NCBI GenBank assembly: GCA_009914755.4
Contig: CP086569.2
Span: forward strand, 28,864,001 to 28,928,000
Direction of reading: 5' to 3'
DNA: 64,000 bases
DNA from: the human T2T-CHM13v2.0 reference genome, Homo sapiens
In this document: piece after piece, positions 1 through 64,000 of the stretch
Position numbering within the stretch: the first letter of the stretch is position 1
Layout: every line of letters begins with the position of its first letter
The notes under the pieces: model-generated
Database searches by the model: none
What the model was told of the DNA's origin: nothing
What the model saw: only the letters and a program-made list of their open reading frames with translations
Translations under genes and position numbers: made by a program

Positions 1-3000
1 TATTCCATGCCACTTGATTGCATTGCATTCCATTCCGTTTGATTCCAGTCCATTCAGGAAAGTTCCATTCCAGTCCATTGCTTTCGAGTCCATTCCATTC
101 CACTCTAGTCTATTCCACTCCATTCCTTTCCATTCCATTCCATACTATTCCATTCCATTCCTTTGCTTTCCGTTTCCAATCTATTCGAGTCCATTGCATT
201 CCAGTCCAATCCATTCGATTACATTCTTTTGATTCCCTGCCAGTCGATTGCATTGCATACTAGACCATTCCAAACGATTCCATTCCATTCTATTTCAACA
301 CTTTCCATTCCACTCTCTTCGAGTCCATTCCATTCCAGTCCATTTAATTCAAGGGCATTCCATTCCATTCTATTCCATTTCCTATTATTCCATTCCATTC
401 AATTCCATTCGAGATGATTCCATTCCATTCTATACCATTGCTCTCTGTTCCATTCCATTCCATCTGTCTCCATTCCTTTCGTTTCGATTCCTTTCCATTC
501 CATTCCATTACATTTGATCCTATTTTATTAAATTGCATTCTATTCGAGTGATTTCCATTCGAGTCCTTAGCATTCGATTCCATTCCATTCTATTCCATTC
601 CTTTGGATTCCGTTCCGTTCCGTTCCGTTCACATCAATTCCTTGCGATTCCATTACATTCGATTTCTTGCCATTCGATTCCATTCCTTTTGACTCCATTT
701 CATTCGATTCCATTCCATTCCATTAATTTCCATTCCATTCGAGACCTTTCCATTGCAGTCTTTTCCCTTCGAGTCCATTCCGTTCGATTCCCTTCCATTC
801 GATTCCATTCCATTGGAGTCCGTACCAGTCGAGTCCATTCTATTCCAGTCAATTAGTTTCGACTCCATTGCATTCGAGTGCATTCCATTCCGTGGCTGTC
901 CATTCCATTTCGTTTGATGCCATTCCATAAGATTCCATTCAATTCGAGACCATTCTATTCCTGTCCATTCCTTGTGGTTCGATTCCATTTCACTCTAGTC
1001 CATTCCATTCCATTGAATTCCATTCGACTCTATTCCGTTCCATTCAATTCCATTCCTTTCGATTCCCTTTTTTTCGAGAACCTTCCATTACACTCCCTTC
1101 CATTCCAGTGCATTCCATTCCAGTCTCTTCAGTTCGATTCCATTCCATTCGTTTCGATTCCATTCCATTCCAGCCCATTCCATTCCATTCCATTCCGTTC
1201 CTTTCCGTTTCATTAGATTCCATTGCATTCGATTCCATTCAATTCAATTCCGTGCTATTCAATTTGATTCATTTCCATTTAATTCCATTCCATTATATTC
1301 CATTCCTTTCGATTCCATTCCTTTCGAATCCATTCCATTGGAGTGCATTCACTTCCAGAACATTCCATTCCAGTCGAATCCATTCGAGTACATTCCATTA
1401 AAGTTCATTACATTCTAATACATTCCATTCCATTGCATTCCATTCCATTCCTTTCGATGCCATTCGATTCCAATCCATGCCAAATCATTGCATTCCTTTC
1501 CATTCCGTTCCTATCAATTCCATTCCATTCGATTTAGTTCGATTCTATTCACTTCCATTCCATTCGATTCCATTCCATTGGAGTCAATTCCTTTCGACAC
1601 CCAGCCTTTCCAGTCAATGATTTTGGATTCCATTTTTTTGCATTCCATTACATTCTATGACATTCGATTCCGTTTCATTGCATTCCATTCCATACATTTT
1701 TATTCCATTCGAGACCGTAGCATTCCACTTTATTCCAGGCCTGTCCATTACACTACATTCCCTTCCATTCCAATGAATTCCATTCCATTCCAATCCATTC
1801 CTTTCCTTTCGCTTGCATTCCATTCTATTCTCTTCTACTGCATACAATTTCACTCCATTCGTTCCCATTCCATTCAATTCCATTCCATTCAATTCCATTC
1901 CATTTGTTTCCATTCTCTTCGATTCCATTTCTTTATATTCCATGCCATTCGATTCCATTCTATTGGATTGCATTACATTCGTGTTCATTCCATTCCAGAC
2001 CATTCCATTTGACTCCATTCCTTTCGAGCCCTTTCAATTTGAGTCCATTCTTTTCCAGTCCATTTCACTCCAGTCCATTACTATCCATTCCATACCATTC
2101 CATCCCATTCCATTCCATTCCATTGCATTCCATTGCATTCCATTCCATTCCATTCCATTGCACTGCACTCCATTCCATTACATTCTACTCTATTTGAGTC
2201 GATTTTATTGCATTAGATTCTATTCCATTGGATTACTTTCCATTCGATTACATTCCATTCATGTACATTCCATTCCAGTCAATTACATTCGAGTTCATTA
2301 CATTACATTCCAGTATATTCCATTGTATTCGATCCCATTCCTTTCAATTTCATTTCATTCGACTCCATTATATTCGATTCCATTCCACTCGAATCCATTC
2401 CATTAGAGGACATTCCATTCCAATGCATTCCATTCCATTCCATAGCATTCCAATGCATTCGATTCCATTCCATTTGATGCCATTCCATTTGATGCCATTC
2501 CATGACATTCCATTCCATTCGAGTCCATTCCGTTCCAATTCATTCCATTCCGTTTCATGAAATTCGAGTCCTTTCCAGTACATTTCATTCCAATCCCATC
2601 CAATCCAATCTACTCCATTCAATTCCTTTCCATTCCATTTGATTAGATTCCATTGATTTGATTCCATTCAGTTTGATTCCATTCCGTGAAATTTCGTTCC
2701 ATTCTATTCCATTGCATTACTTTCCATTCAATTCCATTCCATTTCATTTCAGTCCATTCGCTTCCTTTCCTTTCGATTCAATTCCATTTGATTCCACTCC
2801 ATTCTATACGATTTCATTCCAATCGATTCAATTCCATTCGATGACATTCCTTTCGTTTCCATTCCATTCGAGTCCATTCAATTTGAGCATTCGTGTCCAT
2901 TCTATTCGAGTCCATTCCATTACCGTCTATTCTATTCCCTTCCATTCCTGTTGATTCAATTTCATTCCCTTCCATTCGATTCCTTTCCATTCGATTCCAT

Positions 3001-3548
3001 TCCTTTCCATTCCATTCCATTCGTTCCCATTCCATGTGATTTCATTCCATTACAGTCCATTATATTCGAGTCCACTCCACTCCATTCTATTACATTCAAT
3101 TCCTTTTGAGTCCGTTCCATAACACTCCATTCATTTCGATTCCATTTCTTGCCAGTTTTCTTCCATTTTATTCCATTCCGTTCGATTCCATTCCTTTCGA
3201 TTGCATTCCATTCGATTGCATTCCATTCGAATCCTTTCCATTCCATTTCATTCCATTCCTTTCTATTCCATTCCATTTCATTCGATTTGATTCCATTCTG
3301 TTCTATTCCATTCAATTCTTTTTCATTCCATTCGAATCCTTTCTATTGCAGTCCATTCCATTCGAGTCCATTCCAATCCCTTCCATTCCATTCCATTACA
3401 GTCCATTCCAATAGATTCCATTCCTTTGCCTTCCATTCGAATCCATTCCATTCTAGTCCATTCCATTTGAGTCAATTCCATTCTATTCCTTTCCAATCCA
3501 TTCGATTCCATTCGATTCAATTCCATTTGATTCTCTTTCATTCTATTT
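1..3548 (+). repeat. HSat3 HOR unit 1 (3548 bp), variant class A; carries an extra 15-bp (3-pentamer) segment at about 1877-1891
   Basis: Anchor motif at 1 and 3549. ORF peptides at 14..232, 18..263 and others recur with offset 3548. GGCC (HaeIII) at 1738-1741. Confidence 0.8.
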
Positions 3549-6500
3549 TATTCCATGCCACTTGATTGCATTGCATTCCATTCCGTTTGATTCCAGTCCA
3601 TTCAAGAAAGTTCCATTCCAGTCCATTGCTTTCGAGTCCATTCCATTCCACTCTAGTCTATTCCACTCCATTCCTTTCCATTCCATTCCATACTATTCCA
3701 TTCCATTCCTTTGCTTTCCGTTTCCAATCTATTCGAGTCCATTGCATTCCAGTCCAATCCATTCGATTACATTCTTTTGATTCCCTGCCAGTCGATTGCA
3801 TTGCATACTAGACCATTCCAAACGAGTCCATTCCATTCTATTTCAACACTTTCCATTCCACTCTCTTCGAGTCCATTCCATTCCAGTCCATTTAATTCAA
3901 GGGCATTCCATTCCATTCTATTCCATTTCCTATTATTCCATTCCATTCAATTCCATTCGAGATGATTCCATTCCATTCTATACCATTGCTCTCTGTTCCA
4001 TTCCATTCCATCTGTCTCCATTCCTTTCGTTTCGATTCCTTTCCATTCCATTCCATTACATTTGATCCTATTTTATTAAATTGCATTCTATTCGAGTGAT
4101 TTCCATTCGAGTCCTTAGCATTCGATTCCATTCCATTCTATTCCATTCCTTTGGATTCCATTCTGTTCCGTTCCGTTCACATCAATTCCTTGCGATTCCA
4201 TTACATTCGATTTCTTGCCATTCGATTCCATTCCTTTTGACTCCATTTCATTCGATTCCATTCCATTCCATTAATTTCCATTCCATTCGAGACCTTTCCA
4301 TTGCAGTCTTTTCCCTTCGAGTCCATTCCGTTCGATTCCCTTCCATTCGATTCCATTCCATTGGAGTCCGTACCAGTCGAGTCCATTCTATTCCAGTCAA
4401 TTAGTTTCGACTCCATTGCATTCGAGTGCATTCCATTCCGTGGCTGTCCATTCCATTTCGTTTGATGCCATTCCATAAGATTCCATTCAATTCGAGACCA
4501 TTCTATTCCTGTCCATTCCTTGTGGTTCGATTCCATTTCACTCTAGTCCATTCCATTCCATTGAATTCCATTCGACTCTATTCCGTTCCATTCAATTCCA
4601 TTCCTTTCGATTCCCTTTTTTTCGAGAACCTTCCATTACACTCCCTTCCATTCCAGTGCATTCCATTCCAGTCTCTTCAGTTCGATTCCATTCCATTCGT
4701 TTCGATTCCATTCCATTCCAGCCCATTCCATTCCATTCCATTCCGTTCCTTTCCGTTTCATTAGATTCCATTGCATTCGATTCCATTCAATTCAATTCCG
4801 TGCTATTCAATTTGATTCATTTCCATTTAATTCCATTCCATTATATTCCATTCCTTTCGATTCCATTCCTTTCGAATCCATTCCATTGGAGTGCATTCAC
4901 TTCCAGAACATTCCATTCCAGTCGAATCCATTCGAGTACATTCCATTAAAGTTCATTACATTCTAATACATTCCATTCCATTGCATTCCATTCCATTCCT
5001 TTCGATGCCATTCGATTCCAATCCATGCCAAATCATTGCATTCCTTTCCATTCCGTTCCTATCAATTCCATTCCATTCGATTTAGTTCGATTCTATTCAC
5101 TTCCATTCCATTCGATTCCATTCCATTGGAGTCAATTCCTTTCGACACCCAGCCTTTCCAGTCAATGATTTTGGATTCCATTTTTTTGCATTCCATTACA
5201 TTCTATGACATTCGATTCCGTTTCATTGCATTCCATTCCATACATTTTTATTCCATTCGAGACCGTAGCATTCCACTTTATTCCAGGCCTGTCCATTACA
5301 CTACATTCCCTTCCATTCCAATGAATTCCATTCCATTCCAATCCATTCCTTTCCTTTCGCTTGCATTCCATTCTATTCTCTTCTACTGCATACAATTTCA
5401 CTCCATTCGTTCCCATTCCATTCAATTCCATTCCATTTGTTTCCATTCTCTTCGATTCCATTTCTTTATATTCCATGCCATTCGATTCCATTCTATTGGA
5501 TTGCATTACATTCGTGTTCATTCCATTCCAGACCATTCCATTTGACTCCATTCCTTTCGAGCCCTTTCAATTTGAGTCCATTGTTTTCCAGTCCATTTCA
5601 CTCCAGTCCATTACTATCCATTCCATACCATTCCATCCCATTCCATTCCATTCCATTGCATTCCATTGCATTCCATTCCATTCCATTCCATTGCACTGCA
5701 CTCCATTCCATTACATTCTACTCTATTTGAGTCGATTTTATTGCATTAGATTCTATTCCATTGGATTACTTTCCATTCGATTACATTCCATTCATGTACA
5801 TTCCATTCCAGTCAATTACATTCGAGTTCATTACATTACATTCCAGTATATTCCATTGTATTCGATCCCATTCCTTTCAATTTCATTTCATTCGACTCCA
5901 TTATATTCGATTCCATTCCACTCGAATCCATTCCATTAGAGGACATTCCATTCCAATGCATTCCATTCCATTCCATAGCATTCCAATGCATTCGATTCCA
6001 TTCCATTTGATGCCATTCCATTTGATGCCATTCCATGACATTCCATTCCATTCGAGTCCATTCCGTTCCAATTCATTCCATTCCGTTTCATGAAATTCGA
6101 GTCCTTTCCAGTACATTTCATTCCAATCCCATCCAATCCAATCTACTCCATTCAATACCTTTCCATTCCATTTGATTAGATTCCATTGATTTGATTCCAT
6201 TCAGTTTGATTCCATTCCGTGAAATTTCGTTCCATTCTATTCCATTGCATTACTTTCCATTCAATTCCATTCCATTTCATTTCAGTCCATTCGCTTCCTT
6301 TCCTTTCGATTCAATTCCATTTGATTCCACTCCATTCTATGCGATTTCATTCCAATCGATTCAATTCCATTCGATGACATTCCTTTCGTTTCCATTCCAT
6401 TCGAGTCCATTCAATTTGAGCATTCGTGTCCATTCTATTCGAGTCCATTCCATTACCGTCTATTCTATTCCCTTCCATTCCTGTTGATTCAATTTCATTC

Positions 6501-7081
6501 CCTTCCATTCGATTCCTTTCCATTCGATTCCATTCCTTTCCATTCCATTCCATTCGTTCCCATTCCATGTGATTTCATTCCATTACAGTCCATTATATTC
6601 GAGTCCACTCCACTCCATTCTATTACATTCAATTCCTTTTGAGTCCGTTCCATAACACTCCATTCATTTCGATTCCATTTCTTGCCAGTTTTCTTCCATT
6701 TTATTCCATTCCGTTCGATTCCATTCCTTTCGATTGCATTCCATTCGATTGCATTCCATTCGAATCCTTTCCATTCCATTTCATTCCATTCCTTTCTATT
6801 CCATTCCATTTCATTCGATTTGATTCCATTCTGTTCTATTCCATTCAATTCTTTTTCATTCCATTCGAATCCTTTCTATTGCAGTCCATTCCATTCGAGT
6901 CCATTCCAATCCCTTCCATTCCATTCCATTACAGTCCATTCCAATAGATTCCATTCCTTTGCCTTCCATTCGAATCCATTCCATTCTAGTCCATTCCATT
7001 TGAGTCAATTCCATTCTATTCCTTTCCAATCCATTCGATTCCATTCGATTCAATTCCATTTGATTCTCTTTCATTCTATTT
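3549..7081 (+). repeat. HSat3 HOR unit 2 (3533 bp), class A
   Basis: Anchor motif at 3549 and 7082. The ORF set is near-identical to unit 1 and lacks the 15-bp segment (192-aa vs 197-aa artefactual ORF). Confidence 0.8.
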
Positions 7082-10000
7082 TATTCCATGCCACTTGATT
7101 GCATTGCATTCCATTCCGTTTGATTCCAGTCCATTCAGGAAAGTTCCATTCCAGTCCATTGCTTTCGAGTCCATTCCATTCCACTCTAGTCTATTCCACT
7201 CCATTCCTTTCCATTCCATTCCATACTATTCCATTCCATTCCTTTGCTTTCCGTTTCCAATCTATTCGAGTCCATTGCATTCCAGTCCAATCCATTCGAT
7301 TACATTCTTTTGATTCCCTGCCAGTCGATTGCATTGCATACTAGACCATTCCAAACGAGTCCATTCCATTCTATTTCAACACTTTCCATTCCACTCTCTT
7401 CGAGTCCATTCCATTCCAGTCCATTTAATTCAAGGGCATTCCATTCCATTCTATTCCATTTCCTATTATTCCATTCCATTCAATTCCATTCGAGATGATT
7501 CCATTCCATTCTATACCATTGCTCTCTGTTCCATTCCATTCCATCTGTCTCCATTCCTTTCGTTTCGATTCCTTTCCATTCCATTCCATTACATTTGATC
7601 CTATTTTATTAAATTGCATTCTATTCGAGTGATTTCCATTCGAGTCCTTAGCATTCGATTCCATTCCATTCTATTCCATTCCTTTGGATTCCATTCCGTT
7701 CCGTTCCGTTCACATCAATTCCTTGCGATTCCATTACATTCGATTTCTTGCCATTCGATTCCATTCCTTTTGACTCCATTTCATTCGATTCCATTCCATT
7801 CCATTAATTTCCATTCCATTCGAGACCTTTCCATTGCAGTCTTTTCCCTTCGAGTCCATTCCGTTCGATTCCCTTCCATTCGATTCCATTCCATTGGAGT
7901 CCGTACCAGTCGAGTCCATTCTATTCCAGTCAATTAGTTTCGACTCCATTGCATTCGAGTGCATTCCATTCCGTGGCTGTCCATTCCATTTCGTTTGATG
8001 CCATTCCATAAGATTCCATTCAATTCGAGACCATTCTATTCCTGTCCATTCCTTGTGGTTCGATTCCATTTCACTCTAGTCCATTCCATTCCATTGAATT
8101 CCATTCGACTCTATTCCGTTCCATTCAATTCCATTCCTTTCGATTCCCTTTTTTTCGAGAACCTTCCATTACACTCCCTTCCATTCCAGTGCATTCCATT
8201 CCAGTCTCTTCAGTTCGATTCCATTCCATTCGTTTCGATTCCATTCCATTCCAGCCCATTCCATTCCATTCCATTCCGTTCCTTTCCGTTTCATTAGATT
8301 CCATTGCATTCGATTCCATTCAATTCAATTCCGTGCTATTCAATTTGATTCATTTCCATTTAATTCCATTCCATTATATTCCATTCCTTTCGATTCCATT
8401 CCTTTCGAATCCATTCCATTGGAGTGCATTCACTTCCAGAACATTCCATTCCAGTCGAATCCATTCGAGTACATTCCATTAAAGTTCATTACATTCTAAT
8501 ACATTCCATTCCATTGCATTCCATTCCATTCCTTTCGATGCCATTCGATTCCAATCCATGCCAAATCATTGCATTCCTTTCCATTCCGTTCCTATCAATT
8601 CCATTCCATTCGATTTAGTTCGATTCTATTCACTTCCATTCCATTCGATTCCATTCCATTGGAGTCAATTCCTTTCGACACCCAGCCTTTCCAGTCAATG
8701 ATTTTGGATTCCATTTTTTTGCATTCCATTACATTCTATGACATTCGATTCCGTTTCATTGCATTCCATTCCATACATTTTTATTCCATTCGAGACCGTA
8801 GCATTCCACTTTATTCCAGGCCTGTCCATTACACTACATTCCCTTCCATTCCAATGAATTCCATTCCATTCCAATCCATTCCTTTCCTTTCGCTTGCATT
8901 CCATTCTATTCTCTTCTACTGCATACAATTTCACTCCATTCGTTCCCATTCCATTCAATTCCATTCCATTTGTTTCCATTCTCTTCGATTCCATTTCTTT
9001 ATATTCCATGCCATTCGATTCCATTCTATTGGATTGCATTACATTCGTGTTCATTCCATTCCAGACCATTCCATTTGACTCCATTCCTTTCGAGCCCTTT
9101 CAATTTGAGTCCATTGTTTTCCAGTCCATTTCACTCCAGTCCATTACTATCCATTCCATACCATTCCATCCCATTCCATTCCATTCCATTGCATTCCATT
9201 GCATTCCATTCCATTCCATTCCATTGCACTGCACTCCATTCCATTACATTCTACTCTATTTGAGTCGATTTTATTGCATTAGATTCTATTCCATTGGATT
9301 ACTTTCCATTCGATTACATTCCATTCATGTACATTCCATTCCAGTCAATTACATTCGAGTTCATTACATTACATTCCAGTATATTCCATTGTATTCGATC
9401 CCATTCCTTTCAATTTCATTTCATTCGACTCCATTATATTCGATTCCATTCCACTCGAATCCATTCCATTAGAGGACATTCCATTCCAATGCATTCCATT
9501 CCATTCCATAGCATTCCAATGCATTCGATTCCATTCCATTTGATGCCATTCCATTTGATGCCATTCCATGACATTCCATTCCATTCGAGTCCATTCCGTT
9601 CCAATTCATTCCATTCCGTTTCATGAAATTCGAGTCCTTTCCAGTACATTTCATTCCAATCCCATCCAATCCAATCTACTCCATTCAATACCTTTCCATT
9701 CCATTTGATTAGATTCCATTGATTTGATTCCATTCAGTTTGATTCCATTCCGTGAAATTTCGTTCCATTCTATTCCATTGCATTACTTTCCATTCAATTC
9801 CATTCCATTTCATTTCAGTCCATTCGCTTCCTTTCCTTTCGATTCAATTCCATTTGATTCCACTCCATTCTATGCGATTTCATTCCAATCGATTCAATTC
9901 CATTCGATGACATTCCTTTCGTTTCCATTCCATTCGAGTCCATTCAATTTGAGCATTCGTGTCCATTCTATTCGAGTCCATTCCATTACCGTCTATTCTA

Positions 10001-10614
10001 TTCCCTTCCATTCCTGTTGATTCAATTTCATTCCCTTCCATTCGATTCCTTTCCATTCGATTCCATTCCTTTCCATTCCATTCCATTCGTTCCCATTCCA
10101 TGTGATTTCATTCCATTACAGTCCATTATATTCGAGTCCACTCCACTCCATTCTATTACATTCAATTCCTTTTGAGTCCGTTCCATAACACTCCATTCAT
10201 TTCGATTCCATTTCTTGCCAGTTTTCTTCCATTTTATTCCATTCCGTTCGATTCCATTCCTTTCGATTGCATTCCATTCGATTGCATTCCATTCGAATCC
10301 TTTCCATTCCATTTCATTCCATTCCTTTCTATTCCATTCCATTTCATTCGATTTGATTCCATTCTGTTCTATTCCATTCAATTCTTTTTCATTCCATTCG
10401 AATCCTTTCTATTGCAGTCCATTCCATTCGAGTCCATTCCAATCCCTTCCATTCCATTCCATTACAGTCCATTCCAATAGATTCCATTCCTTTGCCTTCC
10501 ATTCGAATCCATTCCATTCTAGTCCATTCCATTTGAGTCAATTCCATTCTATTCCTTTCCAATCCATTCGATTCCATTCGATTCAATTCCATTTGATTCT
10601 CTTTCATTCTATTT
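7082..10614 (+). repeat. HSat3 HOR unit 3 (3533 bp), class A
   Basis: Anchor at 7082 and 10615. ORF translations are essentially identical to unit 2. Confidence 0.8.
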
Positions 10615-13600
10615 TATTCCATGCCACTTGATTGCATTGCATTCCATTCCGTTTGATTCCAGTCCATTCAGGAAAGTTCCATTCCAGTCCATTGCTTTCG
10701 AGTCCATTCCATTCCACTCTAGTCTATTCCACTCCATTCCTTTCCATTCCATTCCATACTATTCCATTCCATTCCTTTGCTTTCCGTTTCTAATCTATTC
10801 GAGTCCATTGCATTCCAGTCCAATCCATTCGATTACATTCTTTTGATTCCCTGCCAGTCGATTGCATTGCATACTAGACCATTCCAAACGAGTCCATTCC
10901 ATTCTATTTCAACACTTTCCATTCCACTCTCTTCGAGTCCATTCCATTCCAGTCCATTTAATTCAAGGGCATTCCATTCCATTCTATTCCATTTCCTATT
11001 ATTCCATTCCATTCAATTCCATTCGAGATGATTCCATTCCATTCTATACCATTGCTCTCTGTTCCATTCCATTCCATCTGTCTCCATTCCTTTCGTTTCG
11101 ATTCCTTTCCATTCCATTCCATTACATTTGATCCTATTTTATTAAATTGCATTCTATTCGAGTGATTTCCATTCGAGTCCTTAGCATTCGATTCCATTCC
11201 ATTCTATTCCATTCCTTTGGATTCCATTCCGTTCCGTTCCGTTCACATCAATTCCTTGCGATTCCATTACATTCGATTTCTTGCCATTCGATTCCATTCC
11301 TTTTGACTCCATTTCATTCGATTCCATTCCATTCCATTAATTTCCATTCCATTCGAGACCTTTCCATTGCAGTCTTTTCCCTTCGAGTCCATTCCGTTCG
11401 ATTCCCTTCCATTCGATTCCATTCCATTGGAGTCCGTACCAGTCGAGTCCATTCTATTCCAGTCAATTAGTTTCGACTCCATTGCATTCGAGTGCATTCC
11501 ATTCCGTGGCTGTCCATTCCATTTCGTTTGATGCCATTCCATAAGATTCCATTCAATTCGAGACCATTCTATTCCTGTCCATTCCTTGTGGTTCGATTCC
11601 ATTTCACTCTAGTCCATTCCATTCCATTGAATTCCATTCGACTCTATTCCGTTCCATTCAATTCCATTCCTTTCGATTCCCTTTTTTTCGAGAACCTTCC
11701 ATTACACTCCCTTCCATTCCAGTGCATTCCATTCCAGTCTCTTCAGTTCGATTCCATTCCATTCGTTTCGATTCCATTCCATTCCAGCCCATTCCATTCC
11801 ATTCCATTCCGTTCCTTTCCGTTTCATTAGATTCCATTGCATTCGATTCCATTCAATTCAATTCCGTGCTATTCAATTTGATTCATTTCCATTTAATTCC
11901 ATTCCATTATATTCCATTCCTTTCGATTCCATTCCTTTCGAATCCATTCCATTGGAGTGCATTCACTTCCAGAACATTCCATTCCAGTCGAATCCATTCG
12001 AGTACATTCCATTAAAGTTCATTACATTCTAATACATTCCATTCCATTGCATTCCATTCCATTCCTTTCGATGCCATTCGATTCCAATCCATGCCAAATC
12101 ATTGCATTCCTTTCCATTCCGTTCCTATCAATTCCATTCCATTCGATTTAGTTCGATTCTATTCACTTCCATTCCATTCGATTCCATTCCATTGGAGTCA
12201 ATTCCTTTCGACACCCAGCCTTTCCAGTCAATGATTTTGGATTCCATTTTTTTGCATTCCATTACATTCTATGACATTCGATTCCGTTTCATTGCATTCC
12301 ATTCCATACATTTTTATTCCATTCGAGACCGTAGCATTCCACTTTATTCCAGGCCTGTCCATTACACTACATTCCCTTCCATTCCAATGAATTCCATTCC
12401 ATTCCAATCCATTCCTTTCCTTTCGCTTGCATTCCATTCTATTCTCTTCTACTGCATACAATTTCACTCCATTCGTTCCCATTCCATTCAATTCCATTCC
12501 ATTCAATTCCATTCCATTTGTTTCCATTCTCTTCGATTCCATTTCTTTATATTCCATGCCATTCGATTCCATTCTATTGGATTGCATTACATTCGTGTTC
12601 ATTCCATTCCAGACCATTCCATTTGACTCCATTCCTTTCGAGCCCTTTCAATTTGAGTCCATTGTTTTCCAGTCCATTTCACTCCAGTCCATTACTATCC
12701 ATTCCATACCATTCCATCCCATTCCATTCCATTCCATTGCATTCCATTGCATTCCATTCCATTCCATTCCATTGCACTGCACTCCATTCCATTACATTCT
12801 ACTCTATCTGAGTCGATTTTATTGCATTAGATTCTATTCCATTGGATTACTTTCCATTCGATTACATTCCATTCATGTACATTCCATTCCAGTCAATTAC
12901 ATTCGAGTTCATTACATTACATTCCAGTATATTCCATTGTATTCGATCCCATTCCTTTCAATTTCATTTCATTCGACTCCATTATATTCGATTCCATTCC
13001 ACTCGAATCCATTCCATTAGAGGACATTCCATTCCAATGCATTCCATTCCATTCCATAGCATTCCAATGCATTCGATTCCATTCCATTTGATGCCATTCC
13101 ATGACATTCCATTCCATTCGAGTCCATTCTGTTCCAATTCATTCCATTCCGTTTCATGAAATTCGAGTCCTTTCCAGTACATTTCATTCCAATCCCATCC
13201 AATCCAATCTACTCCATTCAATTCCTTTCCATTCCATTTGATTAGATTCCATTGATTTGATTCCATTCAGTTTGATTCCATTCCGTGAAATTTCGTTCCA
13301 TTCTATTCCATTGCATTACTTTCCATTCAATTCCATTCCATTTCATTTCAGTCCATTCGCTTCCTTTCCTTTCGATTCAATTCCATTTGGTTCCACTCCA
13401 TTCTATGCGATTTCATTCCAATCGATTCAATTCCATTCGATGACATTCCTTTCGTTTCCATTCCATTCGAGTCCATTCAATTTGAGCATTCGTGTCCATT
13501 CTATTCGAGTCCATTCCATTACCGTCTATTCTATTCCCTTCCATTCCTGTTGATTCAATTTCATTCCCTTCCATTCGATTCCTTTCCATTCGATTCCATT

Positions 13601-14147
13601 CCTTTCCATTCCATTCCATTCGTTCCCATTCCATGTGATTTCATTCCATTCCAGTCCATTATATTCGAGTCCACTCCACTCCATTCTATTACATTCAATT
13701 CCTTTTGAGTCCGTTCCATAACACTCCATTCATTTCGATTCCATTTCTTGCCAGTTTTCTTCCATTTTATTCCATTCCGTTCGATTCCATTCCTTTCGAT
13801 TGCATTCCATTCGATTGCATTCCATTCGAATCCTTTCCATTCCATTTCATTCCATTCCTTTCTATTCCATTCCATTTCATTCGATTTGATTCCATTCTGT
13901 TCTATTCCATTCAATTCTTTTTCATTCCATTCGAATCCTTTCTATTGCAGTCCATTCCATTCGAGTCCATTCCAATCCCTTCCATTCCATTCCATTACAG
14001 TCCATTCCAATAGATTCCATTCCTTTGCCTTCCATTCGAATCCATTCCATTCTAGTCCATTCCATTTGAGTCAATTCCATTCTATTCCTTTCCAATCCAT
14101 TCGATTCCATTCGATTCAATTCCATTTGATTCTCTTTCATTCTATTT
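10615..14147 (+). repeat. HSat3 HOR unit 4 (3533 bp), class A; has the 1877-type 15-bp segment but only one copy of the 15-bp CCATTTGATGCCATT motif (about 13081-13100)
   Basis: Anchor at 10615 and 14148. The 105-aa ORF at 12842..13159 replaces the 110-aa ORF in units 1-3 (one MPFHL repeat lost). The 197-aa ORF at 12427..13020 matches unit 1. Confidence 0.8.
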
Positions 14148-17100
14148 TATTCCATGCCACTTGATTGCATTGCATTCCATTCCGTTTGATTCCAGTCCAT
14201 TCAAGAAAGTTCCATTCCAGTCCATTGCTTTCGAGTCCATTCCATTCCACTCTAGTCTATTCCACTCCATTCCTTTCCATTCCATTCCATACTATTCCAT
14301 TCCATTCCTTTGCTTTCCGTTTCCAATCTATTCGAGTCCATTGCATTCCAGTCCAATCCATTCGATTACATTCTTTTGATTCCCTGCCAGTCGATTGCAT
14401 TGCATACTAGACCATTCCAAACGAGTCCATTCCATTCTATTTCAACACTTTCCATTCCACTCTCTTCGACTCCATTCCATTCCAGTCCATTTAATTCAAG
14501 GGCATTCCATTCCATTCCATTCCATTTCCTATTATTCCATTCCATTCAATTCCATTCCAGATGATTCCATTCCATTCTATACCATTGCTCTCTGTTCCAT
14601 TCCATTCCATCTGTCTCCATTCCTTTCGTTTCGATTCCTTTCCATTCCATTCCATTACATTTGATCCTATTTTATTAAATTGCATTCTATTCGAGTGATT
14701 TCCATTCGAGTCCTTTCCATTCGATTCCATTCCATTCTATTCCATTCCTTTGGATTCCATTCCGTTCCGTTCCGTTCACATCAATTCCTTGCGATTCCAT
14801 TACATTCGATTTCTTGCCATTCGATTCCATTCCTTTTGACTCCATTTCATTCGATTCCATTCCATTCCATTAATTTCCATTCCATTCGAGACCTTTCCAT
14901 TGCAGTCTTTTCCCTTCGAGTCCATTCCTTTCGATTCCCTTCCATTCGATTCCATTCCATTGGAGTCCGTACCAGTCGAGTCCATTCTATTCCAGTCAAT
15001 TAGTTTCGACTCCATTGCATTCGAGTGCATTCCATTCCGTGGCTGTCCATTCCATTTCGTTTGATGCCATTCCATAAGATTCCATTCAATTCGAGACCAT
15101 TCTATTCCTGTCCATTCCTTGTGGTTCGATTCCATTTCACTCTAGTCCATTCCATTCCATTGAATTCCATTCGACTCTATTCCGTTCCATTCAATTCCAT
15201 TCCTTTCGATTCCCTTTTTTTCGAGAACCTTCCATTACACTCCCTTCCATTCCAGTGCATTCCATTCCAGTCTCTTCAGTTCGATTCCATTCCATTCGTT
15301 TCGATTCCATTCCATTCCAGCCCATTCCATTCCATTCCATTCCATTCCTTTCCTTTCCGTTTCATTAGATTCCATTGCATTCGATTCCATTCAATTCAAT
15401 TCCGTGCTATTCAATTTGATTCATTTCCATTTAATTCCATTCCATTATATTCCATTCCTTTCGATTCCATTCCTTTCGAATCCATTCCATTGGAGTGCAT
15501 TCACTTCCAGAACATTCCATTCCAGTCGAATCCATTCGAGTACATTCCATTAAAGTTCATTACATTCTAATACATTCCATTCCATTGCATTCCATTCCAT
15601 TCCTTTCGATGCCATTCGATTCCAATCCATGCCAAATCATTGCATTCCTTTCCATTCCGTTCCTATCAATTCCATTCCATTCGATTTAGTTCGATTCTAT
15701 TCACTTCCATTCCATTCGATTCCATTCCATTGGAGTCAATTCCTTTCGACACCCAGCCTTTCCAGTCAATGATTTTGGATTCCATTTTTTTGCATTCCAT
15801 TACATTCTATGACATTCGATTCCGTTTCATTGCATTCCATTCCATACATTTTTATTCCATTCGAGACCGTAGCATTCCACTTTATTCCAGGCCTGTCCAT
15901 TACACTACATTCCCTTCCATTCCAATGAATTCCATTCCATTCCAATCCATTCCTTTCCTTTCGCTTGCATTCCATTCTATTCTCTTCTACTGCATACAAT
16001 TTCACTCCATTCGTTCCCATTCCATTCAATTCCATTCCATTCAATTCCATTCCATTTGTTTCCATTCTCTTCGATTCCATTTCTTTATATTCCATGCCAT
16101 TCGATTCCATTCTATTGGATTGCATTACATTCGTGTTCATTCCATTCCAGACCATTCCATTTGACTCCATTCCTTTCGAGCCCTTTCAATTTGAGTCCAT
16201 TCTTTTCCAGTCCATTTCACTCCAGTCCATTACTATCCATTCCATACCATTCCATCCCATTCCATTCCATTCCATTGCATTCCATTGCATTCCATTCCAT
16301 TCCATTCCATTGCACTGCACTCCATTCCATTACTTTCTACTCTATCTGAGTCGATTTTATTGCATTAGATTCTATTCCATTGGATTACTTTCCATTCGAT
16401 TACATTCCATTCATGTACATTCCATTCCAGTCAATTACATTCGAGTTCATTACATTACATTCCAGTATATTCCGTTGTATTCGATCCCATTCCTTTCAAT
16501 TTCATTTCATTCGACTCCATTATATTCGATTCCATTCCACTCGAATCCATTCCATTAGAGGACATTCCATTCCAATGCATTCCATTCCATTCCATAGCAT
16601 TCCAATGCATTCGATTCCATTCCATTTGATGCCATTCCATTTGATGCCATTCCATGACATTCCATTCCATTCGAGTCCATTCCGTTCCAATTCATTCCAT
16701 TCCGTTTCATGAAATTCGAGTCCTTTCCAGTACATTTCATTCCAATCCCATCCAATCCAATCTACTCCATTCAATTCCTTTCCATTCCATTTGATTAGAT
16801 TCCATTGATTTGATTCCATTCAGTTTGATTCCATTCCGTGAAATTTCGTTCCATTCTATTCCATTGCATTACTTTCCATTCAATTCCATTCCATTTCATT
16901 TCAGTCCATTCGCTTCCTTTCCTTTCGATTCAATTCCATTTGATTCCACTCCATTCTATGCGATTTCATTCCAATCGATTCAATTCCATTCGATGACATT
17001 CCTTTCGTTTCCATTCCATTCGAGTCCATTCAATTTGAGCATTCGTGTCCATTCTATTCGAGTCCATTCCATTACCGTCTATTCTATTCCCTTCCATTCC

Positions 17101-17710
17101 TGTTGATTCAATTTCATTCCCTTCCATTCGATTCCTTTCCATTCGATTCCATTCCTTTCCATTCCATTCCATTCGTTCCCATTCCATGTGATTTCATTCC
17201 ATTCCAGTCCATTATATTCGAGTCCACTCCACTCCATTCTATTACATTCAATTCCTTTTGAGTCCTTTCCATAACACTCCATTCATTTCGATTCCATTTC
17301 TTGCCAGTTTTCTTCCATTTTATTCCATTCCGTTCGATTCCATTCCTTTCGATTCCATTCCATTCGATTGCATTCCATTCGAATCCTTTCCATTCCATTT
17401 CATTCCATTCCTTTCTATTCCATTCCATTTCATTCGATTTGATTTCATTCTGTTCTATTCCATTCAATTCTTTTTCATTCCATTCGAATCCTTTCTATTG
17501 CAGTCCATTCCATTCGAGTCCATTCCAATCCCTTCCATTCCATTCCATTACAGTCCATTCCAATAGATTCCATTCCTTTGCCTTCCATTCGAATCCATTC
17601 CATTCTAGTCCATTCCATTTGAGTCAATTCCATTCCATGCCATTCTATTACTTTCCAATCCATTCGATTACATTCGATTCAATTCCATTTGATTCTCTTT
17701 CATTCTATTT
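14148..17710 (+). repeat. HSat3 HOR unit 5 (3563 bp), mosaic/transition unit: class-A-like 5' part, extra pentamer-multiple insertions (+5 near 15340, +10 CCATGCCATT at about 17626-17635)
   Basis: Anchor at 14148 and 17711. It is about 30 bp longer than class A. The 10-bp insertion is shared with units 11-18 but absent from units 1-4 and 6-10. Confidence 0.75.
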
Positions 17711-20700
17711 TATTCCATGCCATTTGATTGCATTGCATTCCATTCCGTTTGATTCCAGTCCATTCAATAAAGTTCCATTCCAGTCCATTGCTTTCGAGTC
17801 CATTCCATTCCACTCTAGTCTATTCCACTCCATTCCTTTCCATTCCATTCCATACTATTCCATTCCATTCCTTTGCTTTCCTTTTCCAATCTATTCGAGT
17901 CCATTGCATTCCAGTCCAATCCATTCGATTACATTCCTTTTGATTCCCTGCCAGTCGATTGCATTGCATATTAGACCATTCCAAAGGAGTCCATTCCATT
18001 CTATTTCAACACTTTCCATTCCACTCTCTTCGAGTCCATTCCATTCCAGTCCATTTAATTCAAGGGCATTCCATTCCCTTCTATTCCATTTCATATTATT
18101 CCATTCCATTCAATTACATTCCAGATGATTCCATTCCATTCTATACCATTGCTCTCTGTTCCATTCCATTCCATCTGTCTCCATTCCTTTCGTTTCGATT
18201 CCTTTCCATTCCATTCCATTACATTTGATCCTATTTTATTAAATTGCATTCTATTCGAGTGATTTCCATTCGAGTCCTTTCCATTCGATTCCATTCCATT
18301 CTATTCCATTCCTTTGGATTCCATTCCGTTCCGTTCCGTTCACATCAATTCCTTGCGATTCCATTACATTCGATTTCTTGCCATTCGATTCCATTCCTTT
18401 TGACTCCATTTCATTCGATTCCATTCCATTCCATTAATTTCCATTCCATTCGAGACCTTTCCATTGCAGTCTTTTCCCTTCGAGTCCATTCCGTTCGATT
18501 CCCTTCCATTCGATTCCATTCCATTGGAGTCCGTACCAGTCGAGTCCATTCTATTCCAGTCCATTAGTTTCGACTCCATTGCATTCGAGTGCATTCCATT
18601 CCGTGGCTGTCCATTCCATTTCGTTTGATGCCATTCCATAAGATTCCATTCAATTCGAGACCATTCTATTGCTGTCCATTCCTTGTGGTTCGATTCCATT
18701 TCACTCTAGTCCATTCCATTCCATTGAATTCCATTCGACTCTATTCCGTTCCATTCAATTCCATTCCTTTCGATTCCATTTTTTTCGAGAACCTTCCATT
18801 ACACTCCCTTCCTTTCCAGTGCATTCCATTCCAGTCTCTTCAGTTCGATTCCATTCCATTCGTATCGATTCCATTCCATTCCAGCCCATTCCATTCCATT
18901 CCATTCCTTTCCTTTCCGTTTCATTAGATTCCATTGCATTCGATTCCATTCAATTCAACTCCGTGCTATTCAATTTGATTCATTTCCATTTAATTCCATT
19001 CCATTATATTCCATTCCTTTCGATTCCATTCCTTTCGAATCCATTCCATTGGAGTGCATTCACTTCCAGAACATTCCATTCCAGTCGAATCCATTCGAGT
19101 ACATTCCATTAAAGTTCATTACATTCTAATACATTCCATTCCATTGCATTCCATTCCATTCCTTTCGATGCCATTCGATTCCATTCCATGCCAAATCATT
19201 GCATTCCTTTCCATTCCGTTCCTATCAATTCCATTCCATTCGATTTAGTTCGATTCTATTCACTTCCATTCCATTCGATTCCATTCCATTGGAGTCAATT
19301 CCTTTCGACACCCAGCCTTTCCAGTCAATGATTTTGGATTCCATTTTTTTGCATTCCATTACATTCTATGACATTCGATTCCGTTTCATTGCATTCCATT
19401 CCATACATTTTTATTCCATTCGAGACCGTAGCATTCCCCTTTATTCCAGGCCTGTCCATTACACTACATTCCCTTCCATTCCAATGAATTCCATTCCATT
19501 CCAATCCATTCCTTTCCTTTCGCTTGCATTCCATTCTATTCTCTTCTACTGCATACAATTTCACTCCATTCGTTCCCATTCCATTCAATTCCATTCCATT
19601 CAATTCCATTCCATTTGTTTCCATTCTCTTCGATTCCATTTCTTTATATTCCATGCCATTCGATTCCATTCTATTGGATTGCATTACATTCGTGTTCATT
19701 CCATTCCAGACCATTCCATTTGACTCCATTCCTTTCGAGCCCTTTCAATTTGAGTCCATTGTTTTCCAGTCCATTTCACTCCAGTCCATTACTATCCATT
19801 CCATACCATTCCATCCCATTCCATTCCATTCCATTGCATTCCATTGCATTCCATTCCATTCCATTCCATTGCACTGCACTCCATTCCATTACATTCTACT
19901 CTATTTGGGTCGATTTTATTGCATTAGATTCTATTCCATTGGATTACTTTCCATTCGATTACATTCCATTCATTTACATTCCATTCCAGTCAATTACATT
20001 CGAGTTCATTACATTACATTCCAGTATATTCCATTGTATTCGATCCCATTCCTTTCAATTCCATTTCATTCGACTCCATTATATTCGATTCCATTCCACT
20101 CGAATCCATTCCATTAGAGGACATTCCATTCCAATGCATTCCATTCCATTCCATAGCATTCCAATGCATTCCATTCCATTCCATTTGATGCCATTCCATT
20201 TGATGCCATTCCATGACATTCCATTCCATTCGAGTCCATTCCGTTCCAATTCATTCCATTCCGTTTCATGAAATTCGAGTCCTTTCCAGTACATTTCATT
20301 CCAATCCCATCCAATCCAATCTACTCCATTCAATTCCTTTCCATTCCATTTGATTAGATTCCATTGATTTGATTCCATTCAGTTTGATTCCATTCCGTGA
20401 AATTTCGTTCCATTCTATTCCATTGCATTACTTTCCATTCAATTCCATTCCATTTCATTTCAGTCCATTCGCTTCCTTTCCTTTCGATTCAATTCCATTT
20501 GATTCCACTCCATTCTATGCGATTTCATTCCAATCGATTCAATTCCATTCGATGACATTCCTTTCGTTTCCATTCCATTCGAGTCCATTCAATTTGAGCA
20601 TTCGTGTCCATTCTATTCGAGTCCATTCCATTACCGTCTATTCTATTCCCTTCCATTCCTGTTGATTCAATTTCATTCCCTTCCATTCGATTCCTTTCCA

Positions 20701-21244
20701 TTCGATTCCATTCCTTTCCATTCCATTCCATTCGTTCCCATTCCATGTGATTTCATTCCATTCCAGTCCATTATATTCGAGTCCACTCCACTCCATTCTA
20801 TTACATTCAATTCCTTTTGAGTCCGTTCCATAACACTCCATTCATTTCGATTCCATTTCTTGCCAGTTTTCTTCCATTTTATTCCATTCCGTTCGATTCC
20901 ATTCCATTCGATTGCATTCATTTCGAATCCTTTCCATTCCATTTCATTCCATTCCTTTCTATTCCATTCCATTTCATTCGATTTGATTCCATTCTGTTCT
21001 ATTCCATTCAATTCTTTTTCATTCCATTCGAATCCTTTCTATTGCAGTCCATTCCATTCGAGTCCATTCTAATCCCTTCCATTCCATTCCATTACAGTCC
21101 ATTCCAATAGATTCCATTCCTTTGCCTTCCATTCGAATCCATTCCATTCTAGTCCATTCCATTTGAGTCAATTCCATTCTATTCCTTTCCAATCCATTCG
21201 ATTCCATTCGATTCAATTCCATTTGATTCTCTTTCATTCTATTT
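17711..21244 (+). repeat. HSat3 HOR unit 6 (3534 bp), mosaic: divergent 5' part (CATTTGATTGC anchor variant, AATAAAGTTCC), 3' part already class B
   Basis: Anchor variant at 17711, next anchor at 21245. The class-B marker (single copy of TTCGATTGCATTCCA, read as DCIHFESF in the 97-aa ORF at 20817..21110) begins in the 3' half of this unit. Confidence 0.75.
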
Positions 21245-24200
21245 TATTCCATGCCACTTGATTGCATTGCATTCCATTCCGTTTGATTCCAGTCCATTCA
21301 AGAAAGTTCCATTCCAGTCCATTGCTTTCGAGTCCATTCCATTCCACTCTAGTCTATTCCACTCCATTCCTTTCCATTCCATTCCATACTATTCCATTCC
21401 ATTCCTTTGCTTTCCGTTTCCAATCTATTCGAGTCCATTACATTCCAGTCCAATCCATTCGATTACATTCTTTTGATTCCCTGCCAGTCGATTGCATTGC
21501 ATACTAGACCATTCCAAACGAGTCCATTCCATTCTATTTCAACACTTTCCATTCCACTCCGTTCGAGTCCATTCCATTCCAGTCCATTTAATTCAAGGGC
21601 ATTCCATTCCATTCCATTCCATTTCCTATTATTCCATTCCATTCAATTCCATTCCAGATGATTCCATTCCATTCTATACCATTGCTCTCTGTTCCATTCC
21701 ATTCCATCTGTCTCCATTCCTTTCGTTTCGATTCCTTTCCATTCCATTCCATTACATTTGATCCTATTTTATTAAATTGCATTCTATTCGAGTGATTTCC
21801 ATTCGAGTCCTTTCCATTCGATTCCATTCCATTCTATTCCATTCCTTTGGATTCCATTCCGTTCCGTTCCGTTCACATCAATTCCTTGCGATTCCATTAC
21901 ATTCGATTTCTTGCCATTCGATTCCATTCCTTTTGACTCCATTTCATTCGATTCCATTCCATTCCATTAATTTCCATTCCATTCGAGACCTTTCCATTGC
22001 AGTCTTTTCCCTTCGAGTCCATTCCATTCGATTCCCTTCCATTCGATTCCATTCCATTGGAGTCCGTACCAGTTGAGTCCATTCTATTCCAGTCCATTAG
22101 TTTCGACTCCATTGCATTCGAGTGCATTCCATTCCGTGGCTGTCCATTCCATTTCGTTTGATGCCATTCCATAAGATTCCATTCAATTCGAGACCATTCT
22201 ATTCCTGTCCATTCCTTGTGGTTCGATTCCATTTCACTCTAGTCCATTCCATTCCATTGAATTCCATTCGACTCTATTCCGTTCCATTCAATTCCATTCC
22301 TTTCGATTCCCTTTTTTTCGAGAACCTTCCATTACACTCCCTTCCATTCCAGTGCATTCCATTCCAGTCTCTTCAGTTCGATTCCATTCCATTCGTTTCG
22401 ATTCCATTCCATTCCAGCCCATTCCATTCCATTCCATTCCTTTCCTTTCCGTTTCATTAGATTCCATTGCATTCCATTCCATTCAATTCAATTCCGTGCT
22501 ATTCAATTTGATTCATTTCCACTTAATTCCATTCCATTATATTCCATTCCTTTCGATTCCATTCCTTTCGAATCCATTCCATTGGAGTGCATTCACTTCC
22601 AGAACATTCCATTCCAGTCGAATCCATTCGAGTACATTCCATTAAAGTTCATTACATTCTAATACATTCCATTCCATTGCATTCCATTCCATTCCTTTCG
22701 ATGCCATTCGATTCCATTCCATGCCAAATCATTGCATTCCTTTCCATTCCGTTCCTATCAATTCCATTCCATTCGATTTAGTTCGATTCTATTCACTTCC
22801 ATTCCATTCGATTCCATTCCATTGGAGTCAATTCCTTTCGACACCCAGCCTTTCCAGTCAATGATTTTGGATTCCATTTTTTTGCATTCCATTACATTCT
22901 ATGACATTCGATTCCGTTTCATTGCATTCCATTCCATACATTTTTATTCCATTCGAGACCGTAGCATTCCCCTTTATTCCAGGCCTGTCCATTACACTAC
23001 ATTCCCTTCCATTCCAATGAATTCCATTCCATTCCAATCCATTCCTTTCCTTTCGCTTGCATTCCATTCTATTCTCTTCTACTGCATACAATTTCACTCC
23101 ATTCGTTCCCATTCCATTCAATTCCATTCCATTCAATTCCATTCCATTTGTTTCCATTCTCTTCGATTCCATTTCTTTATATTCCATGCCATTCGATTCC
23201 ATTCTATTGGATTGCATTACATTCGTGTTCATTCCATTCCAGACCATTCCATTTGACTCCATTCCTTTCGAGCCCTTTCAATTTGAGTCCATTGTTTTCC
23301 AGTCCATTTCACTCCAGTCCATTACTATCCATTCCATACCATTCCATCCCATTCCATTCCATTCCATTGCATTCCATTGCATTCCATTCCATTCCATTCC
23401 ATTGCACTGCACTCCATTCCATTACATTCTACTCTATTTGAGTCGATTTTATTGCATTAGATTCTATTCCATTGGATTACTTTCCATTCGATTACATTCC
23501 ATTCATGTACATTCCATTCCAGTCAATTACATTCGAGTTCATTACATTACATTCCAGTATATTCCATTGTATTCGATCCCATTCCTTTCAATTCCATTTC
23601 ATTCGACTCCATTATATTCGATTCCATTCCACTCGAATCCATTCCATTAGAGGACATTCCATTCCAATGCATTCCATTCCATTCCATAGCATTCCAATGC
23701 ATTCCATTCCATTCCATTTGATGCCATTCCATTTGATGCCATTCCATGACATTCCATTCCATTCGAGTCCATTCCGTTCCAATTCATTCCATTCCGTTTC
23801 ATGAAATTCGAGTCCTTTCCAGTACATTTCATTCCAATCCCATCCAATCCAATCTACTCCATTCAATTCCTTTCCATTCCATTTGATTAGATTCCATTGA
23901 TTTGATTCCATTCAGTTTGATTCTATTCCGTGAAATTTCGTTCCATTCTATTCCATTGCATTACTTTCCATTCAATTCCATTCCATTTCATTTCAGTCCA
24001 TTCGCTTCCTTTCCTTTCGATTCAATTCCATTTGATTCCACTCCATTCTATGCGATTTCATTCCAATCGATCCAATTCCATTCGATGACATTCCTTTCGT
24101 TTCCATTCCATTCGAGTCCATTCAATTTGAGCATTCGTGTCCATTCTATTCGAGTCCATTCCATTACCGTCTATTCTATTCCATTCCATTCCTGTTGATT

Positions 24201-24777
24201 CAATTTCATTCCCATCCATTCGATTCCTTTCCATTCGATTCCATTCCTTTCCATTCCATTCCATTCGTTCCCATTCCATGTGATTTCATTCCATTCCAGT
24301 CCATTATATTCGAGTCCACTCCACTCCATTCTATTACATTCAATTCCTTTTGAGTCCGTTCCATAACACTCCATTCATTTCGATTCCATTTCTTGCCAGT
24401 TTTCTTCCATTTTATTCCATTCCGTTCGATTCCATTCCATTCGATTGCATTCATTTCGAATCCTTTCCATTCCATTTCATTCCATTCCTTTCTATTCCAT
24501 TCCATTTCATTCGATTTGATTCCATTCTGTTCTATTCCATTCAATTCTTTTTCATTCCATTCGAATCCTTTCTATTGCAGTCCATTCCATTCGAGTCCAT
24601 TCTAATCCCTTCCATTCCATTCCATTACAGTCCATTCCAATAGATTCCATTCCTTTGCCTTCCATTCGAATCCATTCCATTCTAGTCCATTCCATTTGAG
24701 TCAATTCCATTCTATTCCTTTCCAATCCATTCGATTCCATTCGATTCAATTCCATTTGATTCTCTTTCATTCTATTT
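21245..24777 (+). repeat. HSat3 HOR unit 7 (3533 bp), class B
   Basis: Anchor at 21245 and 24778. The ORF set is shared with units 8-10, for example the 97-aa ORF with DCIHFESF and the 112-aa minus-strand ORF. Confidence 0.8.
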
Positions 24778-27700
24778 TATTCCATGCCACTTGATTGCAT
24801 TGCATTCCATTCCGTTTGATTCCAGTCCATTCAAGAAAGTTCCATTCCAGTCCATTGCTTTCGTGTCCATTCCATTCCACTCTAGTCTATTCCACTCCAT
24901 TCCTTTCCATTCCATTCCATACTATTCCATTCCATTCCTTTGCTTTCCGTTTCCAATCTATTCGAGTCCATTACATTCCAGTCCAATCCATTCGATTACA
25001 TTCTTTTGATTCCCTGCCAGTCGATTGCATTGCATACTAGACCATTCCAAACGAGTCCATTCCATTCTATTTCAACACTTTCCATTCCACTCCGTTCGAG
25101 TCCATTCCATTCCAGTCCATTTAATTCAAGGGCATTCCATTCCATTCCATTCCATTTCCTATTATTCCATTCCATTCAATTCCATTCCAGATTATTCCAT
25201 TCCATTCTATACCATTGCTCTCTGTTCCATTCCATTCCATCTGTCTCCATTCCTTTCGTTTCGATTCCTTTCCATTCCATTCCATTACATTTGATCCTAT
25301 TTTATTAAATTGCATTCTATTCGAGTGATTTCCATTCGAGTCCTTTCCATTCGATTCCATTCCATTCTATTCCATTCCTTTGGATTCCATTCCATTCCGT
25401 TCCGTTCACATCAATTCCTTGCGATTCCATTACATTCGATTTCTTGCCATTCGATTCCATTCCTTTTGACTCCATTTCATTCGATTCCATTCCATTCCAT
25501 TAATTTCCATTCCATTCGAGACCTTTCCATTGCAGTCTTTTCCCTTCGAGTCCATTCCATTCGATTCCCTTCCATTCGATTCCATTCCATTGGAGTCCGT
25601 ACCAGTTGAGTCCATTCTATTCCAGTCCATTAGTTTCGACTCCATTGCATTCGAGTGCATTCCATTCCGTGGCTGTCCATTCCATTTCGTTTGATGCCAT
25701 TCCATAAGATTCCATTCAATTCGAGACCATTCTATTCCTGTCCATTCCTTGTGGTTCGATTCCATTTCACTCTAGTCCATTCCATTCCATTCAATTCCAT
25801 TCGACTCTATTCCGTTCCATTCAATTCCATTCCTTTCGATTCCCTTTTTTTCGAGAACCTTCCATTACACTCCCTTCCATTCCAGTGCATTCCATTCCAG
25901 TCTCTTCAGTTCGATTCCATTCCATTCGTTTCGATTCCTTTCCATTCCAGCCCATTCCATTCCATTCCATTCCTTTCCTTTCCGTTTCGTTAGATTCCAT
26001 TGCATTCGATTCCATTCAATTCAATTCCGTGCTATTCAATTTGATTCATTTCCATTTAATTCCATTCCATTAGATTCCATTCCGTACGATTCCATTCCTT
26101 TTGAATCCTTTCCATTGGAGTCCATTCACTTCCAGAACATTCCATTCCAGTCGAATCCATTCGAGTATATTCCATTAAAGTTCATTACATTCTAATACAT
26201 TCCATTCCATTGCATTCCATTCCATTCCATTCGATGCCATTCGATTCCATTCCATGCCAAATCATTGCATTCCTTTCCAATCCGTTCCTATCAATTCCAT
26301 TCCATTCGATTTAGTTCGATTCTATTCACTTCCATTCCATTCGATTCCATTCCATTGGAGTCAATTCCTTTCGACACCCAGCCTTTCCAGTCAATGATTT
26401 TGGATTCCATTTTTTTGCATTCCATTACATTCTATGACATTCGATTCCGTTTCATTGCATTCCATTCCATACATTTTTATTCCATTCGAGACCGTAGCAT
26501 TCCACTTTATTCCAGGCCTGTCCATTACACTACATTCCCTTCCATTCCAATGAATTCCATTCCATTCCAATCCATTCCTTTCCTTTCGCTTGCATTCCAT
26601 TCTATTCTCTTCTACTGCATACAATTTCACTCCATTCGTTCCCATTCCATTCAATTCCATTCCATTCAATTCCATTCCATTTGTTTCCATTCTCTTCGAT
26701 TCCATTTCTTTATATTCCATGCCATTCGATTCCATTCTATTGGATTGCATTACATTCGTGTTCATTCCATTCCAGACCATTCCATTTGACTCCATTCCTT
26801 TCGAGCCCTTTCAATTTGAGTCCATTGTTTTCCAGTCCATTTCACTCCAGTCCATTACTATCCATTCCATACCATTCCATCCCATTCCATTCCATTCCAT
26901 TGCATTCCATTGCATTCCATTCCATTCCATTCCATTGCACTGCACTCCATTCCATTACATTCTACTCTATTTGAGTCGATTTTATTGCATTAGATTCTAT
27001 TCCATTGGATTACTTTCCATTCGATTACATTCCATTCATGTACATTCCATTCCAGTCAATTACATTCGAGTTCATTACATTACATTCCAGTATATTCCAT
27101 TGTATTCGATCCCATTCCTTTCAATTCCATTTCATTCGACTCCATTATATTCGATTCCATTCCACTCGAATCCATTCCATTAGAGGACATTCCATTCCAA
27201 TGCATTCCATTCCATTCCATAGCATTCCAATGCATTCCATTCCATTCCATTTGATGCCATTCCATTTGATGCCATTCCATGACATTCCATTCCATTCGAG
27301 TCCATTCCGTTCCAATTCATTCCATTCCGTTTCATGAAATTCGAGTCCTTTCCAGTACATTTCATTCCAATCCCATCCAATCCAATCTACTCCATTCAAT
27401 TCCTTTCCATTCCATTTGATTAGATTCCATTGATTTGATTCCATTCAGTTTGATTCCATTCCGTGAAATTTCGTTCCATTCTATTCCATTGCATTACTTT
27501 CCATTCAATTCCATTCCATTTCATTTCAGTCCATTCGCTTCCTTTCCTTTCGATTCAATTCCATTTGATTCCACTCCATTCTATGCGATTTCATTCCAAT
27601 CGATTCAATTCCATTCGATGACATTCCTTTCGTTTCCATTCCATTCGAGTCCATTCAATTTGAGCATCCGTGTCCATTCTATTCGAGTCCATTCCATTAC

Positions 27701-28310
27701 CGTCTATTCTATTCCCTTCCATTCCTGTTGATTCAATTTCATTCCCTTCCATTCGATTCCTTTCCATTCGATTCCATTCCTTTCCATTCCATTCCATTCG
27801 TTCCCATTCCATGTGATTTCATTCCATTCCAGTCCATTATATTCGAGTCCACTCCACTCCATTCTATTACATTCAATTCCTTTTGAGTCCGTTCCATAAC
27901 ACTCCATTCATTTCGATTCCATTTCTTGCCAGTTTTCTTCCATTTTATTCCATTCCGTTCGATTCCATTCCATTCGATTGCATTCATTTCGAATCCTTTC
28001 CATTCCATTTCATTCCATTCCTTTCTATTCCATTCCATTTCATTCGATTTGATTCCATTCTGTTCTATTCCATTCAATTCTTTTTCATTCCATTCGAATC
28101 CTTTCTATTGCAGTCCATTCCATTCGAGTCCATTCTAATCCCTTCCATTCCATTCCATTACAGTCCATTCCAATAGATTCCATTCCTTTGCCTTCCATTC
28201 GAATCCATTCCATTCTAGTCCATTCCATTTGAGTCAATTCCATTCTATTCCTTTCCAATCCATTCGATTCCATTCGATTCAATTCCATTTGATTCTCTTT
28301 CATTCTATTT
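24778..28310 (+). repeat. HSat3 HOR unit 8 (3533 bp), class B
   Basis: Anchor at 24778 and 28311. It differs from unit 7 by only a few substitutions in the translations. Confidence 0.8.
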
Positions 28311-31300
28311 TATTCCATGCCACTTGATTGCATTGCATTCCATTCCGTTTGATTCCAGTCCATTCAAGAAAGTTCCATTCCAGTCCATTGCTTTCGAGTC
28401 CATTCCATTCCACTCTAGTCTATTCCACTCCATTCCTTTCCATTCCATTCCATACTATTCCATTCCATTCCTTTGCTTTCCGTTTCCAATCTATTCGAGT
28501 CCATTACATTCCAGTCCAATCCATTCGATTACATTCTTTTGATTCCCTGCCAGTCGATTGCATTGCATACTAGACCATTCCAAACGAGTCCATTCCATTC
28601 TATTTCAACACTTTCCATTCCACTCTGTTCGAGTCCATTCCATTCCAGTCCATTTAATTCAAGGGCATTCCATTCCATTCCATTCCATTTCCTATTATTC
28701 CATTCCATTCAATTCCATTCGAGATGATTCCATTCCATTCTATACCATTGCTCTCTGTTCCATTCCATTCCATCTGTCTCCATTCCTTTCGTTTCGATTC
28801 CTTTCCATTCCATTCCATTACAGTTGATCCTATTTTATTAAATTGCATTCTATTCGAGTGATTTCCATTCGAGTCCTTTCCATTCGATTCCATTCCATTC
28901 TATTCCATTCCTTTGGATTCCATTCCGTTCCGTTCCGTTCACATCAATTCCTTCCGATTCCATTACATTCGATTTCTTGCCATTCGATTCCATTCCTTTT
29001 GACTCCATTTCATTCGATTCCATTCCATTCCATTAATTTCCATTCCATTCGAGACCTTTCCATTGCAGTCTTTTCCCTTCGAGTCCATTCCATTCGATTC
29101 CCTTCCATTCGATTCCATTCCATTGGAGTCCGTACTAGTTGAGTCCATTCTATTCCAGTCCATTAGTTTCGACTCCATTGCATTCGAGTGCATTCCATTC
29201 CGTGGCTGTCCATTCCATTTCGTTTGATGCCATTCCATAAGATTCCATTCAATTCGAGACCATTCTATTCCTGTCCATTCCTTGTGGTTCGATTCCATTT
29301 CACTCTAGTCCATTCCATTCCATTGAATTCCATTCGACTCTATTCCGTTCCATTCAATTCCATTCCTTTCGATTCCCTTTTTTTCGAGAACCTTCCATTA
29401 CACTCCCTTCCATTCCAGTGCATTCCATTCCAGTCTCTTCAGTTCGATTCCATTCCATTCGTTTCGATTCCATTCCATTCCAGCCCATTCCATTCCATTC
29501 CATTCCTTTCCTTTCCGTTTCATTAGATTCCATTGCATTCGATTCCATTCAATTCAATTCCGTGCTATTCAATTTGATTCATTTCCATTTAATTCCATTC
29601 CATTAGATTCCATTCCTTTCGATTCCAATCCTTTCGAATCCATTCCATTGGAGTGCATTCACTTCCAGAACATTCCATTCCAGTCGAATCCATTCGAGTA
29701 CATTCCATTAAAGTTCATTACATTCTAATACATTCCATTCCATTGCATTCCATTCCATTCCTTTCGATGCCATTCGATTCCATTCCATGCCAAATCATTG
29801 CATTCCTTTCCATTCCGTTCCTATCAATTCCATTCCATTCGATTTAGTTCGATTCTATTCACTTCCATTCCATTCGATTCCATTCCATTGGAGTCAATTC
29901 CTTTCGACACCCAGCCTTTCCAGTCAATGATTTTGGATTCCATTTTTTTGCATTCCATTACATTCTATGACATTCGATTCCGTTTCATTGCATTCCATTC
30001 CATACATTTTTATTCCATTCGAGATCGTAGCATTCCCCTTTATTCCAGGCCTGTCCATTACACTACATTCCCTTCCATTCCAATGAATTCCATTCCATTC
30101 CAATCCATTCCTTTCCTTTCGCTTGCATTCCATTCTATTCTCTTCTACTGCATACAATTTCACTCCATTCGTTCCCATTCCATTCAATTCCATTCCATTC
30201 AATTCCATTCCATTTGTTTCCATTCTCTTCGATTCCATTTCTTTATATTCCATGCCATTCGATTCCATTCTATTGGATTGCATTACATTCGTGTTCATTC
30301 CATTCCAGACCATTCCATTTGACTCCATTGCTTTCGAGCCCTTTCAATTTGAGTCCATTGTTTTCCAGTCCATTTCACTCCAGTCCATTACTATCCATTC
30401 CATACCATTCCATCCCATTCCATTCCATTCCATTGCATTCCATTGCATTCCATTCCATTCCATTCCATTGCACTGCACTCCATTCCATTACATTCTACTC
30501 TATTTGAGTCGATTTTATTGCATTAGATTCTATTCCATTGGATTACTTTCCATTCGATTACATTCCATTCATGTACATTCCATTCCAGTCAATTACATTC
30601 GAGTTCATTACATTACATTCCAGTATATTCCATTGTATTCGATCCCATTCCTTTCAATTCCATTTCATTCGACTCCATTATATTCGATTCCATTCCACTC
30701 GAATCCATTCCATTAGAGGACATTCCATTCCAATGCATTCCATTCCATTCCATAGCATTCCAATGCATTCCATTCCATTCCATTTGATGCCATTCCATGA
30801 CATTCCATTCCATTCGAGTCCATTCCGTTCCAATTCATTCCATTCCGTTTCATGAAATTCGAGTCCTTTCCAGTACATTTCATTCCAATCCCATCCAATC
30901 CAATCTACTCCATTCAATTCCTTTCCATTCCATTTGATTAGATTCCATTGATTTGATTCCATTCAGTTTGATTCCATTCCGTGAAATTTTGTTCCATTCT
31001 ATTCCATTGCTTTACTTTCCATTCAATTCCATTCCATTTCATTTCAGTCCATTCGCTTCCTTTCCTTTCGATTCAATTCCATTTCATTCCACTCCATTCT
31101 ATGCGATTTCATTCCAATCGATTCAATTCCATTCGATGACATTCCTTTCGTTTCCATTCCATTCGAGTCCATTCAATTTGAGCATTCGTGTCCATTCTAT
31201 TCGAGTCCATTCCATTACCGTCTATTCTATTCCCTTCCATTCCTGTTGATTCAATTTCATTCCCTTCCATTCGATTCCTTTCCATTCGATTCCATTCCTT

Positions 31301-31828
31301 TCCATTCCATTCCATTCGTTCCCATTCCATGTGATTTCATTCCATTACAGTCCATTATATTCGAGTCCACTCCACTCCATTCTATTACATTCAATTCCTT
31401 TTGAGTCCGTTCCATAACACTCCATTCATTTCGATTCCATTTCTTGCCAGTTTTCTTCCATTTTATTCCATTCCGTTCGATTCCATTCCATTCGATTGCA
31501 TTCATTTCGAATCCTTTCCATTCCATTTCATTCCATTCCTTTCTATTCCATTCCATTTCATTCGATTTGATTCCATTCTGTTCTATTCCATTCAATTCTT
31601 TTTCATTCCATTCGAATCCTTTCTATTGCAGTCCATTCCATTCGAGTCCATTCTAATCCCTTCCATTCCATTCCATTACAGTCCATTCCAATAGATTCCA
31701 TTCCTTTGCCTTCCATTCGAATCCATTCCATTCTAGTCCATTCCATTTGAGTCAATTCCATTCTATTCCTTTCCAATCCATTCGATTCCATTCGATTCAA
31801 TTCCATTTGATTCTCTTTCATTCTATTT
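28311..31828 (+). repeat. HSat3 HOR unit 9 (3518 bp), class B with a single copy of the 15-bp CCATTTGATGCCATT motif (about 30781-30800)
   Basis: Anchor at 28311 and 31829. The 105-aa ORF at 30538..30855 shows the same single-copy state as unit 4. Confidence 0.8.
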
Positions 31829-34800
31829 TATTCCATGCCACTTGATTGCATTGCATTCCATTCCGTTTGATTCCAGTCCATTCAAGAAAGTTCCATTCCA
31901 GTCCATTGCTTTCGAGTCCATTCCATTCCACTCTAGTCTATTCCACTCCATTACTTTCCATTCCATTCCATACTATTCCATTCCATTCCTTTGCTTTCCG
32001 TTTCCAATCTATTCGAGTCCATTACATTCCAGTCCAATCCATTCGATTACATTCTTTTGATTCCCTGCCAGTCGATTGCATTGCATACTAGACCATTCCA
32101 AACGAGTCCATTCCATTCTATTTCAACACTTTCCATTCCACACCGTTCGAGTCCATTCCATTCCAGTCCATTTAATTCAAGGGCATTCCATTCCATTCCA
32201 TTCCATTTCCTATTATTCCATTCCATTCAATTCCATTCCAGATTATTCCATTCCATTCTATACCATTGCTCTCTGTTCCATTCCATTCCATCTGTCTCCA
32301 TTCCTTTCGTTTCGATTCCTTTCCATTCCATTCCATTACATTTGATCCTATTTTATTAAATTGCATTCTATTCGAGTGATTTCCATTCGAGTCCTTTCCA
32401 TTCGATTCCATTCCATTCTATTCCATTCCTTTGGATTCCATTCCGTTCCGTTCCGTTCACATCAATTCCTTGCGATTCCATTACATTCGATTTCTTGCCA
32501 TTCGATTCCATTCCTTTTGACTCCATTTCATTCGATTCCATTCCATTCCATTAATTTCCATTCCATTCGAGACCTTTCCATTGCAGTCTTTTCCCTTCGA
32601 GTCCATTCCATTCGATTCCCTTCCATTCGATTCCATTCCATTGGAGTCCGTACCAGTTGAGTCCATTCTATTCCAGTCCATTAGTTTCGACTCCATTGCA
32701 TTCGAGTGCATTCCATTCCGTGGCTGTCCATTCCATTTCGTTTGATGCCATTCCATAAGATTCCATTCAATTCGAGACCATTCTATTCCTGTCCATTCCT
32801 TGTGGTTCGATTCCATTTCACTCTAGTCCATTCCATTCCATTGAATTCCATTCGACTCTATTCCGTTCCATTCAATTCCATTCCTTTCGATTCCCTTTTT
32901 TTCGAGAACCTTCCATTACACTCCCTTCCATTCCAGTGCATTCCATTCCAGTCTCTTCAGTTCGATTCCATTCCATTCGTTTCGATTCCATTCCATTCCA
33001 GCCCATTCCATTCCATTCCATTCCTTTCCTTTCCGTTTCATTAGATTCCATTGCATTCGATTCCATTCAATTCAATTCCGTGCTATTCAATTTGATTCAT
33101 TTCCATTTAATTCCATTCCATTATATTCCATTCCTTTCGATTCCATTCCTTTCGAATCCATTCCATTGGAGTGCATTCACTTCCAGAACATTCCATTCCA
33201 GTCGAATCCATTCGAGTACATTCCATTAAAGTTCATTACATTCTAATACATTCCATTCCATTGCATTCCATTCCATTCCTTTCGATGCCATTCGATTCCA
33301 TTCCATGCCAAATCATTGCATTCCTTTCCATTCCGTTCCTATCAATTCCATTCCATTCGATTTAGTTCGATTCTATTCACTTCCATTCCATTCGATTCCA
33401 TTCCATTGGAGTCAATTCCTTTCGACACCCAGCCTTTCCAGTCAATGATTTTGGATTCCATTTTTTTGCATTCCATTACATTCTATGACATTCGATTCCG
33501 TTTCATTGCATTCCATTCCATACATTTTTATTCCATTCGAGACCGTAGCATTCCCCTTTATTCCAGGCCTGTCCATTACACTACATTCCCTTCCATTCCA
33601 ATGAATTCCATTCCATTCCAATCCTTTCCTTTCCTTTCGCTTGCATTCCATTCTATTCTCTTCTACTGCATACAATTTCACTCCATTCGTTCCCATTCCA
33701 TTCAATTCCATTCCATTCAATTCCATTCCATTTGTTTCCATTCTCTTCGATTCCATTTCTTTATATTCCATGCCATTCGATTCCATTCTATTGGATTGCA
33801 TTACATTCGTGTTCATTCCATTCCAGACCATTCCATTTGATTCCATTCCTTTCGAGCCCTTTCAATTTGAGTCCATTGTTTTCCAGTCCATTTCACTCCA
33901 GTCCATTACTATCCATTCCATACCATTCCATCCCATTCCATTCCATTCCATTGCATTCCATTGCATTCCATTCCATTCCATTCCATTGCACTGCACTCCA
34001 TTCCATTACATTCTACTCTATTTGAGTCCATTTTATTGCATTAGATTCTATTCCATTGGATTACTTTCCATTCGATTACATTCCATTCATGTACATTCCA
34101 TTCCAGTCAATTACATTCGAGTTCATTACATTACATTCCAGTATATTCCATTGTATTCGATCCCATTCCTTTCAATTCCATTTCATTCGACTCCATTATA
34201 TTCGATTCCATTCCACTCGAATCCATTCCATTAGAGGACATTCCATTCCAATGCATTCCATTCCATTCCATAGCATTCCAATGCATTCGATTCCATTCCA
34301 TTTGATGCCATTCCATTTGATGCCATTCCATGACATTCCATTCCATTCGAGTCCATTCCGTTCCAATTCATTCCATTCCGTTTCATGAAATTCGAGTCCT
34401 TTCCAGTACATTTCATTCCAATCCCATCCAATCCAATCTACTCCATTCAATTCCTTTCCATTCCATTTGATTATATTCCATTGATTTGATTCCATTCAGT
34501 TTGATTCCATTCCGTGAAATTTCGTTCCATTCTATTCCATTGCATTACTTTCCATTCAATTCCATTCCATTTCATTTCAGTCCATTCGCTTCCTTTCCTT
34601 TCGATTCAATTCCATTTGATTCCACTCCATTCTATGCGATTTCATTCCAATCGATTCAATTCCATTCGATGACATTCCTTTCGTTTCCATTCCATTCGAG
34701 TCCATTCAATTTGAGCATTCGTGTCCATTCTATTCGAGTCCATTCCATTACCGTCTATTCTATTCCCTTCCATTCCTGTTGATTCAATTTCATTCCCTTC

Positions 34801-35361
34801 CATTCGATTCCTTTCCATTCGATTCCATTCCTTTCCATTCCATTCCATTCGTTCCCATTCCATGTGATTTCATTCCATTACAGTCCATTATATTCGAGTC
34901 CACTCCACTCCATTCTATTACATTCAATTCCTTTTGAGTCCGTTCCATAACACTCCATTCATTTCGATTCCATTTCTTGCCAGTTTTCTTCCATTTTATT
35001 CCATTCCGTTCGATTCCATTCCATTCGATTGCATTCATTTCGAATCCTTTCCATTCCATTTCATTCCATTCCTTTCTATTCCATTCCATTTCATTCGATT
35101 TGATTCCATTCTGTTCTATTCCATTCAATTCTTTTTCATTCCATTCGAATCCTTTCTATTGCAGTCCATTCCATTCGAGTCCATTCTAATCCCTTCCATT
35201 CCATTCCATTACAGTCCATTCCAATAGATTCCATTCCTTTGCCTTCCATTCGAATCCATTCCATTCTAGTCCATTCCATTTGAGTCAATTCCATTCTATT
35301 CCTTTCCAATCCATTCGATTCCATTCGATTCAATTCCATTTGATTCTCTTTCATTCTATTT
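31829..35361 (+). repeat. HSat3 HOR unit 10 (3533 bp), class B
   Basis: Anchor at 31829 and 35362. Confidence 0.8.
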
Positions 35362-38300
35362 TATTCCATGCCACTTGATTGCATTGCATTCCATTCCGTT
35401 TGATTCCAGTCCATTCAAGAAAGTTCCATTCCAGTCCATTGCTTTCGAGTCCATTCCATTCCACTCTAGTCTATTCCACTCCATTCCTTTCCATTCCATT
35501 CCATACTATTCCATTCCATTCCTTTGCTTTCCGTTTCCAATCTATTCGAGTCCATTACATTCCAGTCCAATCCATTCGATTACATTCTTTTGATTCCCTG
35601 CCAGTCGATTGCATTGCATACTAGACCATTCCAAACGAGTCCATTCCATTCTATTTCAACACTTTGCATTCCACTCTGTTCGAGTCCATTCCATTCCAGT
35701 CCATTTAATTCAAGGGCATTCCATTCCATTCCATTCCATTTCCTATTATTCCATTCCATTCAATTCCATTCCAGATTATTCCATTCCATTCTATACCATT
35801 GCTCTCTGTTCCATTCCATTCCATCTGTCTCCATTCCTTTCGTTTCGATTCCTTTCCATTCCATTCCATTACATTTGATCCTATTTTATTAAATTGCATT
35901 CTATTCGAGTGATTTCCATTCGAGTCCTTTCCATTCGATTCCCTTCCATTCTATTCCATTCCTTTGGATTCCATTCCGTTCCGTTCCGTTCACATCAATT
36001 CCTTGCGATTCCATTACATTCGATTTCTTGCCATTCGATTCCATTCCTTTTGACTCCATTTCATTCGATTCCATTCCATTCCATTAATTTCCATTCCATT
36101 CGAGACCTTTCCATTGCAGTCTTTTCCCTTCGAGTCCATTCCATTCGATTCCCTTCCATTCGATTCCATTCCATTGGAGTCCGTACCAGTTGAGTCCATT
36201 CTATTCCAGTCCATTAGTTTCGACTCCATTGCATTCGAGTGCATTCCATTCCGTGGCTGTCCATTCCATTTCGTTTGATGCCATTCCATAAGATTCCATT
36301 CAATTCGAGACCATTCTATTCCTGTCCATTCCTTATGGTTCGATTCCATTTCACTCTAGTCCATTCCATTCCATTGAATTCCATTCGACTCTATTCCGTT
36401 CCATTCAATTCCATTCCTTTCGATTCCCTTTTTTTCGAGAACCTTCCATTACACTCTCTTCCATTCCAGTGCATTCCATTCCAGTCTCTTCAGTTCGATT
36501 CCATTCCATTCGTTTCGATTCCATTCCATTCCAGCCCATTCCATTCCATTCCATTCCTTTCCTTTCCGTTTCATTAGATTCCATTGCATTCGATTCCATT
36601 CAATTCAATTCCGTGCTATTCAATTTGATTCATTTCCATTTAATTCCATTCCATCATATTCCATTCCTTTCGATTCCATTCCTTTCGAATCCATTCCATT
36701 GGAGTGCATTCACTTCCAGAACATTCCATTCCAGTCGAATCCATTCGAGTACATTCCATTAAAGTTCATTACATTCTAATACATTCCATTCCATTGCATT
36801 CCATTCCATTCCTTTCGATACCATTCGATTCCATTCCATGCCAAATCATTGCATTCCTTTCCATTCAGTTCCTATCAATTCCATTCCATTTGATTTAGTT
36901 CGATTCTATTCACTTCCATTCCATTCGATTCCATTCCATTGGAGTCAATTCCTTTCGACACCCAGCCTTTCCAGTCAATGATTTTGGATTCCATTTTTTT
37001 GCATTCCATTACATTCTATGACATTCGATTCCGTTTCATTGCATTCCATTCCATACATTTTTATTCCATTCGAGACCGTAGCATTCCACTTTATTCCAGG
37101 CCTGTCCATTACACTACATTACCTTCCATTCCAATGAATTCCATTCCATTCCAATCCATTCCTTTCCTTTCGCTTGCATTCCATTCTATTCTCTTCTACT
37201 GCATACAATTTCACTCCATTCGTTCCCATTCCATTCAATTCCATTCCATTCAATTCCATTCCATTTGTTTCCATTCTCTTCGATTCCATTTCTTTATGTT
37301 CCATGCCATTCGATTCCATTCTATTGGATTGCATTACATTCGTGTTCATTCCATTCCAGACCATTCCATTTGACTCCATTCCTTTCGAGCCCTTTCAATT
37401 TCAGTCCATTCTTTTCCAGTCCATTTCACTCCAGTCCAATACTATCCATTCCATACCATTCCATCCCATTCCATTCCATTCCATTGCATTCCATTGCATT
37501 CCATTCCATTCCATTCCATTCCATTGCACTGCACTCCATTCCATTACATTCTACTCTATTTGAGTCGATTTTATTGCATTAGATTCTATTCCATTGGATT
37601 ACTTTCCATTCGATTACATTCCAATCATGTACATTCCATTCCAATCAATTACATTCGAGTTCATTACATTACATTCCAGTACATTCCATTGTATTCGATC
37701 CCATTCCTTTCAATTCCATTTCATTCGACTCCATCATATTCGATTCCATTCCACTCGAATCCATTCCATTAGAGGACATTCCATTCCAATGCATTCCATT
37801 CCATTCCATAGCATTCCAATGCATTCGATTCCATTCCATTTGATGCCATTCCATTTGATGCCATTCCATGACATTCCATTCCATTCGAGTCCATTCCGTT
37901 CCAATTCATTCCATTCCGTTTCATGAAATTCGAGTCCTTTCAAGTACATTTCATTCCAATCCCATCCAATCCAATCTACTCCATTCAATTCCTTTCCATT
38001 CCATTTGATTATATTCCATTGATTTGATTCCATTCACTTTGATTCCATTCCGTGAAATTTCGTTCCATTCTATTCCATTGCATTACTTTCCATTCAATTC
38101 CATTCCATTTCATTTCAGTCCATTCGCTTCCTTTCCTTTTGATTCAATTCCATTTGATTCCACTCAATTCTATGCGATTTCATTCCAATCGATTCAATTC
38201 CATTCGATGACATTCCTTTCGTTTCCATTCCATTCGAGTCCATTCAATTTGAGCATTCGTGTCCATTCTATTCGAGTCCATTCCATTACCGTCTATTCTA

Positions 38301-38909
38301 TTCCCTTCCATTCCTGTTGATTCAATTTCATTCCCTTCCATTCGATTCCTTTCCATTCGATTCCATTCCTTTCCATTCCATTCCATTCGTTCCCATTCCA
38401 TGTGATTTCATTCCATTCCAGTCCATTATATTCGAGTCCACTCCACTCCATTCTATTACATTCAATTCCTTTTGAGTCCGTTCCATAACACTCCATTCAT
38501 TTCGATTCCATTTCTTGCCAGTTTTCTTCCATTTTATTCCATTCCGTTCGATTCCATTCCATTCGATTGCATTCCATTCGAATCCTTTCCATTCCATTTC
38601 ATTCCATTCCTTTCTATTCCATTCCATTTCATTCGATTTGATTCCATTCTGTTCTATTCCATTCAATTCTTTTTCATTCCATTCGAATCCTTTCTATTGC
38701 AGTCCATTCCATTCGAGTCCATTCCAATCCCTTCCGTTCCATTCCATTACAGTCCATTCCAATAGATTCCATTCCTTTGCCTTCCATTTGAATCCATTCC
38801 ATTCTAGTCCATTCCATTTGAGTCAATTCCATTCCATTCCATTCTATTACTTTCCAATCCATTCGATTCCATTCGATTCAATTCCATTTGATTCTCTTTC
38901 ATTCTATTT
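35362..38909 (+). repeat. HSat3 HOR unit 11 (3548 bp), transition unit B to C
   Basis: Anchor at 35362 and 38910. The 5' part is class-B-like. The 3' part gains the +10-bp segment near 38830 and has a different single-copy state of the TTCGATTGCATTCCA motif (DCIPFESF). Confidence 0.75.
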
Positions 38910-41900
38910 TATTCCATGCCATTTGATTGCATTGCATTCCATTCCGTTTGATTCCAGTCCATTCAAGAAAGTTCCATTCCAGTCCATTGTTTTCCAGTCC
39001 ATTCCATTCCACTCTAGTCTATTCCACTCCATTCCTTTCCATTCCATTCCATACTATTCCATTCCATTCCTTTGCTTTCCGTTTCCAATCTATTCGAGTC
39101 CATTGCATTCCAGTCCAATCCATTCGATTACATTCCTATTGATTCCCTGCCAGTCGATTGCATTGCATACTAGACCATTCCAAACGAGTCCATTCCATTC
39201 TATTTCAAAACTTTCCATTCCACTCTGTTCGAGTCCATTCCATTCCAGTCCATTTAATTCAAGGGCATTCCATTCCATTCCATTCCATTTCCTATTATTC
39301 CATTCCATTCAATTCCATTCCAGATGATTCCATTCCATTCTATACCATTGCTCTCTGTTCCATTCCATTCCATCTGTCTCCATTCCTTTCGTTTCGATTC
39401 CTTTCAATTCCATTCCATTACATTTGATCCTATTTTATTAAATTGCATTCTATTCGAGTGATTTCCATTCGAGTCCTTTCCATTCGATTCCATTCCATTC
39501 TATTCCATTCCTTTGGATTCCATTCCGTTCCGTTCCGTTCACATCAATTCCTTGCGATTCCATTACATTCGATTTCTTGCCATTCGATTCCATTCCTTTT
39601 GACTCCATTTCATTCGATTCCATTCCATTCCATTAATTTCCATTCCATTCGAGACCTTTCCATTGCAGTCTTTTCCCTTCGAGTCCATTCCGTTCGATTC
39701 CCTTCCATTCGATTCCATTCCATTGGAGTCCGTACCAGTCGAGTCCATTATATTCCAGTCCATTAGTGTCGACTCCATTGCATTCGAGTGCATTCCATTC
39801 CGTGGCTGTCCATTCCATTCCGTTTGATGCCATTCCATACGATTCCATTTAATTCGAGACCATTCTATTCCTGTCCATTCCTTGTGGTTCGATTCCATTT
39901 CACTCTAGCCCATTCCATTCCATTGAATTCCATTCGACTATATTCCGTTCCATTCAATTCCATTCCTTTCGATTCCATTTTTTTCGAGAACCTTCCATTA
40001 CACTCCCTTCCATTCCAGTGCATTCCATTCCAGTCTCTTCAGTTCGATTCCATTCCATTCGTTTCGATTCCATTCCATTCCAGCCCATTCCATTCCATTC
40101 CATTCCTTTCCTTTCCGTTTCATTAGATTCCATTGCATTCGATTCCATTCAATTCAATTCCGTGCTATTCAAATTGATTCATTTCCATTTAATTCCACTC
40201 CATTAGATTCCATTCCTTTCGAATCCATTCCATTGGAGTCCATTCACTTCGAGAATATTACATTCCAGTCGAATCCATTCGAGTACATTCCATTAAAGTT
40301 CATTACATTCTAATACATTCCATTCCATTGCATTCCATTCCATTCCATTCGATGCCATTCGATTCCATTCCATGCCAAATCATTGCATTCCTTTCCATTC
40401 CGTTCCTATCAATTCCATTCCATTCGATTTAGTTCGATTCTATTCACTTCCATTCCATTCGATTCCATTCCATTGGAGTCAATTCCTTTCGACACCCAGC
40501 CTTTCCTGTCAATGATTTTGGAGTCCATTATTTGCATTCCATTACATTCTATGACATTCGATTCCGTTTCATTGTATTCCATTCGATACATTTTTATTCC
40601 ATTCGAGACCGTAGCATTCCAGTTTATTCCAGGCCTGTCCATTACACTACATTCCCTTCCATTCCAATGAATTCCATTCCATTCCAATCCATTCCTTTCC
40701 TTTCGCTTGCATTCCATTCTATTCTCTTCTACTGCATACAATTTCACTCCATTCGTTCCCATTCCATTCAATTCCATTCCATTCAATTCCATTCCATTTG
40801 TTTCCATTCTCTTCGATTCCATTTCTTCATATTCCATGCCATTCGATTCCATTCTATTGGATTGCATTACATTCGTGTTGATTCCATTCCAGACCATTCC
40901 ATTTGACTCCATTCCTTTCGAGCCCTTTCAATTTGAGTCCATTGCTTTCCAGTCCATTTCACTCCAGTCCATTACAATCCATTCCATACCATTCCATCCC
41001 ATTCCATTCCATTTCATTCCATTCCATTCCATTCCATTCCATTGCATTCCATTCCATTCCATTCCATTGCACTGCACTCCATTCCATTACATTCTATTCT
41101 ATTTGAGTCGATTTTATTGCATTAGATTCTATTCCATTGGACTACTTTCCATTCGATTACATTCCATTCATGTACATTCCATTCCAGTCAATTACATTCG
41201 ATTTCATTACATTACATTCTAGTATATTCCATTCTATTCGATCCCATTTCTTTCAATTCCATTTCATTCGACTCCATTATATTCGATTCCATTCCACTCG
41301 AATCCATTCCATTAGAGGACATTCCATTCCAATGCATTCCATTCCATTCCATAGCATTCCATTGCATTCGATTCCATTCCATTTGATGCCATTCCATTTG
41401 ATGCCATTCCATGACATTCCATTCCATTCGAGTCCATTCCGTTCCAATTCATTCCATTCCGTTTCATGAAATTCGAGTCCTTTCCAGTACATTTCATTCC
41501 AATCCCATCCAATCCAATCTACTCCATTCAATTCCTTTCCATTCCATTTGATTATATTCCATTGATTTGATTCCATTCAGTTTGATTCCATTCCGTGAAA
41601 TTTCGTTCCATTCTATTCCATTGCATTACTTTCCATTCCATTCCATTCCATTTCATTTCAGTCCATTCGCTTCCTTTCCTTTCGATTCAATTCCATTTGA
41701 TTCCACTCCATTCTATGCGATTTCATTCCAATCGATTCAATTCCATTCGATGACATTTCTTTCGTTTCCATTCTATTCGAGTCCATTCAATTTGAGCATT
41801 CGTGTCCATTCTATTCGAGTCCATTCCATTACCGTCTATTCTATTCCCTTCCATTCCTGTTGATTCAATTTCATTCCCTTCCATTCGATTCCATTCCATT

Positions 41901-42467
41901 CGATTCCATTCCTTTCCATTGCTTTCCATTCGTTCCCATTCCATGTGATTTCATTCCATTCCAGTCCATTATATTCGAGTCCACTCCACTCCATTCTATT
42001 ACATTCAATTCCCTTTGATTACGTTCCATAACACTCCATTCATTTCGATTCCATTTCTTGCCGGTTTTCTTCCGTTTTATTCCATTCCGTTCGATTCCAT
42101 TCCATTCGATTGCATTCCATTCGATTGCATTCCATTCGAATCCTTTCCATTCCATTTCATTCCATTACTTTTTATTCCATTCCATTTCATTCGATTTGAT
42201 TCCATTCTGTTCTACTCCATTCAATTCTTTTTCATTCCATTCGAATCCTTTCTATTGCAGTCCATTCCATTCGAGTCCATTCCAATCCCTTCCATTCCAT
42301 TCCATTACAGTCCATTCCAATAGATTCCATTCCTTTGCCTTCCATTCGAATCCATTCCATTCTAGTCCATTCCATTTGAGTCAATTCCATTCCATGCCAT
42401 TCTATTCCTTTCCAATCCATTCGATTCCATTCGATTCAATTCCATTTGATTCTCTTTCATTCTATTT
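38910..42467 (+). repeat. HSat3 HOR unit 12 (3558 bp), divergent transition unit
   Basis: Anchor variant CATTTGATTGC at 38910, next anchor at 42468. Several private substitutions, for example the unit-12-specific minus-strand ORF at 39633..39848. GGCC retained at about 40631. Confidence 0.75.
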
Positions 42468-45400
42468 TATTCCATGCCATTTGATTTCATTGCATTCCAT
42501 TCCGTTTGATTCCAGTCCATTCAAGAAAGTTCCATTCCAGTCCATTGCTTTCGAGTCCATTCCATTCCACTCTAGTCTATTCCACTCCATTCCTTTCCAT
42601 TCCATTCCATACTATTCCATTCCATTCGTTTGCTTTCCTTTTCCAATCTATTCGAGTCCATTGCATTCCAGTCCAATCCATTCGATTACATTCCTTTTGA
42701 TTCCCTGCCAGTCGATTGCATTGCATACTAGACCATTCCAAACGAGTCCATTCCATTCTATTTCAACACTTTCCATTCCACTCTGTTCGAGTCCATTCCA
42801 TTCCAGTCCATTTAATTCAAGGGCATTCCATTCCATTCCATTCCATTTCATATTATTCCATTACATTCAATTCCATTCCAGATGATTCCATTCCGTTCTA
42901 TACCATTGCTCTCTGTTCCATTCCATTCCATCTGTCTCCATTCCATTCGTTTCGATTCCTTTCCATTCCATTCCATTATATTTGATCCTGTTTTATTAAA
43001 TTGCATTCTATTCGAGTGATTTCCATTCGAGTCCTTTCCATTAGATTCCATTCCATTCTATTCCATTCCTTTGGATTCCATTCCGTTCCGTTCCGTTCAC
43101 ATCAATTCCTTGTGATTCCATTACATTCGATTTCTTGCCATTCGATTCCATTCCTTTTGACTCCATTTCATTCGATTCCATTCCATTCCATTAATTTCCA
43201 TTCCATTCGAGACCTTTCCATTGCAGTCTTTTCCCTTTGAGTCCATTCCGTTCGATTCCCTTCCATTCGATTCCATTCCATTGGAGTCCGTACCAGTCGA
43301 GTCCATTCTATTCCAGTCCATTAGTATCGACTCCATCGCATTCGAGTTCATTCCATTCCGTGGCTGTCCATTCCATTTCGTTTGATGCCATTCCATACGA
43401 TTCCATTCAATTCGAGACCATTCTATTCCTGTCCATTCCTTGTGGTTCAATTCCATTTCACTCTAGTCCATTCCATTCCATTGAATTCCATTCGACTCTA
43501 TTCCGTTCCATTCAATTCCATTCCTTTCGATTCCATTTTTTTCGAGAACCTTCCATTACACTCCCTTCCATTCCAGTGCATTCCATTCCAGTCTCTTCAG
43601 TTCGATTCCATTCCATTCGTTTCGATTCCATTCCATTCCAGCGCATTCCATTCCATTCCATTGCTTTCCTTTCCGTTTCATTAGATTCCATTGCATTTGA
43701 TTCCATTCAATTCAATTCCGTGCTATTCAATTTGATTCATTTCCATTTAATTCCATTCCATTATATTCCATTCCTTTCGATTCCATTCCTTTCGAATCCA
43801 TTCCATTGGAGTGCATTCACTTCCAGAACATTCCATTCCAGTCGAATCCATTCGAGTACTTTCCATTAATGTTCATTACATTCTAATACATTCCATTCCA
43901 TTGCATTCCATTCCATTCCTTTCGATGCCATTCGATTCCATTCCATGCCAAATCATTGCATTCCTTTCCATTCCGTTCCTATCAATTCCATTCCATTCGA
44001 TTTAGTTCGATTCTATTCACTTCCATTCCATTCGATTCCATTCCATTGGAGTCAATTCCTTTCGACACCCAGCCTTTCCAGTCAATGATTTTGGATTCCA
44101 TTTTTTTGCATTCCATTACATTCTATGACATTCGATTCCGTTTCATTGCATTCCATTCCATACATTTTTATTCCATTCGAGACCGTAGCATTCCACTTTA
44201 TTCTAGGCCTGTCCATTACACTACATTCCCTTCCATTCCAATGAATTCCATTCCATTCCAATCCATTCCTTTCCTTTCGCTTGCATTCCATTCTATTCTC
44301 TTCTACTGCATACAATTTCACTCCATTCGTTCCCATTCCATTCAATTCCATTCCATTCAATTCCATTCCATTTGTTTCCATTCTCTTCGATTCCATTTCT
44401 TTATATTCCATGCCATTCGATTCCATTCTATTGGATTGCATTACATTCGTGTTCATTCCATTCCAGACCATTCCATTTGACTCCATTCCTTTCGAGCCCT
44501 TTCAATTTGAGTCCATTCCTTTCCAGTCCATTTCACTCCAGTCCATTACTATCCATTCCCTACCATTCCATCCCATTGCATTCCATTCCATTCCATTCCA
44601 TTCCATTGCATTCCATTCCATTCCATTGCACTGCACTCCATTCCATTACATTCTATTCTATTACAGTCGATTTTATTGCATTAGATTCTATTCCATTGGA
44701 TTACTTTCCATTCGATTACATTCCATTCATGTATATTCCATTCCAGTCAATTACATTCGAGTTCATTACGTTACATTCCAGTATATTCCATTGTATTCGA
44801 TCCCATTCCTTTCAATTCCATTTCATTCGACTCCATTATATTCGATTCCATTCCACCCGAATCCATTCCATTAGAGGACATTCCATTCCAATGCATTCCA
44901 TTCCATTCCAAAGCATTCCATTGCATTCGATTCCATCCCATTTGATGCCATTCCGTTTGATGCCATTCCATGACATTCCATTCCATTCGAGTCCATTCCG
45001 TTCCAATTCATTCCATTCCGTTTCATGAAATTCGAGTCCTTTCCAGTACATTTCATTCCAATCCCATCCAATCCAATCTACTCCATTCAATTCCTTTCCA
45101 TTCCATTTGATTAGATTCCATTGATTTGATTCCATTCAGTTTGATTCCATTCCGTGAAATTTCGTTCCATTCTATTCCATTGCATTACTTTCCATTCAAT
45201 TCCATTCCATTTCATTTCAGTCCATACGCTTCCTTTCCTTTCGATTCAATTCCATTTGATTCCACTCCATTCTATGCGATTTCATTCCAATCGATTCAAT
45301 TCCATTCGATGACATTCCTTTCGTTTCCATTCCATTCGAGTCCATTCAATTTGAGCATTCGTGTCCATTCTATTCGAGTCCATTCCATTACCGTCTATTC

Positions 45401-46011
45401 TATTCCCTTCCATTCCTGTTGATTCAATTTCATTCCCTTCCATTCGATTCCTTTCCATTCGATTCCATTCCTTTCCATTCCATTCCATTCGCTCCCATTC
45501 CATGTGATTTCATTCCATTCCAGTCCATTATATTCGAGTCCACTCCACTCCATTCTATTACATTCAATTCCTTTTGAGTCCGTTCCATAACACTCCATTC
45601 ATTTCGATTCCATTTCTTGCCAGTTTTCTTCCATTTTATTCCATTCCGTTCGATTCCATTCCATTCGATTGCATTCCATTCGAATCCTTTCCATTCCATT
45701 TCATTCCATTCCTTTCTATTCCATTCCATTTCATTCGATTTGATTCCATTCTGTTCTATTCCATTCAATTCTTTTTCATTCCATTCGAATCCTTTCTATT
45801 GCAGTCCATTCCATTCGAGTCCATTCCAATCCCTTCCATTCCATTCCATTACAGTCCATTCCAATAGATTCCATTCCTTTGCCTTCCATTCGAATCCATT
45901 CCATTCTAGTCCATTCCATTTGAGTCAATTCCATTCCATGCCATTCTATTCCTTTCCAATCCATTCGATTCCATTCGATTCAATTCCATTTGATTCTCTT
46001 TCATTCTATTT
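42468..46011 (+). repeat. HSat3 HOR unit 13 (3544 bp), class C
   Basis: Anchor (CATTTGATTTC variant) at 42468 and 46012. From about 42.2 kb onward the ORF translations are identical to unit 14 (for example the 210-aa ORF at 43237..43869 equals the one at 46781..47413). Confidence 0.8.
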
Positions 46012-49000
46012 TATTCCATGCCATTTGATTTCATTGCATTCCATTCCGTTTGATTCCAGTCCATTCAAGAAAGTTCCATTCCAGTCCATTGCTTTCGAGT
46101 CCATTCCATTCCACTCTAGTCTATTCCACTCCATTCCTTTCCATTCCATTCCATACTATTCCATTCCATTCGTTTGCTTTCCTTTTCCAATCTATTCGAG
46201 TCCATTGCATTCCAGTCCAATCCATTCGATTACATTCCTTTTGATTCCCTGCCAGTCGATTGCATTGCATACTAGACCATTCCAAACGAGTCCATTCCAT
46301 TCTATTTCAACACTTTCCATTCCACTCTGTTCGAGTCCATTCCATTCCAGTCCATTTAATTCAAGGGCATTCCATTCCATTCCATTCCATTTCATATTAT
46401 TCCATTACATTCAATTCCATTCCAGATGATTCCATTCCGTTCTATACCATTGCTCTCTGTTCCATTCCATTCCATCTGTCTCCATTCCATTCGTTTCGAT
46501 TCCTTTCCATTCCATTCCATTATATTTGATCCTGTTTTATTAAATTGCATTCTATTCGAGTGATTTCCATTCGAGTCCTTTCCATTAGATTCCATTCCAT
46601 TCTATTCCATTCCTTTGGATTCCATTCCGTTCCGTTCCGTTCACATCAATTCCTTGTGATTCCATTACATTCGATTTCTTGCCATTCGATTCCATTCCTT
46701 TTGACTCCATTTCATTCGATTCCATTCCATTCCATTAATTTCCATTCCATTCGAGACCTTTCCATTGCAGTCTTTTCCCTTTGAGTCCATTCCGTTCGAT
46801 TCCCTTCCATTCGATTCCATTCCATTGGAGTCCGTACCAGTCGAGTCCATTCTATTCCAGTCCATTAGTATCGACTCCATCGCATTCGAGTTCATTCCAT
46901 TCCGTGGCTGTCCATTCCATTTCGTTTGATGCCATTCCATACGATTCCATTCAATTCGAGACCATTCTATTCCTGTCCATTCCTTGTGGTTCAATTCCAT
47001 TTCACTCTAGTCCATTCCATTCCATTGAATTCCATTCGACTCTATTCCGTTCCATTCAATTCCATTCCTTTCGATTCCATTTTTTTCGAGAACCTTCCAT
47101 TACACTCCCTTCCATTCCAGTGCATTCCATTCCAGTCTCTTCAGTTCGATTCCATTCCATTCGTTTCGATTCCATTCCATTCCAGCGCATTCCATTCCAT
47201 TCCATTGCTTTCCTTTCCGTTTCATTAGATTCCATTGCATTCGATTCCATTCAATTCAATTCCGTGCTATTCAATTTGATTCATTTCCATTTAATTCCAT
47301 TCCATTATATTCCATTCCTTTCGATTCCATTCCTTTCGAATCCATTCCATTGGAGTGCATTCACTTCCAGAACATTCCATTCCAGTCGAATCCATTCGAG
47401 TACTTTCCATTAATGTTCATTACATTCTAATACATTCCATTCCATTGCATTCCATTCCATTCCTTTCGATGCCATTCGATTCCATTCCATGCCAAATCAT
47501 TGCATTCCTTTCCATTCCGTTCCTATCAATTCCATTCCATTCGATTTAGTTCGATTCTATTCACTTCCATTCCATTCGATTCCATTCCATTGGAGTCAAT
47601 TCCTTTCGACACCCAGCCTTTCCAGTCAATGATTTTGGATTCCATTTTTTTGCATTCCATTACATTCTATGACATTCGATTCCGTTTCATTGCATTCCAT
47701 TCCATACATTTTTATTCCATTCGAGACCGTAGCATTCCACTTTATTCTAGGCCTGTCCATTACACTACATTCCCTTCCATTCCAATGAATTCCATTCCAT
47801 TCCAATCCATTCCTTTCCTTTCGCTTGCATTCCATTCTATTCTCTTCTACTGCATACAATTTCACTCCATTCGTTCCCATTCCATTCAATTCCATTCCAT
47901 TCAATTCCATTCCATTTGTTTCCATTCTCTTCGATTCCATTTCTTTATATTCCATGCCATTCGATTCCATTCTATTGGATTGCATTACATTCGTGTTCAT
48001 TCCATTCCAGACCATTCCATTTGACTCCATTCCTTTCGAGCCCTTTCAATTTGAGTCCATTCCTTTCCAGTCCATTTCACTCCAGTCCATTACTATCCAT
48101 TCCCTACCATTCCATCCCATTGCATTCCATTCCATTCCATTCCATTCCATTGCATTCCATTCCATTCCATTGCACTGCACTCCATTCCATTACATTCTAT
48201 TCTATTACAGTCGATTTTATTGCATTAGATTCTATTCCATTGGATTACTTTCCATTCGATTACATTCCATTCATGTATATTCCATTCCAGTCAATTACAT
48301 TCGAGTTCATTACGTTACATTCCAGTATATTCCATTGTATTCGATCCCATTCCTTTCAATTCCATTTCATTCGACTCCATTATATTCGATTCCATTCCAC
48401 CCGAATCCATTCCATTAGAGGACATTCCATTCCAATGCATTCCATTCCATTCCAAAGCATTCCATTGCATTCGATTCCATCCCATTTGATGCCATTCCGT
48501 TTGATGCCATTCCATGACATTCCATTCCATTCGAGTCCATTCCGTTCCAATTCATTCCATTCCGTTTCATGAAATTCGAGTCCTTTCCAGTACATTTCAT
48601 TCCAATCCCATCCAATCCAATCTACTCCATTCAATTCCTTTCCATTCCATTTGATTAGATTCCATTGATTTGATTCCATTCAGTTTGATTCCATTCCGTG
48701 AAATTTCGTTCCATTCTATTCCATTGCATTACTTTCCATTCAATTCCATTCCATTTCATTTCAGTCCATACGCTTCCTTTCCTTTCGATTCAATTCCATT
48801 TGATTCCACTCCATTCTATGCGATTTCATTCCAATCGATTCAATTCCATTCGATGACATTCCTTTCGTTTCCATTCCATTCGAGTCCATTCAATTTGAGC
48901 ATTCGTGTCCATTCTATTCGAGTCCATTCCATTACCGTCTATTCTATTCCCTTCCATTCCTGTTGATTCAATTTCATTCCCTTCCATTCGATTCCTTTCC

Positions 49001-49555
49001 ATTCGATTCCATTCCTTTCCATTCCATTCCATTCGCTCCCATTCCATGTGATTTCATTCCATTCCAGTCCATTATATTCGAGTCCACTCCACTCCATTCT
49101 ATTACATTCAATTCCTTTTGAGTCCGTTCCATAACACTCCATTCATTTCGATTCCATTTCTTGCCAGTTTTCTTCCATTTTATTCCATTCCGTTCGATTC
49201 CATTCCATTCGATTGCATTCCATTCGAATCCTTTCCATTCCATTTCATTCCATTCCTTTCTATTCCATTCCATTTCATTCGATTTGATTCCATTCTGTTC
49301 TATTCCATTCAATTCTTTTTCATTCCATTCGAATCCTTTCTATTGCAGTCCATTCCATTCGAGTCCATTCCAATCCCTTCCATTCCATTCCATTACAGTC
49401 CATTCCAATAGATTCCATTCCTTTGCCTTCCATTCGAATCCATTCCATTCTAGTCCATTCCATTTGAGTCAATTCCATTCCATTCCATTCTATTCCTTTC
49501 CAATCCATTCGATTCCATTCGATTCAATTCCGTTTGATTCTCTTTCATTCTATTT
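46012..49555 (+). repeat. HSat3 HOR unit 14 (3544 bp), class C
   Basis: Anchor at 46012 and 49556. Near-identical to unit 13. Confidence 0.8.
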
Positions 49556-52500
49556 TATTCCATGCCATTTGATTGCATTGCATTCCATTCCGTTTGATTC
49601 CAGTCCATTCAAGAAAGTTCCATTCCAGTCCATTGCTTTTGAGTCCATTCCATTCCACTCTAGTCTATTCCACTCCATTCCTTTCCATTCCATTCCATAC
49701 TATTCCATTCCATTCCTTTGCATTCCGTTTCCACTCTATTCGAGTCCATTGCATTCCAGTCCAATCCATTCGATTACATTCCTTTTGATTCCCTGCCAGT
49801 CGATTGCATTGCATACTAGACCATTCCAAAGGAGTCCATTCCATTCTATTTCAACACTTTCCATTCCACTCTGTTCAAGTCCAATCCATTCCAGTCCATT
49901 TAATTCAAGGGCATTCCATTCCATTCCATTCCATTTCATGTTATTCCATTCCATTCAATTCCATTCCAGATGATTCCATTCCATTCTATACCATTGCTCT
50001 CTGTTCCATTCCATTCCATCTGTCTCCATTCCTTTCGTTTCGATTCCTTTCCATTCCATTCCATTACATTTGATCCTATTTTATTAAATTGCATTCTATT
50101 CGAGTGATTTCCATTCGAGTCCTTTCCATTCGATTCCATTCCATTCTATTCCATTCCTTTGGATTCCATTCCATTCCGTTCCGTTCACATCAATTCCTTG
50201 CGATTCCATTACATTTGATATCTTGCCATTCGATTCCATTCCTTTTGACTCCATTTCATTCGATTCCATTCCATTCCATTAATTTCCATTCCATTCGAGA
50301 CCTTTCCATTGCAGTCTTTTCCCTTCGAGTCCATTCCGTTCGATTCCCTTGCATTCGATTCCATTCCATTGGAGTCCGTACCAGTCGAGTCCATTCTATT
50401 CCAGTCCATTAGTTTCGACTCCATTGCATTCGAGTGCATTCCATTCCGTGGCTGTCCATTCCATTCCGTTTGATGCCATTCCATACGATTCCATTCAATT
50501 CGAGACCATTCTATTGCTGTCCATTCCTTGTGGTTCGATTCCATTTCACTCTAGTCCATTCCATTCCATTCAATTCCATTCGACTCTATTCCGTTCCATT
50601 CAATTCCATTCCATTCGATTCCATTTTTGTCGAGAACCTTCTATTACACTCCCTTCCATTCCAGTGCATTCCATTCCAGTCTCTTCAGTTCGATTCCATT
50701 CCATACGTTTCGATTCCATTCCATTCCAGCCCATTCCATTCCATTCCATTCCTTTGCTTTCCGTTTCATTAGATTCCATTACATTCGATTCCATTCAATT
50801 CAATTCCGTGCTATTCAATTTGATTGATTTCCATTTAATTCCATTCCATTAGATTCCATTCCGTTCGATTCCATTCCTTTCGAATCCATTCCATTGGAGT
50901 CCATTCACTTCCAGAACATTCCATTCCAGTCGAATCCATTCGAGTACTTTCCATTAATGTTCATTACATTCTAATACATTCCATTCCATTGCATTCCATT
51001 CCATTCCATTCGATGCCATTCGATTCCATTCCTTGCCAAATCATTGCATTCCTTTCCTTTCCGTTCCTATCAATTCCATTCCATTTGATTTAGTTCGATT
51101 CTATTCACTTCCATTCCATTCGATTCCATTCCATTGGAGTCAATTCCTTTCGACACCCAGCCTTTCCAGTCAATGATTTTGGATTCCATTTTTTTGCATT
51201 CCATTACATTCTATGACATTCGATTCCGTTTCATTGCATTCCATTCCATACATTTTTATTCCATTCGAGACCGTAGCATTCCAGTTTATTCCAGGCTTGT
51301 CCATTACACTACATTCCCTTCCATTCCACTGAATTCCATTCCATTCCAATCCATTCCTTTCCTTTCGCTTGCATTCCATTCTATTCTCTTCTACTGCATA
51401 CAATTTCACTCCATTCGTTCCCATTCCATTCAATTCCATTCCATTCAATTCCATTCCATTTGTTTCCATTCTCTTCGATTCCATTTCTTTATATTCCATG
51501 CCATTCGATTCCATTCTATTGGATTGCATTACATTCGTGTTCATTCCATTCCAGACCATTCCATTTGACTCCATTCCTTTCGAGCCCTTTCAATTTGAGT
51601 CCATTCCTTTCCAGTCCATTTCACTCCAGTCCATTACTATCCATTCCCTACCATTCCATCCCATTGCATTCCATTCCATTCCAATCCATTCCATTGCATT
51701 CCATTCCATTCCATTGCACTGCACTCCATTCCATTACATTCTATTCTATTACAGTCGATTTTATTGCATTAGATTCTATTCCATTGGATTACTTTCCATT
51801 CGATTACATTCCATTCATGTACATTCCATTCCAGTCAATTACATTCGAGTTCATTACGTTACATTCCAGTATATTCCATTGTATTCGATCCCATTCCTTT
51901 CAATTCCATTTCATTCGACTCCATTATATTCGATTCCATTCCACCCGAATCCATTCCATTAGAGGACATTCCATTCCAATGCATTCCATTCCATTCCAAA
52001 GCATTCCATTGCATTCGATTCCATCCCATTTGATGCCATTCCGTTTGATGCCATTCCATGACATTCCATTCCATTCGAGTCCATTCCGTTCCAATTCATT
52101 CCATTCCGTTTCATGAAATTCGAGTCCTTTCCAGTACATTTCATTCCAATCCCATCCAATCCAATCTACTCCATTCCATTCCTTTCCATTCCATTTGATT
52201 ATATTCCATTGATTTGATTCCATTCAGTTTGATTCCATTCCGTGAAATTTCGTTCCATTCTATTCCATTGCATTACTTTCCATTCAATTCCATTCCATTT
52301 CATTTCAGTCCATACGCTTCCTTTCCTTTCGATTCAATTCCATTTGATTCCACTCCATTCTATGCGATTTCATTCCAATCGATTCAATTCCATTCGATGA
52401 CATTCCTTTCGTTTCCATTCCATTCGAGTCCATTCAATTTGAGCATTCGTGTCCATTCTATTCGAGTCCATTCCATTACCGTCTATTCTATTCCCTTCCA

Positions 52501-53099
52501 TTCCTGTTGATTCAATTTCATTCCCTTCCATTCGATTCCTTTCCATTCGATTCCATTCCTTTCCATTCCATTCCATTCGCTTCCATTCCATGTGATTTCA
52601 TTCCATTCCAGTCCATTATATTCGAGTCCACTCCACTCCATTCTATTACATTCAATTCCTTTTGAGTCCGTTCCATAACACTCCATTCATTTCGATTCCA
52701 TTTCTTGCCAGTTTTCTTCCATTTTATTCCATTCCGTTCGATTCCATTCCATTCGATTGCATTCCATTCGAATCCTTTCCATTCCATTTCATTCCATTCC
52801 TTACTATTCCATTCCATTTCATTCGATTTGATTCCATTCTGTTCTATTCCATTCAATTCTTTTTCATTCCATTCGAATCCTTTCTATTGCAGTCCATTCC
52901 ATTCGAGTCCATTCCAATCCCTTCCATTCCATTCCATTACAGTCCATTCCAATAGATTCCATTCCTTTGCCTTCCATTCGAATCCATTCCATTCTAGTCC
53001 ATTCCATTTGAGTCAATTCCATTCCATTCCATTCTATTCCTTTCCAATCCATTCGATTCCATTCGATTCAATTCCATTTGATTCTCTTTCATTCTATTT
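49556..53099 (+). repeat. HSat3 HOR unit 15 (3544 bp), class D1; first half of a 7048-bp dimeric super-repeat
   Basis: Anchor at 49556 and 53100. Translations are identical to unit 17 at offset 7048 (the 270-aa ORF at 49161..49973 equals 56209..57021). HaeIII site lost: GGCT at 51294-51297. Confidence 0.8.
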
Positions 53100-56000
53100 T
53101 ATTCCATGCCATTTGATTGCATTGCATTCCATTCCGTTTGATTCCAGTCCATTGCTTTTGAGTCCATTCCATTCCACTCTAGTCTATTCCACTCCATTCC
53201 TTTCCATTCCATTCCATACTATTCCATTCCATTCCTTTGCATTCCGTTTCCACTCTATTCGAGTCCATTGCATTCCAGTCCAATCCATTCGATTACATTC
53301 CTTTTGATACCCTGCCAGTCGATTGCATTGCATACTAGACCATTCCAAAGGAGTCCATTCCATTCTATTTCACCACTTTCCATTCCACTCTGTTCAAGTC
53401 CAATCCATTCCAGTCCATTTAATTCAAGGGCATTCCATTCCATTCCATTCCATTTCATGTTATTCCATTCCATTCAATTCCATTCCAGATGATTCCATTC
53501 CATTCTATACCATTGCTCTCTGTTCCATTCCATTCCATCTGTCTCCATTCCTTTCGTTTCGATTCCTTTCCATTCCATTCCATTACATTTGATCCTATTT
53601 TATTAAATTGCATTCTATTCGAGTGATTTCCATTCGAGTCCTTTCCATTCGATTCCATTCCATTCTATTCCATTCCTTTGGATTCCATTCCATTCCTTTC
53701 CGTTCACATCAATTCCTTGCGATTCCATTACATTGGATATCTTGCCATTCGATTCCATTCCTTTTGACTCCATTTCATTCGATTCCATTCCATTCCATTA
53801 ATTTCCATTCCATTCGAGACCTTTCCATTGCAGTCTTTTCCCTTCGAGTCCATTCCGTTCGATTCCCTTGCATTCGATTCCATTCCATTGGAGTCCGTAC
53901 CAGTAGAGTCCATTCTATTCCAGTCCATTAGTTTCGACTCCATTGCATTCGAGTGCATTCCATTCCGTGGCTGTCCATTCCATTCCGTTTGATGCCATTC
54001 CATACGATTCCATTCAATTCGAGACCATTCTATTGCTGTCCATTCCTTGTGGTTCGATTCCATTTCACTCTAGTCCATTCCATTCCATTCAATTCCATTC
54101 GACTCTATTCCGTTCCATTCAATTCCATTCCATTCGATTCCATTTTGGTCGAGAACCTTCTATTACACTCCCTTCCATTCCAGTGCATTCCATTCCAGTC
54201 TCTTCAGTTCGATTCCATTCCATACGTTTCGATTCCATTCCATTCCAGCCCATTCCATTCCATTCCATTCCTTTGCTTTCCGTTTCATTAGATTCCATTG
54301 CATTCGATTCCATTCAATTCAATTCCGTGCTATTCAATTTGATTGATTTCCATTTAATTCCATTCCATTAGATTCCATTCCGTTCGATTCCATTCCTTTC
54401 GAATCCATTCCATTGGAGTCCATTCACTTCCAGAACATTCCATTCCAGTCGAATCCATTCGAGTACTTTCCATTAATGTTCATTACATTCTAATACATTC
54501 CATTCCATTGCATTCCATTCCATTCCATTCGATGCCATTCGATTCCATTCCTTGCCAAATCATTGCATTCCTTTCCTTTCCGTTCCTATCAATTCCATTC
54601 CATTTGATTTAGTTCGATTCTATTCACTTCCATTCCATTCGATTCCATTCCATTGGAGTCAATTCCTTTCGACACCCAGCCTTTCCAGTCAATGATTTTG
54701 GATTCCATTTTTTTGCATTCCATTACATTCTATGACATTCGATTCCGTTTCATTGCATTCCATTCCATACATTTTTATTCCATTCGAGACCGTAGATTTC
54801 CAGTTTATTCCAGGCTTGTCCATTACACTACATTCCCTTCCATTCCACTGAATTCCATTCCATTCCAATCCATTCCTTTCCTTTCGCTTGCATTCCATTC
54901 TATTCTCTTCTACTGCATACAATTTCACTCCATTCGTTCCCATTCCATTCAATTCCATTCCATTCAATTCCATTCCATTTGTTTCCATTCTCTTCGATTC
55001 CATTTCTTTATATTCCATGCCATTCGATTCCATTCTATTGGATTGCATTACATTCGTGTTCATTCCATTCCAGACCATTCCATTTGACTCCATTCCTTTC
55101 GAGCCCTTTCAATTTGAGTCCATTCCTTTCCAGTCCATTACTATCCATTCCCTACCATTCCATCCCATTGCATTCCATTCCATTCCAATCCATTCCATTG
55201 CATTCCATTCCATTCCATTGCACTGCACTCCATTCCATTACATTCTATTCTATTACAGTCGATTTTATTGCATTAGATTCTATTCCATTGGATTACTTTC
55301 CATTCGATTACATTCCATTCATGTACATTCCATTCCAGTCAATTACATTCGAGTTCATTACGTTACATTCCAGTATATTCCATTGTATTCGATCCCATTC
55401 CTTTCAATTCCATTTCATTCGACTCCATTATATTCGATTCCATTCCACCCGAATCCATTCCATTAGAGGACATTCCATTCCAATGCATTCCATTCCATTC
55501 CAAAGCATTCCATTGCATTCGATTCCATCCCATTTGATGCCATTCCGTTTGATGCCATTCCATGACATTCCATTCCATTCGAGTCCATTCCGTTCCAATT
55601 CATTCCATTCCGTTTCATGAAATTCGAGTCCTTTCCAGTACATTTCATTCCAATCCCATCCAATCCAATCTACTCCATTCAATTCCTTTCCATTCCATTT
55701 GATTATATTCCATTGATTTGATTCCATTCAGTTTGATTCCATTCCGTGAAATTTCGTTCCATTCTATTCCATTGCATTACTTTCCATTCAATTCCATTCC
55801 ATTTCATTTCAGTCCATACGCTTCCTTTCCTTTCGATTCAATTCCATTTGATTCCACTCCATTCTATGCGATTTCATTCCAATCGATTCAATTCCATTCG
55901 ATGACATTCCTTTCGTTTCCATTCCATTCGAGTCCATTCAATTTGAGCATTCGTGTCCATTCTATTCGAGTCCATTCCATTACCGTCTATTCTATTCCCT

Positions 56001-56603
56001 TCCATTCCTGTTGATTCAATTTCATTCCCTTCCATTCGATTCCTTTCCATTCGATTCCATTCCTTTCCATTCCATTCCATTCGCTCCCATTCCATGTGAT
56101 TTCATTCCATTCCAGTCCATTATATTCGAGTCCACTCCACTCCATTCTATTACATTCAATTCCTTTTGAGTCCGTTCCATAACACTCCATTCATTTCGAT
56201 TCCATTTCTTGCCAGTTTTCTTCCATTTTATTCCATTCCGTTCGATTCCATTCCATTCGATTGCATTCCATTCGAATCCTTTCCATTCCATTTCATTCCA
56301 TTCCTTTCTATTCCATTCCATTTCATTCGATTTGATTCCATTCTGTTCTATTCCATTCAATTCTTTTTCATTCCATTCGAATCCTTTCTATTGCAGTCCA
56401 TTCCATTCGAGTCCATTCCAATCCCTTCCATTCCATTCCATTACAGTCCATTCCAATAGATTCCATTCCTTTGCCTTCCATTCGAATCCATTCCATTCTA
56501 GTCCATTCCATTTGAGTCAATTCCATTCCATTCCATTCTATTCCTTTCCAATCCATTCGATTCCATTCGATTCAATTCCGTTTGATTCTCTTTCATTCTA
56601 TTT
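53100..56603 (+). repeat. HSat3 HOR unit 16 (3504 bp), class D2; second half of the dimer, with a 25-bp and a 15-bp deletion relative to D1
   Basis: Anchor at 53100 and 56604. The 25-bp deletion junction is at about 53146-53153 (CCAGTCCATT|GCTTTTG). A 15-bp deletion lies near 55125. Near-identical to unit 18 at offset 7048. Confidence 0.8.
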
Positions 56604-59600
56604 TATTCCATGCCATTTGATTGCATTGCATTCCATTCCGTTTGATTCCAGTCCATTCAAGAAAGTTCCATTCCAGTCCATTGCTTTTGAGTCCATTCCA
56701 TTCCACTCTAGTCTATTCCACTCCATTCCTTTCCATTCCATTCCATACTATTCCATTCCATTCCTTTGCATTCCGTTTCCACTCTATTCGAGTCCATTGC
56801 ATTCCAGTCCAATCCATTCGATTACATTCCTTTTGATTCCCTGCCAGTCGATTGCATTGCATACTAGACCATTCCAAAGGAGTCCATTCCATTCTATTTC
56901 AACACTTTCCATTCCACTCTGTTCAAGTCCAATCCATTCCAGTCCATTTAATTCAAGGGCATTCCATTCCATTCCATTCCATTTCATGTTATTCCATTCC
57001 ATTCAATTCCATTCCAGATGATTCCATTCCATTCTATACCATTGCTCTCTGTTCCATTCCATTCCATCTGTCTCCATTCCTTTCGTTTCGATTCCTTTCC
57101 ATTCCATTCCATTACATTTGATCCTATTTTATTAAATTGCATTCTATTCGAGTGATTTCCATTCGAGTCCTTTCCATTCGATTCCATTCCATTCTATTCC
57201 ATTCCTTTGGATTCCATTCCATTCCTTTCCGTTCACATCAATTCCTTGCGATTCCATTACATTGGATATCTTGCCATTCGATTCCATTCCTTTTGACTCC
57301 ATTTCATTCGATTCCATTCCATTCCATTAATTTCCATTCCATTCGAGACCTTTCCATTGCAGTCTTTTCCCTTCGAGTCCATTCCGTTCGATTCCCTTGC
57401 ATTCGATTCCATTCCATTGGAGTCCGTACCAGTCGAGTCCATTCTATTCCAGTCCATTAGTTTCGACTCCATTGCATTCGAGTGCATTCCATTCCGTGGC
57501 TGTCCATTCCATTCCGTTTGATGCCATTCCATACGATTCCATTCAATTCGAGACCATTCTATTGCTGTCCATTCCTTGTGGTTCGATTCCATTTCACTCT
57601 AGTCCATTCCATTCCATTCAATTCCATTCGACTCTATTCCGTTCCATTCAATTCCATTCCATTCGATTCCATTTTTGTCGAGAACCTTCTATTACACTCC
57701 CTTCCATTCCAGTGCATTCCATTCCAGTCTCTTCAGTTCGATTCCATTCCATACGTTTCGATTCCATTCCATTCCAGCCCATTCCATTCCATTCCATTCC
57801 TTTGCTTTCCGTTTCATTAGATTCCATTGCATTCGATTCCATTCAATTCAATTCCGTGCTATTCAATTTGATTGATTTCCATTTAATTCCATTCCATTAG
57901 ATTCCATTCCGTTCGATTCCATTCCTTTCGAATCCATTCCATTGGAGTCCATTCACTTCCAGAACATTCCATTCCAGTCGAATCCATTCGAGTACTTTCC
58001 ATTAATGTTCATTACATTCTAATACATTCCATTCCATTGCATTCCATTCCATTCCATTCGATGCCATTCGATTCCATTCCTTGCCAAATCATTGCATTCC
58101 TTTCCTTTCCGTTCCTATCAATTCCATTCCATTTGATTTAGTTCGATTCTATTCACTTCCATTCCATTCGATTCCATTCCATTGGAGTCAATTCCTTTCG
58201 ACACCCAGCCTTTCCAGTCAATGATTTTGGATTCCATTTTTTTGCATTCCATTACATTCTATGACATTCGATTCCGTTTCATTGCATTCCATTCCATACA
58301 TTTTTATTCCATTCGAGACCGTAGCATTCCAGTTTATTCCAGGCTTGTCCATTACACTACATTCCCTTCCATTCCACTGAATTCCATTCCATTCCTATCC
58401 ATTCCTTTCCTTTCGCTTGCATTCCATTCTATTCTCTTCTACTGCATACAATTTCACTCCATTCGTTCCCATTCCATTCAATTCCATTCCATTCAATTCC
58501 ATTCCATTTGTTTCCATTCTCTTCGATTCCATTTCTTTATATTCCATGCCATTCGATTCCATTCTATTGGATTGCATTACATTCGTGTTCATTCCATTCC
58601 AGACCATTCCATTTGACTCCATTCCTTTCGAGCCCTTTCAATTTGAGTCCATTCCTTTCCAGTCCATTTCACTCCAGTCCATTACTATCCATTCCCTACC
58701 ATTCCATCCCATTGCATTCCATTCCATTCCAATCCATTCCATTGCATTCCATTCCATTCCATTGCACTGCACTCCATTCCATTACATTCTATTCTATTAC
58801 AGTCGATTTTATTGCATTAGATTCTATTCCATTGGATTACTTTCCATTCGATTACATTCCATTCATGTACATTCCATTCCAGTCAATTACATTCGAGTTC
58901 ATTACGTTACATTCCAGTATATTCCATTGTATTCGATCCCATTCCTTTCAATTCCATTTCATTCGACTCCATTATATTCGATTCCATTCCACCCGAATCC
59001 ATTCCATTAGAGGACATTCCATTCCAATGCATTCCATTCCATTCCAAAGCATTCCATTGCATTCGATTCCATCCCATTTGATGCCATTCCGTTTGATGCC
59101 ATTCCATGACATTCCATTCCATTCGAGTCCATTCCGTTCCAATTCATTCCATTCCGTTTCATGAAATTCGAGTCCTTTCCAGTACATTTCATTCCAATCC
59201 CATCCAATCCAATCTACTCCATTCAATTCCTTTCCATTCCATTTGATTATATTCCATTGATTTGATTCCATTCAGTTTGATTCCATTCCGTGAAATTTCG
59301 TTCCATTCTATTCCATTGCATTACTTTCCATTCAATTCCATTCCATTTCATTTCAGTCCATACGCTTCCTTTCCTTTCGATTCAATTCCATTTGATTCCA
59401 CTCCATTCTATGCGATTTCATTCCAATCGATTCAATTCCATTCGATGACATTCCTTTCGTTTCCATTCCATTCGAGTCCATTCAATTTGAGCATTCGTGT
59501 CCATTCTATTCGAGTCCATTCCATTACCGTCTATTCTATTCCCTTCCATTCCTGTTGATTCAATTTCATTCCCTTCCATTCGATTCCTTTCCATTCGATT

Positions 59601-60147
59601 CCATTCCTTTCCATTCCATTCCATTCGCTCCCATTCCATGTGATTTCATTCCATTCCAGTCCATTATATTCGAGTCCACTCCACTCCATTCTATTACATT
59701 CAATTCCTTTTGAGTCCGTTCCATAACACTCCATTCATTTCGATTCCATTTCTTGCCAGTTTTCTTCCATTTTATTCCATTCCGTTCGATTCCATTCCAT
59801 TCGATTGCATTCCATTCGAATCCTTTCCATTCCATTTCATTCCATTCCTTTCTATTCCATTCCATTTCATTCGATTTGATTCCATTCTGTTCTATTCCAT
59901 TCAATTCTTTTTCATTCCATTCGAATCCTTTCTATTGCAGTCCATTCCATTCGAGTCCATTCCAATCCCTTCCATTCCATTCCATTACAGTCCATTCCAA
60001 TAGATTCCATTCCTTTGCCTTCCATTCGAATCCATTCCATTCTAGTCCATTCCATTTGAGTCAATTCCATTCCATTCCATTCTATTCCTTTCCAATCCAT
60101 TCGATTCCATTCGATTCAATTCCGTTTGATTCTCTTTCATTCTATTT
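56604..60147 (+). repeat. HSat3 HOR unit 17 (3544 bp), class D1
   Basis: Anchor at 56604 and 60148. Matches unit 15. Confidence 0.8.
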
Positions 60148-63100
60148 TATTCCATGCCATTTGATTGCATTGCATTCCATTCCGTTTGATTCCAGTCCAT
60201 TGCTTTTGAGTCCATTCCATTCCACTCTAGTCTATTCCACTCCATTCCTTTCCATTCCATTCCATACTATTCCATTCCATTCCTTTGCATTCCGTTTCCA
60301 CTCTATTCGAGTCCATTGCATTCCAGTCCAATCCATTCGATTACATTCCTTTTGATACCCTGCCAGTCGATTGCATTGCATACTAGACCATTCCAAAGGA
60401 GTCCATTCCATTCTATTTCACCACTTTCCATTCCACTCTGTTCAAGTCCAATCCATTCCAGTCCATTTAATTCAAGGGCATTCCATTCCATTCCATTCCA
60501 TTTCATGTTATTCCATTCCATTCAATTCCATTCCAGATGATTCCATTCCATTCTATACCATTGCTCTCTGTTCCATTCCATTCCATCTGTCTCCATTCCT
60601 TTCGTTTCGATTCCTTTCCATTCCATTCCATTACATTTGATCCTATTTTATTAAATTGCATTCTATTCGAGTGATTTCCATTCGAGTCCTTTCCATTCGA
60701 TTCCATTCCATTCTATTCCATTCCTTTGGATTCCATTCCATTCCTTTCCGTTCACATCAATTCCTTGCGATTCCATTACATTGGATATCTTGCCATTCGA
60801 TTCCATTCCTTTTGACTCCATTTCATTCGATTCCATTCCATTCCATTAATTTCCATTCCATTCGAGACCTTTCCATTGCAGTCTTTTCCCTTCGAGTCCA
60901 TTCCGTTCGATTCCCTTGCATTCGATTCCATTCCATTGGAGTCCGTACCAGTAGAGTCCATTCTATTCCAGTCCATTAGTTTCGACTCCATTGCATTCGA
61001 GTGCATTCCATTCCGTGGCTGTCCATTCCATTCCGTTTGATGCCATTCCATACGATTCCATTCAATTCGAGACCATTCTATTGCTGTCCATTCCTTGTGG
61101 TTCGATTCCATTTCACTCTAGTCCATTCCATTCCATTCAATTCCATTCGACTCTATTCCGTTCCATTCAATTCCATTCCATTCGATTCCATTTTGGTCGA
61201 GAACCTTCTATTACACTCCCTTCCATTCCAGTGCATTCCATTCCAGTCTCTTCAGTTCGATTCCATTCCATACGTTTCGATTCCATTCCATTCCAGCCCA
61301 TTCCATTCCATTCCATTCCTTTGCTTTCCGTTTCATTAGATTCCATTGCATTCGATTCCATTCAATTCAATTCCGTACTATTCAATTTGATTGATTTCCA
61401 TTTAATTCCATTCCATTAGATTCCATTCCGTTCGATTCCATTCCTTTCGAATCCATTCCATTGGAGTCCATTCACTTCCAGAACATTCCATTCCAGTCGA
61501 ATCCATTCGAGTACTTTCCATTAATGTTCATTACATTCTAATACATTCCATTCCATTGCATTCCATTCCATTCCATTCGATGCCATTCGATTCCATTCCA
61601 TGCCAAATCATTGCATTCCTTTCCTTTCCGTTCCTATCAATTCCATTCCATTTGATTTAGTTCGATTCTATTCACTTCCATTCCATTCGATTCCATTCCA
61701 TTGGAGTCAATTCCTTTCGACACCCAGCCTTTCCAGTCAATGATTTTGGATTCCATTTTTTTGCATTCCATTACATTCTATGACATTCGATTCCGTTTCA
61801 TTGCATTCCATTCCATACATTTTTATTCCATTCGAGACCGTAGCATTCCAGTTTATTCCAGGCTTGTCCATTACACTACATTCCCTTCCATTCCACTGAA
61901 TTCCATTCCATTCCAATCCATTCCTTTCCTTTCGCTTGCATTCCATTCTATTCTCTTCTACTGCATACAATTTCACTCCATTCGTTCCCATTCCATTCAA
62001 TTCCATTCCATTCAATTCCATTCCATTTTTTCCATTCTCTTCGATTCCATTTCTTTATATTCCATGCCATTCGATTCCATTCTATTGGATTGCATTACAT
62101 TCGTGTTCATTCCATTCCAGACCATTCCATTTGACTCCATTCCTTTCGAGCCCTTTCAATTTGAGTCCATTCCTTTCCAGTCCATTTCACTCCAGTCCAT
62201 TACTATCCATTCCCTAACATTCCATCCCATTGCATTCCATTCCATTCCATTCCATTCCATTCCATTGCATTCCATTCCATTCCATTGCACTGCACTCCAT
62301 TCCATTACATTCTATTCTATTACAGTCGATTTTATTGCATTAGATTCTATTCCATTGGATTACTTTCCATTCGATTACATTCCATTCATGTACATTCCAT
62401 TCCAGTCAATTACATTCGAGTTCATTACGTTACATTCCAGTATATTCCATTGTATTCGATCCCATTCCTTTCAATTCCATTTCATTCGACTCCATTATAT
62501 TCGATTCCATTCCACCCGAATCCATTCCAGTAGAGGACATTCCATTCCAATGCATTCCATTCCATTCCAAAGCATTCCATTGCATTCGATTCCATCCCAT
62601 TTGATGCCATTCCGTTTGATGCCATTCCATGACATTCCATTCCATTCGAGTCCATTCCGTTCCAATTCATTCCATTCCGTTTCATGAAATTCGAGTCCTT
62701 TCCAGTACATTTCATTCCAATCCCATCCAATCCAATCTACTCCATTCAATTCCTTTCCATTCCATTTGATTAGATTCCATTGATTTCATTCCATTCAGTT
62801 TGATTCCATTCCGTGAAATTTCGTTCCATTCTATTCCATTGCATTACTTTCCATTCAATTCCATTCCATTTCATTTCAGTCCATTCGCTTCCTTTCCTTT
62901 CGATTCAATTCAATTTGATTCCACTCCATTCTATGCGATTTCATTCCAATCGATTCAATTCCATTCGATGACATTCCTTTCGTTTCCATTCCATTCGAGT
63001 CCATTCAATTTGAGCATTCGTGTCCATTCTATTCGAGTCCATTCCATTACCGTCTATTCTATTCCCTTCCATTCCTGTTGATTCAATTTCATTCCCTTCC

Positions 63101-63670
63101 ATTCGATTCCTTTCCATTCGATTCCATTCCTTTCCATTCCATTCCATTCGCTTCCATTCCATGTGATTTCATTCCATTCCAGTCCATTATATTCGAGTCC
63201 ACTCCACTCCATTCTATTACATTCAATTCCTTTTGAGTCCGTTCCATAACACTCCATTCATTTCGATTCCATTTCTTGCCAGTTTTCTTCCATTTTATTC
63301 CATTCCGTTCGATTCCATTCCATTCGATTGCATTCCATTCGAATCCTTTCCATTCCATTTCATTCCATTCCTTTCTATTCCATTCCATTTCATTCGATTT
63401 GATTCCATTCTGTTCTATTCCATTCAATTCTTTTTCATTCCATTCGAATCCTTTCTATTGCAGTCCATTGCATTCGAGTCCATTCCAATCCCTTCCATTT
63501 AATTCCGTTACAGTCCATTCCAATAGATTCCATTCCTTTGCCTTCCATTCGAATCCATTCCATTCTAGTCCATTCCATTTGAGTCAATTCCATTCCATTC
63601 CATTCTATTCCTTTCCAATCCATTAGATTCCATTCGATTCAATTCCGTTTGATTCTCTTTAATTCTATTT
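60148..63670 (+). repeat. HSat3 HOR unit 18 (3523 bp), class D2
   Basis: Anchor at 60148 and 63671. Shares the 25-bp deletion (junction about 60192-60202) with unit 16. Relative to unit 16 it has +15 bp and +5 bp, and a 1-bp deletion near 62025. Confidence 0.8.
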
Positions 63671-64000
63671 TATTCCATGTCATTTGATTGCATTGCATTC
63701 CATTCCGTTTGATTCCATTCCATTCAAGAAAGTTCCATTCCAGTCCATTGCTTTTGAGTCCATTCCATTCCACTCTAGTCTATTCCACTCCATTCCTTTC
63801 CATTCCATTCCATACTATTCCATTCCATTCCTTTGCATTCCGTTTCCAATCTATTCGAGTCCATTGCATTCCAGTCCAATCCATTCGATTACATTCCTTT
63901 TGATTCCCTGCCAGTCGATCGCATTGCATACTAGACCATTCCAAAGGAGTCCATTCCATTCTATTTCAACACTTTCCATTCCACTCTGTTCGAGTCCATT
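63671..64000 (+). repeat. HSat3 HOR unit 19, partial (first 330 bp), D-like
   Basis: Anchor variant TATTCCATGTCATTTGATTGC at 63671. The array continues beyond the window edge. Confidence 0.7.

What the first reader, a model, noticed from the sequence alone, without database searches (positions are those of the whole stretch)
49556..63670. Two-unit (7048-bp) super-HOR: alternating D1/D2 unit types
Units 15 and 17 (3544 bp each) are essentially identical to each other, and units 16 and 18 (3504 and 3523 bp) are essentially identical to each other. D1 and D2 differ from one another by a 25-bp deletion, a 15-bp deletion and multiple substitutions. ORF-track peptides repeat exactly at offset 7048 (49161..49973 vs 56209..57021; 50349..50852 vs 57397..57900; 53943..54371 vs 60991..61419). 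The amplified and converted unit here is therefore a dimer of DYZ1-like monomers, a higher order of organisation than the 3.5-kb HOR seen in the rest of the window.
Basis: seen in the sequence. Interest (0 to 1): 0.55.

Follow-up and report, generated by a model that had tools for sequence, protein, structure and literature searches.

The report
Local sequence-exchange patch in DYZ1 satellite
This is ordinary human Y-chromosome DYZ1 satellite in which two repeat units lying two apart share one identical 1.25-kb variant patch, the footprint of a single local exchange event rather than a new two-unit level of repeat organisation.

Summary
The window is 18 tandem ~3.5-kb units of human DYZ1 (HSat3A6), 98.2-98.9% identical to a published DYZ1 unit. 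The claimed alternation holds for only about a third of the unit. U16 and U18 share a 25-bp deletion and four substitutions, all in unit columns 41-1072, and are identical over 1,252 bp (53077-54328 = 60125-61376). In the remaining 2.3 kb, U16 matches U17 and U15, while U18 is the outlier with 16 substitutions and 2 indels. Over the whole unit, U16 is closer to U17 (7 substitutions) than to U18 (18). The 15-bp deletion is private to U16. "D1" is simply the ancestral state. The next unit (U19) already differs from U15 and U17 at 6 of 330 positions. A published superHOR criterion (at least 3 consecutive copies) is not met. The most economical reading is one ~1.0-1.25-kb gene-conversion-type transfer in a two-unit register. 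The alternative is a 7-kb unequal-exchange duplication that was later partly overwritten. Both are known behaviour of Yq12 satellites, so interest is low.

The parts
1..64000 (+). DYZ1 / HSat3A6 satellite array with the ATTCC-rich strand on +. It holds 18 full units (starts 1, 3549, 7082, 10615, 14148, 17711, 21245, 24778, 28311, 31829, 35362, 38910, 42468, 46012, 49556, 53100, 56604, 60148) plus the first 330 bp of a 19th.
   Evidence: TRF shows one pentamer-based array across the window. The k-mer period is 3504-3563. Units are 98.15-98.9% identical to the published human DYZ1 3,564-bp unit. The HSat3A6 24-mer is present in 17 of 18 units.
49556..53099 (+). Unit 15 (3544 bp). It carries the ancestral state at all five D2 markers and has 6 private substitutions relative to U16-18.
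53100..56603 (+). Unit 16 (3504 bp), a mosaic. Its 5' 1.25 kb is the D2 haplotype. Its 3' 2.3 kb is of the U15/U17 type and also carries a private 15-bp deletion and two adjacent private substitutions.
56604..60147 (+). Unit 17 (3544 bp). It has the ancestral state at the D2 markers and only 1 private substitution. Its 3' part is identical to that of U16.
60148..63670 (+). Unit 18 (3523 bp). Its 5' 1.25 kb is identical to U16. Its 3' 2.3 kb belongs to a separate lineage: 16 substitution differences from U15-17 (4 of them retained ancestral states), a 1-bp deletion and a 5-bp insertion.
53077..54328 (+). Copy 1 of the shared D2 patch. This is the maximal exact match at offset 7048, 1,252 bp. 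It contains the 25-bp deletion junction (53140|53141) and the derived bases A53309, C53373, A53905 and G54147.
60125..61376 (+). Copy 2 of the shared D2 patch, identical to 53077-54328. The deletion junction is at 60188|60189. The derived bases are A60357, C60421, A60953 and G61195.
49597..49621 (+). The 25 nt present in U15 (and at 56645-56669 in U17) that are missing from U16 and U18. They are bounded by a 13-bp direct repeat, ATTCCAGTCCATT, so the deletion is of the slippage type.
55128..55129 (+). Junction of the 15-bp deletion private to U16, which lies between two TCCAGTCCATT direct repeats. U18 retains these 15 nt at 62176-62190.
55129..56657 (+). A 1,529-bp exact match at the one-unit offset 3544, joining the U16 tail to the U17 tail. 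Adjacent units are therefore as similar here as alternate ones are elsewhere.
48659..50177 (+). A 1,519-bp exact match at offset 7048 that begins in the tail of U14. It exists because the last 1.3 kb of U13-U17 are all homogeneous, not because of a dimer.
63671..64000 (+). Start of unit 19. It has no 25-bp deletion but differs from U15 and U17 at 6 of 330 positions, so it is not a third D1 copy.

Best explanation
The region is an ordinary part of a human Yq12 DYZ1 (HSat3A6) array.

Shown:
- Units 15-18 form one young local family, at most 25 substitutions apart from each other and at least 53 from any other unit in the window.
- Within that family the relationships are mosaic.
- A derived patch of about 1.0-1.25 kb is present, base for base identical, at the 5' end of U16 and U18. 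It carries a 25-bp slippage deletion and 4 substitutions.
- The intervening U17 has the ancestral state there.
- In the other 2.3 kb, U16 belongs with U15 and U17, and U18 is a separate lineage.

Inferred:
- The most economical history starts from a run of one-unit duplicates (U15, U16, U17) lying next to a more diverged unit (U18).
- One non-reciprocal transfer, a gene-conversion tract of at least ~1,007 bp and at most 1,252 bp, then passed between U16 and U18. The two chromatids or DNA segments were misaligned by two units.
- Either direction is possible. Transfer from U16 to U18 explains without further assumption why U16's other private changes lie outside the patch.
- This is the same intra-array exchange process, gene conversion together with unequal sister-chromatid exchange, that homogenises Yq12 satellites in general. 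It has no function of its own.
For: Identity as DYZ1:
- The window matches a published human DYZ1 unit at 98.15-98.9%.
- The HSat3A6 24-mer from PMC4022460 occurs once per unit.
- Recalled DYZ1 primers bracket a 154-bp product in every unit.

Mosaic structure:
- The five characters where U16 equals U18 all lie at columns 1072 or below. The 18 characters where U16 equals U17 and U18 is odd all lie at column 1259 or beyond. The partition is perfect, p = 6e-5.
- By segment, columns 0-1259 give U16/U18 0 differences. Columns 2292-3584 give U16/U17 0, U14/U16 1, and U18 versus all others 11-14.
- The exact run at offset 7048 is 1,252 bp.

Polarity and rarity:
- All D2 markers are derived relative to U1-14 and three external units. 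U15-17 share derived states at four 3' sites where U18 keeps the ancestral base.
- (16,18) is the only sizeable non-contiguous sharing set. All other large sets are runs of neighbouring units.
- The patch shows 0 differences where 2.8 would be expected at the U15/U17 divergence, P(0) = 0.06. This hints that the patch is younger than the U15/U17 split.

Literature:
- Intra-array gene conversion was detected in father-son Yq12 comparisons, in 6 of 35 de novo events (10.64898/2026.06.03.729890).
- Unequal exchange and sister-chromatid exchange occur in Yq12 (10.1101/2022.12.01.518724).
Against: - A 7,048-bp duplication followed by a second exchange gives the same present-day pattern and cannot be excluded from four units.
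- U15 and U17 are close (8 substitutions), as a dimer duplication predicts.
- The direction and tract ends of the proposed conversion are inferred, not observed.
- Sequence to the right of 64000 is unavailable, so U18's 3' lineage cannot be identified.
- Assembly accuracy in a 99.6%-identical satellite cannot be checked here.
Confidence: 0.55

Rival explanations
1. This is a 7,048-bp tandem duplication. One unequal sister-chromatid exchange in a two-unit register copied [U15 U16] to give [U17 U18], with the crossover near the unit boundary. A second exchange later replaced the 3' 2.3 kb of either U18 (from a downstream lineage) or U16 (from U15 or U17). A dimer was duplicated once, but it is not a sustained higher-order repeat.
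For: - Dimer versus dimer identity is 99.63%, and U15/U17 differ by only 8 substitutions with no indel.
- U16 and U18 are identical over 1,252 bp.
- 6,450 shared 30-mers lie at offset 7048.
- Iterative tandem duplications by unequal exchange are documented in Yq12.
Against: - It needs at least two events where one conversion suffices.
- U16 is closer to U17 than to U18 overall, 9 versus 21 events, p = 0.04.
- No derived character is shared by U15 and U17 alone.
- Four 3' sites group U15-17 against U18.
- None of the single-crossover models tried at one- or two-unit offset reproduces the observed order of unit types. This was worked through by reasoning.
Confidence: 0.28
2. One reading: a true dimeric super-HOR. 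Alternating D1/D2 units are the unit of amplification, and the window's right edge catches the start of a longer D1-D2 domain.
For: - Unit lengths alternate 3544 / 3504 / 3544 / 3523.
- A 25-bp deletion and 4 substitutions are shared by U16 and U18.
- U19 again lacks the deletion.
Against: - There are only two periods.
- The U19 start differs from U15 and U17 at 6 of 330 positions.
- D1 is the ancestral default state.
- Alternation is absent from 70% of the unit.
- The D2 deletion junction was found in 0 of 53 external DYZ1 copies, and in 0 contigs in a dedicated scan.
- The published criterion of at least 3 consecutive n-mers is not met.
Confidence: 0.07
3. Assembly artefact. In a satellite array this homogeneous, mis-threaded reads could have pasted the same 1.25-kb variant into two units, or collapsed or expanded units.
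For: No direct evidence. The array is above 99.5% identical locally, which is the regime in which assemblers err. External long-read metagenome contigs of DYZ1 show obvious indel noise.
Against: The window shows clean pentamer-multiple indels, and its variant sets are coherent and block-structured, without scattered single-base indel noise. The mosaic boundaries are sharp and each haplotype is internally consistent.
Confidence: 0.07
4. Homoplasy. The 25-bp deletion arose twice independently by slippage between the flanking 13-bp direct repeats, so there is no shared ancestry between U16 and U18.
For: The deletion is bounded by a perfect 13-bp direct repeat spaced 25 bp apart. That is a slippage-prone context.
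Against: Four substitutions spread over 840 bp are shared with it, and the two copies are identical over 1,252 bp. The deletion is absent from 16 other units here and from 53 external copies.
Confidence: 0.01

Closest known systems
DYZ1 (HSat3A6), the ~3.56-kb HaeIII satellite of human Yq12
   Same: It is a pentamer (TTCCA/CATTC)-derived nested tandem repeat with a ~3.5-kb unit. Units are 98.2-98.9% identical to a published 3,564-bp unit and carry the HSat3A6 marker 24-mer. U1-U14 have one HaeIII site per unit.
   Different: Units here are shorter, 3,504-3,563 bp with a mode of 3,533, against 3,564-3,569. All lack 5 bp and a further 10-15 bp relative to the canonical unit. U15-U18 have lost the HaeIII site through GGCC>GGCT.
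Alpha-satellite superHORs, defined as n-mers of HOR haplotypes repeated at least 3 times (T2T-HG002 annotation, PMC13477032)
   Same: Two HOR-sized units with a distinguishable variant recur at a two-unit period.
   Different: There are only two copies. The distinguishing variant covers 30% of the unit. The second members, U16 and U18, are not each other's closest relatives over the whole unit. The third period deviates. It is also a different satellite family.
Iterative tandem duplications by unequal exchange in Yq12 (T2T-Y, 10.1101/2022.12.01.518724)
   Same: The chromosome region and the class of mechanism are the same: exchange between misaligned repeats.
   Different: Those events are reported at scales up to 5 Mb and span whole DYZ1/DYZ2 blocks. 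Here the register is two units (7 kb), and only a 1.25-kb patch is unambiguously shared.
Intra-array gene conversion in Yq12 seen in father-son transmissions (10.64898/2026.06.03.729890), and arm-to-arm conversion in Y palindromes (the latter from my own knowledge)
   Same: A contiguous block of linked variants is copied between paralogous repeats without a change in copy number. The tract length of ~1 kb is plausible.
   Different: Here the event is inferred from a single haplotype and not observed across a transmission. The donor and recipient cannot be told apart.

Membership tests
DYZ1 / HSat3A6 | Derived from tandem pentamer TTCCA/CATTC | tested here: met
   TRF reports one array over 2-63897 with consensus (ATTCC)n-type units of period 15/20/80.
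DYZ1 / HSat3A6 | Nested higher-order unit of about 3.5-3.6 kb | tested here: met
   30-mer next-occurrence offsets are 3504-3564 with a mode of 3533. There are 18 units. The literature gives ~3.5-3.6 kb.
DYZ1 / HSat3A6 | High sequence identity to a published human DYZ1 unit | tested here: met
   All 18 units are 98.15-98.92% identical to the MZT1a 3,564-bp unit from PMC3925983 Additional file 1.
DYZ1 / HSat3A6 | Carries the HSat3A6 representative 24-mer TCGTTTCGATTCCTTTCCATTCCA (PMC4022460 Table 1) | tested here: met
   There are 18 exact matches against 0 expected. The 24-mer is present in 17 of 18 units, being absent from U12 and present twice in U8.
DYZ1 / HSat3A6 | One HaeIII (GGCC) site per unit, giving the classical 3.56-kb band | tested here: inconclusive
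   Met in U1-U14, with 14 sites 3518-3574 bp apart. Not met in U15-U18, where the site reads GGCT.
DYZ1 / HSat3A6 | Located in Yq12, in blocks alternating with DYZ2 | not testable with these tools
   The window is pure DYZ1 and no flanking sequence or chromosome label is available.
superHOR (dimeric higher-order repeat of HOR units) | [quoted passage not shown] | tested here: not met
   There are two copies only. U13/U14 upstream are a near-identical pair of another type. The U19 start differs from U15 and U17 at 6 of 330 positions. Caveat: the window ends 330 bp into the third period.
superHOR (dimeric higher-order repeat of HOR units) | At least one unit of the n-mer belongs to a different haplotype class from the others | tested here: inconclusive
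   U16 and U18 share 5 derived characters confined to columns 41-1072. Over whole units, however, U16 is nearest to U17, and D1 has no derived character of its own.
superHOR (dimeric higher-order repeat of HOR units) | Identity at the n-unit offset exceeds identity at the one-unit offset | tested here: not met
   Dimer/dimer is 99.63%, U15/U16 99.63% and U16/U17 99.80%, against U16/U18 at 99.49%.
Simple tandem segmental duplication (two-unit unequal exchange) | Both copies comparably similar along the whole duplicated length | tested here: not met
   Differences at offset 7048 number 8 in the first 3.5 kb, 0 in the next 1,252 bp, then 21 events in 2.3 kb.
Gene-conversion tract between paralogous repeats | A contiguous block of shared derived variants, flanked on both sides by sites that contradict that grouping | tested here: met
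   The block spans columns 41-1072. It is flanked by 53076/60124 (A/G) on the left and 54329/61377 (G/A) on the right. The 5-against-18 partition is perfect, p = 6e-5.
Gene-conversion tract between paralogous repeats | Non-reciprocal transfer without copy-number change | not testable with these tools
   This needs the ancestral or related haplotypes, or a pedigree.

The most novel reading that the evidence does not exclude
The right edge of the window is the beginning of a genuine dimeric (7.05-kb) superHOR domain inside a DYZ1 array. In that reading, deleted and undeleted units keep alternating for many periods beyond 64000, and U18 and U19 are its true members rather than U15-U17. This would be a level of organisation not described for DYZ1 in the papers read here.
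Probability: 0.06. Interest if true: 0.3.

Novelty: already known. Interest (0 to 1): 0.12.

Why it matters
It matters little beyond bookkeeping. The case is a clean, base-resolved example of how DYZ1 arrays are homogenised in patches smaller than one unit and in registers other than one unit. It also shows that alternating unit lengths alone can mislead a reader into calling a higher-order repeat. The private markers could serve as local landmarks for validating assemblies of this array or for tracing it among related Y chromosomes. These markers are the 25-bp deletion, the four linked substitutions and the lost HaeIII site in U15-18.

Tried and rejected
1. My first unit boundaries were taken from a 120-bp anchor. 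They fell 25 bp off in U16 and U18 because of the deletion and inflated the mismatch counts.

2. Single unequal-crossover models at one- and two-unit offsets, with the chimera placed at U16, U17 or U18, were worked through against the character table. None reproduces the observed order of types without a second event (reasoning).

3. Recurrent slippage as the cause of the shared deletion is rejected because of the four linked substitutions.

4. I searched for the D2 deletion junction elsewhere. It was found in 0 metagenome contigs. The gapped pattern found 9 bacterial-assembly contaminant contigs and 42 metagenome stretches holding 44 matches. All 53 matching copies are undeleted. The long metagenome contigs are too noisy for unit-level analysis.

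5. The look-up of encoding contigs was run with two D2-junction ORFs and one D1 control ORF. Nothing was on record for any of them, so the result is uninformative.

6. The exact DYZ1 primer strings that I recalled from memory are not in the paper library. I used a published full unit instead.

7. My first rotation of the published unit used an ambiguous 12-mer anchor and gave nonsense alignments. This was corrected.

8. Rfam at the gathering threshold over 46000-64000 gave no hit.

9. The ORFs are low-complexity pentamer translations and were not pursued.
Full report
**What the window is.**
Tandem Repeats Finder reports a single pentamer-based array over 2-63897, and base composition is flat across the window. 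Shared 30-mers recur at 3,504-3,564 bp, with a mode of 3,533. A 120-bp anchor cuts the window into 18 full units plus 330 bp of a nineteenth.

A published human DYZ1 unit aligns to all 18 units at 98.15-98.92% identity, with a few indels that are multiples of five. That unit is the 3,564-bp HaeIII fragment MZT1a from PMC3925983 Additional file 1. The HSat3A6 representative 24-mer of Altemose et al. 2014 (PMC4022460) occurs 18 times against 0 expected. Two DYZ1 primers that I recalled from memory bracket a 154-bp product once per unit. I could not confirm their source in the paper library.

The window is therefore human Yq12 DYZ1 satellite. Its units are somewhat shorter than the canonical 3,564-3,569 bp.

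**Checking the observation.**
Global alignments give the following.

| Comparison | Substitutions | Indels | Identity |
|---|---|---|---|
| Dimer 49556-56603 vs 56604-63670 | 26 | 3 | 99.63% |
| U15 vs U17 | 8 | 0 | 99.77% |
| U16 vs U18 | 18 | 3 | 99.49% |
| U15 vs U16 | 13 | 2 | 99.63% |
| U16 vs U17 | 7 | 2 | 99.80% |
| U17 vs U18 | 21 | 3 | 99.40% |
| U15 vs U18 | 25 | 3 | 99.29% |

All four units are at least 53 substitutions from every other unit in the window. At the whole-unit level the predicted contrast is absent. U15/U16 is as similar as dimer/dimer. U16 is closer to its neighbour U17 than to its supposed twin U18: 9 versus 21 events, p = 0.04. The 15-bp deletion is in U16 only.

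**Where the alternation is.**
A character table for U15-U18 shows exactly five events with the pattern U15 = U17 and U16 = U18 but the two pairs different. They are the 25-bp deletion and substitutions at unit columns 234, 298, 830 and 1072. All lie in the first 1,072 of 3,584 columns.

- The patch is identical over 1,252 bp, 53077-54328 = 60125-61376. Coordinates of every marker were verified.
- After column 1258 the pattern changes completely. Sixteen substitutions, a 1-bp deletion and a 5-bp insertion separate U18 from U15 = U16 = U17.
- In the last 1.3 kb, U16 and U17 are identical and U14 differs from them by one base. U18 differs from all others by 11-14.
- For the triplet U16/U17/U18 the split is perfect: 5 characters on one side and 18 on the other, p = 6e-5.
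- Polarised with U1-U14 and three external DYZ1 units, all five alternating characters are derived in U16 and U18.
- At four 3' sites U15-17 share a derived base where U18 keeps the ancestral one.

"D1" is therefore not a type. It is simply the default state.

**Extent.**
Upstream, U13 and U14 are a near-identical pair of a different kind (3 substitutions apart). Their roughly 50 fixed differences from U15-18 are all in columns 19-2291.

Downstream, the first 330 bp of U19 lack the deletion. They differ from U15 and U17 at six positions where those two are identical to each other. The 7,048-bp period is thus seen twice and does not visibly continue.

Among 244 variable characters in the 18 units, every large sharing set except (16,18) is a run of neighbouring units. 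The two-unit sharing is therefore real, and it is a single exception.

**Elsewhere.**
A pattern spanning the deletion site was scanned with a 0-25-nt gap. It found 9 contigs in bacterial genome assemblies and 42 stretches in metagenome assemblies. The bacterial hits are human Y contamination of the kind described by Rhie et al.. All 53 matches carry the undeleted state. The deletion junction on its own found nothing.

Two of the contaminant contigs are collapsed DYZ1 units of 3,569 and 3,574 bp, 99.75% identical to the published unit. 3,569 bp is the modal HaeIII fragment length reported by Hallast et al.. The D2 patch is thus a rare, local variant and not a known DYZ1 sub-type.

**Mechanism.**
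Both deletions lie between short direct repeats, 13 bp spaced 25 bp apart and 11 bp spaced 15 bp apart, so they are slippage-type events.

The shared patch needs an exchange between units two apart. The single-event explanation is a gene-conversion tract between about 1,007 and 1,252 bp long, passing between U16 and U18. The background would be a run of one-unit duplicates (U15-17) next to a more diverged unit (U18).

A 7,048-bp unequal-exchange duplication is also possible. It requires a second event to make the 3' parts of U16 and U18 differ, and none of the single-crossover models I worked through fits the order of types. The patch has 0 differences where 2.8 are expected at the U15/U17 divergence, P = 0.06, a weak hint that it is younger.

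Both processes are documented for Yq12:
- unequal exchange, iterative duplications and sister-chromatid exchanges;
- greater homogeneity in the middle of arrays;
- intra-array gene conversion in 6 of 35 de novo events in father-son pairs.

I put about 0.55 on conversion, 0.28 on duplication plus overwrite, and about 0.07 each on a true extended super-HOR and on an assembly artefact.

**Comparison with known categories.**
[quoted passage not shown] Here the repeat count is two and the haplotype distinction covers 30% of the unit. Identity at the two-unit offset does not exceed that at the one-unit offset. Membership is not met.

No Rfam family matches. One of the three 'exact' peptide pairs actually differs by one residue.

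**Verdict.**
It is an ordinary DYZ1 array with one patch-sized exchange in a two-unit register. Interest is low.

Noticed in passing
51291-51302, 54810-54821, 58339-58350, 61858-61869 (no GGCC anywhere in 47751-64000): All four units U15-U18 have GGCT instead of the single HaeIII site (GGCC) that classically defines the 3.56-kb DYZ1 band, so this stretch of more than 16 kb would not be cut. The variant was absent from 51 external DYZ1 loci, where the canonical form occurs 24 times.
   Followed up: partly
38910-42467 (unit 12): Unit 12 is an outlier with 45 private characters and several private 15-bp indels. It is 67-101 substitutions from every other unit and lacks the HSat3A6 marker 24-mer.
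   Followed up: no
42468-49555 versus 49556-60147: U13/U14 differ from U15-U18 by about 50 fixed differences, all in unit columns 19-2291. The last 1.3 kb of U13-U17 are nearly identical. This second mosaic boundary explains the 1,519-bp exact match at offset 7048 that starts at 48659, inside U14.
   Followed up: partly
3549-10614 (U2/U3) and 42468-49555 (U13/U14): Adjacent unit pairs differ by only 2 and 3 substitutions, which indicates very recent one-unit duplications or conversions. The window as a whole falls into blocks of neighbours: U1-5, U6-11, U12, U13-14, U15-18.
   Followed up: partly
whole window, all units (relative to canonical unit positions ~356 and ~2110-2146): Every unit lacks 5 bp, and all but U12 lack 10-15 bp more, relative to the published 3,564-bp unit. 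The modal length is 3,533 bp rather than 3,564-3,569. This suggests a distinct, somewhat diverged DYZ1 sub-array.
   Followed up: no
L001 (BMRF01000076.1, Actinomadura cremea), L009 (CAYVXY010000078.1), L002-L008: Bacterial genome assemblies contain human DYZ1 contigs. Two are complete collapsed units (3,574 and 3,569 bp) with terminal k-mer overlaps, 99.75% identical to published human DYZ1. This is database contamination of the kind reported with T2T-Y.
   Followed up: partly
L012, L016, L019 (BNJT01001888.1, 55 kb); L020 (BNJU01001848.1, 52 kb); L031, L051 (BNJU01004413.1, 55 kb): Long metagenome contigs of 52-55 kb consist of DYZ1 arrays, apparently human DNA in long-read metagenome assemblies. 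They carry visible single-base indel noise.
   Followed up: no
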